A stretch of DNA of 46,856 nucleotides from Alphaproteobacteria bacterium (GCA_016937865.1 JAFGVS010000031.1:1-46856); one strand, 5' to 3'; numbered from the stretch's first letter, positions 1 through 46,856 are shown. Notes: generated from the sequence alone by a model not told the origin. Program-made: numbers and translations.

Positions 1-1
1 A

Positions 2-355
2 GAAAACGTTGAAATTATATATAATACAGAATTAAAAGAAGCCAAAGGCGATAAGTTTTTAACAGAAATTAAACTGATAAACAACGTAACAAAAGACGTT
101 TCTACAGTGGAAACCGACGGATTATTTGTCGCCATTGGCGTGATTCCAAATACAGAATTTATAAAAGATTTCATTGGGTTAAACCAATGGGGATTTGTGA
201 CAACAAAAGGTATCAGTACGGCCACAAATAAAAAAGGTATTTTTGTGGCGGGGGATATTACAGCCGATATTTTTCAACAAGCGGTGATTGCAGCCGGAAC
301 CGGGGCCTCCGCAGCGTTAGAAGTTGAACATTACCTAAATAGTCTGGAGGACTAA
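2..355 (+). CDS. trxB: Thioredoxin reductase, C-terminal part (5' end outside window)
   Basis: Frame is open from base 2; contains DGLFVAIGVIPNT and GIFVAGD...QQAVIAAGTGASAALEVEHYL, typical of the TrxB C-terminus. Confidence 0.93.
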   Translation, partial: ENVEIIYNTELKEAKGDKFLTEIKLINNVTKDVSTVETDGLFVAIGVIPNTEFIKDFIGLNQWGFVTTKGISTATNKKGIFVAGDITADIFQQAVIAAGTGASAALEVEHYLNSLED

Positions 356-362
356 AATCAAA

Positions 363-1598
363 ATGAAAGAAAAAGATATTTATCAAGAATCGCTTGAAAT
401 GCACGAATCAGGACAAGCCGGAAAATTCGAGATTACACTGACGAAAGCGTTAAATACACAGAAAGATTTGTCTTTGGCTTATTCACCAGGGGTGGCAGAA
501 CCAGTTCGAAAAATCGCGCAACATGCTTCAAACGCGTATCGCTACACAGGAAAAGGAAATTTTGTGGCGGTAATTAGTAATGGGACGGCTATTTTAGGAT
601 TAGGGGCGCTGGGGTCATTGGCTTCAAAGCCCGTCATGGAAGGAAAAGCAGTTCTTTTTAAAAAATTTGGGGGCGTTGACGCCATTGATTTAGAATTTGA
701 CACACTTGATGTGGATGAATTTGTAAGAACGGTTGAAATTATATCAGGGACTTTTGGCGGCATTAACTTGGAAGATATCAAGGCACCAGAATGCTTTGAA
801 ATTGAACGACGCTTGCAAGAAACCGTCGATATTCCAGTTTTCCATGACGACCAACATGGAACGGCAATTGTAACAACCGCAGGTTTGATCAGTGCGTTGG
901 ATTTAGTAAATAAAAAAATTGAAGACATTAAAATTGTCGTCAGTGGCGCAGGGGCCGCGGCGATTGCTTGTATCGAGCTCATGAAAACTATGGGGATCAA
1001 AGATGAAAATGTGCGGATGTGTGATTCAAAAGGCGTTTTGTACATTGGGCGACCAGAAAGTATGAATCAATATAAGATTAAACACGCGGTCGAAACCACA
1101 GATCGAACTTTGGCGGATGCAATTATTGGCGCAGACGTTTTCTTAGGATTATCACAACCAAATGTATTAACCGCAGAGATGTTAAAAGCCATGGCGCGTG
1201 ACCCAATTGTGTTTGCCTGTGCCAACCCAGATCCGGAGATTAAACCAGAACTCGCAAAAGCAACGCGTGATGATGTCATTATGGCAACCGGTCGATCCGA
1301 TTATCCAAACCAGGTGAACAATGTCTTGTGTTTCCCATATTTATTCCGAGGTGCATTGGATGTCCGTGCAACAAAAATCAATGCGGAAATGAAAGTTGCG
1401 GCGGTAAAGGCCTTGGCGGCTTTGGCAAAAGAACCAGTGCCAGAAGAGGTCAAAAAAGGCTATGGTAAAACCGAAATGTCCTATGGACGGGAATATATTT
1501 TACCAACCCCAATGGATCCACGTTTGAAAGAATTTGTCGGAAAGGCTGTGGCCAAAGCCGCAATCGAAAGCGGTGTCGCCCAGATCTGCAAAATGTAA
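363..1598 (+). CDS. NAD(P)-dependent malic enzyme (MaeB-type catalytic part, no PTA domain)
   Basis: LSLAYSPGVAEP, KPVMEGKAVLFK, FHDDQHGTAIV, GAGAAA, ATGRSDYPNQVNNVLCFP motifs. Confidence 0.93.
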   Translation: MKEKDIYQESLEMHESGQAGKFEITLTKALNTQKDLSLAYSPGVAEPVRKIAQHASNAYRYTGKGNFVAVISNGTAILGLGALGSLASKPVMEGKAVLFKKFGGVDAIDLEFDTLDVDEFVRTVEIISGTFGGINLEDIKAPECFEIERRLQETVDIPVFHDDQHGTAIVTTAGLISALDLVNKKIEDIKIVVSGAGAAAIACIELMKTMGIKDENVRMCDSKGVLYIGRPESMNQYKIKHAVETTDRTLADAIIGADVFLGLSQPNVLTAEMLKAMARDPIVFACANPDPEIKPELAKATRDDVIMATGRSDYPNQVNNVLCFPYLFRGALDVRATKINAEMKVAAVKALAALAKEPVPEEVKKGYGKTEMSYGREYILPTPMDPRLKEFVGKAVAKAAIESGVAQICKM

Positions 1599-1605
1599 TT
1601 AAGCA

Positions 1606-1630
1606 GAAGAGCCCCGAAAGGGGCTTTTTT
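1606..1630 (+). terminator. Intrinsic terminator after malic enzyme
   Basis: agcccc-gaaa-ggggct hairpin followed by T run. Confidence 0.85.
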
Positions 1631-1688
1631 GTTGTATTGGAATCCAAAATATGATACAGTCGTACATACACTCAAGGAGATTTAAAAA

Positions 1689-2207
1689 ATGAATATATTC
1701 AAAGCATCTTTATTTGTATTAAGCCTGACGATGGCGTCAAACGCTTTCGCCGCAACAGGAACTGGACATGCACAAGCAGAGTTAGCCAATCCACTGAGTA
1801 TCACAAATCAACAAAACATCGATTTCGGTAGTGTTGCGATTGATCCTTCTGCGGGGACGCAAACTATATCAATTAGCGCGAGCACAGGGGGGATAGCTTG
1901 TCCGGCAACATATGTCTGTGATTTTAGTGGTACACCTGGACGAATCTCGATAGCAGGGGCAGGATCTATGCGCTTAAGTGTCGGAGGATCAACGGCAACA
2001 CTTTCAGATGGTCAAGGAAATACACTTACTTTCGACCCATGGATAGGCTCATCCAAAGGGGAAAGTATAGGGATATCATTTTCTGGAGATTCATACGTTG
2101 TTTCTTTAGGGGGTGAAATCACCTTTACCGGAAATGAAGTAGGTGGAACATATTCATCATCGAATACAGGTGGTACAGGATACCAGATTACCTTGAATTA
2201 TATGTAA
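1689..2207 (+). CDS. Secreted DUF4402-like / fimbrial-subunit-like protein, paralog 1
   Basis: AGGAG RBS, signal peptide ending AFA-A, PLSI...IDFG motif, Cys pair, C-terminal GTY...ITLNY strand; paralog of 46300..46812. Confidence 0.7.
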   Translation: MNIFKASLFVLSLTMASNAFAATGTGHAQAELANPLSITNQQNIDFGSVAIDPSAGTQTISISASTGGIACPATYVCDFSGTPGRISIAGAGSMRLSVGGSTATLSDGQGNTLTFDPWIGSSKGESIGISFSGDSYVVSLGGEITFTGNEVGGTYSSSNTGGTGYQITLNYM

Positions 2208-2209
2208 AG

Positions 2210-2236
2210 AAAAAAGAGCCCTATGACTCTTTTTTT
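2210..2236. terminator. Probable bidirectional terminator between convergent genes
   Basis: aaaaaagag...ctctttttt inverted repeat. Confidence 0.55.
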
Positions 2237-4802
2237 AATGGGCTTCGTCCCAATTATCGCCGACATTGGTATCGACTTTAAGGGGAACAGATAATTGGAT
2301 GATATGCTCCATTTCTTCCCGGAGTAGTTTAATCACCTTTTGCGTTTCATGTTTAGGGGATTCCAAAATAATTTCGTCATGAATTTGCAGTAATATTTTT
2401 GTTTCAAATTGATCTTTTTTCAAACGATCCGAAACCTTAATCATCGCCAATCGCATAATATCCGCACTGGTCCCTTGCACGGGGGCATTGACCGCAACGC
2501 GCATTGTAAAATTTGCATCCCGACCATGAGTTAAGGCAATCGGACATTTGCGTCCGAACAAGGTTTTTACAAAACCTTTTGTTTTGGCTTCATCCTGTTT
2601 TTCCGCCATATAATGTTTAATCTCTGGGTATAGATTAAAATATGCCTGCATAAAACTTTTCGCCGTATCGATGTCGACCTCTAAATTATCGGCCAATCCA
2701 TAAGGGCTGGCGCCATAAATCATAGAAAAATTAATGATTTTTGCTTTACGACGTTGAGAAGCGGAAACAGAATCATTGTCGATATCAAAAATTTTCGAAG
2801 CCGTTTCTGTATGGATATCGCGATGGTTATTAAAAGCCTCAATCAGGTTTTTAACGTTGGCCAAATGCGCCATCACCCGAAGTTCAATTTGAGAATAATC
2901 AGATGCAATTAAATCCCAACCTTTTTGAGGGATAAAAAGTTTACGGAATTGGCGGCCAGTTTCGGTACGAATTGGAATGTTTTGTAAATTAGGATTACGG
3001 GAAGAAAGCCGTCCGGTGTTGACATGATTTTGCAAATAAGTCGTATGAATCCGTCCGTCATTTGAAAGACTATCGCGCAAACCTTGAACATAAGTCGTTT
3101 GTAATTTAACTAATTCACGTCGATTTAAAAGGGGTTGAATAACGGGGTGAACCTCTAAATAATCTTTCAACTTACTGCTGTCGGTGGAATATTGCCCGCT
3201 CGCCGTTTTACGTCCTTTATAAGTCAGTCCCAATTTTTCAAATAAGAAAGTCCCTAACTGTTTTGGGGAATCTAAATTTAAATCTTCGGGGATTGTCTTG
3301 AAAATATCGGTTTCCAAGGCCGAAATTTTGCCCGTTAAATCGGCCTCAATGGTATCGAGCAAAGGAACATCGAGCGTGATTCCATTTTGCTCCATTTCAG
3401 TTAATACCGGGATCAAAGGAAAATCAATATCATCGTATAATTTTTTGGCCTCTATATCTTCTCGCATTAAAGGCAATAAATGTTTATAAATGGCCCAGAT
3501 TTGAAAAGCCTCATAGCCATCCTTGTCATAAGCGGATTGGAATAAGGGCGGAAGTTCGATATTAAAGTGCGCAGATAAATCTTTTAAATTATTTTTTTCA
3601 GATCCAAAAAGATCATACGCCATGGTTTGCAGACAAGTCATTTTTTTGGCGTTTGGAAATTCTTTTAAGATATCTTTTAAATCCCAAACGATTTTTTTTA
3701 TTAACCCATTTTCCAATAAGTCTTTCAACATTGGGGGCAGGGTGTTTTCAGACGGCTCGGCAAATAAATCTGTTGTTGTCGCTTTCAGAGGAAAAACACC
3801 AATGGCATTTGAAACAGCCAACCCAATGGCGACATCATTGATTAAAAAAGCGACTTCACCAGAATCAAAAATTTGGCGTAAAAACCGCTCTTGTTGGGCC
3901 TCTGTTTTTAAAAATGTCAGAGGAGGGACGACAGAATCCCCATTTTGTCCGAGTAATTTTAAGCGTGGCATTAAACGTTTAAACTCTTGGATTTCGAAAA
4001 AGGTTTGAAGGCTGTCCAGATTGATTTCAGCCGGCTTTATGTCTTCAAGCGAGGGGATGTCCGGCACATTTTGATCAAGCGTTACAAGTTTTTTAGAAAG
4101 ATAAGCGGTGTCCTTGTATTGGATCAGTTTTTCCTTGATGCCCTTCTGAGTGATCTTTTCGACATTTTCATAAATACCATCCAACGTGCCATATTCCGTT
4201 AGTAAGGCGGCTGCGCCTTTGGGACCAATCCCTTTGACGCCAGGGACGTTATCAGACGAATCGCCAACGATGGCTTGATAGTCGATAATTTGTGATGGAG
4301 GAACCCCCATTTTTTCAACAACATCTTTCGGATAATAAAATTTATCTTTCATCGAATCATACATGAAAATATCATCGGTCACCAATTGCATCAAATCTTT
4401 ATCGGAAGATACAATTTCCAAGGTGTGCCCCGCCGCTTTTGCTTGGGCGGCATAGGTTGCGATAAGGTCGTCGGCCTCAAAGCCCTCTTTTTCTAAAAGG
4501 GGCAGACCAAACGCTTTTATAGTATCTCGTAAAATATCAAATTGTGGAATCATTTCATCGGGTGGGGCGCTACGATTTTCTTTATACGCAGAATATAAAT
4601 CATTCCGAAACGTTTTTCCCGGGGCATCTAAAATAACGGCGTAACGACCATGTTTCTTTTGTTCAATCAATCGAAGGAGCATCGTGCAAAATCCAAAGAT
4701 GGCATTGACCGGGGTGCCGTCACTCCGAAACATCAGCGGGATTCCATAGAATGCCCGAAAGATAAATGAATACCCATCAATAAGGAAAAATTTCTCTGCC
4801 AT
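2235..4802 (-). CDS. polA: DNA polymerase I
   Basis: FLIDGYSFIFRAFY 5'-3' exonuclease start, TGRLSSRNPNLQNIP, DYSQIELR, LLQIHDEI; start placed at MAEKF. Confidence 0.97.
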   Translation of the reverse strand: MAEKFFLIDGYSFIFRAFYGIPLMFRSDGTPVNAIFGFCTMLLRLIEQKKHGRYAVILDAPGKTFRNDLYSAYKENRSAPPDEMIPQFDILRDTIKAFGLPLLEKEGFEADDLIATYAAQAKAAGHTLEIVSSDKDLMQLVTDDIFMYDSMKDKFYYPKDVVEKMGVPPSQIIDYQAIVGDSSDNVPGVKGIGPKGAAALLTEYGTLDGIYENVEKITQKGIKEKLIQYKDTAYLSKKLVTLDQNVPDIPSLEDIKPAEINLDSLQTFFEIQEFKRLMPRLKLLGQNGDSVVPPLTFLKTEAQQERFLRQIFDSGEVAFLINDVAIGLAVSNAIGVFPLKATTTDLFAEPSENTLPPMLKDLLENGLIKKIVWDLKDILKEFPNAKKMTCLQTMAYDLFGSEKNNLKDLSAHFNIELPPLFQSAYDKDGYEAFQIWAIYKHLLPLMREDIEAKKLYDDIDFPLIPVLTEMEQNGITLDVPLLDTIEADLTGKISALETDIFKTIPEDLNLDSPKQLGTFLFEKLGLTYKGRKTASGQYSTDSSKLKDYLEVHPVIQPLLNRRELVKLQTTYVQGLRDSLSNDGRIHTTYLQNHVNTGRLSSRNPNLQNIPIRTETGRQFRKLFIPQKGWDLIASDYSQIELRVMAHLANVKNLIEAFNNHRDIHTETASKIFDIDNDSVSASQRRKAKIINFSMIYGASPYGLADNLEVDIDTAKSFMQAYFNLYPEIKHYMAEKQDEAKTKGFVKTLFGRKCPIALTHGRDANFTMRVAVNAPVQGTSADIMRLAMIKVSDRLKKDQFETKILLQIHDEIILESPKHETQKVIKLLREEMEHIIQLSVPLKVDTNVGDNWDEAH

Positions 4803-4901
4803 GCGGGGGATCCTAGCACAGCAATCCAAGACTGACAAATAGATTCTTGAAAATCCATACACAAAGAGATAAGCTACACAAAGAAAATAAAAAGGGACAC
4901 G

Positions 4902-5936
4902 ATGAACATACTTTCAACAATTTATTTTGGCAATACAGTTCAAAATTACGCGATTGCATTTGGCTTGATTTTTATTGGCCTTTTTTTGGCAAGATCAATT
5001 ACATGGTTTGCCAAAAACATACTGTTACGATTGGCACAGAAAAGCGAAACCCGTTTGGATGATATTATTGTTGAAAGACTCGAAAATCCATTTGCCTCGA
5101 TCGTGATGTTAATGGGGTTTGAACTGGGGCTGTCCCAACTTGTATTGCCACAGGCGATTACTTTTTGGGCAGATCAAATCATTTTTATTTTAATGACATT
5201 TATTGTTGCGCAGGGGGTATCAGGATTAATAAACGCTTTGACCGAAGAATATTTTTCAACAGAAAAAGTATCAGCCTCAAGCATGCAGGTCGTTCCTGTT
5301 CTTCGAAAAGCCTTACATTTTTTCATTTGGACGATTGCTGTTATTATGATGATTAACCACGCGGGGTATAACGTAACCAGTTTATTAGCCGGATTGGGGC
5401 TAGGTGGATTAGCCTTCGCGATGGCATCGAAGGACTATATTTCAAATATTTTCGGGGGCGTAACGGTTTTTACAGATAAAACATTCAAGATTAAAGACCG
5501 TGTGCGCATTGGGGCATATGATGGAACGATCGAAGAAATTGGATTGCGCAGCACACAACTCAAAACATTAGATGGGACAATCGTGACCATTCCAAATTCT
5601 CAATTTACGGGGTCTATGGTTGAAAATGTTTCAAAAGAAACCGCCAGAAAAATAAAAATAAATCTGGGTATAGTATATGAAACCCCAATTAAAAAGATTG
5701 AAAAAATACAAAAAATCTTGGAAAAAATGGCCAAAGATAATCCAGACGTGAAAGACGATGTGATTGTAAGCTTGAATCAGTTTGGAGATTTTGCCCTCAA
5801 TATACTTTTCATTTTTTATGTTAAAAAAGGGGCAGATATTTTAAAAACCATAAACGATATTCATATTGAAATTTTAAAACAGTTTGAAAAAGAAAAAATT
5901 GAATTTGCCTATCCGACACGAAGAGTGATTAAATAA
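4902..5936 (+). CDS. MscS-family mechanosensitive channel
   Basis: Several TM helices, LLAGLGLGGLAFAMA, GTIEEIGLRST, IEFAYPT. Confidence 0.92.
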   Translation: MNILSTIYFGNTVQNYAIAFGLIFIGLFLARSITWFAKNILLRLAQKSETRLDDIIVERLENPFASIVMLMGFELGLSQLVLPQAITFWADQIIFILMTFIVAQGVSGLINALTEEYFSTEKVSASSMQVVPVLRKALHFFIWTIAVIMMINHAGYNVTSLLAGLGLGGLAFAMASKDYISNIFGGVTVFTDKTFKIKDRVRIGAYDGTIEEIGLRSTQLKTLDGTIVTIPNSQFTGSMVENVSKETARKIKINLGIVYETPIKKIEKIQKILEKMAKDNPDVKDDVIVSLNQFGDFALNILFIFYVKKGADILKTINDIHIEILKQFEKEKIEFAYPTRRVIK

Positions 5937-6466
5937 TGTTAAAAATCACAGGGGGGACATTCCGCGGAAAAAAATTAATCCTGCCAGAAGAAAGTCTGGT
6001 GCGCCCAACATCCACACGCGCACGCGAAGCCCTTTTTTCGGTGCTGTATGCGAAATATCCGGACGGGTTTGAAACAATCATAGAGCCATTCGCCGGATCC
6101 GCCGCGATGAGTTTTGAGGCGTTGTCGCGCAAAGTGGTTAAAAAAGCCATTGTTTTCGAAAAAGAAACAAGCGTGATTAAAATAATTGAAAAAAATAGAG
6201 CCTCTTTTAAAGAAGCCTTGCCAATGAAGATAAAAGAAGCCGATGTTATGGCCGAAACATTTTCGGAATATGGGAAGGCGCTCGTCTTTATTGACCCACC
6301 CTATAAAGATTTTGAAAAAATTGAAAAGATCATCCAAAAACTAAAAGAAAAGTGTAGCGAAGGCTCGCTTTTTATCTGTGAAACGGAAAGCGAAACAGCG
6401 CCTTTGGAAAATCCAACCGATACCCGAAAATACGGCCGCGCGCATTTTTATTTTTATGAAGTTTAA
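5936..6466 (+). CDS. rsmD: 16S rRNA m2G966 methyltransferase
   Basis: KITGGTFRGKKL, VRPT, REALFS, FAGS, FIDPPY, RKYG. Confidence 0.9.
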   Translation: MLKITGGTFRGKKLILPEESLVRPTSTRAREALFSVLYAKYPDGFETIIEPFAGSAAMSFEALSRKVVKKAIVFEKETSVIKIIEKNRASFKEALPMKIKEADVMAETFSEYGKALVFIDPPYKDFEKIEKIIQKLKEKCSEGSLFICETESETAPLENPTDTRKYGRAHFYFYEV

Positions 6467-6918
6467 TTAGAAGCAATCTTATCGAAATGTGTTTTCCAGT
6501 AATCTGGCACGCGCACAGGTCGGAAAGTGGAGCGGTTAATATAAACCAAAACGACATCAACGGTTGCCAAGATCTCTTCCCCGCGTTTAAAGGTATGGGT
6601 AAAGGTAATCGAAGAATTACCCCATTTCGTCATTTGGGTTTCAACGGTCAGGATATCATAAAGCTTGGCCGGGCTTAAATAATTCGCCGTGACTTTGCGT
6701 GCAACAAACAGACCATCATTTTCTAAATCTTGTTTAAATTGGCCATTCGTCGAAGATTGGTCTTCTTGAAATAAATGCCAAAGCGCAACACGGGTGCGTT
6801 CGGCCCACGTAATATAATTACCGTGGTACATGATACCACCGGCGTCGGTATCGTCATAAGCAACCCGAAAAGGGTAAAGATGAATTTGGTTAGAAAAAGA
6901 GCCGTTTAAATCAGACAT
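6463..6918 (-). CDS. YbgC/FadM-family acyl-CoA thioesterase
   Basis: RVAYDDTDAGGIMYHGNY hot-dog fold motif. Confidence 0.9.
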   Translation of the reverse strand: MSDLNGSFSNQIHLYPFRVAYDDTDAGGIMYHGNYITWAERTRVALWHLFQEDQSSTNGQFKQDLENDGLFVARKVTANYLSPAKLYDILTVETQMTKWGNSSITFTHTFKRGEEILATVDVVLVYINRSTFRPVRVPDYWKTHFDKIASN

Positions 6919-7298
6919 TAAACCTCTGTTAAAATTGTCTTCAAGGCTTTTAAATCAGATAAAACCGACGAAAGCGTGCCGCGTAAATCGGGATAAGTTG
7001 GTTTTGTGGAAACAACAGTCGTTGTGCGGAGGTCAGACGGATCTTCTCTGGAAGTCGTTTGAAACGCTTCTTGACGTAAAAACTTTTGAGCCCCTTTAAT
7101 GGTGTAGCCTTTTTTATAGAGTAAATCTTTGATTTTGTATAAAAGCTCAACATCACGGGTATGGTAATAGCGTCGTCCCCCATTTCGGCGAACTGGGCGA
7201 ATGCTTTTGAAATTTTCTTCCCAAAATCGCAGAATGTGTGTCGCCACATCCAATTCTTTTGAGACTTCACCAATAGACTTAAAAAGTTTTTCAGACAT
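6918..7298 (-). CDS. MerR-family transcriptional regulator (ihfA-associated)
   Basis: SIGEVSKELDVATHILRFWE...GGRRYY...GYTIKGA. Confidence 0.92.
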   Translation of the reverse strand: MSEKLFKSIGEVSKELDVATHILRFWEENFKSIRPVRRNGGRRYYHTRDVELLYKIKDLLYKKGYTIKGAQKFLRQEAFQTTSREDPSDLRTTTVVSTKPTYPDLRGTLSSVLSDLKALKTILTEV

Positions 7299-7310
7299 AG
7301 GCGGTTTCCT

Positions 7311-7589
7311 CTAACTGTCTTTTTTAAGTTTTTCAGAAGGGCGGAAAGAAACAACCGTTCTTCCTGAAATCATAACTTCCTCTTTTGTTTTTGGGTTGCG
7401 TCCAACACGTGGATTTTTCTTACGCAATTCAAAAGACCCAAAGTCAGAGATTTTGATATCGTCGCCATTGGCGAGAGATTGCCCAATAATATCAAAAATA
7501 TCTTTGACGAAATTATCTGTATCTAAAACAGATAAGCCAACAGAATCTGATACGTGTCGTGCAATATCTTTACGAGTTAATGTTGCCAT
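7311..7589 (-). CDS. ihfA: Integration host factor alpha
   Basis: TLTRKDI, KISDFGSF, RVGRNPKTKEEV, VVSFRPS; followed by merR gene. Confidence 0.9.
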   Translation of the reverse strand: MATLTRKDIARHVSDSVGLSVLDTDNFVKDIFDIIGQSLANGDDIKISDFGSFELRKKNPRVGRNPKTKEEVMISGRTVVSFRPSEKLKKDS

Positions 7590-7684
7590 TATAACTATCC
7601 TTTCATAACTAAAAAAGGTGCATGTCGAAAATCATATCCCTCTCATACACCTTAGAAAACCACATTTAAAGCATTGAGTCAAGT

Positions 7685-8929
7685 CTACTTTTTAGACTTA
7701 ACGGTTTTCTCTGTGATGGTTACTTTATCCAAAAGTTGTACCAAGACCTTATCTTCAAAAATCATGGCATACAATCCAGAGAATTGATTTGGATTTTTAT
7801 CAAAATCTTTTAACAATTGTTGTGGGTTCGGATGGCGTGCCATCATCGCTTGTTGGATAAGAGATTGTTTCATTTCTTGTTGAGAAATTTTAATTTCGAA
7901 TTTCTTACCTAAATCCCCTAACAATAAGCCAAGCTTCACACGTTGTTCGGCTTGTTTTAAGATGTCTTTTTCTTTCATATCCTTATGTTGTTCTTTTAAC
8001 ATATGAACTTCTTGATCGACCAAAGACTGTGGTAGGTCTAATTTGATTTTATCCGTCAAAGCATCCAATAATTTATCTTTTAATAGACGCATGGATTGAT
8101 CATCATTTTGCTTTTGAAGTTGTTCCGTAATTGTTTTTTTCAAATCAGCAAGATCTTTAAGCTTTAGTTCTTTTGCAAAATCATCGTTGATTTCAGGCAG
8201 AACTTTGGTGCGGATTTCTTTTACATCAACTTTGAACAAAACGGCTTTGCCAGCCAAATGTTTCGCACCGTAATCTTTTGGGAAAGTAACATGAACGTCT
8301 GTTTTCCCAAGCTCTTTACCAATAAGCGCTTCTTCAAATCCTGGAATAAATTGATTAGAGCCAAGTTCTAAGAAATGGCGTTCGCCTTTGCCGCCTTCGA
8401 AAGGTTTGTCATCCAAAAAGCCTTCAAAATCAATCACAGCAACATCTCCTTTTTTCAAAGGACGTTTTTCTGTCATTTTTTCCATAGTACGACGGGATTC
8501 AGCCAAGTTTTTCAGGCTGGTTTGAATTTGGTCGTCATCAACAGGGGTAATTTCTTTTTCAAGTTTGATCTTTGAAAAATCAAAATCAGGCATGTCTGGC
8601 AGAACATCTAATTCAACATCTAGAGAGATAGCTTTTTTCTCTTCTTTAATGTCGACTTTTGGTGTTGCTGCAGGACGCACATTTTTATCTGCATAATAAG
8701 CTTTTAAAGATTTTTCAGCTTCGTTTTGAATAACGCGATAGCGAACTTGTTCGGCATACATGGCTTTTGTTTGAGCAAGAGGTGTTTTTCCTTTACGGAA
8801 GCCTTTTGTTTTAACTGTTTTTTGAAGCGCAAGATATTCAGAATCCATTTTGCTTTCAAAAGCATCTAGGTCCATAGAAAAGATTAAGGAATGGTGGAGT
8901 TTTTTTATTTTATCTGTTTTTAATTTCAT
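7685..8929 (-). CDS. tig: Trigger factor
   Basis: GFRKGK ribosome-binding motif, FKBP domain IDFEG...LGSNQFIPGFEE...VTFPKDY; start uncertain (8929 or 8941). Confidence 0.95.
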   Translation of the reverse strand: MKLKTDKIKKLHHSLIFSMDLDAFESKMDSEYLALQKTVKTKGFRKGKTPLAQTKAMYAEQVRYRVIQNEAEKSLKAYYADKNVRPAATPKVDIKEEKKAISLDVELDVLPDMPDFDFSKIKLEKEITPVDDDQIQTSLKNLAESRRTMEKMTEKRPLKKGDVAVIDFEGFLDDKPFEGGKGERHFLELGSNQFIPGFEEALIGKELGKTDVHVTFPKDYGAKHLAGKAVLFKVDVKEIRTKVLPEINDDFAKELKLKDLADLKKTITEQLQKQNDDQSMRLLKDKLLDALTDKIKLDLPQSLVDQEVHMLKEQHKDMKEKDILKQAEQRVKLGLLLGDLGKKFEIKISQQEMKQSLIQQAMMARHPNPQQLLKDFDKNPNQFSGLYAMIFEDKVLVQLLDKVTITEKTVKSKK

Positions 8930-8949
8930 GAAGTCTCTCACTTAGGTTT

Positions 8950-8983
8950 AAAAGTCAAAAGTGAAGATGACTTCACTTTTGAC
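8950..8983 (-). terminator. Hairpin/terminator after rplI
   Basis: Perfect 13-bp inverted repeat gtcaaaagtgaag-atga-cttcacttttgac, followed by a short U run on the minus strand. Confidence 0.65.
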
Positions 8984-8996
8984 AATACAGTTAGAT

Positions 8997-9623
8997 TTAA
9001 GAGTCTTTTTCAGAAGATTCTTCCATCGCAGGAGCAGCTTCTTCAGCTTCTTCTTCAGGAGCCTCGGCATCCGCTTTTTTTTCAGCTTCAAGAGTTTTCT
9101 TGGCATCATCTGCTTCGCGTTTTTTGGCTTTTTCAGATTCATCTTTTTCGGCTTCAAGAAGAGATTTTGCTTCGTCTTCAGATTGGGCAACGATAATGCG
9201 GAAATTAATCATAACATCACCATAAGGCACCAATGCAAGAGGAAAGATCCCAATTTCTTTTAAAGGTGTTCTAAGACGAACAGCGTGAGCATCAACCGTT
9301 GATCCAAACTTCTTATTAATGTGTTCTGCAATATCGCGTGCAGAAACAGATCCATATAGACGTCCTGTTTCGCCGGCTTGACGTGTCAGGATAAAATCAA
9401 CGCCATTAAGTTTTTTTGAAAGAGAATCTGCATTTTGTTGAGAATCTGCATTTTTCTTTTCAATTTCTGAACGTTTTGATTCAAAAATAGTTTTATTAGC
9501 TTCGCTAGCACGAAGCGCTTTTTGCATTGGAAAAAGATAGTTACGTGCGTAACCAGGGCGGACGGTGACAACGTCTCCGACTTTTCCTAATTTTCCAATA
9601 TTTTCCATTAAAATAATTTCCAT
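8997..9623 (-). CDS. rplI: 50S ribosomal protein L9
   Basis: LGKVGDVVTVRPGYARNYL, GRLYGSVS, acidic C-terminal tail. Confidence 0.97.
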   Translation of the reverse strand: MEIILMENIGKLGKVGDVVTVRPGYARNYLFPMQKALRASEANKTIFESKRSEIEKKNADSQQNADSLSKKLNGVDFILTRQAGETGRLYGSVSARDIAEHINKKFGSTVDAHAVRLRTPLKEIGIFPLALVPYGDVMINFRIIVAQSEDEAKSLLEAEKDESEKAKKREADDAKKTLEAEKKADAEAPEEEAEEAAPAMEESSEKDS

Positions 9624-9637
9624 AAAAATGACCTCTT

Positions 9638-9859
9638 TTATTTATTGTTCTTTACGTAAGGAAGCAATCCGATATAGCGCGCACGTTTAATGGCTTGCGC
9701 TAAGGCACGTTGGTTTGTTGGCGTAACGCCTGTAATACGTGAAGGAAGAATTTTCCCACGTACAGAAAGATATTTTTCCAAAAGATCAATATTTTTATAA
9801 TCGATCAATTTCCCATTTAAAGGGTCAGATTTTTTTCGAAATACAAGTGATTTAGGCAT
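9638..9859 (-). CDS. rpsR: 30S ribosomal protein S18
   Basis: [35 protein letters not shown]. Confidence 0.97.
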
Positions 9860-10202
9860 GTTTACGTACTCCCTGTTCTTTAAGACGTTTCATCATTGGG
9901 CTTGGTTTGTCACTTGGCGTTTCCAATTTAACACTCAAGAAGCGTAGGACAGATTCATCAAGGCCTAATAAACGATGTGTTTCGTTTAAAGATTCGGTAC
10001 TTGTTTCTGTTTCAAGCATAACATAATAAGCTTTTGTGTTTTTCTTAATCGGGTAAGCTAAAGGCACAAGTCCCCAGTTTTCGATTTTGTGGAGTTTTCC
10101 ACTTTTATCAGTAAGAAGTTTTTCGTATTTTTTCGCAAGATCTTCAACCTGTTGTGGTGTCAAATCGCGACGAAAAACGAGAGTAGTTTCGTATATTTTC
10201 AT
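9852..10202 (-). CDS. rpsF: 30S ribosomal protein S6
   Basis: [28 protein letters not shown]; start at 10202 with AAGGA RBS. Confidence 0.96.
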
Positions 10203-10416
10203 AACTTTCCTTTTGGTTGTCCGTGCTTTCACGGGGTATCTGGTATAGGTGTATCCGCACCAGAAAGGTTTCTTTACAACAAAAATGCTTTTAACAAACG
10301 AGGCCATCTTAAGACATAAAACATTTTTTTTCAAGGAAAAAGGAGAAAAAGCTTTTATTGGAAGGCAAATTATGATAAAATAAGCAAGGAATAGAGAAGA
10401 AAACTTGAGGAATGAG

Positions 10417-12513
10417 ATGCGTAAATATCTGATTTTTAGTATTTTTGTACTGGTGGCGTCCATGGTGATGCCTCAAGAAAGTTTCGCCGAAAGAAGCGGC
10501 GGTACGAGTGCACGACGGGCGAAAGGGGCGACAAGTCCTAACCGTACCCGTATTAATGTCGGACGAACCGCGGGAGTTACCGGGGTTCTTGATAACAAAG
10601 ATTCATTGACTGGTGCGACAAATACATCGACTTTTACAACCGAAGCGGCAACAACAACATTAGATAACCAACAATGTGTCAATTCTATCACACAATGTTT
10701 GTCTGCCGATAATCTTTGTGGATCTGGTCTATTTAAATGTAAAGATGTTTTTGCCGATGGAGCAGCCCTGTTAGCTGATTCTCGAGGGCAGTCATGCTCA
10801 GATAAATTAACCAGCTGTCAATGCTATTATGCAAATGATCCTGCGGTACCGTTAACCGATTGTGCGTTTGTGTGGGATCAAGCTGTATTACAAATACAAG
10901 ATTCAGGGTATGATATGGGCCAATGTCAGTCTAAATTTATGACCTGCGCCAAAACGGAGTGTTCGGGCGCTAATTACAGTGCGTGTGTTGATTTGATTGA
11001 TACCGCGATAAATTCTGCTGGGGCTGATGACGAAATTGACACACAAGACTTTTTGAGAAATTGGTTAAATGATTCAACAGATCCATCTACGACGGCTCTG
11101 TCTACAGGGTTGCGTGGGTTATTAATGCAACGTTTAGCACGTTGTGAAGCGGATGTCTTGACGCAGTGCCAAGATTATGATCCGTTGATCCCAGCAGCAA
11201 ATGTAACGGCAGATAATACGATTTCACGGACATTAAATTATTTCTTCCAAGATTTTGCACGTAAAGCCAGTGAAGGGTTGATTGATTACCAAGAAACCCA
11301 TGCGAAAGATAAATGGTTAAAGGCAGAAGCTTGTGTGAACACCGTCGATCAATGTATGGCAAAACATTGTGGAGATGGTTATAAAAAATGTCTCCATGAA
11401 GATTCAACCGTTGATTTCGTTGCAGCAAATAACTTTAGAACGCTTTGCCAAACAGAAATGATTACATGCTCTGAAATACGTGTGGAAGTTGGATTGCCAG
11501 GCTATCAGTTCCTTCAAAATCCAGCAGTGGACGGTGTCGAAGCGGTTTGGAATGAATTTATCAGCAAGAAATTGTTGGCGCATGGAAATAAGGCAGCCAC
11601 AGATCGCCGTGAATTAGAACGGGAGCTCGATATCAAAATTGCGAATGCGCAACGAGAATGTGAATTAAGTGGTGGAGAATTTGGTTACACACAGGAAGCA
11701 CTCCTTAATTACCAAGTTAAATTTGGAAGTCAAACAGATGATTATAAAGGCGATAGTGGTCTTCTAAATAATAAAATTATGGATCATGATGGAGATGGTG
11801 TGCCAGATGTGTATCCAAGTGGAACAGACACGACACCAGATTCGACAGTATACGGGGCTCAGAGTAATGCAAATTCCGGTGGTGGAGAAAAAATGCAACG
11901 TTTCTATGATCGTCCAACCTGTATGTATACAGTGGTCTTGCAACGTGCCCATAGCATAATGGCCAAAGCAAGTAATGATCGTGGACGTGTTAAAGTAGAC
12001 ATGCGTCAAAATGGGGTGAAATGTAATGAAATGCTTTTCCCTGAGGCGCTTAAAGGCGAATCAAATATTTGGGCTGGTGTTCTTGGTGGTGTCATTGGTG
12101 GGGCCGCTGGTGTGGTTGGCGGACAGGTTGCGATTCAAAAAGAAGAGCAGAAGAATTTAAAAACAGCAGGTCTAGGCGTGGCCGGAACCGGTGGTGGTAT
12201 ACTTGCCGGGACCGCAATTCAACGGGCACAAATGATGAAAAAACTTTCTTGTGCAGTTGAAAATGCCCGCCGAGATGTAAATGGAGATCTTATTGGATCT
12301 ATTGGATATATTCCAGTAGCAAAATTTGGCGAATCCATCAGTTTGCCTCCAGTCAATGTGACGGAAACAGCCGGCGCAGGACGTAAAGCAGGCGTGGCCG
12401 GAAGAACAAGCAGTGGGACAAGTACAATGTTAAATGCGTTTGATGCGGTGGATGAATTTTATCGTGCGCATCCAGAGCTAGTTGTACAGCGCGGCGAATA
12501 CAACGCGAATTAA
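10417..12513 (+). CDS. Secreted Cys-rich hypothetical protein with C-terminal glycine zipper
   Basis: GAGG RBS before ATG 10417, signal peptide, about 24 Cys, DHDGDGVPD motif, GVLGGVIGGAAGVVGG segment. Confidence 0.8.
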   Translation: MRKYLIFSIFVLVASMVMPQESFAERSGGTSARRAKGATSPNRTRINVGRTAGVTGVLDNKDSLTGATNTSTFTTEAATTTLDNQQCVNSITQCLSADNLCGSGLFKCKDVFADGAALLADSRGQSCSDKLTSCQCYYANDPAVPLTDCAFVWDQAVLQIQDSGYDMGQCQSKFMTCAKTECSGANYSACVDLIDTAINSAGADDEIDTQDFLRNWLNDSTDPSTTALSTGLRGLLMQRLARCEADVLTQCQDYDPLIPAANVTADNTISRTLNYFFQDFARKASEGLIDYQETHAKDKWLKAEACVNTVDQCMAKHCGDGYKKCLHEDSTVDFVAANNFRTLCQTEMITCSEIRVEVGLPGYQFLQNPAVDGVEAVWNEFISKKLLAHGNKAATDRRELERELDIKIANAQRECELSGGEFGYTQEALLNYQVKFGSQTDDYKGDSGLLNNKIMDHDGDGVPDVYPSGTDTTPDSTVYGAQSNANSGGGEKMQRFYDRPTCMYTVVLQRAHSIMAKASNDRGRVKVDMRQNGVKCNEMLFPEALKGESNIWAGVLGGVIGGAAGVVGGQVAIQKEEQKNLKTAGLGVAGTGGGILAGTAIQRAQMMKKLSCAVENARRDVNGDLIGSIGYIPVAKFGESISLPPVNVTETAGAGRKAGVAGRTSSGTSTMLNAFDAVDEFYRAHPELVVQRGEYNAN

Positions 12514-12516
12514 ATT

Positions 12517-12541
12517 AAGAGCCTCATTCGAGGCTTTTTTT
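12517..12541 (+). terminator. Intrinsic terminator
   Basis: agcctc-attc-gaggct plus T run. Confidence 0.8.
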
Positions 12542-12578
12542 CTTGCCTCTGAAATTTTTTAAGGTTATTCTCGTTGCC

Positions 12579-14348
12579 ATGGCTAAATCATTCTCACTTA
12601 CACGACACGACATTGCGTTATTCAAACGTTTGTGGCACTTGTCTCTTAAAATTTATTTTCCAACAATTTTGTTGGCAGTTGTTTTCATGTTAATTTCATC
12701 GGGGGGGGAAGCATACGTACTGTCCTTATTAAAGCCTTTGTTTGACGAAGCCTTTATGGATCAAAATTATCAGGCATTGGGGTTGATTTCAATGCAAGTC
12801 ATTGGCGTATTCTTTTTGAAAAGTGGATCTCTCTATGCGCATACATATTTAATGGGAGTTGTTGGTCTCAAAGCGACAAAAGAAATTCAGATCCGAATGT
12901 TTAAAAAATTCTTATCTATGGATATGAGTTTTTTTGGTCGTAAATCCTTTGGGATCTTACAAACACATTTTGGTTCAGATGCAACAGCACCAACGGCCTT
13001 TTTAGAATCATTTTTTACACGCTTTATGAAAGATATATTTACGATCCTATTCATGGTCGGCTTGATGGTATATGAGGCGCCACAGCTATCTTTAATCATC
13101 TTGGTTTTATTGCCAGCTATTTCCCTGCCTTTGGCTAAATTTGGAAAGCGCTATCGTTCCGTTTTTGGACAAGCACTGGAAAAAACAGAAGAATTTGGAA
13201 CTTATTTTCATCAAATTTTACAAAGCATTCCAATTGTTAAAATATATGTAAAAGAGCGCAAAGAAACAGAGCGAGCGACTGAATATTTAGATCAAATTTA
13301 TAGGCTATCTAAAAAGAACTTAAGGGTAGCATCTCGTGTGCGCCCAACCATGGAAACATTGGGCGGGATAGCAATGGGAGGGGCGCTCTTACTTGGAGGC
13401 TATCAAATTACCGCAGGACTGCTAACAACGGGGCAATTTGTAACCTTTTTGTCCGCCTTATTCGGGTCTTATCGCCCATTGAAATCAATTTCAGGCACAT
13501 TTGTACAAATGCAAGCCGCGATGAAAAACACAGAAAGATTATTTTCTATTTTGGATGAAAAATCAAAAATTCAAGACAAAAAAAATGCGAAAGTTTTAGC
13601 AGGTAAAAAATTGGGACTGACATTTGAAAATGTCACATTTGGATACGAGGCCGATAAACCTGTGATAAAAAATATGTCTTTAGAGGTTAAGCCCGGACAA
13701 ACGGTTGCCCTTGTTGGGACATCGGGGGGCGGAAAAAGTACGATTGTAGGGTTGATTCCACGTTTTTATGATGTTGATGAAGGGGCGGTCAAAATAAATG
13801 GTCAAAACATTAAAAATTTCACAATGCAATCTTTGCGAAAACACATGGCCTATGTGACCCAAGATACGATGTTATTTGAGGGATCTATTGCAGAAAACAT
13901 TGCCTATGGGGCGACGGGAAAAGTCAGTCGCAAAGACATTATCAAGGCTGCCAAATACGCAGCGGCAGATGAGTTTATCGAAGGTTTTGAAAAAGGATAC
14001 GACCAGCCTGTCGGAGAACGTGGGGGACGTTTGTCCGGTGGGCAAAAACAACGCATTTCAATCGCACGTGCTTTGTTAAAAGATGCGCCAATCTTATTGT
14101 TGGACGAAGCAACATCTGCATTGGATACAAAGTCTGAATCGATTGTGCAAAAAGCATTACAAACATTGATGAAAAATCGGACAACAATTGTGATTGCGCA
14201 TCGACTTTCCACGATTATCAATGCGGATAAGATTGTTGTTGTGGATAATGGTATGGTTGTTGAAGAAGGCACACATGAGGCGCTGTTGAAAAAGAATGGC
14301 TATTATGCAAAGCTTTATCAAATGCAACTAAAAAAGAAAGCCTCATAA
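12579..14348 (+). CDS. MsbA-like ABC exporter (fused TMD-NBD)
   Basis: TM region, Walker A GTSGGGKS, LSGGQKQR, ILLLDEATSALD, IAHRLS. Confidence 0.92.
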   Translation: MAKSFSLTRHDIALFKRLWHLSLKIYFPTILLAVVFMLISSGGEAYVLSLLKPLFDEAFMDQNYQALGLISMQVIGVFFLKSGSLYAHTYLMGVVGLKATKEIQIRMFKKFLSMDMSFFGRKSFGILQTHFGSDATAPTAFLESFFTRFMKDIFTILFMVGLMVYEAPQLSLIILVLLPAISLPLAKFGKRYRSVFGQALEKTEEFGTYFHQILQSIPIVKIYVKERKETERATEYLDQIYRLSKKNLRVASRVRPTMETLGGIAMGGALLLGGYQITAGLLTTGQFVTFLSALFGSYRPLKSISGTFVQMQAAMKNTERLFSILDEKSKIQDKKNAKVLAGKKLGLTFENVTFGYEADKPVIKNMSLEVKPGQTVALVGTSGGGKSTIVGLIPRFYDVDEGAVKINGQNIKNFTMQSLRKHMAYVTQDTMLFEGSIAENIAYGATGKVSRKDIIKAAKYAAADEFIEGFEKGYDQPVGERGGRLSGGQKQRISIARALLKDAPILLLDEATSALDTKSESIVQKALQTLMKNRTTIVIAHRLSTIINADKIVVVDNGMVVEEGTHEALLKKNGYYAKLYQMQLKKKAS

Positions 14349-14447
14349 GTCAGTGCACGGTTGTTTTTTTCCGGATTTTCAATTTATATTGGACTTTTGT
14401 CTGTGGGTTTGTTAAAAAGTGCATAACCCTAAAACAAAGAGGTTCAT

Positions 14448-15035
14448 ATGCGTTTTCTATTTGTCTGTTTATATTTAATATCTTTTTCCGCTTCTGCCGC
14501 TTTTCTGTCTGTCTCAACAGATGTCATGGGACTGGCTAATGAGGAGGGGGTTTCCGGAACCGTTTCTTTTCATTTTGATATTCAAAAAGAGATGCGCTTA
14601 GAATTAAGTCATACAATGCAAGAAACAGAAAAAAATAATATAACGATGGATTATATTTCAACCGGAGCCACAAATCTAACAAATGTGACGGCAGATAGTA
14701 CGGCAAATTTTCAAGTGACCTTTGTTTCTTTGTATTACGACTTTAAACCAGAAGAAAAATTTTCGCCTTTTTTAGGGCTTGGACTTGGGGTTGGAGAAAT
14801 TGGCTATCGATTAGAAAATATTCAACATACCGGTGCCATCACATTTCCGTTTATCGAAGAATCAGAAACAAATATGATGGTAAAATTATCTTTCGGGATG
14901 CGTTATACATTTAATAAAAACTTTGAGTCTTTTTTACAATATGATACATTTAAATCTTCCTTCATGGATGAAGTAAAAAGCAAAGGATTAATCTCTGACT
15001 CACAGTTGAATTTAGGGTTGCGCATGCGATTCTAA
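14448..15035 (+). CDS. Outer-membrane beta-barrel protein (OmpA-like/opacity porin type)
   Basis: Signal peptide, YYDF...FSPFLGLGLG, amphipathic strands, C-terminal LGLRMRF. Confidence 0.85.
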   Translation: MRFLFVCLYLISFSASAAFLSVSTDVMGLANEEGVSGTVSFHFDIQKEMRLELSHTMQETEKNNITMDYISTGATNLTNVTADSTANFQVTFVSLYYDFKPEEKFSPFLGLGLGVGEIGYRLENIQHTGAITFPFIEESETNMMVKLSFGMRYTFNKNFESFLQYDTFKSSFMDEVKSKGLISDSQLNLGLRMRF

Positions 15036-15177
15036 AGCCAGATTAAAGGCTTTTAATTTAGATAAAAAGGCATGATCCATTTTCTCCTGCGCACCAAATG
15101 TCTATATGACCTAAAAATCGCTTGATTCACACACAGAAGATCTTTAATCTCGAAGTAGAGAGAAAAGGAGATCAGAA

Positions 15178-15345
15178 ATGCGCTATTTTATTTTAATTTT
15201 ACCTTTAATCATGGTCACAGGATGCTCATGTTTCAGATCATGTCATTGCACACCAGAAATCGAAGAAAACGAAAAACTGATTGTGCCACCAGAGCTTCAA
15301 ACAAATAAGTCGATTTTACTGGAACGAAGAAACAGCAAGAAATAA
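15178..15345 (+). CDS. Small Cys-rich lipoprotein, 55 aa (absent from ORF track)
   Basis: AAGGAG RBS; translates as MRYFILILPLIMVTGCSCFRSCHCTPEIEENEKLIVPPELQTNKSILLERRNSKK; VTGC lipobox; stop 6 nt before the next ATG. Confidence 0.75.
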   Translation: MRYFILILPLIMVTGCSCFRSCHCTPEIEENEKLIVPPELQTNKSILLERRNSKK

Positions 15346-15351
15346 ACATAA

Positions 15352-18300
15352 ATGCAGATATTCTTGTTAATGCTTTTGTCGACATTTATGGGCGGATATC
15401 ATTATCTGTCCAGCCCTGCCTTAAATATAGGGCATGATTTTTTACCTGAATCTGTACGAACAAAAACGCTAATTATGTGCGTAATTAACGAGCAGAAAAA
15501 AGCCCTAGATGACAATTCAAAAAACCTACGTGAAAACGGGTATGAATTTGAAAAAACGGCGCCTTGTGCAAAATCTAAAGATGTCATCACAACAAAGTTT
15601 TGCATGCAGGACGGCCAAATATCTCCTGATTGTTATGGGCAGGAGGGAAGTGGTGAAGAGTCCAATTATCTATCAGATCACTATTTTATCACGCGAACGG
15701 ACTTACCTAAGGACATGTCGCAAAGTACGGCATTGGATTATATTAAGAAAATGTCTGGTGGTTTGCCTAATTTAGGTTTATTGTTCAAAGGGGAGGATGA
15801 TAAGTACGTTGTTTTAAATCCACAAACAATGACAGAAACCGTTTCAATCCCAGAACAGCTTATCGGGGCCAACAGCCTTCGGAAACATCAAATCGTCTAC
15901 TTCTCACATCATACCCCTTCGGAAGTGGAGGCAATTGCAGAAAGTTCTGAGTGGGAAGCGTTGAAATGTAGCAAAGAATCAGACATTAAGGTTTTTGATG
16001 GCGAAACGCAAACATGGGGATGCCGGCCATTCGACAACTTTAAAAAATGTTTCGGCGATACCATTGAAGATTCAAAAGGAAACTGTATTCCAAATCTAGG
16101 AAAGAAAATAACATGTTCATCGGATGAGCGTGCAACATTTAATTATGAGGCACTGGCGTGGGAATGTAAACGAAAAGTGTCAGTCGTTTGTCAGGCGAAT
16201 GAAACGTTGGGGTGGAACGGCAGTAAATATGTGTGTATGTATAATGAAAAATTTACCGGAAAAGATTGTGAAGATCTTGTGTTTAATGATACGACCCAAG
16301 ATTGGGAAACGGTTCGTTTGGGGGGATCTGCCGCCGGCTATCCGTGTGGTGCATGTGAAATTAATCAAAGCGGGACGTGTGATGACACGTGTTTCCCAGA
16401 TCCGTCAACTATTCCAGAAAACTTGTGTGCTGGACCTAATTGCGCGTACGAATGTGATACAGAAGAAGGGTGCGGCTGGATTAAGGATTGTAATGGGGGG
16501 CAAAATTGCTCTGATTACAAGACAATTTATTGGGAATCAAACGCAAATAAATGGCATTGTGTAAATTGTTATCCTCTAAAAGTGAAAAAACAGTTCAAAA
16601 GGGGGGACACAGGATGTTTTAGTGCAACGATTCGCGATACAGAAGGATTGATTTCGATTGAATCATGTGATCACAATGGGGCTCAGTATCAAGGAGGCGT
16701 TTCAGGGGATAGTTGTACGCTTCAAGAAAATGATAAAAAAGAATATGAATTACAATGTGTTTTCACAGGTTCTGGGGAATTTGGGGAAGACGGAAGTGGA
16801 GAAAAAAGATTTTTTTGTGATACGGACGATATCAATGACACCAATATATGTGGTTCTCTCAGCAATACAACCTGGGCATGGTATGAGTATCAGGGGAAAT
16901 CACCAGGGTGTATGGATCCGTATGATCAGGACACGGATTTACAGGTTTTAAATAAAGATACGACAAAAATCCCTACTTTATATGATTATAATGGTAAAAA
17001 ATATACATTTGGCTGTCCTTCGGGGTATTACAGACCGCGGACAGCAAAAGGTCAACAATTACAAGCGTGTAAAAAAAGAGTTTGTGATAATTTGCCTGAG
17101 AATAATCAACAGCTGACCCCTACTTATTCAGAAAGACGAACGGCCGATGGACAGGACTGTAAAGCCGGTTATATTGATATTTTAAGAACAAGCCTTTACA
17201 CACATGAAGGGGAGTGTTTTTATTGTTGGATTCCACCAGAAGATTTTGAAGAACCAGGGCCAAAAGAAAGAAATTACGTGTGGAAACTACCGCCAGATAA
17301 AATAGAAATAGAATATTTCTCAGTGCAAACCACAACAAAATCGGGACAATACGATCAAACGTCAACGTTTGAACATTATACAGCATGCGAAAAAGGGAAT
17401 CAGTGTCAAGAGTGGAAAACATCCCCAGGGGCGTATGCGGAAATTTCATGTTATAAAGATGACGATGGGTTTTGTCTAGACGCACCGTCTGCACATAACA
17501 GCCCACCAGGATGGCAGCGCACTTGGTCAAACGGCGCATGGTCAGATCCAACACCAAACTGGTGTAACGATAGTGGAACCCCGAATTTTCCACAAGATGA
17601 AAGTGGACAGCTCTTAAACACGTGGGACACCAAAAGTCAGGGACGTTGCCCGCCAAATTATCAGACCAAGCTAAACGGGCGCGTGGCAAACGGTGTTTTC
17701 ACTGCGTGTCTATATTGTTTACCCCAACCTTTTAAAGTGTCGGAAGTTTCTTCTTTACTAAGTGGTGATCCAAATCCACTCCCTACCGATCCAGAAGGAG
17801 ACCCCATAATTGAGAAACCACAACAACCCGGGGCATGGCAATTAAACCGGTGTTATGATGATGTGGCAGAATCAGAATATTCCCTTGCGGATTTATCAAA
17901 TGTTACGAAATGGACAGATCCAGATTATAGCGGGCTTAAATACGCTTACGCACCGAACTATTGTGACATCTCAATCGTTTCCGAAGGCTGCGCTTTGGGG
18001 ACAAAAAGAAGCTGGGTTGGGGGCTGGAGCAATTGTGAACCAAATCTTTGTCGGTCGGAAGACAAAGACAGAACAGGTATGAATATCCCGATGTTATTTA
18101 AAGATGGTGACGGGAATTACTGTGTTTATATGTGGCGCCCGCCATATAATGGAGTACCGCCATATCGGGATGAAAATAGTACATTTTCGGATTGGTCTGC
18201 ATATTATTACAAAGAGATAATATGGCATACGGACGGTACGAATTATATAGATTATCTCAATGATCATGATCACGATGGACAAATATCAGGGTTATATCCA

Positions 18301-21300
18301 AGAGGGGAGAATCTCGATGATGATGGATATTATCTGGATAAAGACCTGGAATACAACGAAGACGGTCATAATTACACATGGGCGGATGAAACCGGGTGGA
18401 CACGCAAACAAATTTGGTGTGGCACGACCCCAACCATAAATGACATCCAGCCAGATTCGTTATTCCCAACAACCGGACAGCTCGAAGGATCCGGTGCGGA
18501 GGCCTGTTATAACACTGTACAACCAACGTTATCTGTGTGGAAGACATGTAAATCAATGTATTGTGAATCAACAGATTGTATGTCAAATTCAGAATTTAAA
18601 ACATGTCTTTTCACAGAATGTACAAATAATGCCGGATGTGTCAAAAATACAGAAGCAAACGATTTTGAGTTTTGTACAGTAGGTCAACCAAGTATCAGCC
18701 CTTGGGATCCGGCAACGGGATGGCAAGACTGTGAAACAAATTGGTGTCGAGATGAGCCAGGTAGAAAGCAAGGTAAGTATATAAAAGTTTTGGATGAAGA
18801 AGAAACGTGTCTATATGCGTGGAAACCTGAATACGTGGAAAGTCTTTGGGAAAACTGGAAAAACACGTATGCCTTTGATGTGCCAGGTACGGATGAAACG
18901 ATCTATTTAGAAGAGGCTGTTGTTGTTGCTTCAAATTGCTGCGTTGAAGGGGCTGACAGCTATTTGCAGGATGGTGGTGAAATAGTCTTTAATACGGGGT
19001 TCAAGGTCATTTGGGAATCAGATACTGTCGGGTGGAAAATCAGACCGAACTGGTGTGATGGGGAAGGTTTGGCAGATACGATGTATCCGAAAAAAGCGGC
19101 GTTTTATCCATGGACGGCAAAACGTGACGAGGTAAATTGGTGTCTTAAAAAAACTCAAGCTTCTTTTGAAAATTGGGGGACGTGCAAAACAACAAGCAAT
19201 TGTCCTGGGGGCGATTGCAAAACAGATGCTTTTCAAACGTGTTTGTATGAAGCATGTATTGGCAGTGCAGAATGTCCATTTAGTAACGCGGTCGAAACAA
19301 GTGCGATCTGTTCATCGGGGGATCAAATTTCAAATTGGGAAGGGGGCGTCGATGGTCGGGGATGGCTCGATTGTGGATTTAATTGGTGTGATGATGCAAC
19401 AAAAACAGACGATCCAGCTTTAACAAATTATCCATGGACAGCCCGTGTGGTTGGGACCTGCTTGAAACCCGTACGTTCAAGTGTAGAAATATGGAATACG
19501 TGTAAAGCAGCCCATTGTCCTTCAAGTACCTGTTCTGGGAATATTCTGTTCCAAACATGTTTATATGAAAAATGCAAAACAGACGCGGTGTGTTTAGAAA
19601 CAACAGACCCAGAATGGAGTCTGCAAACAGTACAAGCGGGCAAGCCAATAAAACAAGTCTGGGATGGCACGGCGCTAACAGGCGGTTGGGGAGAAAAAGA
19701 GCTTAATTTCTGTTCGGGAAATAATGCGCCAGCAGAAAATCTTAGCCAGCTATTTGTGACACAGAGAACGGTTGAATCTGAATTATGTGCAGATATTTGG
19801 TTGCCAGATTATGGAACATGGGATGGATTAAGAACGAAACCAACATGGGAAAGTTTTGATAATACAACGGACATCGAAAGTTTTGACTTTCTCAGCTGTA
19901 CAGGAACGTGTCCAACAGACGCGCAAACAGAAACGGCATTAGGATGCACACTATCTTTCACGCGTCGGACATGGCTAGAAAAAACGATTGGTTGGCCCGC
20001 CACATGCGATACAGAGATCGGGAAATGTGCTTTTGAAACACCACAAACAAACTTTTTCCGTATTAAAGATACAAAAATAGATCCGGAATGTATCCGATAT
20101 TATCGTCCGACGTGGGATTTGTGGAGCGGTGGCCCTCAAGGGGCATGGGATGTAGGAGAAATTCCTAAAATAGAAAAATACTGTGACGATAATCCTGGCG
20201 TAACGGAATGTAAAAACGCAGCCGAAAAAACGAGTGATGGCTGTCCGCATTCTTCCTTACAGGAAAGAACATGGACAAATGATGTGTGGCCAGATACGTG
20301 TACTGTAAAATGGTGTAATGTTACCGCGACGGATCCAACGGGATCAAACGATCGACTTTTGGTGAGCGATGGCGGATGCGCAAAATTATGGCGCCCGGGC
20401 CATAGTGTTTGGAAAGACTACAAGGACACCGGAACATGGAATGCGTATAAGGCGGATCAGACTGCATTTAAACCACATCCATGTGATAAAGACAATTGCC
20501 CAGTAGATTTCGGAAAAGAAACAGATAATAATGAATGTTTATTAACGTCCAGATATCGAAACTGGAATGACGATGGCGGGTGGAGTGATTGTACATCTGT
20601 GACATGGTGTGGGGCTCCTCCAAGTCCAAGCGACGAAGATAAAAGATTTTTAGTCGATGATGGGGCTTGTGGAAAATTGTGGCGTCCGGATTATACGACA
20701 TGGATAGCCGAAACGTACGCAACAACGGCAACGTGGGAGGCGCACAACGCAAATAATAATACATTTGCGCCATATAATTGTAGTTCGGATACTAACTGTC
20801 CGACGGATTATGATGATGGATTGTCGGGTTATGCATTTGAAATAGACAACACAGGTTGCTTAACTTTTAAATACCGCAGGTGGGAAGATGCAACAGGTTG
20901 GTTAGACTCAGATGGGGCAAATACGTGTGAGCATGTAATCAATAAATGTACAACACCATCTGAAGAAGCAACGAAGCCTGCGCATTATTTCCATAAAACA
21001 GACGGTGCATGCGTTCGTTACTATCGCCCAAGCTATAAACTCTGGATCGGTGGTAGTTATTTTGATAGATTAATACGTTCTTGGAAGAATAAAACGTATA
21101 ATGCATGGAGTGATGGGAATCTTGCAGAAATGGAGGCGTACTGTGATGCCAACTCAAGTGCGGATGAGTGTCAAGACAACGAAAACATATCAACAGATAA
21201 TACAGGGTGTACGTTAGGTTTCTTAGAACGCAACTGGGACAACGCAGTAGGGTGGACCGGATGTACACATGAAATCAGGGAATGCAGCGGGGAAGAAGCC

Positions 21301-23469
21301 ACAAAACCGGCCGGATATATCCGCGTAGCAAGCACAGATGGAGATGCAGGCGCCTGTATGCGATACTATCGCCCAACCTATGCATTGTGGAAAGCGCAAT
21401 CCGGCAACATAGATAGAATGGAAACATATTGTAATGGAGGCACGTGTACAGACGCCGAAGGCATAGATGAAGACAGAACAGATTGTACGGCAATTGGTTT
21501 CACATATAACAAATGGGATGCGGCAAGTGGCGTGTGGACAACAGGGTGTACAAATATTGATTGGTCTGCGGGTTTTGAAAATGTTTCACCTGCAACAGCA
21601 TCCGATCCTTTGGCTGTAGACGATGAAAGATTTTTGGTTGAATCTCCAGCCGGGGAAGCAAGTTTATGGATTCCGCCATATACGACCTGGAATACAGGGA
21701 AGCTGATACGAACATGGAATTCGTTCAGAAAAGCATCCGGATATAACACGTATTCTTTGTATAATTGCAGCGGTGATGAAAATTGCCCAACGGATGACGC
21801 AGACCTAAAGGACCATACGGGATGTCCGTTGATATCTATTGATCGGACTTGGACAAACGCAGGCGGATGGTCTGGATGTTCTACTATCACGTGGTGTAAT
21901 GCAGGTGACGCACCAACAAGCGCGAATCAAAGATTTTTTGTCGATGATGGCAGTTGTGCGAAACTATGGCGTCCGAATTATACCATTTGGGATACATATA
22001 AAGGGAGCGCAACCTGGGATGTGTATAATAGTGGGGGGAGTTTTATACAATATAATTGTACCGGAAACAGTGATTGTCCGAATACCGATGCAACATCACC
22101 AGATGACACAGGATGCACAATTCCATTTTTAGAGCGTGTATGGGCTGATGCAACGGGTTGGAGCGGCTGTATAAATATTAATTGGGCCAGTGGATTCAGT
22201 AGTCCAGGTTCGGGAACAGACGATGAACGTTTCTTGGTGGAATCGCCAACTGGGGAAGCAAGCCTTTGGATTCCATCCTATAGTGTCTGGTCTTATGGAA
22301 CAAGAAGGCTAACCGCAACATGGAATGCGTACCGAGGGGCAACCGGATATGCGTATTCACGGTATGATTGTGCAGCTTGTGCAACCGTCCCAACAACAGA
22401 AAACTGTCCAACAACGGGGCATTATTATTACAGAGAATGGACCGATGATGCTGCCGGCTGGCCAACAACGTGTTCGATAAACTGGTGTGCAAGTGCACAA
22501 AGTTTATATAATAATGGTTCTTCTGGATACTTGTTGGAATCCACAGCAGGGGGCTCAGGACTAAAGCCAAATTGCGCCGAGGCAAGTAAAGCCCAACCAC
22601 ATCGGTTTTCGAACAGAACGCTGAGCCAATTGCGCGCTGAATGTAATGGGGATACAGCAGCAGAAGATGCAGATTGTTTCTATAAATCGGGTTATGCAAC
22701 ATCAAATTATGCATATGAAACGCCAACGCAAGCGGAATGTCCGAGTCCCGGATTGGTATGGGATAAAATAATGACATGGAATAACAACACGACAACCGGA
22801 TGGGGGGCATGTGTCGACCGGAATTGCGCGAGCAACGATATCCCGGCGGCCACGGGTGAGCCGTTCACAAGCAACCCATATTTATCCAGTTATTATCAAC
22901 CAACCGCTGTAAGCACAAGTTGTGGGGATGGTTATGTCGAAGCAGGGAAAACGGTCGGCGGAGATGCCACAAAAAGCTGTCGTTTTTGTCAGGTAAGTGA
23001 TGCGAACATAAGTTGTCCAGATGGCATGTTTGCCTATTATATCAGTGGAGGGCAGTTAAAATGTGACATGCCGGCCCCACCGACCGTAACATGTTCTTCT
23101 GAATCAATGACTCCAATGACAGAAGATGGGGCTGTATTACGCTGGGGAGTTCCAATTGATCCAAACGATTTTACTTCTCCTGTTGGGACCGCTAACGTAT
23201 ATCATTATTATTGCCACAATGCAGATCAATCAAATTTTGAATTACATTATTTTGTGCCAGGAACGGCAACGGATAGTTATACCTGTTCAACATCGGCGGT
23301 TGTCTATAATGCAGCGACGGCACCAACAGGGGTGACGGTTACCTATGGAACAATTAAGATTCGCGCTAAAGATGCTGATGGCGCAACAAGTTTTTATAAT
23401 ACTAATAGTTTTATAATCTGTCCAAACGGAGGAAGTGTAATTGGTTGGAAAGAGCAGTTCATAAATTAA
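15352..23469 (+). CDS. Giant 2705-aa Cys/Trp-rich repeat protein with N-terminal hydrophobic segment
   Basis: Uninterrupted 8.1-kb ORF, hydrophobic N-terminus, recurring C-x2-(LW/YY)RP-x-Y-x2-W modules. Confidence 0.88.
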   Translation: MQIFLLMLLSTFMGGYHYLSSPALNIGHDFLPESVRTKTLIMCVINEQKKALDDNSKNLRENGYEFEKTAPCAKSKDVITTKFCMQDGQISPDCYGQEGSGEESNYLSDHYFITRTDLPKDMSQSTALDYIKKMSGGLPNLGLLFKGEDDKYVVLNPQTMTETVSIPEQLIGANSLRKHQIVYFSHHTPSEVEAIAESSEWEALKCSKESDIKVFDGETQTWGCRPFDNFKKCFGDTIEDSKGNCIPNLGKKITCSSDERATFNYEALAWECKRKVSVVCQANETLGWNGSKYVCMYNEKFTGKDCEDLVFNDTTQDWETVRLGGSAAGYPCGACEINQSGTCDDTCFPDPSTIPENLCAGPNCAYECDTEEGCGWIKDCNGGQNCSDYKTIYWESNANKWHCVNCYPLKVKKQFKRGDTGCFSATIRDTEGLISIESCDHNGAQYQGGVSGDSCTLQENDKKEYELQCVFTGSGEFGEDGSGEKRFFCDTDDINDTNICGSLSNTTWAWYEYQGKSPGCMDPYDQDTDLQVLNKDTTKIPTLYDYNGKKYTFGCPSGYYRPRTAKGQQLQACKKRVCDNLPENNQQLTPTYSERRTADGQDCKAGYIDILRTSLYTHEGECFYCWIPPEDFEEPGPKERNYVWKLPPDKIEIEYFSVQTTTKSGQYDQTSTFEHYTACEKGNQCQEWKTSPGAYAEISCYKDDDGFCLDAPSAHNSPPGWQRTWSNGAWSDPTPNWCNDSGTPNFPQDESGQLLNTWDTKSQGRCPPNYQTKLNGRVANGVFTACLYCLPQPFKVSEVSSLLSGDPNPLPTDPEGDPIIEKPQQPGAWQLNRCYDDVAESEYSLADLSNVTKWTDPDYSGLKYAYAPNYCDISIVSEGCALGTKRSWVGGWSNCEPNLCRSEDKDRTGMNIPMLFKDGDGNYCVYMWRPPYNGVPPYRDENSTFSDWSAYYYKEIIWHTDGTNYIDYLNDHDHDGQISGLYPRGENLDDDGYYLDKDLEYNEDGHNYTWADETGWTRKQIWCGTTPTINDIQPDSLFPTTGQLEGSGAEACYNTVQPTLSVWKTCKSMYCESTDCMSNSEFKTCLFTECTNNAGCVKNTEANDFEFCTVGQPSISPWDPATGWQDCETNWCRDEPGRKQGKYIKVLDEEETCLYAWKPEYVESLWENWKNTYAFDVPGTDETIYLEEAVVVASNCCVEGADSYLQDGGEIVFNTGFKVIWESDTVGWKIRPNWCDGEGLADTMYPKKAAFYPWTAKRDEVNWCLKKTQASFENWGTCKTTSNCPGGDCKTDAFQTCLYEACIGSAECPFSNAVETSAICSSGDQISNWEGGVDGRGWLDCGFNWCDDATKTDDPALTNYPWTARVVGTCLKPVRSSVEIWNTCKAAHCPSSTCSGNILFQTCLYEKCKTDAVCLETTDPEWSLQTVQAGKPIKQVWDGTALTGGWGEKELNFCSGNNAPAENLSQLFVTQRTVESELCADIWLPDYGTWDGLRTKPTWESFDNTTDIESFDFLSCTGTCPTDAQTETALGCTLSFTRRTWLEKTIGWPATCDTEIGKCAFETPQTNFFRIKDTKIDPECIRYYRPTWDLWSGGPQGAWDVGEIPKIEKYCDDNPGVTECKNAAEKTSDGCPHSSLQERTWTNDVWPDTCTVKWCNVTATDPTGSNDRLLVSDGGCAKLWRPGHSVWKDYKDTGTWNAYKADQTAFKPHPCDKDNCPVDFGKETDNNECLLTSRYRNWNDDGGWSDCTSVTWCGAPPSPSDEDKRFLVDDGACGKLWRPDYTTWIAETYATTATWEAHNANNNTFAPYNCSSDTNCPTDYDDGLSGYAFEIDNTGCLTFKYRRWEDATGWLDSDGANTCEHVINKCTTPSEEATKPAHYFHKTDGACVRYYRPSYKLWIGGSYFDRLIRSWKNKTYNAWSDGNLAEMEAYCDANSSADECQDNENISTDNTGCTLGFLERNWDNAVGWTGCTHEIRECSGEEATKPAGYIRVASTDGDAGACMRYYRPTYALWKAQSGNIDRMETYCNGGTCTDAEGIDEDRTDCTAIGFTYNKWDAASGVWTTGCTNIDWSAGFENVSPATASDPLAVDDERFLVESPAGEASLWIPPYTTWNTGKLIRTWNSFRKASGYNTYSLYNCSGDENCPTDDADLKDHTGCPLISIDRTWTNAGGWSGCSTITWCNAGDAPTSANQRFFVDDGSCAKLWRPNYTIWDTYKGSATWDVYNSGGSFIQYNCTGNSDCPNTDATSPDDTGCTIPFLERVWADATGWSGCININWASGFSSPGSGTDDERFLVESPTGEASLWIPSYSVWSYGTRRLTATWNAYRGATGYAYSRYDCAACATVPTTENCPTTGHYYYREWTDDAAGWPTTCSINWCASAQSLYNNGSSGYLLESTAGGSGLKPNCAEASKAQPHRFSNRTLSQLRAECNGDTAAEDADCFYKSGYATSNYAYETPTQAECPSPGLVWDKIMTWNNNTTTGWGACVDRNCASNDIPAATGEPFTSNPYLSSYYQPTAVSTSCGDGYVEAGKTVGGDATKSCRFCQVSDANISCPDGMFAYYISGGQLKCDMPAPPTVTCSSESMTPMTEDGAVLRWGVPIDPNDFTSPVGTANVYHYYCHNADQSNFELHYFVPGTATDSYTCSTSAVVYNAATAPTGVTVTYGTIKIRAKDADGATSFYNTNSFIICPNGGSVIGWKEQFIN

Positions 23470-23482
23470 TTGTGTAATAGAC

Positions 23483-23521
23483 AAAAAAATATCCCAGCTT
23501 AAAAGCTGGGATATTTTTTTT
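23483..23521. terminator. Bidirectional terminator
   Basis: aaaaaaatatcccagctt-aa-aagctgggatattttttt perfect inverted repeat between convergent genes. Confidence 0.9.
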
Positions 23522-23532
23522 ATTTCTCAGTC

Positions 23533-24402
23533 TTATTTTGTATTTTGAACTAAGGCTGTAATATTGGCACCATTAATATCAAGATATTGTTCATTATCAA
23601 GAATTGGATCAACATTTGCTCTTAAAGAATTAAGGACAGCTGCTCTAGAAAAGACGGTTGATGCTGGATCATAGCCAGTCTGACAGTTGCCACCTGTGAA
23701 GTAAACGCCTGTTTCGTTGAATTTCAGGTCATACTCCACGTTACCGCTAGTTAGTGAAGTAAAACGTGCGGCTTCAGCAGGTTTCACAATAGTATAAGGT
23801 TGGTTATCAAAATAAGTCGTTTTATAGTATTTAATATCGCCTGCTTCTGTAAGGTCGTTAAATAACATTTGAGTCGTTGCCGGATCAGCAATCGAAACAC
23901 CGACACCTTCTGTCAGTAAAGCTTGTTCTTCTTTAGCAGAAAGAATGCTTGTGGCACGAATACCGCCTCGGAAATTATAATTATCATCTGGATTTCCAAA
24001 AGGAAGTCCTTCTGTTGATTCAACTTCTAAACTATTTAAATAAACGCGTGTTGTTGGATCTAAAATTAAAGTTCCCTTAGGGGCCGTAAAATTATTATCA
24101 AAGTTAGATTTAGGATATACCAGATCAACATCAGCCATAGATTCAGTAAGGTAGGCACCTTCTGCTGGATCAAAAGTAACAACCAAAGTGTCATTATCAG
24201 TAAAATCGACAGTGGCATTATAAACATCAGACATAACATCGCCAGGGGAAACCAATGTATTATAAACGAGTGTTGTTTTTATTGACTCATCCTCTGGTTC
24301 AGTTACTGTAAATTCCGTAAGACTACCATCTTTATTACAAGCCATAAACGTTACAGCAATCATAGATAGAAAGAAGATTAATTTGTTAGATATTTTTCGC
24401 AT
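23533..24402 (-). CDS. Hypothetical lipoprotein
   Basis: AAGGAG RBS before ATG 24402; MRKISNKLIFFLSMIAVTFMA-C lipobox; acidic, Thr-rich body. Confidence 0.8.
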   Translation of the reverse strand: MRKISNKLIFFLSMIAVTFMACNKDGSLTEFTVTEPEDESIKTTLVYNTLVSPGDVMSDVYNATVDFTDNDTLVVTFDPAEGAYLTESMADVDLVYPKSNFDNNFTAPKGTLILDPTTRVYLNSLEVESTEGLPFGNPDDNYNFRGGIRATSILSAKEEQALLTEGVGVSIADPATTQMLFNDLTEAGDIKYYKTTYFDNQPYTIVKPAEAARFTSLTSGNVEYDLKFNETGVYFTGGNCQTGYDPASTVFSRAAVLNSLRANVDPILDNEQYLDINGANITALVQNTK

Positions 24403-24764
24403 AAGATGCTCCTTTGCATTTTGCAGGGAGCGGGAGAGGGGAAAGGCAATTAGACCTCGTGCTGTCACGCTCCCTCCTTGTTTTTATAACCGAAAGATAG
24501 TCAAGAAACACCCTGAAAAAAAGTAAAGAGCGCCGTATTACAATATGTGGGTATATTTATATAGACAGGTGTACATAAGATGAAAATTATATAAGAAGAT
24601 AAATAACGTAACGAGCACGCCAAAAAAAACCATGCCAGATTCGTTAGGAAATGTAAAGAACTTTTTTAAAAAAACATAAACTTGACAAAATCTTAAATAT
24701 GATTGTATATAGGTCAATTTTTTTTGCTAGATTTTCAAAACAGGCTGCGGTAAAGTCGGTTTTT

Positions 24765-25319
24765 ATGGACGATCTAGAAAAAGCAATTGCAATATTAAAA
24801 TCCGGCGGAGTCATCATTTACCCGACCGATACCGTCTATGGAATCGGATGCGATGCCACGAATCCCGACGCGATTCGCAAATTATATGCTTTAAAAAACC
24901 GATCTTTGGACAAAACTTCGTCCGTTTGTGCGCGAATCGATAAGATAAAAGAGCTGGTCGAGATAACAAATAGTGCAAAAAAGAAAATGGGCGCCTTTTG
25001 GCCAGGAAATTTAACCGCGCTTTTAAAGGCGAAAAAAAATCACGGACTTGTGGATCAGGCTATTTTGGATGGTAAAATCTGTGTCCGCATTCCAAATCAC
25101 CCCTTTGTGTTGGCGTTATTAGATAAAATTGATTTTCCCCTTATTTCGACCAGTGCGAATATCTCTGGCGAACCGGCGCCAAACCGGTTTGATGAAATCA
25201 AAATACAGGCCGACCTAATGATCGAAGGGGATGCTTTTGTAAAAGGGACGCCGTCAACCATTGTTGATTTTACAACCGAGCCATTCAAAGTGATTCGCCA
25301 AGGGGCATTGCAATTATGA
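24765..25319 (+). CDS. tsaC: L-threonylcarbamoyladenylate synthase (Sua5/YrdC)
   Basis: IYPTDTVYGIGC, LKNR, FWPG, VRIP, STSANISG, PSTIVD. Confidence 0.93.
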   Translation: MDDLEKAIAILKSGGVIIYPTDTVYGIGCDATNPDAIRKLYALKNRSLDKTSSVCARIDKIKELVEITNSAKKKMGAFWPGNLTALLKAKKNHGLVDQAILDGKICVRIPNHPFVLALLDKIDFPLISTSANISGEPAPNRFDEIKIQADLMIEGDAFVKGTPSTIVDFTTEPFKVIRQGALQL

Positions 25320-26158
25320 AGGCTTTGATCCTCGCGGGCGCAACCGCATCCGGGAAATCATCTCGTGCATTGGAAATCGCCAAAGCACAAAACGGCGTGA
25401 TTATAAATTGCGACAGCCGACAGCTCTATAAAGATGTTCCTATTTTGGCCGCGTGCCCATTGGAATCTGAAAAAAAAGAGATTCCACATTATTTATATGA
25501 AATTTTAGACGGTACGGAAAAATATGACGCAATGGCGTATGCCCGCGCTGTTGCGCAAATCTTGCCGGAAATGGAATCTATGGGAAAAACGCCGATTTTT
25601 GTGGGCGGAACGGGGCTATATATCAATGCGCTTATGAAAGGATTGTCCCCAATTCCAAATGTAAATGCCTGTGTGGTGGAAGCCTTAAACGCCAAAGCCA
25701 AAGAGCGTCCTGTCCAAGATCTCCATGAAGAGCTTTCCCGCAAAGACCCAGAACTGGCGACGCGTTTATCACCAACCGATACACAGCACATTTTACGTGG
25801 CTTGGCGGTGTTTGATTCGACGAAACGACCACTGTCGTATTTTCAAAGCTTACCAAAACAAAAAGTCATCGATCTCGATGTTGAATTTGAATTGATAGAG
25901 CGACCCGTTAAAGAACTCTGGGAACGGATTGAACAACGCGTGACTTGGATGTTTGAAAATGGCGCAATTGAGGAAGTGAAAAAACTCAAAGCAAAAAATT
26001 ACCCAGAAACAGCACCTGTCTTGGAAAGTATCGGCGTGTCTGAAATCTTGGATTTATTGGATGAAAAAATGACAATGGATGAAGCCAAAGAATTAATTAC
26101 CATCCGCACCCGGCAATATGCCAAACGCCAACGCACGTGGTTCCGCGGTCAGCTATAA
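25316..26158 (+). CDS. miaA: tRNA dimethylallyltransferase
   Basis: GATASGKS, DSRQLY, VGGTGLY, TRQYAKRQRTWF. Confidence 0.96.
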   Translation: MKALILAGATASGKSSRALEIAKAQNGVIINCDSRQLYKDVPILAACPLESEKKEIPHYLYEILDGTEKYDAMAYARAVAQILPEMESMGKTPIFVGGTGLYINALMKGLSPIPNVNACVVEALNAKAKERPVQDLHEELSRKDPELATRLSPTDTQHILRGLAVFDSTKRPLSYFQSLPKQKVIDLDVEFELIERPVKELWERIEQRVTWMFENGAIEEVKKLKAKNYPETAPVLESIGVSEILDLLDEKMTMDEAKELITIRTRQYAKRQRTWFRGQL

Positions 26159-26161
26159 AAA

Positions 26162-26602
26162 TTAAAGGCTGCGGTGTTTTTCAATTTCGCCAGTGGCAAG
26201 GTTATCCACATGCTCGTTCCATTGATCGCCACTGTGGCCTTTAACCCAGTGCCACTCAATATCATGGCGATTAACTTGTTCTTGTAAAGCCTGCCAAAGT
26301 TCTTTGTTTTTAACGGGTTTTTTATTCGCCGTACGCCAATTATTTTTCTCCCAATTAAAAATCCATTTGGTCATACCATCTTTAACATAAGTGCTATCGG
26401 TATACAGGGCGACAGTGCATTTTTCTTTGAGGGTTTTAAGCGATTCAATGACGGCGGTGAGTTCCATTTGATTATTGGTGGTGTGTGCGGCATAACCAGA
26501 AAGATCTTTTTGATGTTCGCCGTATAAAAGAACCGCACCCCAGCCACCTTTGCCAGGATTGCCACTACATGCGCCATCCGTGTAGATTGTAATTTTTTTC
26601 AT
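26162..26602 (-). CDS. rnhA: Ribonuclease HI
   Basis: [32 protein letters not shown]. Confidence 0.97.
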
Positions 26603-26603
26603 C

Positions 26604-27758
26604 TTAAGCATTTTCCTTTAGGTCAAAAATCACATCCGCAATCATGTTGCCCACTTTTTTGAAATCTTCTTCAGTATAACCGCGGGTGGTCATCGCAGGT
26701 GTGCCGAGGCGAATCCCAGAAGGACGGGTCGGCGGGGCATCATCAAAAGGAATGCCATTCTTATTACAGACAATACCGGCTTTTTCGAGAGTGTCGGCCA
26801 CAATGTCGCCTGTAAGTCCCAAGGGGCGTAAATCAACCAACATCAAATGTGTTTCCGTGCCACCGCCACTTAAGGTCAGGCCTCTTTCAATAAGAGCCGC
26901 CGCTAAAGCTTTGGCATTCTTAATGATCTGAGTCGCATAATCTTTAAAACTTGGATGTAAGGCTTCTTCCAGGGCAATGGCCTTGGCGGCAATCACATGC
27001 ATTAAAGGCCCCCCTTGCGATCCTGGGAAAACAGCAGAATTAATTTTTTTCGCAAGCGCTTCATCATTCGTTAAGATCATCCCAGCACGTGGGCCACGGA
27101 GTGTTTTATGCGTTGTTGTTGAAACAAGATGAGCATATGGAAAAGGGGAGGGGTGAGCGCCACCAGCGATAAGACCGGCAATATGTGAAATATCGGCCAG
27201 CAATGTCGCGCCAACGGAATCAGCAATGTCTCGGAAGGCTTTGAAATCAATTTGGAAAGGATAGGCCGATCCACCGGCAATAATTAATTTGGGTTGATGT
27301 TCTTGGGCTAAGGCTTTAATCGCGTCGTAATCTAAACGGAAGGTTTTCGGATTAACATCATAAGAAACGGCATTAAACCATTTCCCGGAAAGGTTGGGGC
27401 CTGCACCATGGGATAAATGACCGCCAGATTTTAAATTCATACCTAAAACAGTGTCGCCTGGTTTGACGGTGGCAAGAAAAACAGATAAGTTTGCGTTCGC
27501 ACCACTATGAGGTTGTACATTGGCAAAATTACACCCAAAGAGTTTTTTGGCTTTTTCAATTGCGTTGGACTCAATGGCGTCTACAAATTCACATCCTTGG
27601 TAATAACGCGCATAAGGATAGCCCTCGGCGTATTTATTTGTCAGAACAGAACCTTGGGCAGATAGGACAGCATCAGAAACAAAGTTTTCGGATGCAATCA
27701 GATTAATGGCTTTTTGTTGACGCTGGGTTTCTTTTTGGATAAGGTCTAAAATAGTCAT
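26604..27758 (-). CDS. glyA: Serine hydroxymethyltransferase
   Basis: [34 protein letters not shown]. Confidence 0.97.
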
Positions 27759-27809
27759 ATCAATCCTTTTTACTTTATTTTTTCAAAAGACTAATGTAAA
27801 GTCGTTCGC

Positions 27810-28664
27810 ATGACAAGCGCAAAAATTATAGATGGCACTTTTTTAGCCAAAGAAATCTTAGAAAAACTCGAAAAAGATGTAAAAAGTCTAAAGCGCGTTC
27901 CTTCTTTTGTTGTTGTAAAAGTCGGCTGTAATACGGCTTCTGAAATTTATGTCAGAAACAAGCTTAGAAAAGCAGAAGAAATTGGCATAAAAGGTAATAA
28001 AATTGAATGCAGTGAAGATATTTCACAAGAAGACTTAATCACAATTATTGAAAAATTAAACAGGGATTCTGCTGTCGATGGTATAATTGTTCAATTGCCA
28101 CTTCCAAAACATATTGACGAAAATATTATTTTGGAAAAAGTAGCGCCTGAAAAAGATGCGGATTGTTTAAATCCAAAGAATATTGGGCGGGTGATGCTGG
28201 GAAATCCGTTCGTTTTGCCATGTACCCCTCAAGGTATTTTAACGGCGATAAAATCGGTTCGAAAAGAGTTAACAGGAAATAGTGTGGCGATTATTGGTCG
28301 ATCAAACATTGTTGGTAAACCGTTAGTGCCATTACTCTTAAAAGAAGATTGTACCGTTTCTGTTTTGCACTCTAAAACGCCAGATTTAACAAAATATACA
28401 CGGAAAGCAGATATTGTGATTGTTGCTGCTGGGGCACCCAAATTTATAACGGAAACAATTATTAAAGAAGGGGCCATTGTCATTGATGTCGGGATTAACC
28501 GGATTGATGGGAAAATTGTTGGAGACGTGGATTTCGAGCGTGTGAAAGAAAAAGCGTTTGCGATTACGCCTGTCCCTAAAGGAATTGGACCGCTAACGGT
28601 GATTTATTTGATGAAAAACATTGTTGATTTATATAAGAAACAACACGAACCATCAGAATCGTAA
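27810..28664 (+). CDS. folD: Methylenetetrahydrofolate dehydrogenase/cyclohydrolase
   Basis: YVRNK, VQLPLP, PCTPQG, GRSNIVGKP, IDVGIN, ITPVPKGIGPLT. Confidence 0.96.
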   Translation: MTSAKIIDGTFLAKEILEKLEKDVKSLKRVPSFVVVKVGCNTASEIYVRNKLRKAEEIGIKGNKIECSEDISQEDLITIIEKLNRDSAVDGIIVQLPLPKHIDENIILEKVAPEKDADCLNPKNIGRVMLGNPFVLPCTPQGILTAIKSVRKELTGNSVAIIGRSNIVGKPLVPLLLKEDCTVSVLHSKTPDLTKYTRKADIVIVAAGAPKFITETIIKEGAIVIDVGINRIDGKIVGDVDFERVKEKAFAITPVPKGIGPLTVIYLMKNIVDLYKKQHEPSES

Positions 28665-28918
28665 CCTTATTTTTTTCTACTAGATTTTTATTTTCAGCCA
28701 TGCTAATTTCCAACAGGAGACAGGGATTATTTTCCAAAAATAAGAAAATAAAAACAAATACCTCAAACAAGAAACAAAGTGAAATTAAAACGTAGTGGTC
28801 ATGCGTTGAGATCATTGTTGTTTTAGGACGAAGATGTGCATGAAGCACATCGAAGGATGTCCGCGAAACGGCAATTAGCGCAGGCAGGATTAATTTCCAA
28901 GAGAGAAAGAATAATATT

Positions 28919-30799
28919 ATGAATGGTTTATTAAGTTTGATTGCAGTGCTTTCTGCGACAGTACTGAGTGTCGCAATTTTGCGTCGATTAGGTCTTGGGA
29001 CCGTTCTCGGGTTTTTAATTGCCGGGATTATCGTGGGGCCGATCGGGTTTGATTTGATCCAACACACCCATACGGTTGAAATGTTGGGAGAATTTGGGCT
29101 TCTATTCTTACTTTTTATTATCGGGCTGGATTTCCGGCTATCCAGATTAAAAGAAATGCGCCGTGCGCTTTGGGGATTGGGCAGTGCCGAGTTTTTTATT
29201 GTCGGCGGGATTTTCCTAAGTATTGGTCTAACCATCGGGCTAACGGTGGAACAAGCATTATTGGTGGGTTTTTCTTTGGCCTTATCTTCAACGGCGATGG
29301 ACCTCCAATTGTTAACAGAAAGAGAAGAGCTCGCAACATCATTTGGGCGTGCCACCTTAGGGACGCTTCTTTTCCAAGATTTGATGGCAATTCCATTGTT
29401 GGCGTTCTTGCCGCTCCTTGCGGATTCAGGGCATTCGGTATCGTTTGATGTCGGGCAAGCCTTTTTAGAGGCGATCATTTTGATTGGATTTGTTTTCATT
29501 TTTGCAAAACGCATTGCCCCCTTTATTTTAAAAACGATTGCGAAGATTAAAAGTCCAGAGGCTTTTACAGTGGCTTCTATCGTCTTGGTGCTTGTGATGT
29601 GTGCGGCAACCAGTGCGGCTGGACTGCCAATGTCTTTAGGCGCCTTTGCCGCAGGGATGATGTTAGCAGAAAGTAATTACCGTCATCAAATTCAAACAGA
29701 TATTATGCCGTTTAAAGCATTGTTGCTGGGTCTTTTCTTCGTCGTATTAGGAAGCACGTTAAACTTGAGGCTTTTGATTGCACATCCAAGCTACATTATT
29801 GCGGCAGTTAGTGGATTAATTGCTTTAAAATTAGTGCTAATATTTCTTATTTCAAAAGGCATTATGAATTTACGGACAAAAGAAAGCTTCAAAACAGCCT
29901 TACTCTTGGCACAAGGGGGTGAATTTGCATTGGTTGTATTCCAATTGGCCTTGGTTAAATTTAAGATATTACCACCAGAAATTGGACAAGGCTTAATGCT
30001 CGTGATTTTGGTTTCAATGACACTCACGCCGATCCTTTGCAAATTAGCAGAGCTATTAGAAAAGAATGGCCGGCTTTTTCCACACAAAATGGATTCTGTT
30101 CCAAATGGGGAATTGGCAGTTTCTGATCACGTTATTATTGGCGGATTTGGACGCGTCGGACAAACCATTGCGTACATGTTAGAAAAAGCAAAAATCCCGT
30201 ATACGGCAATTGATATGGAACCTGATCGCGTCGTTGAAGGACGAAACATGGGGTATCCAGTATATTATGGTGATGTGACGCGTTATGATGTTTTACGGAC
30301 GATTGGTGCCGATCGGGCCAATATCGCCGTCATTGCATTAGATAAAGTTTCTGTTGTAAAACAAACGGTTAATTCAATTGCGGAAAACTTCCCACACATT
30401 AAAATCTTTGCCCGTGCGCGAAACCATTTTGAAAGCGAAGCCTTGAAAAAACATGGCGTGACGGCAACGATGCCAGAAACAATTGAATCAAGCTTACAAT
30501 TAGGGCGTGTTGTTCTTGATGCGGTTGGTGTGGAAAAAGAACGTATTTTTGGATTAATTGGGGATTTACGTCTGGATGATTATGCGGAATTATATAAAAT
30601 TATTGAAGCTTCTCAAAGTCCACAAAAATTGGCGCTGACCCCAAAAGCCCGGAATAAAAAGATTCACGCGGCTTTGGCAAGAATGTTTAAAAAAGCGGAT
30701 GTGCCTGTAGAATTAGTGGAGAATAAAGATAAGAAACCACCTAAACCTAAAAAAATGATAAAAAAAGCAACGAAAAAAGTTGTAAAAAAGAAAAAGTAA
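28919..30799 (+). CDS. CPA2/Kef-family cation:proton antiporter with RCK (TrkA-N) domain
   Basis: LSSTA, LLFQD, LAQGGEFA, GGFGRVGQ, YYGD; Lys-rich tail. Confidence 0.92.
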   Translation: MNGLLSLIAVLSATVLSVAILRRLGLGTVLGFLIAGIIVGPIGFDLIQHTHTVEMLGEFGLLFLLFIIGLDFRLSRLKEMRRALWGLGSAEFFIVGGIFLSIGLTIGLTVEQALLVGFSLALSSTAMDLQLLTEREELATSFGRATLGTLLFQDLMAIPLLAFLPLLADSGHSVSFDVGQAFLEAIILIGFVFIFAKRIAPFILKTIAKIKSPEAFTVASIVLVLVMCAATSAAGLPMSLGAFAAGMMLAESNYRHQIQTDIMPFKALLLGLFFVVLGSTLNLRLLIAHPSYIIAAVSGLIALKLVLIFLISKGIMNLRTKESFKTALLLAQGGEFALVVFQLALVKFKILPPEIGQGLMLVILVSMTLTPILCKLAELLEKNGRLFPHKMDSVPNGELAVSDHVIIGGFGRVGQTIAYMLEKAKIPYTAIDMEPDRVVEGRNMGYPVYYGDVTRYDVLRTIGADRANIAVIALDKVSVVKQTVNSIAENFPHIKIFARARNHFESEALKKHGVTATMPETIESSLQLGRVVLDAVGVEKERIFGLIGDLRLDDYAELYKIIEASQSPQKLALTPKARNKKIHAALARMFKKADVPVELVENKDKKPPKPKKMIKKATKKVVKKKK

Positions 30800-30806
30800 A
30801 AAAATC

Positions 30807-30835
30807 TTGCGTTTCGGTGGAAACATTTATATAGT
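30807..30835 (+). promoter_or_regulatory. sigma70-type promoter of rpmG
   Basis: TTGCGT-N17-TATAGT. Confidence 0.6.
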
Positions 30836-30874
30836 CTGCCAGCAAGAATTTGAAAAAGTATAAAAAGGGGTGTT

Positions 30875-31048
30875 ATGGCCAAAAAAGATACAATTTTCGT
30901 TCGTATGATGAACAAAGCAACCGGCATGTATTATGCGATGAAGAAAAATCCGAAATCGGAAAATACTAAAGGTAAGATGACAATGCGTAAATATGATAAA
31001 AAATTACGTAAACATGTAACTTTTACAGAAACAAAAATGCCTAAATAA
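30875..31048 (+). CDS. rpmG: 50S ribosomal protein L33, Cys-free form (absent from ORF track)
   Basis: Translates as MAKKDTIFVRMMNKATGMYYAMKKNPKSENTKGKMTMRKYDKKLRKHVTFTETKMPK. Confidence 0.92.
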   Translation: MAKKDTIFVRMMNKATGMYYAMKKNPKSENTKGKMTMRKYDKKLRKHVTFTETKMPK

Positions 31049-31075
31049 GCATAATGGTTTAAGTTTAAAAAATTC

Positions 31076-31103
31076 AAAACAACCCTTCGGGGTTGTTTTT
31101 TTT
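31076..31103 (+). terminator. Intrinsic terminator after rpmG
   Basis: aaaacaaccc-ttcg-gggttgtttt plus T run. Confidence 0.88.
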
Positions 31104-31195
31104 ATGCACAAATGTCTGTGTCTAAAAGAAAAAAGACAAATTCAGTTTTAGGTGTTCAAATATAAGTGTAGGGTTAAAAACAAAAGGAGAATATT

Positions 31196-31753
31196 ATGTT
31201 TAACATAAAATTCAAAAGGTATGTTCATCAACTTAAAGAGCTGATGTATAAAAGACCAGTAGGAGCTCAAGAGGTGGCAGAGGCCGAGAACTTAATAGAA
31301 AAGGCCGTTTTATTATCCGAAACAGGTTTTTTTTCTAAAGGAAATAAACGGTTTCTAAAAGAGCAGATGACTAAAATACTGGATTGTGGTAGAGATCATT
31401 TAAAGGCAGGCGAATTTGCAAGTGATTATCGTGCCATAAAGAGTGAGCCGGCGCTAGAATGGTATCGCTCTGCAGATCTTAAAGAGAAACTATACGAAAA
31501 AATATCGCAAAAATGGGATTGGCTTTATGACGAAGAACATCAAAAAAATCTAAATAGAGTCATGCGATTTGAAACATTCACGAATGCCCTTTTTGTAAAA
31601 ACACAACACGGCGAAAATCCTTATCAAGAAGAGATAGATGAAGTCCGAGGTATAAAGCGCGTAGAAGATCCAAAAATCTTAAGAGTAGATTTTAAAAGAA
31701 GAAAAGAATCACCTATTTTAGAAGAAGCAATTCTTTTGAGGCAGCGTGGATAA
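31196..31753 (+). CDS. Hypothetical protein
   Basis: AAGGAG RBS, 185-aa charged ORF, own terminator; no motif recognised. Confidence 0.7.
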   Translation: MFNIKFKRYVHQLKELMYKRPVGAQEVAEAENLIEKAVLLSETGFFSKGNKRFLKEQMTKILDCGRDHLKAGEFASDYRAIKSEPALEWYRSADLKEKLYEKISQKWDWLYDEEHQKNLNRVMRFETFTNALFVKTQHGENPYQEEIDEVRGIKRVEDPKILRVDFKRRKESPILEEAILLRQRG

Positions 31754-31760
31754 GTCATAT

Positions 31761-31792
31761 AAAAAACACCTCTTAAGTGGGGTGTTTTTTTT
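31761..31792 (+). terminator. Intrinsic terminator
   Basis: aaaaaacacctc...ggggtgtttttt hairpin with T run. Confidence 0.8.
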
Positions 31793-31817
31793 ATTTTGAA
31801 AAAGATTCAATTTATAC

Positions 31818-31846
31818 TTGACTCTCGTGAAAAAATTCTTTATAAT
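31818..31846 (+). promoter_or_regulatory. Near-consensus sigma70 promoter upstream of the capsid cluster
   Basis: TTGACT (31818-23)-N17-TATAAT (31841-46). Confidence 0.75.
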
Positions 31847-32195
31847 AGAGTCTTGTAAAAGGGGCCGTTGTGCCTTTTTTTTATTTTTAAAACGGATAAC
31901 AGGTCATCTGCTCCACTTTAAAATCGAGCCTTTAAACGATGAACACGCTTTTATAGCGTGTTTTTTTCTCTTTAAAACAAGCCAAATGAAATTCAAATAA
32001 TTTAACAATAAAAACGTCAAGCAATAAAAAAAGTGAAATCAAAGTGGCTTTGCCACGGTCATGTTTAAAAGATATTTTTATTTCCAGTATCGCGTACCGC
32101 AGCGTACATATTGTACGTGAGGACACACAGATCACGCCGTAAAATAGATTTAAACAGAATTGGTTTCCAATAGGAACAGAAAGGAACTAATAAAA

Positions 32196-33017
32196 ATGTC
32201 TACATCTATAGACCAAGCTTTTATCAAGCAATTCGAAGTCGATGTCCATTTGGCTTATCAACAAAAAGGGACAAAACTACGTGCGACCGTGCGTTCTAAA
32301 ACAGATATCACGGGAATTTCCACGACTTTTCAAAAAGTCGGAAAAGGAATCGCATCAACAAAATCGCGACACGGTATGGTACCTGTAATGAACCTAGACC
32401 ACACACCTGTGGAATGCGCATTAGAAGATTTCTATGCCGGCGATTGGGTAGATGCATTAGACGAGCTTAAAACAAACGTTGATGAACGTTTTGTTGTGGC
32501 GTCTGCTGGTGCGTATGCTTTGGGACGTAAAACAGATGAGCTAATTGTAAACAAGTTGGGATCTGCAACATCTGCAATCGCGCACGCAACATCTGGTTTA
32601 ACCAAAGATAAAATCATGAATGCGGTGGAAATGCTAAACAGCAATGACGCCCCAGATGATGGTCAAAGATTCGGCATCATCGGTGTAAAACAATGGAGCG
32701 ATTTATTAAATATCCAAGAATTTTCCAGCGCAGATTATGTGGGGGAAAATTATCCATGGCTATCTGGTTCTGAAACACGGAAATGGATGGGCGTGATTTG
32801 GATTTTACATAATGGATTACCGGTAAACACAAACATTCGCGATTGTTTCTTGTATCACAAAAGTGCGATCGGACACGCCGTCGGCAGTGAAGTTCTAACA
32901 GACATTTCATGGCACGGCGAACGTGCTGCACACTTTATTTCAAACCGCATGAGCCAAGGGTCATGCCTGATTGAAGAAAATGGTGTTGTAAAGATCGAAT
33001 GCGATGAAGCTGCGTAA
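32196..33017 (+). CDS. Phage major capsid protein (podovirus type)
   Basis: MSTSIDQAFIKQF...KLRATVR...AGAYALGRKTDELI...RFGIIG; AAGGA RBS before ATG 32196. Confidence 0.88.
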   Translation: MSTSIDQAFIKQFEVDVHLAYQQKGTKLRATVRSKTDITGISTTFQKVGKGIASTKSRHGMVPVMNLDHTPVECALEDFYAGDWVDALDELKTNVDERFVVASAGAYALGRKTDELIVNKLGSATSAIAHATSGLTKDKIMNAVEMLNSNDAPDDGQRFGIIGVKQWSDLLNIQEFSSADYVGENYPWLSGSETRKWMGVIWILHNGLPVNTNIRDCFLYHKSAIGHAVGSEVLTDISWHGERAAHFISNRMSQGSCLIEENGVVKIECDEAA

Positions 33018-33040
33018 ACTGTTTGAGCAACTACTCCCAC

Positions 33041-33074
33041 AAATCCTCCTTGTCCTTGCACGGGGGATTTTTTT
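33041..33074 (+). terminator. Terminator after capsid gene
   Basis: aaatcctcc...gggggattt stem followed by T run. Confidence 0.7.
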
Positions 33075-33155
33075 ACGAAAGAAATAAGAAGTAAAAAAAC
33101 TCTATAGACGAAACGAGAGGATTACTTTCTCATAAAATAAAAAAGGAAAGATAAT

Positions 33156-33395
33156 ATGAAACAAGAAAATTTAAGTGTATTGGCCTACGCCAATGGCTTT
33201 ACATTATGGCATTATAAAGATACGGATACATTGCTAAATGTAACCGCATCTACATTTTTCGTGCCGGTGTATAACATTTTAAATGTTGGCGATATGATTA
33301 TGATTAATGCAGGCGCAGGGGCATCGGAAACAGCCGTTGCGTTTGTAAGTGCTCTCAGCAATTCAAGTGTGACACTCAGCACAATGACCCAATAA
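33156..33395 (+). CDS. Small capsid-adjacent protein (possible head decoration protein)
   Basis: RBS, LSVLAYANGFTLWHY...GDMIMIN, position after capsid gene. Confidence 0.65.
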   Translation: MKQENLSVLAYANGFTLWHYKDTDTLLNVTASTFFVPVYNILNVGDMIMINAGAGASETAVAFVSALSNSSVTLSTMTQ

Positions 33396-33404
33396 AAGGG
33401 AACC

Positions 33405-33429
33405 AAATCCCCGCTTTTGCGGGGATTTT
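33405..33429 (+). terminator. Intrinsic terminator
   Basis: aaatccccgc-tttt-gcggggattt. Confidence 0.8.
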
Positions 33430-33456
33430 ATATATAGAACTATAAAAGGATTTTAA

Positions 33457-34026
33457 ATGGCTTTTTCATCACTCGATTTGTGCTCTCAAGCGCTTCTTAA
33501 AATAGGGGCATCTCCAATACATTCTTTCGAAGCCAAAACCGCAGAATCTAAAATCGCGAGCGCACTCTATGAATCCATAAAGCAAAATATGCTGTCTTGC
33601 TTTCCATGGACATTTGCAATTAAGACAGAGCGATTGGCAAAGTTGGCAACAGATCCAAAAGCGGATTTTGCCTATGCTTTCCAATTGCCAAACGATTGCT
33701 TGCGTGTGCTATCTGCGGGCGTAAACAAAAAATCAACAGGTCTCGATTATCAAATAAAGGCCACGCAACTCTTAACGACAGCAGACGATATTTATATCAC
33801 GTATCTAACGGATATTCCTGAAACAGATTTTCCGCCCTTCTTTCGACAAGCATTGGTTTCACGGTTGGCCAGTGAGTTTTGTTTGCCTCTCACGGAAAAT
33901 ACAACGCTGGCGACATTCTTATTAAAACAAGCGGAAGTCGATGAAAAAAAATCCCGCGTTATTGATTCACAACAAGAAACCCCACGTGCAATTTTAAACT
34001 TCCCCATGATTGATATAAGGGGATAA
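33457..34026 (+). CDS. Tail tubular protein A / adaptor (T7 gp11-like)
   Basis: LCSQALLKIGASPI, PWTFA, AFQLPNDCLRV, FPPFFRQALVSRLA. Confidence 0.8.
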   Translation: MAFSSLDLCSQALLKIGASPIHSFEAKTAESKIASALYESIKQNMLSCFPWTFAIKTERLAKLATDPKADFAYAFQLPNDCLRVLSAGVNKKSTGLDYQIKATQLLTTADDIYITYLTDIPETDFPPFFRQALVSRLASEFCLPLTENTTLATFLLKQAEVDEKKSRVIDSQQETPRAILNFPMIDIRG

Positions 34027-34049
34027 AAAGACCGCAGAAAGAAAGCAAT

Positions 34050-34072
34050 GCTCTCATTTGGGGGGCTTTTTT
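34050..34072 (+). terminator. Possible terminator
   Basis: gctctc-attt-gggggc (with G-U pairs) plus T7. Confidence 0.55.
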
Positions 34073-34098
34073 AATAGCAAAAATCAAAGGAGAAAAAT

Positions 34099-34554
34099 AT
34101 GGGTGCATCAAACGTTGGTACGTTTGTCGACAGTACGATTGGTATGGTCGAAGGCTACCAAAATCGAAAACAGGAAAAAAAAGAAATCCAAGCACGATTA
34201 GACGCCGAACGTCAAAAAATCGCGCTGGAAAAAAAGAAAGAATATGTCCAAAAATCACAATATGACACCGAGCAGAGAAATCTATTAAAACGGGCTCTGG
34301 CCACACAACGGTCTCGGTATGGGGCTGGGGGAACAGCAGGGAAATCTTTTTCGGCCAAATCGGTACTCAAACGTTTGGATGGGGATGCAAAACGAAATCT
34401 AGAAAATTATAAAGAACTCAGTGATCTTCGATTAGAAAAATTAAACAACAATTTATCCGATGCAGAAACAAATGCGCTACTGGATAAAAAGAGATCAAAA
34501 TTAAATCAGCAGGTTAAATTGGCCAAATCTGGGCGAAAATTATTAGGGAATTAA
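34099..34554 (+). CDS. Probable internal virion protein (T7 gp14-like)
   Basis: Coiled-coil character with QRSRYGAGG...SAKSVL motif; context. Confidence 0.55.
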   Translation: MGASNVGTFVDSTIGMVEGYQNRKQEKKEIQARLDAERQKIALEKKKEYVQKSQYDTEQRNLLKRALATQRSRYGAGGTAGKSFSAKSVLKRLDGDAKRNLENYKELSDLRLEKLNNNLSDAETNALLDKKRSKLNQQVKLAKSGRKLLGN

Positions 34555-34565
34555 AAGGGGGAAAA

Positions 34566-35267
34566 ATGCTAAAAGTCATATACACAACAGATGGAATTCA
34601 AAAAGAGTTTCCATTTCCACATCGTATTTTCAAAGATGAAAATTTAACCGTTTTTTTAGAGGAAATACAAATGATGACGGGTTTTGTAATCGAAAACGAA
34701 GACAGCCTAAGTGGCGCTAACGTGGTCTTTAATGTCGCCCCGGAATCAGGAAAAGAATTAACCCTGATGCGTCAAATGCAGATAAAGCGAACTTCCGATT
34801 TTCAACCACAAAACCCACTTGATCTAACCATTTTAAATGTCGAATTAGATTATCAAATTGAAACGCTAAAAGATATTTCCGCACAATTGAGCAAGACGGT
34901 TTCACAAGGATTAATCAGTAATGAGTTGCTGAATTTAACGCTACCAGTGCCCGAAGCAGGAAAAGCATTGTTGTGGTCGCCAACGGCAGATTCCTTGGTG
35001 AATTCCGAAATTAATATCAGTCAAACCATTTTAGATTTAGAAACCGACATCGCAGAAATGGAAAGGCTAAATAATGATATTCGCGCATATCTGGAAATAT
35101 CTGGAGATGCCGGAATTTTAGGAATTGTGAATAATTTAATTGGTTTAATGGCTTCATATCATGTCGATGCTTTTATTACTTTCGGTCATATTTCAGACAG
35201 TCCAGATGAAAATCCCGCCTATGGTCTGATTACAGAAAGTGCAGGAGAAACGATTGATTACACTTAA
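34566..35267 (+). CDS. Short tail-fibre protein (T7 gp17 N-terminal adaptor-like domain)
   Basis: YTTDGIQKEFPFP...VVFNVAP...TLMR...RTSDF...LNVELD; LPVPEAGKALLW. Confidence 0.75.
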   Translation: MLKVIYTTDGIQKEFPFPHRIFKDENLTVFLEEIQMMTGFVIENEDSLSGANVVFNVAPESGKELTLMRQMQIKRTSDFQPQNPLDLTILNVELDYQIETLKDISAQLSKTVSQGLISNELLNLTLPVPEAGKALLWSPTADSLVNSEINISQTILDLETDIAEMERLNNDIRAYLEISGDAGILGIVNNLIGLMASYHVDAFITFGHISDSPDENPAYGLITESAGETIDYT

Positions 35268-35865
35268 TCATCGTAAAAAAGGTTTTTTGACATTTATAAA
35301 ACTATGGAATGATCTTTCAAGGTTCAAAACGCCACAACATCACAATCAAATCGGTGTTTGGTTAGAACAAATTTATCATGGATTGGATCGAAAAGGGCTA
35401 TTGCTAGCGTTTCGCAATAGTGGAAAATCAACCGTTGTAGCTCTATTTTGTGCATGGATTTTATATCAAAATCCAAACGATAGAATTCTGGTTGTTTCGG
35501 CAGACGCGCGTCTGGCTACGAAAATATCACGGCATATTCGACGCATCATAGAACATCATCCATTGACGGAAAAACTTGTGCCAAAGAAAAAAGAAGAGTG
35601 GGCAGGCTGTGCTTTTTCGATTGAAAGGTCTCAAAAACAACGCGACCCATCTGTAACGGCCTTTGGGATTACCAGCGGGATTACAGGCGCACGTGCAGAT
35701 GTGATTATTTGTGATGATGTCGAAATTCCAAAAAACTGTAACACGGAAGAAAAGCGGGAAGATCTCCGCGAGAGATTAGTCGAATTAGAATTTATTTTGT
35801 CACCCAATGGCATGCAAATTTTTATCGGTACGCCACACACATATGAAACTATTTATCAATCGTAA
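35254..35865 (+). CDS. Large terminase, ATPase domain only
   Basis: Walker A FRNSGKST, ITGARADVIICDDVE (Walker B), IGTP coupling motif, then TAA; AGGAG RBS before TTG 35254. Confidence 0.85.
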   Translation: MITLNHRKKGFLTFIKLWNDLSRFKTPQHHNQIGVWLEQIYHGLDRKGLLLAFRNSGKSTVVALFCAWILYQNPNDRILVVSADARLATKISRHIRRIIEHHPLTEKLVPKKKEEWAGCAFSIERSQKQRDPSVTAFGITSGITGARADVIICDDVEIPKNCNTEEKREDLRERLVELEFILSPNGMQIFIGTPHTYETIYQS

Positions 35866-35878
35866 AAAGGAAAATAGA

Positions 35879-37315
35879 ATGAATAAAGAAGAATTGTTAA
35901 AAAAATTTGAAAAAGCGAAAGCAACACGACGTCCTTGGGAAAGTATCTGGGAAGAATGTTATCATTATGGATTGCCGCATGGGTCAGCCTTTCACGAAAA
36001 TCAAAAGATAAAATCAGATTTATTTGATTCAACGGCCAGCGATGGGGTAGAACAACTGGCAACAAATTTATTGTCTGAAATGACGCCACCATGGGGGGAC
36101 TGGTTTTCAATCCAATCAAATAAAGAAGAAATGAAAGAGGTGCTAGAGAAAAGCGAAAAAGTTCTAAAAAAACATTTAGAGCGATCAAACTTTTCGGTCG
36201 AAATGCATCAATGTTATTTAGACCTTGTCGCCATTGGAAGCGCTTGTCTATTAGTAGAAGAAGCCCCAATAGGCCTGTCTTCTGCTTTTCGATTTAAGGC
36301 GATCCCGATGCGGAATATGTTTGTTTTGGAAAATGCAACAGGGCGACCAGATACTGTTTTTAATACGGTTATATTCTCGAGCGAAGAATTTTTAAAACGC
36401 TGGCCGAATAGCATATTGGATGAGCAATCAAGACGGGATTTATCCAAAAACAAAGAAAATAAAATCGCGGTACTCGAATGTATTTATCCTATTTTTGAAA
36501 AAGGACAAATCAAAGGATATCGTTATTTGGGCTGTCCGATATCTGGTGTCAAATTATCTAAGGACACAGAATTTATTTTCGATAAAACATTGGCAACAAA
36601 TCCGTTTATGGTCTTTCGATGGATGAAAACAGCCGGGGAAACATACGGTCGATCACCGGTGATGAAAGCCTTGCCAGATATTAAAACAGCCAATATGGTG
36701 GTGGAGCTTATTTTAAAAAATGCCAACCTCGCGATCAGCGGCGTTTGGATGGCGGATGACGACGGGGTGTTAAATACAGAAAATCTGTCGTTAAAACCAG
36801 GCACAATTATCCCCAAAGCGGTCGGATCACAAGGGTTAACACCACTGCAAACGGCCACAGATTTTAATGTATCCGACCTGGTGTTAAATGATTTGCGTGC
36901 GTCGATCCGCAGAAATTTGATGATGGATAAATTATCACAGTTCCAAACAAAAACACCCATGACCGCAACCGAAGTTATTGAAAGATCCGGGGAAACACAA
37001 CGCGTGTTGGGGGCGATTTATGGACGTCTTCACGGGGAGTTATTAACTCCTCTTTTGATGCGTTTGGCGGATATTTTGCAACGCCGGGGAGAAATTCCAT
37101 TGCTTGATTTAAAAGGGGTTGTTAGTCATCCAGTGTATCGTTCCGGTTTAAATAAATTACGTAAAAAAGAAGAGCTACAAAATATAATGGAAGGTTTGAA
37201 TATTTTAAAAATGTTAAATATTGGTCCAGAAAATATTTTGAATACCGAAAAGACTTTGGCGTTTCTAGTGGATAAATTAGATTTGCCATCGTCTATTTTA
37301 AAGATAGAGGAATAA
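35879..37315 (+). CDS. Portal / head-to-tail connector (T7 gp8-like)
   Basis: WESIWEECY, FDSTA, RWMKTAGETYGRSP, ALPDIKTAN, MTATEV; AAAGG RBS before ATG 35879. Confidence 0.92.
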   Translation: MNKEELLKKFEKAKATRRPWESIWEECYHYGLPHGSAFHENQKIKSDLFDSTASDGVEQLATNLLSEMTPPWGDWFSIQSNKEEMKEVLEKSEKVLKKHLERSNFSVEMHQCYLDLVAIGSACLLVEEAPIGLSSAFRFKAIPMRNMFVLENATGRPDTVFNTVIFSSEEFLKRWPNSILDEQSRRDLSKNKENKIAVLECIYPIFEKGQIKGYRYLGCPISGVKLSKDTEFIFDKTLATNPFMVFRWMKTAGETYGRSPVMKALPDIKTANMVVELILKNANLAISGVWMADDDGVLNTENLSLKPGTIIPKAVGSQGLTPLQTATDFNVSDLVLNDLRASIRRNLMMDKLSQFQTKTPMTATEVIERSGETQRVLGAIYGRLHGELLTPLLMRLADILQRRGEIPLLDLKGVVSHPVYRSGLNKLRKKEELQNIMEGLNILKMLNIGPENILNTEKTLAFLVDKLDLPSSILKIEE

Positions 37316-37316
37316 G

Positions 37317-37520
37317 ATGTTTGATCGAAATAAGGAGGCGCACGATTTCGTGCGCTGTTTCAATACGCCTGCCGGGCGAAAAGTTTTGTCTTATTTGCGT
37401 GGTATGACGGTTGAAAAAGCGATGGGGCCGGAAACACCGGCTCCGACATTGTATTATCGGGAAGGTCAAAAAGCCTTGGTCAAACATATTGAACATATGA
37501 TTGAAAAAGGACAGAAGTGA
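37317..37520 (+). CDS. Bbp19-like small protein
   Basis: FNTPAGRKVLSYL...YREGQKALVKHI; directly after portal. Confidence 0.7.
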   Translation: MFDRNKEAHDFVRCFNTPAGRKVLSYLRGMTVEKAMGPETPAPTLYYREGQKALVKHIEHMIEKGQK

Positions 37521-37535
37521 AAAAGAAGAAATAAA

Positions 37536-37823
37536 ATGACAGAAATACCTTTATCCTGGTGGATCCAGGTTGTTGAAATCCCCGCATTAGCGGGGCTTTT
37601 TTTATGGACAAAATCTATCCGTTCACAAGCCGAAACACAACACGAACATCTACGCGAAACCTTGGAAGATCGTATTGAAAAGACGCGGGAGGTTTTGGCA
37701 ACGCATAAAGTCGAAGTGGCACAAAAATATGCCTCTATTTCCTATATTCGGGATGTCGAAAAAAGATTAACGGATCATTTGATTCGCATAGAAGAGAAGT
37801 TAGAAGGAAGGAAAAGAAAATGA
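37536..37823 (+). CDS. Membrane-anchored coiled-coil phage protein
   Basis: N-terminal hydrophobic WWIQVVEIPALAGLFLW, then coiled coil ending RIEEKLE. Confidence 0.65.
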   Translation: MTEIPLSWWIQVVEIPALAGLFLWTKSIRSQAETQHEHLRETLEDRIEKTREVLATHKVEVAQKYASISYIRDVEKRLTDHLIRIEEKLEGRKRK

Positions 37824-38224
37824 TTCAAGATATTCAAAACGATAGAGCCAGTGCACAATATTTTACGGCAATCACACTGTATCATGAAGGATATGGCTAT
37901 AATTTAAAAGAGTTAGAAGCCATCGGATCTGTGATTAAAAATAGATTTGACTTTTATAGAAATATCAAACAAAAAAAGACGTGGGAGCAAGTGTGTTCCG
38001 ATGCCACAATTTTTAAATTTTGGAAGACAGATGATTGTATTGAAAGTCCAATTATCACAGATGCTTTTTTTGCCATGTGCTCCCGTGTAGCGGGGCGTGC
38101 TATTTCTGGAGTTCTAACAGATATAACCAATGGCGCTTTGCGTTATCACCATTGCACGGATATGCCGCATTGGGCACGTGGAAAAACAGGGCTGGAAATC
38201 GGTGATTTTATTTTCTATGATTAG
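37820..38224 (+). CDS. Cell-wall hydrolase (SleB/Hydrolase_2-like)
   Basis: AITLYHE...AIGSVIKNR...DITNGALRYH...PHWA...IGDFIFY. Confidence 0.8.
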   Translation: MIQDIQNDRASAQYFTAITLYHEGYGYNLKELEAIGSVIKNRFDFYRNIKQKKTWEQVCSDATIFKFWKTDDCIESPIITDAFFAMCSRVAGRAISGVLTDITNGALRYHHCTDMPHWARGKTGLEIGDFIFYD

Positions 38225-38259
38225 GCGATAATGTATTAAAATTAAAAAAGGAGTTATAA

Positions 38260-38787
38260 ATGAAGATTCTAAAAACAATTTTGGACGCTCTGAAAAAAGG
38301 ACTGTCTTCGCTAAAAGCCCTTGTTTCCAAAAACACGGCTCCTCCCAAAAAAACATCAACACCACTCAAACCCATTTTACAAATTCGCGGGCAAGATGCT
38401 TCTGGATCTGGAGCGTTTGGAGCCCCCAGAAAACGAAAAGACGGCTCTCGCTATAAACATCAAGGGATTGATATTAAGTCCAATCCCGGACAAAAAATTC
38501 GGGCGTTGAGCGATGGTATTTTTTTACGAAAAGTAGACCCATATGGGGATGGTAAATTTTCCGGTATGGTAATTAAAGATGCAGCGGGAAATGAACAAAA
38601 AATCTTTTATATTAACACGATCAAAAAAGTCGGAGATGTTCTTGAAAAAGGGCAAATTATGGCGATCGCGCAAGATGTTGCGGATGGGCGGGACATGACA
38701 AACCATTATCATTTTGAGGTTCGAGATAAAAACAAAAAACTCTTGGATCCGAATGATTATCTAAAAAAAGACTATAAATTAGTCTAA
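38260..38787 (+). CDS. M23-family metallopeptidase
   Basis: HQGID (HxxxD) and HYHFEVR (HxH) zinc motifs, LDP near C-terminus. Confidence 0.87.
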   Translation: MKILKTILDALKKGLSSLKALVSKNTAPPKKTSTPLKPILQIRGQDASGSGAFGAPRKRKDGSRYKHQGIDIKSNPGQKIRALSDGIFLRKVDPYGDGKFSGMVIKDAAGNEQKIFYINTIKKVGDVLEKGQIMAIAQDVADGRDMTNHYHFEVRDKNKKLLDPNDYLKKDYKLV

Positions 38788-38804
38788 ATCCTAAACGGAA
38801 GTAC

Positions 38805-38829
38805 AACGGCGCGAAAGCGCCGTTTTTTT
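38805..38829 (+). terminator. Intrinsic terminator
   Basis: aacggcgc-gaaa-gcgccgtt plus T run. Confidence 0.85.
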
Positions 38830-38851
38830 GATTCAAAAAAAGGAGAAGTGA

Positions 38852-40699
38852 ATGCCAAAACAAACCTATACGCAAACCTCATTTTCACACGGAATGGTAT
38901 CGCTGCCCATTTTTGTGCGCAGTGATTTAGAGGCCCAAAGCAATGGCCTAATGACATTGGAAAATGCCTATGTAACACCAACCGGAGGCATAAAAAGACG
39001 GGAAGGGACACGTTTTATTGATACGCTTTTGGGGAAATCTCGCCTGATTAATTTCGGCGCGGCAAAACAAGAAGTTTTGGTTGTTTTAAGTAATCTAAAA
39101 ATAGCCATTTATGAAGAAGATGTTAAGGTTTTTGAGGCGACTTCGCCATGGCGCGAAAACGAAATTCAACACGTGCAATGGACGCAAAATGTAGACACAT
39201 TATTTTTAGTACATCCTGATTTTGCACCGAAGAAGCTCAGGAAGGCAAAAAATGTTTGGCAGTTTCAAAATTGGATATTTCAAACAAATATAGACGGATT
39301 AACCTTAGATCCTTTTTATAAATTTGATGATACGGAAGGCGTGTTGCTAACGCCACTTGGAACCAGTGGCACATTCATTGTAAACGTGTCAACACAGTAC
39401 TTTTCAGAAGAACATATTGGTCTAAAAATACGTCTGAACGACGGTGAGATGATTATAACGCAAGTTATTGATGACAGCAGCATTCAAGTGCAAAGTAGCA
39501 AGGATTTAATCTCCTTGGATCAAAGCAGCGATTGGATTGAATCGTGCTTTTCAGATCAGCGGGGCTGGCCGATTTCGATTTCTTTTCATCAAAATCGTCT
39601 GGTTGTTGGAGGTTCTAAATCCTTGCCACATAAAGTATGGATGTCAAAAACAGGGGATTTTTTCAACTTTGATTTTGGGGAAGGTTTGGATGATGAAGCC
39701 ATTACATTCAGTCTGCTCTCAGATCAGCGCGAACATATTTCAAGTGTGTTTTCAGGAACACATTTGCAAGTTTTAACCGCCCAATCGGAATGGATGGTCG
39801 GCGGTGAACCCTTAACACCCGCAACAATAAACGTAAAGAAACAAACGACCATCGGATCTCATTTGGACCGATATTTGCCACCTCAAAACGTAGAAGGGGC
39901 AACCATCTTTATTGCAAAAAACGGAAAAGAAATCCGTGAATTTATTTATGGTGAGGTTGAAAAAACGTATCAGTCCTATGACTTAGCATTGCTGGCAGGA
40001 CATCTCATGGAAACACCTGTGGATCAAACCTATAATGACGAAAACCGTAAATTATATGTTGTTATGGAAACCGGAAACATGGCGGTCTTGGTATTGAATA
40101 AAAGTGTCGGGGTTGCCGGCTGGAGTGTGTATAAAACACAAGGTAATTTTCAATCAATTGCGATTGTAAATGGGCAAACATATATCAGTGTCGCGCGGGC
40201 AACTGGGGTGTTTTTGGAAAAATTTGATGAAAGAGTGCACTTAGATTCAAGTATTTCCACCAAAGACGCAAATGTGGTTATCTTGCCACACTTAAATAAT
40301 CAAAACAGTGGATGGACAGGGGATGATTTTCGCTCTGGTGAAGATGTGGTTCAAGACAATAATTTAGGCTTGCCAGAAATCATGGAAACAACGGATGCAG
40401 GCTTAAATTATACCCACGTTATCGAACCGCTGCCAATTTTAAATCTAAATGGGGAAGTGGCAAAAAAATGGCGCCTAATTGAGTTGCGTTTAAGTCTGAA
40501 AAAATCTCATTTGTTAGAGCTTAGCATGCAAGATGAAACACACACAGTTCAGTTGGATGAGGACGTGTTTACAGGCAGCTATCGTTTGAAAGCGTTGGGA
40601 TATATTGAAGATCTAACGACATCTTTGTGGAAGATTGAAAGTAACAAACCGTATGCCTTTGAATTCTTGGGATATACCGCATTTATCAAAACCATATAA
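38852..40699 (+). CDS. Tail tubular protein B / nozzle (T7 gp12-like)
   Basis: QTSFSHG...GGIKRREGT, TQNVDTLFLVHP, GWPISISFHQNRL, WMSKTGDFFNF. Confidence 0.83.
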   Translation: MPKQTYTQTSFSHGMVSLPIFVRSDLEAQSNGLMTLENAYVTPTGGIKRREGTRFIDTLLGKSRLINFGAAKQEVLVVLSNLKIAIYEEDVKVFEATSPWRENEIQHVQWTQNVDTLFLVHPDFAPKKLRKAKNVWQFQNWIFQTNIDGLTLDPFYKFDDTEGVLLTPLGTSGTFIVNVSTQYFSEEHIGLKIRLNDGEMIITQVIDDSSIQVQSSKDLISLDQSSDWIESCFSDQRGWPISISFHQNRLVVGGSKSLPHKVWMSKTGDFFNFDFGEGLDDEAITFSLLSDQREHISSVFSGTHLQVLTAQSEWMVGGEPLTPATINVKKQTTIGSHLDRYLPPQNVEGATIFIAKNGKEIREFIYGEVEKTYQSYDLALLAGHLMETPVDQTYNDENRKLYVVMETGNMAVLVLNKSVGVAGWSVYKTQGNFQSIAIVNGQTYISVARATGVFLEKFDERVHLDSSISTKDANVVILPHLNNQNSGWTGDDFRSGEDVVQDNNLGLPEIMETTDAGLNYTHVIEPLPILNLNGEVAKKWRLIELRLSLKKSHLLELSMQDETHTVQLDEDVFTGSYRLKALGYIEDLTTSLWKIESNKPYAFEFLGYTAFIKTI

Positions 40700-40718
40700 C
40701 AAAAAAAAGGAGAAAAAA

Positions 40719-40910
40719 ATGGAAAAAATTATTAACGGGGGCCTTTTAAAAGGCAAAAAAACATACATCACAACCACACTTGGATTGCTGTCTGCGTTAG
40801 GCGCCTATCTGATTGGAGAAATGGATCTCGCGGGCTTTTTACAAACCGTATTTCCGCTCGTTGGGATACTATTTTTACGCAAAGGAATCGCAGATCAATC
40901 ACAAAAATAA
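40719..40910 (+). CDS. Small two-TM holin-like protein
   Basis: AAGGAG RBS before ATG 40719; LKGKKTYI...TM...TM...FLRKGI. Confidence 0.65.
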   Translation: MEKIINGGLLKGKKTYITTTLGLLSALGAYLIGEMDLAGFLQTVFPLVGILFLRKGIADQSQK

Positions 40911-40922
40911 AAGGATACATAA

Positions 40923-41616
40923 ATGACTGAAAGACCAGAGTTCTTACCTGAAAAGTTTTGGGATATGGAAAAAAAATGCGCCTCGTTTAGAAGCGATGAG
41001 TAAATCATACAAAGAATTGGAAAAGCGTTTTTCTCAAACACATCAGTTTTCAAAAGAAAATTTAAATGATGAAGAAAAAAAACAAATCTTAAAAATGTTG
41101 GGACATCCCGAAGCGCCCTCTGCGTATGAGGATGTCTTGGCTGATAAATTCCAAATCGATTCAGAGGCGAATGAAAAGTTGCATGCGGTCGGGTTAACAC
41201 CGGAACAAGTCCAAGTTGTGTATGAATTGGCGAATGAACGTCTGATGCCACAATTAGAAGAGGCCGAAAAAAACACAGAAAGTATGCAACAAAACTTATT
41301 GTTAAAAGATTATTTTGGATCAGAAACGGCGGTTGAATCGGTGGCGAAACAAGTGCTCGCTTATGCCGAAAATAATTTTTCACCAGATGTCGCCGAAGAA
41401 CTCTGTCAAAGCGCCAAAGGGGTGATTGGGATCTATGAAATGATGCAATCGAATAAAGAGCCCGGAATTTTGGCCGGAAAAGGCGAAGATATGGAAAACC
41501 TCTCTGACCAGTCACTCCGTAAAATGATGCAAGACCCGAAATATTGGCGTGAACAAGATCCTGAATTTGTTAAAAAAGTCAAAATTGGTTTTGAAAAGCT
41601 ATACGGCGAAAAATAA
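40923..41616 (+). CDS. Capsid assembly/scaffolding protein, split by a +1 frameshift at A8 (40969-40976)
   Basis: RBS plus MTERPEFLPEKFWDMEK in one frame; continues NAPRLEAMSKSYKELEKRF...GLTPEQ...DPKYW in the +1 frame. Confidence 0.78.
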
Positions 41617-41619
41617 ATA

Positions 41620-41648
41620 AAAAAAACGCCTCCACGGAGGCGTTTTTC
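41620..41648. terminator. Bidirectional terminator closing the cluster
   Basis: aaaaacgcctcc-ac-ggaggcgttttt. Confidence 0.85.
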
Positions 41649-41663
41649 TTTTGAAATCAAATC

Positions 41664-42098
41664 TTATCTATACCGCATCGCACGAAATTCTTCACGCGTC
41701 ACTTTGCCATCACTATTTAAATCCAAAGAATCGAAATGATCCTGTGCCATTTCTTCAGCACATACCATAAATTCTTCCTTAGACACGATACCGTCGTTGT
41801 TTGTATCTTTTTTTGAAAAACGTTTTATTTTTTTTTCTACATTGCAGCCGAGCGTTTGGGTCTCACACTTTAAAAACTCAAATTTTGAAAGTTGTTCATC
41901 TTTGTTTTTATCTTTATTTTCAAAGCTTTTCGCTTTTTTTCCCAAGTCACACTCAGAGTTCTTTCCCAGACGAAACTCTTCCAAAGTAACGACATCATCT
42001 CTATTTTTGTCATATTTGTGAAAGAATCCCCCTTTGGCATCCGCTGTTCCGGCAGATAGAATAAAGGCCATTCCAAATAAGATAGATAATAAACGCAT
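41664..42098 (-). CDS. Secreted EF-hand protein
   Basis: GGAG RBS, signal peptide ending ADA, four loops DKNRDDVVTLEEF, DKNKDEQLSKFEF, DTNNDGIVSKEEF, DLNSDGKVTREEF. Confidence 0.88.
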   Translation of the reverse strand: MRLLSILFGMAFILSAGTADAKGGFFHKYDKNRDDVVTLEEFRLGKNSECDLGKKAKSFENKDKNKDEQLSKFEFLKCETQTLGCNVEKKIKRFSKKDTNNDGIVSKEEFMVCAEEMAQDHFDSLDLNSDGKVTREEFRAMRYR

Positions 42099-42174
42099 TT
42101 TAACGTCTCCGTTGTCTTGAGTGAATGCCACAAGTATAGCGAATTTTAGACAAAGGGGCAAACAAATAAAAAGC

Positions 42175-42203
42175 TTGAAATCCTTGAGCGTTTTATTTAT
42201 GCT
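42175..42203 (+). promoter_or_regulatory. sigma70-type promoter of rpmF-plsX-fabH
   Basis: TTGAAA-N17-TATGCT. Confidence 0.55.
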
Positions 42204-42235
42204 ACGCGGGCAATAAATTAAATAGGAGTCTAACA

Positions 42236-42400
42236 ATGGCAGTTCCAAAAAAGAGAACATCTGCATCAAAACGTGATATGCGTCGCTCGCATCATGCGCT
42301 AAAGCCAGAAGCAATGAGCACATGTAAAGCATGTGGTGAAGCAATGTTACCACATCATGTTTGCCCAGCGTGTGGCGAACGTCCAAAGGCGAAAAAATAA
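42236..42400 (+). CDS. rpmF: 50S ribosomal protein L32 (absent from ORF track)
   Basis: Translates as [54 protein letters not shown]; AGGAG RBS; upstream of plsX. Confidence 0.96.
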
Positions 42401-42415
42401 CGAAAAGGACAGATA

Positions 42416-43438
42416 TTGTCTACCATTCTCGCAGTCGATTGCATGGGAGGGGATAAAGCACCCAAAGCGGTGTTTGACGGCCTCAGTTTAGTTTGTCGTG
42501 AGCGAGGAGATGTTATTTTTCATCTGTTTGGAAAAGAACGTGTTTTACAAAAACATCTAAAGCGCCACCCGTATCTCGCGGGGCGCTCTCTTATTTTTCA
42601 TAGCCCAGGGATCATCAAAGGAACGGATAAAGCCCGTGATGCGATTCGAAATGGTCAAAAATCCAGTCTCTACATGGCAATTGATCATGTGAAACGTGGC
42701 GAAGCCCATGCGATTCTGTCTGCCGGTAATACAGGTGCTTTTATGGGAATGGCAAAGCTTGGATTTCGAACGATATCCTCTATTATGCGTCCGGCCATTG
42801 TCAGTATTCTGCCAACACAAAATGGGCGAACCGTGATGTTGGATTTAGGCGCAAATTCTGAATGTAACGAGGATCATTTATTTCAATTTGGGGTTATGGG
42901 GGCTTTATACGCTCAATTAATGCTGGACAAAAAACGTCCAACGGTTGGCTTGTTAAATATTGGGGAAGAACACACCAAAGGAAATGATGTGTTGCGCAAT
43001 ACATATCAAAAAATGACAACACTTAAAAACGCACCGTTCAAATTTCATGGATTCGTCGAAGGAAATGATATTTTGCTTGGCACAACGGATGTTGTTGTGA
43101 CAGATGGCTTTACGGGTAATGTCGCGTTGAAAACCGCAGAAGGAACGGCAAAGTTCCTAGGTGATTTGATCAAAAGAGTCTTTAAAGATTCATTTTGGGG
43201 TAAAGTGGCCTATTTCCTTGTAAAAGGCGGATTAAAAATTCTCAAGAGTCGAATGGATCCACGTGAATATAGTGGGGCTGTTTTTATCGGATTAAATGGG
43301 ATTGCGGTAAAAACGCACGGGTCTTCGGATAAAGTTGCATTTGCGCGTGGAGCAGAATATGCTATAAGTATTGTTGAAAAAGATCTTAACAAAAAAATTA
43401 AGAAACAAATTGAAAAAATAAATAAAGGAAAAATATGA
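42416..43438 (+). CDS. plsX: Phosphate acyltransferase
   Basis: AVDCMGGD, SAGNTGA, LDLGAN, LLNIGEE, DGFTGNVALK, KTHGS. Confidence 0.96.
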   Translation: MSTILAVDCMGGDKAPKAVFDGLSLVCRERGDVIFHLFGKERVLQKHLKRHPYLAGRSLIFHSPGIIKGTDKARDAIRNGQKSSLYMAIDHVKRGEAHAILSAGNTGAFMGMAKLGFRTISSIMRPAIVSILPTQNGRTVMLDLGANSECNEDHLFQFGVMGALYAQLMLDKKRPTVGLLNIGEEHTKGNDVLRNTYQKMTTLKNAPFKFHGFVEGNDILLGTTDVVVTDGFTGNVALKTAEGTAKFLGDLIKRVFKDSFWGKVAYFLVKGGLKILKSRMDPREYSGAVFIGLNGIAVKTHGSSDKVAFARGAEYAISIVEKDLNKKIKKQIEKINKGKI

Positions 43439-44376
43439 AGTCTGTTTTTGTTGCCTCGGGTTCATTTCTACCACCTAAAGTGGTTACAAACGACGATTTA
43501 TCTAAAATCGTGGATAGCTCAGATGAATGGATTTTCCCAAGAACCGGGATTAAGCAACGTCATATCGTTGAAGATGAAACAACAGCGGATTTGGCAACGA
43601 TTGCCTGTGAGCGTGCTTTAGAAAAAGCAGGTTGGACGGCAGATTCAGTGGATTTAATTATTCTGGCCACCTCAACACCCGATATGGATTTTCCGGCAAC
43701 CGCGGCGGTTGTCCAAAAACAACTTGGGGCATCAAAAGCGATTTCATTTGATATGCAAGCTGTGTGTAGTGGGTTTGTTTATGCACTGTCAACAGCCGAT
43801 CTTTACTTAAAAGCAGGTAAAGCCAAACGCGCGCTCGTTATCGGGGCCGAACGGATGTCTTCATTATTAGATTGGACGGATCGTGGCACATGTGTGTTAT
43901 TTGGGGACGGAGCAGGAGCCTTCGCACTGGAAGCAAAAGAAACAACAGAGGAAGAAGGCCTGATCGATTCAATTTTATATACGGATGGGACCCAAGCCGA
44001 TATTTTGTGTGCCGGATCGAAAGAGCATCCAAAAACATTTATGAATGGCCGTGAAGTTTTTCGTCATGCCGTTGCTAAAATGGAAGAAGTTTCTCGCGAA
44101 GTCTTGGATAAAAACGGCTATACAGCAGATGATATAACCTATTTAATTCCACACCAAGCCAATGACCGTATTATTCAACATATTGGAAAATCAATGGGTT
44201 TGCCGGCCGATAAAGTCATCTCAAGCGTTCGGAATCATGCGAATACATCGGCGGCAAGTATTCCGTTAGCTTTTGATGAAATGGCACAAGCCGGAAAAAT
44301 AAAAAAAGGCGATTTGATTGTCTTTACGGCACTTGGCGCAGGGATCACCTGGGGCGCAAGCTTACTTCGCATTTAA
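43435..44376 (+). CDS. fabH: 3-oxoacyl-ACP synthase III
   Basis: AVCSGF, LFGDGAGA, PHQAN, NTSAASIP, GAGITWG. Confidence 0.96.
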   Translation: MKSVFVASGSFLPPKVVTNDDLSKIVDSSDEWIFPRTGIKQRHIVEDETTADLATIACERALEKAGWTADSVDLIILATSTPDMDFPATAAVVQKQLGASKAISFDMQAVCSGFVYALSTADLYLKAGKAKRALVIGAERMSSLLDWTDRGTCVLFGDGAGAFALEAKETTEEEGLIDSILYTDGTQADILCAGSKEHPKTFMNGREVFRHAVAKMEEVSREVLDKNGYTADDITYLIPHQANDRIIQHIGKSMGLPADKVISSVRNHANTSAASIPLAFDEMAQAGKIKKGDLIVFTALGAGITWGASLLRI

Positions 44377-44438
44377 TCCTTGCAACGATCTACAAGGTCT
44401 ATAAAATGGTGTTCTGATATAAAAAAGAAGGAGAAATC

Positions 44439-45565
44439 ATGAAATTTCTAAGATTATTTTTGAGTGTTCTATTTATTGGAATGGCTTCAACGGCTTCTGC
44501 ATTAACGGCGGATTTGTTCTATAGCCCAACATGTCCACATTGCCATGATGCGATGCGATTTATTGATGCTAAATTGAAAAAAGAATATCCAAACGTAAAT
44601 ATCGTGCGCCATAATGTTTTCATTAGCAGCGAAGGCGATATGATGAAGGAAAAAGCGCTTGAACTCGGCATTGCACGTCTAGGTGTTCCACTATTTATCG
44701 TTGGCGATGACTTCGTTTCTGGCTTTGGTTCAGATGAAACAACAGGCGACGAATATCGCACCGCCATTGATAACGCCCTCGGGATCAAAAAAAAAAGATA
44801 GTTGGTGGTTCTGGTAACGCCGAAGAATCTAAAGTAATCAAAGCCGGCTGGTTTGGCGAGGTTGATTTACTGGAAACATCTATTCCGGCACTCGCCGTTG
44901 TTCTAGGGCTTGTTGATGGTTTTAACCCATGCGCGATGTGGGTATTGGTCTTTATGATTGGGCTTATTCTTGAAATTAAAGACCGGCGCAAAATCTGGAC
45001 GATTGTCGGAACATTTATTGCCGCCAGCGGAATTCTGTATTTTCTATTTATGACAGTTTGGTTCAATGCGTTCCAATTAATGGGACAAGTCGTATGGATC
45101 CAACGTTTATTGGGTGTCGGTGCGCTTTATATGGGATATGCCAGCCTGCGCGATTATTGGAAAGGGCATGTCGATTGTGAAGTCGGAGATCTGAAATCCA
45201 AAGCGAAAACCCGCGACAAAATCAAAGAAATTATCGAAGCGCCAATGAATTGGGCACTATTTATCTCTGTTGTTGGGTTGGCTTTCACGGTGAACGCCAT
45301 TGAATTTGCGTGTTCCCTGGGATTGCCAGCGGTCTTTACGGGGGTGCTTGCACAGGCGGATTTATCAACATGGGCGTATTATGGCTATATCGGTTTATAT
45401 GATTTCTTCTTTATGTTAGATGATATTGTGATTTTCAGTCTTGCGGCATTTGCTGTGGATAAATTTGTCGGCGATAAATACGTGAAGTACTGTAAATTAC
45501 TTGGCGGAATCGTCCTTGTTCTCCTGGCTGTAATCCTGTTGGTTGCACCTGAAGTGTTGAGATAA
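44439..45565 (+). CDS. Exported CPHC thioredoxin/glutaredoxin domain joined to a DsbD/CcdA-like membrane domain across a -1 frameshift at A10 (44787-44796)
   Basis: ORF 44439..44801 has signal peptide, CPHC and GVP. The -1 frame after the A run reads IVGG...LGLVDGFNPCAMWVL into ORF 44936..45565, which has a second Cys motif EFACS. Confidence 0.8.
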
Positions 45566-45568
45566 AAA

Positions 45569-46264
45569 ATGTATTTGATTAAAAGAATTTCACACAGTGG
45601 TTATTGTTCTCGACGCGAGGCAGAAATTCTTATTCGCGGTGGTCAAGTATATGTTGCCGGGGAAAAAATCACGGATCCTGCGACTCAAGTGGATGAAGAT
45701 ACACCGGTGAAAGTCGAAGGGAAGCTTTTAAAAGCACAGGAAAAAACACGCGTCTTTGCCTTTCATAAACCAATTAAAGTGCTAACAACACATAAAGACG
45801 ACAAAAATCGCCAAACAATCTTTCATTTTTTACCTAAATGGATGAAACAATATCATGCGATAGGGCGTTTGGATTTCATGTCCGAAGGCCTTATTCTATT
45901 GACGAATTCTGCAACATTAAAAGAAAAAATGGAGCGCGGAGATTTAGAACGTGTATACGAAGTTAAGATCAAAGGGCCGGCGCGTCCAACGTTAAAAGAA
46001 ACCCTGGAAAAAGGGATACGGATCAAAGGGATAAAATACAAACCTGTTCAATGCGCGATTGGTCGAAAAAATGAAGGATCAACGTGGTTGACCCTAACGT
46101 TGACCGAAGGCAAAAACCGAGAAATCCGTGAAATTTTGGGCCATCTCGGCTATACGGTGTTGCGTCTTATGCGCGTATCGTATGGAAAATATAAGCTAGG
46201 CGAACTTGAACGCGGCGAGCTCTTTGAATATGTCGAACAAGAAAAAATAAAGAAGAAAAAATAA
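45569..46264 (+). CDS. RsuA/RluB-family pseudouridine synthase
   Basis: S4 domain SRREAE, GRLDFMSEGLILLTN, EGKNREIR. Confidence 0.93.
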   Translation: MYLIKRISHSGYCSRREAEILIRGGQVYVAGEKITDPATQVDEDTPVKVEGKLLKAQEKTRVFAFHKPIKVLTTHKDDKNRQTIFHFLPKWMKQYHAIGRLDFMSEGLILLTNSATLKEKMERGDLERVYEVKIKGPARPTLKETLEKGIRIKGIKYKPVQCAIGRKNEGSTWLTLTLTEGKNREIREILGHLGYTVLRLMRVSYGKYKLGELERGELFEYVEQEKIKKKK

Positions 46265-46299
46265 AAGATGATAGGTCAAAGAGGTACAGAAGGTTAGAA

Positions 46300-46812
46300 A
46301 TGAAAAAATTATTACCTATACTCGGGTTACTATTTTCTTCTAATTCAATGGCCGCAATCGGAACAGGACATGCTCAAGCAGAGCTCACAAAACCACTTTC
46401 TATCACATTTGTAAGAAACGTAAATTTTGGGACAATTTCAATTGATCCATCTGCTGGGCCTCAAACAATTCCAATAACAATGTATGGTACTGTTACGTGT
46501 CCGCTAACATATGTGTGTGCGGGAAGTCCAATCGGTGGGTTAATGTATTTTTATGGATCTCCGAACATTCCTATTTCTGTCAGTATTTCTGGTGAAACAG
46601 CAACTCTTACAGATGGGAATGGTAACTCAATTATTTTTGATCCAAGCTTTGGAAGTGGCGATACACACAATACTACGTTAGATAATGTAGGATATCGGGC
46701 ACTCATTATGGGAGGGGAAATCAGTTTTACCGGAAATGAGTCTGAAGGAGTATATTCATCCACAAATGCGAGAGGTGGTCCCAAAAATTCGGACAGTGTG
46801 TTAAGCTACTAA
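46300..46812 (+). CDS. DUF4402-like fimbrial-type protein, paralog 2; C-terminus probably replaced by an insertion
   Basis: Shares GTGHAQAEL, IDPSAG, ATL.DG.GN, GGEI.FTGNE with 1689..2207; similarity ends near YSSTNA (46770). Confidence 0.7.
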   Translation: MKKLLPILGLLFSSNSMAAIGTGHAQAELTKPLSITFVRNVNFGTISIDPSAGPQTIPITMYGTVTCPLTYVCAGSPIGGLMYFYGSPNIPISVSISGETATLTDGNGNSIIFDPSFGSGDTHNTTLDNVGYRALIMGGEISFTGNESEGVYSSTNARGGPKNSDSVLSY

Positions 46813-46856
46813 TTTAGATCAAAAAGGAGATCAAAAATGAGTAGAATACGTAAAAA
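46771..46856 (+). mobile_element. Probable left end of an IS3-family element with the start of OrfA
   Basis: GAGGTGGTCCCAAAAATTCGGACAG resembles IS3-family inverted repeats (from recall); AGGAG RBS then ATG 46837 MSRIRK; coincides with loss of paralog similarity; canonical 5'-TG is not present. Confidence 0.5.

Follow-up and report, generated by a model that had tools for sequence, protein, structure and literature searches.

Does a group of phage virion genes in a very small bacterial genome represent a prophage in decay, an element that still moves, or a particle kept by its host? The question is raised by a cluster in the window, that is, the whole 46,856-nucleotide stretch analysed here, which belongs to an alphaproteobacterial genome of 0.85 Mb (852 kb; G000, 99.9% complete, 67 contigs). 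The first-pass annotation had read the cluster as a candidate new GTA or domesticated virus-like particle. ORF calls and Pfam/PHROGs assignments agreed with its description of 14 co-oriented genes, all intact (14/14), which form a T7-like head, tail and lysis module at 32196-41616 on the + strand, and a genome search matched each cluster protein to this locus alone. The locus contains the following features.

30875-31048, rpmG, followed by one uncharacterised gene and then the cluster
31196-31753, uncharacterised gene between rpmG and the cluster
31761-31790, +, terminator-like hairpin closing the gene at 31196-31753
31818-31846, +, sigma-70-like promoter TTGACT-17-TATAAT (11/12, pattern match only)
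31857-31963, +, leader between promoter and capsid gene, with two terminator-like hairpins and T-runs (31857-31880, 31941-31963)
32196-33017, +, major capsid protein, 273 aa (PF19821, E 9e-76; phrog_3437)
33156-33395, +, 79-aa conserved gene after the capsid, syntenic in relatives (phrog_18004)
33457-34026, +, tail tubular protein A, T7 gp11-like (PF17212; phrog_394, E 7e-46)
34099-34554, +, weakly gp14-like gene resembling a small internal virion protein (PF24072, E 0.0027, under the cut-off)
34566-35267, +, short tail fibre (phrog_1640/2710, residues 4-100)
35239-35865, +, large terminase, limited to the ATPase piece of 208 aa (corresponding to positions 269-458 of the 760 in phrog_38)
35807-37315, +, portal, T7 gp8-like, likely start ATG 35879 (PF12236, E 1e-100)
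37317-37520, +, Bbp19-like small protein (PF25181, E 6e-12)
37536-37823, +, 95-aa membrane protein, conserved partner of the hydrolase (phrog_29007)
37820-38224, +, cell-wall hydrolase, Hydrolase_2 (PF07486)
38260-38787, +, M23 peptidase (PF01551)
38852-40699, +, tail tubular protein B or nozzle, T7 gp12-like (phrog_376, E 7e-100)
40719-40910, +, 63-aa membrane protein, candidate holin by its TM segment alone
40996-41616, +, scaffolding protein, T7 gp9-like (PF05396, E 7e-8)
41619-41650, both strands, bidirectional terminator-like hairpin closing the cluster
between the cluster and rpmF, -, EF-hand gene
42236-42400, rpmF, beyond the EF-hand gene

The portal, scaffold, capsid and tube A/B proteins all belong to T7-type families, in line with the proposed podovirus rather than siphovirus type, and Shine-Dalgarno-like motifs precede 10 of the 14 genes, most of which had been credited with ribosome-binding sites. 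The capsid start was set at ATG 32196 because the congener's copy fixes it. The likely start of the terminase piece is TTG 35254, with AGGAG ahead of it; its Walker A (GKS) and Walker B (DDxE) motifs are intact in the alignment, and an independent sample bridged the terminase-portal junction with 0 differences. A relative's orthologue of the gp14-like gene matched the internal virion protein phrog_418 (E 3e-5), and the tail-fibre resemblance of the fibre gene is confined to an N-terminal adaptor part of ~100 aa. The earlier labels 'decoration-like' and 'holin-like' found no backing past size, position and a TM helix; the 63-aa membrane protein is kept ahead of the scaffold gene in relatives. 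Named relatives show the canonical T7 order; the window has this order circularly permuted, and tube B has left its usual position behind tube A. A homologue of the cell-wall hydrolase adjoins the cluster in 29/41 genomes of the same order. The M23 peptidase, present in the window's cluster, was found in 0/35 same-order loci and 1/80 named loci.

The placement between rpmG and rpmF, with one unrelated gene per side, was confirmed, and housekeeping genes flank the cluster on both sides. Coordinate 31818, the proposed promoter at the cluster start, coincides with the -35 box of the strongest sigma-70-like + strand match within 30800-42500. The leader hairpins are a possible antitermination target; the leader as a whole showed no unusual stability (z -0.59) and matched no Rfam family. 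Terminator-like hairpins also precede the operon in 3/3 relatives, where they may simply be part of the upstream genes.

We found no means of self-propagation next to these genes. The window contains no tRNA and no att-like direct repeat, the three tyrosine recombinases of the genome all lie off the cluster's contig, and no replication genes accompany the cluster; the PolA encoded at 2235-4862 (875 aa) is of host type, a Pol I that includes a 5'-3' exonuclease. These absences had been listed in the first-pass annotation and stand, except that a repressor remnant, also reported as missing, sits on another contig. A T7-like phage would carry its own polymerases or replication genes, large internal gp15/gp16 core proteins and a one-piece terminase, and none of these was found here, including any ejection protein of gp15/gp16 size. 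A phage satellite (PICI or capsid-forming PICI) was considered and rejected, as the cluster has no integrase, replication initiator or att sites.

The cluster has long been passed down with its hosts. The portal occurs as one strong copy in 36/41 same-order genomes, which span six families and measure 0.5-1.1 Mb. Portal and capsid trees agree with each other and with taxonomy: in the portal tree a single branch (SH-aLRT 98.8) divides the 36 rows of the order from 27 other alphaproteobacterial rows, with 7 label changes where the minimum is 6 and the shuffled mean 31.4. G040 stands apart on a long branch and has a different gene order. Neither capsid nor portal was found in G002 (same family), both g10 genomes or G028, so the system can be lost. 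For the most part, however, close relatives neither lack the cluster nor carry it inside a full prophage: the capsid of the congener G001 is 86% identical to the window's, and relatives hold structural-only clusters, some of which enclose essential host genes (ftsZ and dnaB). Identity to order relatives is 52-70% for the window capsid and 38-48% for the portal, compared with 42-58% for PlsX.

The proposed checks of selection and composition gave the same picture. dN/dS, measured in two genera, was 0.05-0.16 across 13 loci of the first and 0.13-0.46 across 10 loci of the second, far under 1, although dS near saturation (1-1.8) makes these ratios rough; ftsZ, from the same loci, gave 0.24. When the window was compared with its congener, capsid dN was 0.09 and PlsX dN 0.14, so the capsid evolves more slowly than PlsX. 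The cluster was indistinguishable from the host in GC (0.400 vs. 0.404) and in codon usage, with 24.7% of random gene sets equally far away. The locus has these features of a GTA or viriform: chromosomal phage-derived virion genes, no self-propagation, and vertical inheritance under purifying selection.

The likely control genes lie elsewhere. A trio on contig C50 comprises an HTH repressor remnant, c17, which is possibly a Q/AlpA-like protein or antiterminator, and c5, a Cys/His hydrolase-like protein (compared with permuted papain-like/NlpC-P60-type hydrolases, small alpha+beta folds that have a His on a strand and, further on, a Cys at the N-terminus of a helix). The trio is single-copy in 37/41 order genomes. 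Elsewhere in the Alphaproteobacteria, as in IMG/VR loci, the trio stands at the head of the cluster, and in free-living relatives a CI/LexA-type repressor does so; the HTH+S24 repressor is divergently transcribed from a small protein. In the window's order, the S24 domain is gone from the repressor, and the trio lies apart from the structural genes. The three have the look of phage-type regulators that were retained but no longer adjoin the cluster. Of the earlier claim of a vertically inherited, host-controlled particle rather than a decaying prophage, the inheritance is upheld by presence, trees and dN/dS, but host control is conjecture; the locus has a consensus sigma-70-like promoter with hairpins, and the regulators are phage-type and unlinked.

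Taken together, we favour, at a probability of about 0.72, an anciently domesticated, vertically inherited T7-like podovirus virion module, in its architecture and its history a GTA-type viriform, which selection keeps in a strongly reduced genome. In the mechanism that we propose, the unlinked phage-type circuit on C50 (the HTH remnant of a CI/LexA-like repressor, c17 and c5) would control the promoter at 31818, transcription would then read through the leader hairpins, and T7-like particles would assemble in a subpopulation, to be released by the TM protein, the hydrolase and the M23 peptidase. In most relatives, a two-piece terminase encoded by ATPase and nuclease genes would pack the heads with DNA. 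Because ejection proteins of gp15/gp16 size are absent, this DNA would get no further than the periplasm, from which it would enter via ComEC/DprA/RecA, as reportedly occurs in recipients of RcGTA; a like need is likely here.

How far this module still transfers genes depends on its terminase. In the window's order, the large terminase consists of separate ATPase and nuclease genes with one fixed split point, identical in all six families, and invariant Walker motifs in the alignment. The nuclease gene is present in 34/35 same-order loci. Searches of G000 (99.9% complete, 67 contigs), G001 (72%) and G002 (80%) gave no nuclease piece, although the same query recovered it in two other families as a positive control, and the phrog_31793 gene, which lies ahead of the terminase elsewhere, was not found in this genome. 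Instead of a complete DNA-packaging machinery (ATPase and nuclease), the genome thus carries the ATPase alone. Therefore, a classical headful GTA mechanism is doubtful in this genome; the missing nuclease half weakens the GTA reading here, but not that of a domesticated particle. Either packaging is impaired, or another nuclease is used, or the particle now serves a different purpose.

That this organism still makes a working GTA, packaging pieces of host DNA for delivery to kin and uptake via ComEC, DprA and RecA, is a less likely reading. It is consistent with the full head-tail-lysis set, with retention of those three uptake proteins in an 852-kb genome, and with the lack of gp15/gp16-size proteins, which fits periplasmic delivery. 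Moreover, relatives keep both terminase pieces under purifying selection, and the ATPase piece is 56% identical to a full-length relative, a conservation like that in nuclease-keeping lineages (47-62%). The failure to find the nuclease and phrog_31793 genes argues against it, and so may the cluster's length of only ~9.5 kb, under the rule that GTAs package less than their own coding length.

Also rather doubtful is that the particle was domesticated and now does something other than transfer genes, whether as a DNA-free or killer particle on PBSX-like or bacteriocin-like models, or as a structure with which this reduced-genome bacterium interacts with a partner cell. T7-type killer particles are not known, and a DNA-free particle would not need the intact packaging ATPase. 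On the other hand, the capsid has stayed strongly constrained in a genus from which the nuclease was not recovered, and this lineage alone acquired the extra M23 peptidase. The same idea has been raised for endosymbiont RcGTA head genes (George et al., 2022, PMC9254644).

An inert prophage remnant, with decay still to come, is very improbable and largely refuted. The rearranged gene order, the missing half of the terminase and the absence of the system from some relatives would suit it, but retention across six families of small genomes, dN/dS of 0.05-0.46, a capsid slower than PlsX, 14/14 intact ORFs and fully ameliorated composition do not. The single-copy spread, the taxonomy-like trees, the low dN/dS, ftsZ and dnaB between cluster parts and the unlinked regulators all speak against a decaying prophage.

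Many Alphaproteobacteria carry the same family, among them Azospirillum, Magnetospirillum and Tagaea, where copies are genus-consistent and single, come with a CI/LexA-type repressor and are sometimes scattered over distances of hundreds of kb. In IMG/VR, such regions appear as "viruses" of 4-44 kb. The portal of one named Terasakiella groups inside Magnetospirillum, and two genomes hold second, more distant capsid copies, so related elements do move. An integrase lies ~8-9 kb from one named locus. Least probable for the window is a part of a still-propagating mobile element (a temperate phage, or a satellite with a helper), an unlikely reading favoured by at least 587 related IMG/VR regions listed as viral, by the CI/LexA-type repressor heading the cluster in free-living relatives and by that integrase, but opposed by the lack of integrase, replication genes, att repeats and tRNA in the window, by the short length (<20 kb) of 73 of the best 80 IMG/VR contigs, by presence according to genus in a 61-genome family (10/10, 9/9 and 6/6 vs. 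0/10, all copies single), by upstream flanks that align in 9/12 within-genus pairs, and by the distances of ~335 and 916 kb that separate capsid from portal in two of the genomes.

The domesticated module in the window is probably one member of a hitherto unrecognised podovirus-type family of domesticated virus-like particles; no publication describing this family was found in the literature. A 0.85 Mb genome retains a complete-looking phage head, tail and lysis set with a very long history of host co-inheritance, from which the DNA-cutting half of the terminase is missing in this copy.

Among known systems, the RcGTA type of Rhodobacter capsulatus and Caulobacter is alike in being a chromosomal, structural-only, phage-derived cluster that co-diverges with its hosts under purifying selection, with regulators elsewhere and lysis genes. 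RcGTA, however, has an HK97-type siphovirus set, whereas the set here is of T7-like podovirus type (PF12236, PF19821, PF17212, PF05396). Its family markers (PF05065 capsid, PF04860 portal and GTA_TIM) are lacking at this locus, no PF04860 portal or PF05065 capsid was found in the genome, and PF05065 was absent from 41/41 order genomes. Among 401 genomes sampled across the class, 50 had the portal at 520 bits or more and 34 had GTA_TIM, with an overlap of 0; GTA_TIM as a marker would miss head-only RcGTA sets.

AlpR/AlpA and PrtR/PrtN control domesticated lysis or pyocin cassettes through circuits of a LexA-like repressor and an antiterminator or activator. They resemble the present circuit in the HTH+S24 repressor divergent from a small protein, but show no sequence similarity, fold scores stay under reliable levels, and the repressor of the window's order differs in its lost S24 domain and unlinked trio.

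Reduced RcGTA head/portal clusters under purifying selection, with the terminase apart from the main cluster, are described for endosymbionts with genomes below ~1 Mb by George et al. (2022, PMC9254644); by that account they are RcGTA homologues mostly without tails, whereas the present clusters keep T7-like tails and a terminase split intragenically. BaGTA of Bartonella (PMC3610622) is likewise alphaproteobacterial and derived from a phage, is conserved throughout its genus and encodes capsid, portal and terminase; it differs by description in its restriction to one genus, its portal (1863 nt) and terminase (1344 nt) and its run-off replication; none of the best 80 portal relatives was a Bartonella record. 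FpGTA of Faecalibacterium, a Firmicute, is GTA-like, said to be probably podovirus-like, and lies in separate loci, a likeness by description; passages of its report suggest that its authors were unaware of the alphaproteobacterial family (PMC12946183).

The nearest cultured phages are Pelagibacter phage EXVC031P Hodr and HTVC010P-type pelagiphages, whose head-tail module is collinear with the present one. Identity is 35% in portal, 47% in capsid, 33% in tube A and 32% in tube B, and the scaffold, Bbp19-like and hydrolase genes are shared too. At 34 kb, however, the nearest phage has homologues here for only 7 of its 42 tested CDS; none was found for its early genes, for the 783-aa and 1247-aa proteins encoded behind the gene at the gp14 position, or for the 501-aa neighbour of its portal. 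The chromosomal copies are closer to one another (capsid 52-70%) than to any phage record.

The window holds 14 intact open reading frames (ORFs) on the same strand between rpmG and rpmF, and most of them were named by Pfam or PHROGs families, in agreement with the first-pass annotation, which had described 14 co-oriented virion genes, the long ORFs intact, at this site. The genes and their flanks are as follows, in order.

30875-31048: rpmG, upstream flank
ATG at 32196, + strand: gene 1, capsid (PF19821)
+ strand: gene 2, 79-aa gene (phrog_18004)
+ strand: gene 3, tail tube A (PF17212)
+ strand: gene 4, gp14-like protein (weak match)
+ strand: gene 5, short fibre (N-terminus alone fibre-like)
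+ strand: gene 6, ATPase part of the large terminase (208 aa, equivalent to positions 269-458 of the 760 of phrog_38)
+ strand: gene 7, portal (PF12236, E = 1e-100)
+ strand: gene 8, Bbp19-like protein (PF25181)
+ strand: gene 9, transmembrane (TM) protein (phrog_29007)
+ strand: gene 10, wall hydrolase (Hydrolase_2)
38260-38787, + strand: gene 11, M23 peptidase
+ strand: gene 12, tube B/nozzle (phrog_376)
+ strand: gene 13, small TM protein
+ strand: gene 14, T7-type scaffold (PF05396)
42236-42400: rpmF, downstream flank

Shine-Dalgarno-like motifs precede 10 of the 14 genes, and the terminase-portal junction was bridged by an assembly from a second sample with 0 differences. The GC content, GC3 and codon usage of the cluster are those of the genome (852 kb, 67 contigs, 99.9% complete), and each cluster protein matches this locus only, genome-wide. 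The window contains no tRNA and no att-like direct repeats, only look-alikes formed by ribosome-binding sites, terminators and low-complexity sequence, and the three tyrosine recombinases of the genome all lie on other contigs; the absence of tRNA, att repeat and integrase noted in the first pass was thus borne out. What the cluster holds is intact, under selection and host-like: genes for head, tail and wall hydrolases, with no propagation module among them.

The rest of the window consists of housekeeping genes (malic enzyme, Pol I, trigger factor, SHMT, folD, plsX and fabH) and several less familiar ones. An EF-hand calcium-binding gene (41664-42386, − strand) has a listed TTG start that overlaps rpmF on the opposite strand; a signal-peptide-like start lies further in (~42098), and the real gene probably encodes ~144 aa. 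The DUF4402 family (~170 aa) is hugely expanded for the genome size, with ~30 full-length copies on ~19 contigs by tblastn, including window positions 46300-46812 and 1689-2207 and eight copies on contig C18 alone. A 2705-aa ORF (15352-23469, + strand) matched no Pfam family at E ≤ 0.001, and the adjoining ORFs of 702 aa (10405-12513) and 311 aa (23533-24468) are equally unnamed; the three together are unusually large given the genome size. Freshwater and sediment metagenomes from one study contained DNA at least 99% identical (sequencing runs X1-X3, compared with 31000-42500), and a hot-spring metagenome of another study held fragments covering 38327-42049.

The best sigma-70-like site on the + strand, found by pattern match, was TTGACT-17-TATAAT at 31818-31846, and two terminator-like hairpins lie between it and the capsid start codon. 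Terminator-like sites were enriched in the region (33 vs. 11.0 ± 3.9 in shuffles). The 343-nt leader was no more stable than its shuffles (z = −0.59), and an Rfam scan of 30800-42500 yielded no match that reached or approached gathering scores. In three relatives, our own simple scan found no promoter scoring at least 11 of 12 upstream of the operon, and the hairpins there may be the terminators of upstream genes. Nothing in one RNA run of the same study aligned to the stretch.

The distribution of the cluster was evaluated in 41 genomes of the order, all of 0.5-1.1 Mb. The portal was found in 36 of them (32 of the 34 of high quality) at 40-48% identity, with one strong copy each; one genome (G038) carries a second match at 24%. 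A congener that is 72% complete (G001) encodes a capsid 86% identical and a following gene 70% identical to those of the window on a 3-kb contig. Neither capsid nor portal was found in G002, another genome of the window's family, or in G012, G015 and G028, and HK97-type capsids were absent from all 41 genomes. Across the 35 loci retrieved, the genes usually run TM, hydrolase, small TM, scaffold, capsid, 79-aa gene, tube A, tube B, gp14-like, fibre and terminase ATPase, then, after intervals, portal and Bbp19. The window order is a circular permutation of this arrangement, with tube B displaced and the M23 gene added. The M23 peptidase has a counterpart in 0/35 same-order loci and 1/80 named loci; by comparison of loci, it is an addition specific to the window's lineage. 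Essential host genes also lie between cluster pieces: ftsZ (Tubulin and FtsZ_C, domains checked in one locus) separates terminase ATPase and portal in families f2, f3 and f6, and DnaB plus a double-HTH gene separate two terminase pieces in family f5 (locus L024, 7539-9221, and locus L019, 11447-13003, respectively).

The central proposal of the first-pass annotation, a vertically inherited particle rather than a decaying prophage, held up when single-copy presence, trees, dN/dS and composition were compared. In the portal tree, a branch with SH-aLRT 98.8 separates the 36 rows of the order from 27 others, monophyly of family f5 has support 100, and seven label changes are needed, where the minimum is six and the mean for shuffled labels 31.4. 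A 116-row FastTree and the capsid tree agree with it. The portal tree places the window nearest family f6, and the window's PlsX is likewise 57-58% identical to f6 and 42-49% to four other families. The dN/dS values (NG86) were 0.05-0.16 in genus g6 and 0.13-0.46 in genus g4, with 0.24 for ftsZ, and are rough because dS is 1-1.8. Between the window and its congener, dN was 0.09 for the capsid (synonymous sites saturated), 0.23 for the 79-aa gene and 0.14 for PlsX. In a sample of 401 genomes of the class, the portal was present in 105 at E ≤ 1e-20 and in 50 at 520 bits or more, once each, with seven more at 386-462 bits, the 520-bit cut being our own choice, placed at a score gap. Within one free-living family (61 genomes, 3.2-8.5 Mb), it occurs by genus in 10/10, 9/9, 6/6, 2/2, 2/2 and 5/8 genomes, or else in 0/10, 0/2 and 0/2, with near-constant scores within a genus. 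Moreover, of 12 pairs compared within genera, nine aligned at 0.44-0.93 over the 8 kb upstream of the cluster and the other three at 0-0.14. Against strict verticality, G040 forms a long misplaced branch with a different gene order, one Terasakiella portal is nested in Magnetospirillum, and additional, more distant capsid copies exist. Two other readings fail on gene content: the capsid, portal and scaffold rule out a tailocin, and the portal and tail genes rule out an encapsulin-like compartment.

The terminase is encoded by two genes throughout the order. The ATPase ORF measures 193-218 aa in all 11 loci checked for ORFs and ends at one fixed point, GTPHTxxTIY, in an alignment of six families, and a nuclease ORF is present in 34 of the 35 same-order loci. 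The two lie next to each other in three families, are separated by 3.3 kb in f5 and flank the portal in f3 (5277-5885 and 10786-11682 in L024; 14775-15377 and 10600-11448 in L019). In other Alphaproteobacteria the terminase is a single ORF of 493-506 aa. Both pieces are under purifying selection in the relatives (dN/dS 0.10-0.18), so their heads are most likely filled with DNA. In the window's genome, five terminase queries matched the ATPase part alone, and none detected the nuclease domain. A search with the nearest family's nuclease likewise gave no match there, in the congener or in G002, and it found its target in two other families. The gene of phrog_31793, which precedes the terminase elsewhere and is a small terminase by position only, and two small conserved genes were also not found in the window's genome. 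The window's ATPase piece retains intact Walker motifs and shares 56% identity with a full-length relative, a value inside the range of nuclease-bearing lineages (47-62%). The version of the cluster in the window's genome is derived: its genes are rearranged, its regulators are no longer linked to it, and only the ATPase piece of its terminase is left.

Relatives beyond the order were identified by a portal-alignment scan with one genome per species; a single-protein scan had found none. At least 569 portal relatives were found in named genomes. The best 80 are 41-47% identical and almost all labelled Alphaproteobacteria, including Azospirillum, (Para)magnetospirillum, Tagaea, Terasakiella, Roseospira, Ferrovibrio, Micavibrio and gut MAGs; three MAG labels among them are non-proteobacterial. 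These loci follow the T7 order: portal, Bbp19, scaffold, capsid, 79-aa gene, tube A, tube B, (gp14), (fibre), phrog_31793, terminase, TM and hydrolase, with the terminase block ahead of the portal in some. Two of five long records contain no integrase within 100 kb; the other three have a XerC/D-like match 22 kb away, an integrase ~8-9 kb away and one ambiguous case. Distances of ~335 kb and ~916 kb separate capsid and portal in two genomes, assuming that contig C1 is the record holding the locus. In a 6.5-Mb genome (G088), the portal matched in two halves ~17 kb apart (contig C2, 1262476-1263357 and 1280215-1280778), as if interrupted by an insertion. IMG/VR holds at least 587 regions of the family, filed as viral genomes or proviruses, and 73 of the best 80 contigs are shorter than 20 kb. 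Many of the predicted proviruses there (L168-L247) start exactly at the repressor gene described below.

Three regulatory genes head the virion cluster in other bacteria and lie on a separate contig (C50) in the window's genome, where c2 (87-aa HTH) is divergent from c17 (133 aa) and c5 (123 aa). Of the best 80 IMG/VR contigs, 68 carry c5, 50 carry c17 and 33 carry c2, and the arrangement is always c2(−), c17, c5, portal. Within the order, 37 of 41 genomes have a single c17, usually with c5 next to it and at a distance of tens to hundreds of kb from the virion genes, and the c2 beside them is HTH-only (76-105 aa). In named genomes outside the order, the upstream, divergent c2 is an HTH plus Peptidase_S24 repressor, its S24 domain above the Pfam cut-off in five of seven tested (E down to 4e-25), followed by c17 and c5. 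The loss of the autocleavage domain in the order means that DNA-damage induction is probably gone. Neither c5 nor c17 matched Pfam, NCBIfam or PDB sequences, the 178 homologues of c5 are all unnamed or 'hypothetical', and a wide fold search gave middling scores, too low to be reliable for helical proteins. In c5, a His on a strand and a Cys at the start of a helix are both invariant, which suggests a hydrolase. A repressor divergent from an antiterminator, with a strong promoter followed by hairpins, is the logic of lambdoid phages and of AlpR-AlpA. By analogy, a CI/LexA-like repressor (c2) and a Q/AlpA-like antiterminator (c17) may control the cluster.

Assembly and release would follow the T7 plan, the latter through the TM protein, the hydrolase and, in the window, the M23 peptidase. 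The two-piece terminase of the relatives would load the heads, with the ATPase piece alone kept in the window's lineage. Since the cluster has a gp14-like protein and no proteins of gp15/gp16 size, DNA would get only as far as the periplasm. RcGTA, the siphovirus-type gene transfer agent (GTA) of Alphaproteobacteria, delivers DNA that is taken up by the recipient's ComEC, DprA and RecA. All three are encoded in the window's genome and could serve here.

The window's element is a member of a large, apparently undescribed family of domesticated T7-like virion clusters. Our tentative joint reading, with a probability of roughly one in three, is an unrecognised, ancient second GTA-like lineage of Alphaproteobacteria, of T7 type. 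It would have descended vertically from free-living Azospirillum-, Magnetospirillum- and Tagaea-type bacteria to genomes below 1 Mb, under CI/LexA-like repressor and Q/AlpA-like antiterminator control and complementary to the RcGTA tail marker in the sample, with a two-piece terminase in the order and the nuclease dropped in the window's lineage, which suggests a change of cargo or role. If so, a second, independently domesticated and far-reaching virion lineage of another morphotype exists in the group where GTAs are best understood, and database entries in the hundreds, filed as 'viruses' and 'proviruses', are probably host elements. Culturable carriers of Azospirillum and Magnetospirillum type, with the S24 repressor, allow direct tests of particles and cargo. 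Furthermore, a terminase split stably at one point, with a nuclease-less derivative, is a natural experiment on packaging motors, and genome reduction raises the question of why ~1% of 0.7-1.1 Mb genomes is given to a phage head and tail.

Searches of open-access full texts returned no paper that describes the family. The accessible text of a paper on a reduced-genome alphaproteobacterial order, perhaps not the window's, lacks the words phage, capsid and gene transfer (PMC12306168). FpGTA is called the first podovirus-like GTA-like element in the accessible part of a 2026 paper (PMC12946183). Mitomycin-induced Azospirillum particles with random 10-kb host DNA, their genes only guessed at, are described in the available portion of a 2012 study (PMC3899980); they are a lead, not a link. 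The nearest cultured phage, Pelagibacter phage EXVC031P (Hodr), has a capsid 47% and a portal 35% identical to the window's, and of the 42 CDS tested from this phage, the window encodes homologues of only seven. No counterpart of the 783-aa and 1247-aa proteins that follow the gp14 position in the phage was found in the window's genome or in the loci of six relatives searched. BaGTA is set apart by description, its distribution and gene sizes being unlike those of the window's family in the portion of its report available (PMC3610622). Portal and capsid of RcGTA type (PF04860 and PF05065) were absent from the window's genome. The 50 strong-portal genomes and the 34 with the RcGTA tail marker GTA_TIM in the class sample shared none, and the marker occurred in one of the 105 portal-positive genomes, with a 196-bit portal, a contrast inflated by relatedness and drawn with a marker that misses head-only RcGTA sets. 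Such head-only sets are reported in some Rhodospirillales, and RcGTA and its reduced endosymbiont forms, as presented in the accessible text on them, have a protein set different from that of the window's cluster (PMC9254644).

Follow-up and report, generated by a model that had tools for sequence, protein, structure and literature searches.

The large terminase is described as one protein with two domains. The packaging ATPase of phi29, gp16, has a complete ATPase domain and, at its C-terminus, a vestigial domain resembling a nuclease, and it acts with pRNA on protein-primed DNA. The terminases of known gene transfer agents (GTAs) are, to our knowledge, single polypeptides. A report on the FpGTA of Faecalibacterium calls it the first GTA-like element of podovirus-like morphology (2026, PMC12946183), and a survey of GTA TerL proteins excluded partial TerLs by design (PMC7947584).

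The locus considered here lies in a window of 46,856 nucleotides (the whole stretch of DNA that was analysed), which is the complete contig C64 of the bin G000 (Alphaproteobacteria bacterium, GCA_016937865.1), an 852-kb assembly in 67 contigs with completeness rated at 99.93% by markers. The runs containing the stretch are labelled as freshwater and sediment metagenome. At 35254..35865 on the plus strand the window encodes the N-terminal piece of a T7-type large terminase (TerL-N), which in all likelihood is one half of a terminase gene that is split throughout an order of small-genome Alphaproteobacteria, with the other half (TerL-C) missing from the G000 assembly. Literature searches brought up no account of this element or of a T7-type terminase split in two.

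The terminase reading frame and its phage-like neighbourhood

Reading of the sequence places the start of TerL-N at GTG 35239 or TTG 35254 and its stop at TAA 35863-35865, with the stored gene call of 203 aa corresponding to the TTG start and the GTG start giving 208 aa. The last 14 nt of the fibre-like gene upstream are shared with TerL-N. TerL-N matched the profile NF033889 with 255.6 bits (cut-off 150; E 9e-76), covered positions 269-458 of the 760 in phrog_38 and matched residues 12-211 of the 586 in the PhiV-1 terminase (8dgc_E). The N-terminal motifs of a T7-type large terminase are present on the plus strand as Walker A (G62-K63-S64, 35422..35430, invariant in alignment A2), Walker B (ADVIICDDVE, residues 153-162, 35695..35724, with D154, D159, D160 and E162 invariant in A2) and a strand ending in GTP (IGTP, residues 196-199, 35824..35835, with G197, T198 and P199 invariant), motif names that no tool assigned. 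The IGTP motif closes the last strand present, which spans residues 187-197 in the AF2 model of TerL-N (pLDDT 87.5), the best fold match of this model being 8dgc_E (TMq 0.80, rmsd 2.5 over 196 columns). Sequence, profiles and AF2 fold together indicate that the reading frame is a real N-terminal part of a T7-type TerL.

Nine codons separate P199 from the TAA stop, which is followed by a 13-nt spacer (35866-35878) with AAGGA ahead of the portal ATG at 35879, stop and spacer (35863..35878, +) forming a tight, RBS-bearing junction at a site where relatives carry a spacer, TerL-C or other genes. A C-terminal RNase H-like nuclease is absent from the same protein, with only positions 2-189 of 500 in NF033889 being covered, and no C-terminal remnant lies downstream of TerL-N, as the genome match to NF033889 reaches profile position 223 only through four stops. 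An earlier note on this DNA had described intact Walker A, Walker B and IGTP motifs, a portal RBS and ATG within 13 nt and the lack of both a nuclease domain and a C-terminal remnant, and in all of this it was right; it had also placed the TAA stop eight codons after IGTP, where the stop is indeed present but the distance from P199 is nine codons.

TerL-N sits in a cluster of phage-like genes of roughly 10 kb, all on the plus strand. Upstream, the major capsid protein (32196..33017; PF19821, E 9e-76), whose ORF opens at TTG 32160 with an ATG at 32196, is followed by a conserved 79-aa element protein (33156..33395; phrog_18004; conserved in relatives), tail tubular protein A (33457..34026; PF17212), a gp14-like internal virion protein (34099..34554), syntenic in relatives and matched weakly with a score below the cut-off (PF24072, E 0.0027), and a tail fibre N-terminal-like protein (34566..35267; phrog_1640, phrog_2710) that precedes TerL-N in relatives as well. 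Downstream are found the 478-aa portal or head-tail connector (35879..37315; phrog_332), with a full-length match to PF12236 from residue 4 (E 1e-100), a Bbp19-like protein (37317..37520; PF25181), a conserved 95-aa element protein (37536..37823; phrog_29007; conserved in relatives), a cell-wall hydrolase (37820..38224; PF07486), an M23 peptidase (38260..38787; PF01551), tail tubular protein B or nozzle (38852..40699; phrog_376, E 7e-100, with PF25675 below the cut-off) and a T7-type capsid assembly (scaffold) protein (40996..41616; PF05396, E 7e-08). The flanks are housekeeping genes, with a KefC-like gene at 28919-30799 on one side and PlsX and FabH from 42416 on the other, and a scan of 16 ORFs within the cluster or adjoining it (31196-42386) gave no match to a replication or integration family. 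The capsid protein has an 86% identical copy in G001, a member of the same genus, with a dN of 0.09 and saturated dS between G000 and G001. The cluster derives in all likelihood from a T7-like podovirus and is chromosomal and inherited across the order, being most likely, to judge from its sequence, a domesticated particle-making element of the GTA kind. The keeping of 10 kb of phage genes in genomes of about 1 Mb argues for a function.

Several other features of the window were recorded. The M23 peptidase gene was without a tblastn match when the loci of 11 relatives were compared, and the nozzle gene is shifted behind it, the G000 cluster being rearranged relative to all relatives seen. Directly adjoining the element on the minus strand, 41664-42386 encodes a 240-aa protein whose C-terminal part has EF-hand calcium-binding motifs. 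In 30700-42500 there are 33 terminator-like hairpins against a shuffle mean of 11.3 (sd 2.7), an approximately three-fold excess, and the best promoter-like site in this interval (TTGACT-17-TATAAT, 31818-31846) is located upstream of the capsid gene. Further away, a 2705-aa ORF (15352-23469, +) has no Pfam match at E<=0.001, and two ORFs near it, of 702 aa (10405-12513) and of 311 aa (23533-24468, minus strand), have no Pfam or NCBIfam match.

A terminase gene in two pieces across the order

By profile, TerL-N was detected in 302 of the 328 genomes of the order, which are 0.5-1.3 Mb in size, including 213 of the 224 high-quality ones and 29 of the 30 genera. In a sample of 40 relatives from five other families of the order, 33 have a TerL-N ORF of about 200 aa ending at the same residue, with the conserved break following GTPHTxxTIY, and the G000 ORF ends there too. 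The protein matches TerL-N gave at E<=1e-10 comprise 847 clusters, most of the 120 matches listed being 195-215 aa long, and the closer TerL-N proteins in the public collection are 81, 72, 71, 70 and 66% identical. Scans of genome contigs and of metagenomes returned six loci at 53-61% identity and four at 54-58%, respectively, the titles of the related genome contigs naming uncultured Alphaproteobacteria, some from gut or rumen. Apart from G000, its own family comprises only G001 and G002, both lacking TerL-N, and the capsid gene of G001 lies at a contig end.

The remainder of the enzyme is encoded separately. In the locus L023 a 298-aa ORF (TerL-C) after the portal gene corresponds to phrog_38 positions 458-715, starting exactly where TerL-N ends. 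TerL-C was found in 35 of the 40 sampled relatives, including all 33 with TerL-N, the other two (G024 and G026) lacking TerL-N presumably through fragmentation, and in 45 of the 48 relatives at least 97% complete, the remaining three of which have neither a TerL-N match nor a capsid gene. TerL-C contains the rest of the ATPase domain (the next strand and two helices) and an RNase H-like nuclease, with invariant acidic residues D104, E171, D248, D249 and D252 in the motifs WDP, ExNG and DDGxD, which we take to be the nuclease active site; the TerL-C profile had no match at E<=0.01 among PDB sequences. NG86 dN/dS was 0.03-0.14 for TerL-N (10 finite values of the 12 closest pairs) and 0.08-0.19 for TerL-C (11 finite of 12), indicating that both halves are under purifying selection in the relatives.

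The position of TerL-C varies. In families f2, f4 and f6 it follows TerL-N at 0.2-0.6 kb; in f3 and f5 it is 3-16 kb from TerL-N and adjoins the portal gene. The gene has been relocated repeatedly among relatives. In the f3 genome G020 (L023:6595-10005) TerL-N is separated from the portal/TerL-C pair by a tRNA gene (7665-7737) and a gene for a 560-aa FtsZ (8248-9930), so that host core genes are interleaved with the element. Five genomes of family f5 (G158, G296, G324, G086 and G295), one of them a single-contig genome, have no TerL-N match and also lack the capsid gene (5/5), and no TerL-C match was found in the three of them that were searched. The element is dispensable and tends to be lost whole.

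The border between the domains was placed with L025, an unsplit 469-aa TerL of a rumen alphaproteobacterial MAG, folded with alignment A5 (pLDDT 89). Crystal constructs limited to an ATPase domain align with residues 1..251-258 in this model, with the T4 gp17 ATPase (2o0j) at residues 1..252 (Z 19.8, rmsd 2.5) and the P74-26 ATPase (4znk) at 2..258 (Z 19.1), and nuclease-only constructs align to residues 251-256..450, with G20c (5m1f) at 254..450 (Z 15.9). The break maps close to residue 200, within the loop that joins the IGTP strand (175-184) to the following strand (206-210). On this model TerL-N lacks strand 206-210, helices 227-246 and the whole nuclease (L025 numbering), stopping about 50 residues short of the end of the ATPase domain. 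With the break near residue 200 and the ATPase domain extending to 251-258, TerL-N represents an incomplete ATPase domain and not a cleanly excised one, contrary to the initial description of a terminase "cut cleanly to the ATPase domain". Having no nuclease and an incomplete ATPase fold, TerL-N alone should not package DNA unaided. In the relatives the enzyme is encoded by two genes, with the break in the loop after the IGTP strand, with TerL-N bringing Walker A, Walker B and IGTP and TerL-C bringing the next strand, two helices and the nuclease, and the two pieces presumably reassemble into one terminase.

More distant relatives are unsplit. L025 and 76 of the best 80 IMG/VR loci (out of 372 relatives) read through the break point in a single frame, with two of the other four loci being split and two stopping at a contig end. 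The fused TerL of the IMG/VR loci is about 455-520 aa where the locus includes its end. These elements, called as proviruses of about 6-57 kb in IMG/VR, belong to other Alphaproteobacteria; they are 48-58% identical in the TerL-N part and share the local order fibre, TerL, 95-aa protein and hydrolase, with TerL being one open frame at the break point, unlike the two genes of the order. The comparison indicates that the break is seamless and derived. In a quick tree built from the TerL-N parts, one change is enough to set the 28 split rows against the 74 fused ones, but this falls on an unsupported branch; 44 of the 99 inner branches are open, and the tree neither shows nor rejects that the break arose once. 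As a separate observation, fused-TerL elements are common in IMG/VR (L076-L154), such that the element family reaches well beyond this order.

A number of explanations for the break itself were rejected. An intron or RNA element at the break was discarded, as gathering-score Rfam matches in the relatives' loci were tRNAs only, in four loci, and nothing relevant appeared at E<=1 in the four loci with adjacent halves or in the window cluster. Read-through or a different genetic code was discarded likewise, the 198-nt spacer of G005 containing all three kinds of stop and the TAA of G000 being followed by the portal gene in a different frame. A promoter belonging to TerL-C was dismissed as a general rule, the 28 other upstream regions reaching only 8-10 of 12 promoter positions with both 10s at or inside the gene start; the TerL-C upstream region of G008 gives a 10/12 promoter-like match. 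Individual spacers do carry such sites. In G011 (L004:1278-1491, minus strand) the spacer before TerL-C has TTGACA/TATAAT (12/12) with a spacing of 16-17 nt, followed by an inverted repeat and a T run directly ahead of TerL-C, and the G005 spacer (L063:10223-10420) has a similar TTGACA-17-TATAAC. A small RNA in the G011 spacer was rejected, the part folded having an unremarkable z-score of -0.99.

Absence of TerL-C from the G000 assembly

Searches of the G000 contigs for TerL-C with PF17289, NF033889, PF22530, the L023 TerL-C protein and profile A3 gave no match, and a 30-ORF TerL-C profile run with filters off against the six-frame translation of G000 (segments of at least 25 aa) reached no better than E = 1. 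No other family of terminases or of terminase-type nucleases was found in G000. This absence applies to the 67-contig assembly and is not proof of absence from the organism. G000 is the sole one of 49 genomes at least 97% complete that has TerL-N and lacks TerL-C. The neighbourhood in which TerL-C usually resides is assembled in G000, the contig extending 35 kb upstream and 11 kb downstream of the locus, and TerL-C being 0.2-16 kb from TerL-N or adjoining the portal gene in the loci compared. All other conserved element genes of four relatives have an intact counterpart on the G000 contig.

TerL-N of G000 departs from the alignment at two of 34 otherwise invariant positions and at four of 63 that are at least 90% conserved (G68A, M96I, N147G and V163I), none of them inside the three motifs, the corresponding counts for other lone lineages being 2-6 of 34-37 invariant and 4-13 of 63-67 conserved positions. 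Expressed as a ratio to that of the capsid, the divergence of TerL-N is 1.29 in pairs with G000 (n=10) against 1.38 in other inter-family pairs (n=39), with ratios of 0.71 against 0.74 to the nozzle and 0.75 against 0.75 to tube A in the same sets. These comparisons indicate that TerL-N of G000 is not decaying and is under no relaxed constraint.

The earlier note had named findings by which its reading could be judged. A truncation shared by relatives under purifying selection is indeed seen, in 302 of the 328 genomes and with the low dN/dS of TerL-N. Relaxed selection of the G000 copy is contradicted by its conserved positions and divergence ratios. A full-length TerL in relatives was found in part, the relatives in the order carrying both pieces and the distant ones a fused gene. 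The suggestion that a nuclease might be encoded elsewhere holds for the relatives, which carry a separate TerL-C, but not for G000, where no such gene was found.

The reading to which we lean, if only somewhat, is that TerL-C has been deleted from G000, probably recently, leaving TerL-N abutting the portal gene. Deletion is the most likely account given that the usual neighbourhood of TerL-C is contiguous and empty, and as nothing else has decayed such a deletion would be recent, a long-dead packaging system being unlikely. The element of G000 would then be either freshly crippled for packaging or making DNA-free particles. Against deletion, the unrelaxed constraint on TerL-N fits a TerL-C that was simply not assembled equally well. 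The principal rival, credible although clearly the less probable, is accordingly that TerL-C is present in the organism outside the bin, within a gap of the assembly or on some short contig left unbinned, after moving away from the cluster, and that the enzyme is a normal two-piece one. In keeping with this, TerL-N and the remaining genes of the element are unbroken and under the same degree of constraint as where TerL-C is present, the two halves go together in all other examined genomes with TerL-N, the gene has moved repeatedly in relatives, two further MAGs (G024 and G026) are without one half, and the assembly is in 67 contigs with a depth of about 6 at the TerL-N locus. The marker completeness speaks against it, as does the contiguity of the usual neighbourhood, in which not even a fragment of at least 25 aa was detected. 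A chimeric junction between TerL-N and the portal gene, with the true sequence running on into TerL-C, is very improbable. A 7105-nt Logan contig of X1 (probably the source run), made by a second assembler though probably from the same reads, spans the junction and covers 34500-37700 with one difference, and in X2, a second sample of the same study, contigs at 34688-35881 (no differences) and 35867-36038 reproduce the stop, spacer and ATG and continue from 35867. Depth is low and neither X2 contig extends across the junction by 31 letters to both sides, but TerL-N stops at the residue where it also stops in relatives, and TerL-C is absent from all 67 contigs.

The idea, put forward in the earlier note, of a motor working without cutting in the manner of phi29 fares poorly. 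In this scheme TerL-N would act by itself or together with an unrelated partner, filling capsids with pre-cut DNA or other cargo, or would help in assembly at the portal. The intact motifs, the unrelaxed constraint despite the lack of TerL-C in the assembly, the tight RBS-bearing junction to the portal gene, the retention of all structural and lysis genes and the confident model of TerL-N on its own are all in its favour. Part of the ATPase domain itself is missing, however, and TerL-C accompanies TerL-N wherever else it was looked for (33/33 in the sample; 45/45 at >=97% complete), such that a single genome among 49 does not point to a state kept by selection. Neither a further terminase or terminase-type nuclease family nor a pRNA-like RNA was found, with no Rfam family at gathering score in 30700-42500 and no pRNA among 11 sub-threshold matches, and the genomes without both halves are also without the capsid gene (5/5), pointing to loss of the whole element as the usual pattern. 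A nuclease-free motor is thus distinctly unlikely. Only a little less doubtful is the broader proposal of an undescribed T7-like GTA of small-genome Alphaproteobacteria with a two-polypeptide terminase, of which G000 would hold a variant that lost TerL-C and keeps TerL-N and the particle genes under selection, its particles being loaded differently or free of DNA. Taken as a whole, an order-wide two-piece terminase with true loss of TerL-C in G000 is the statement that we would, on balance, put forward.

Significance and relation to described systems

More than 300 species conserve an enzyme that is interrupted within its ATPase domain, with both pieces under purifying selection. Should the two pieces reassemble, the break would offer a natural handle on the communication between ATPase core, lid region and nuclease, and would show how a host could gate packaging by the separate expression of one piece. 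In Alphaproteobacteria of gut, rumen and water whose genomes measure about 1 Mb, the element may represent a new family of podovirus-type GTAs. For annotation, calls of a "terminase large subunit" of about 200 aa in these bacteria denote halves and not fragments. The special state of G000 matters only if the absence of TerL-C holds at read level.

Compared with phi29 gp16, TerL-N shares the character of a packaging ATPase without an active nuclease, and differs in that its ATPase domain is incomplete, its sequence family is of the T7 type and no pRNA match accompanies it. The likeness to GTAs (RcGTA, BaGTA and FpGTA) lies in a chromosomal, phage-derived cluster of structural and lysis genes, with no replication or integration match in 16 ORFs, that is flanked by housekeeping genes, kept order-wide and often dispersed into several loci. 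It differs in being T7-like and not HK97-siphovirus-like, the element being known here from its genes. The T7-type large terminase (gp19; PhiV-1, 8DGC; NF033889) is in phages one polypeptide of about 586 aa, against the approximately 200 aa of TerL-N ending inside the ATPase domain. It is with this enzyme that TerL-N shares the sequence and fold of the N-terminal ATPase core, and the neighbours around TerL-N are T7-like as well, comprising portal, scaffold, capsid, tube A and B and a gp14-like protein.
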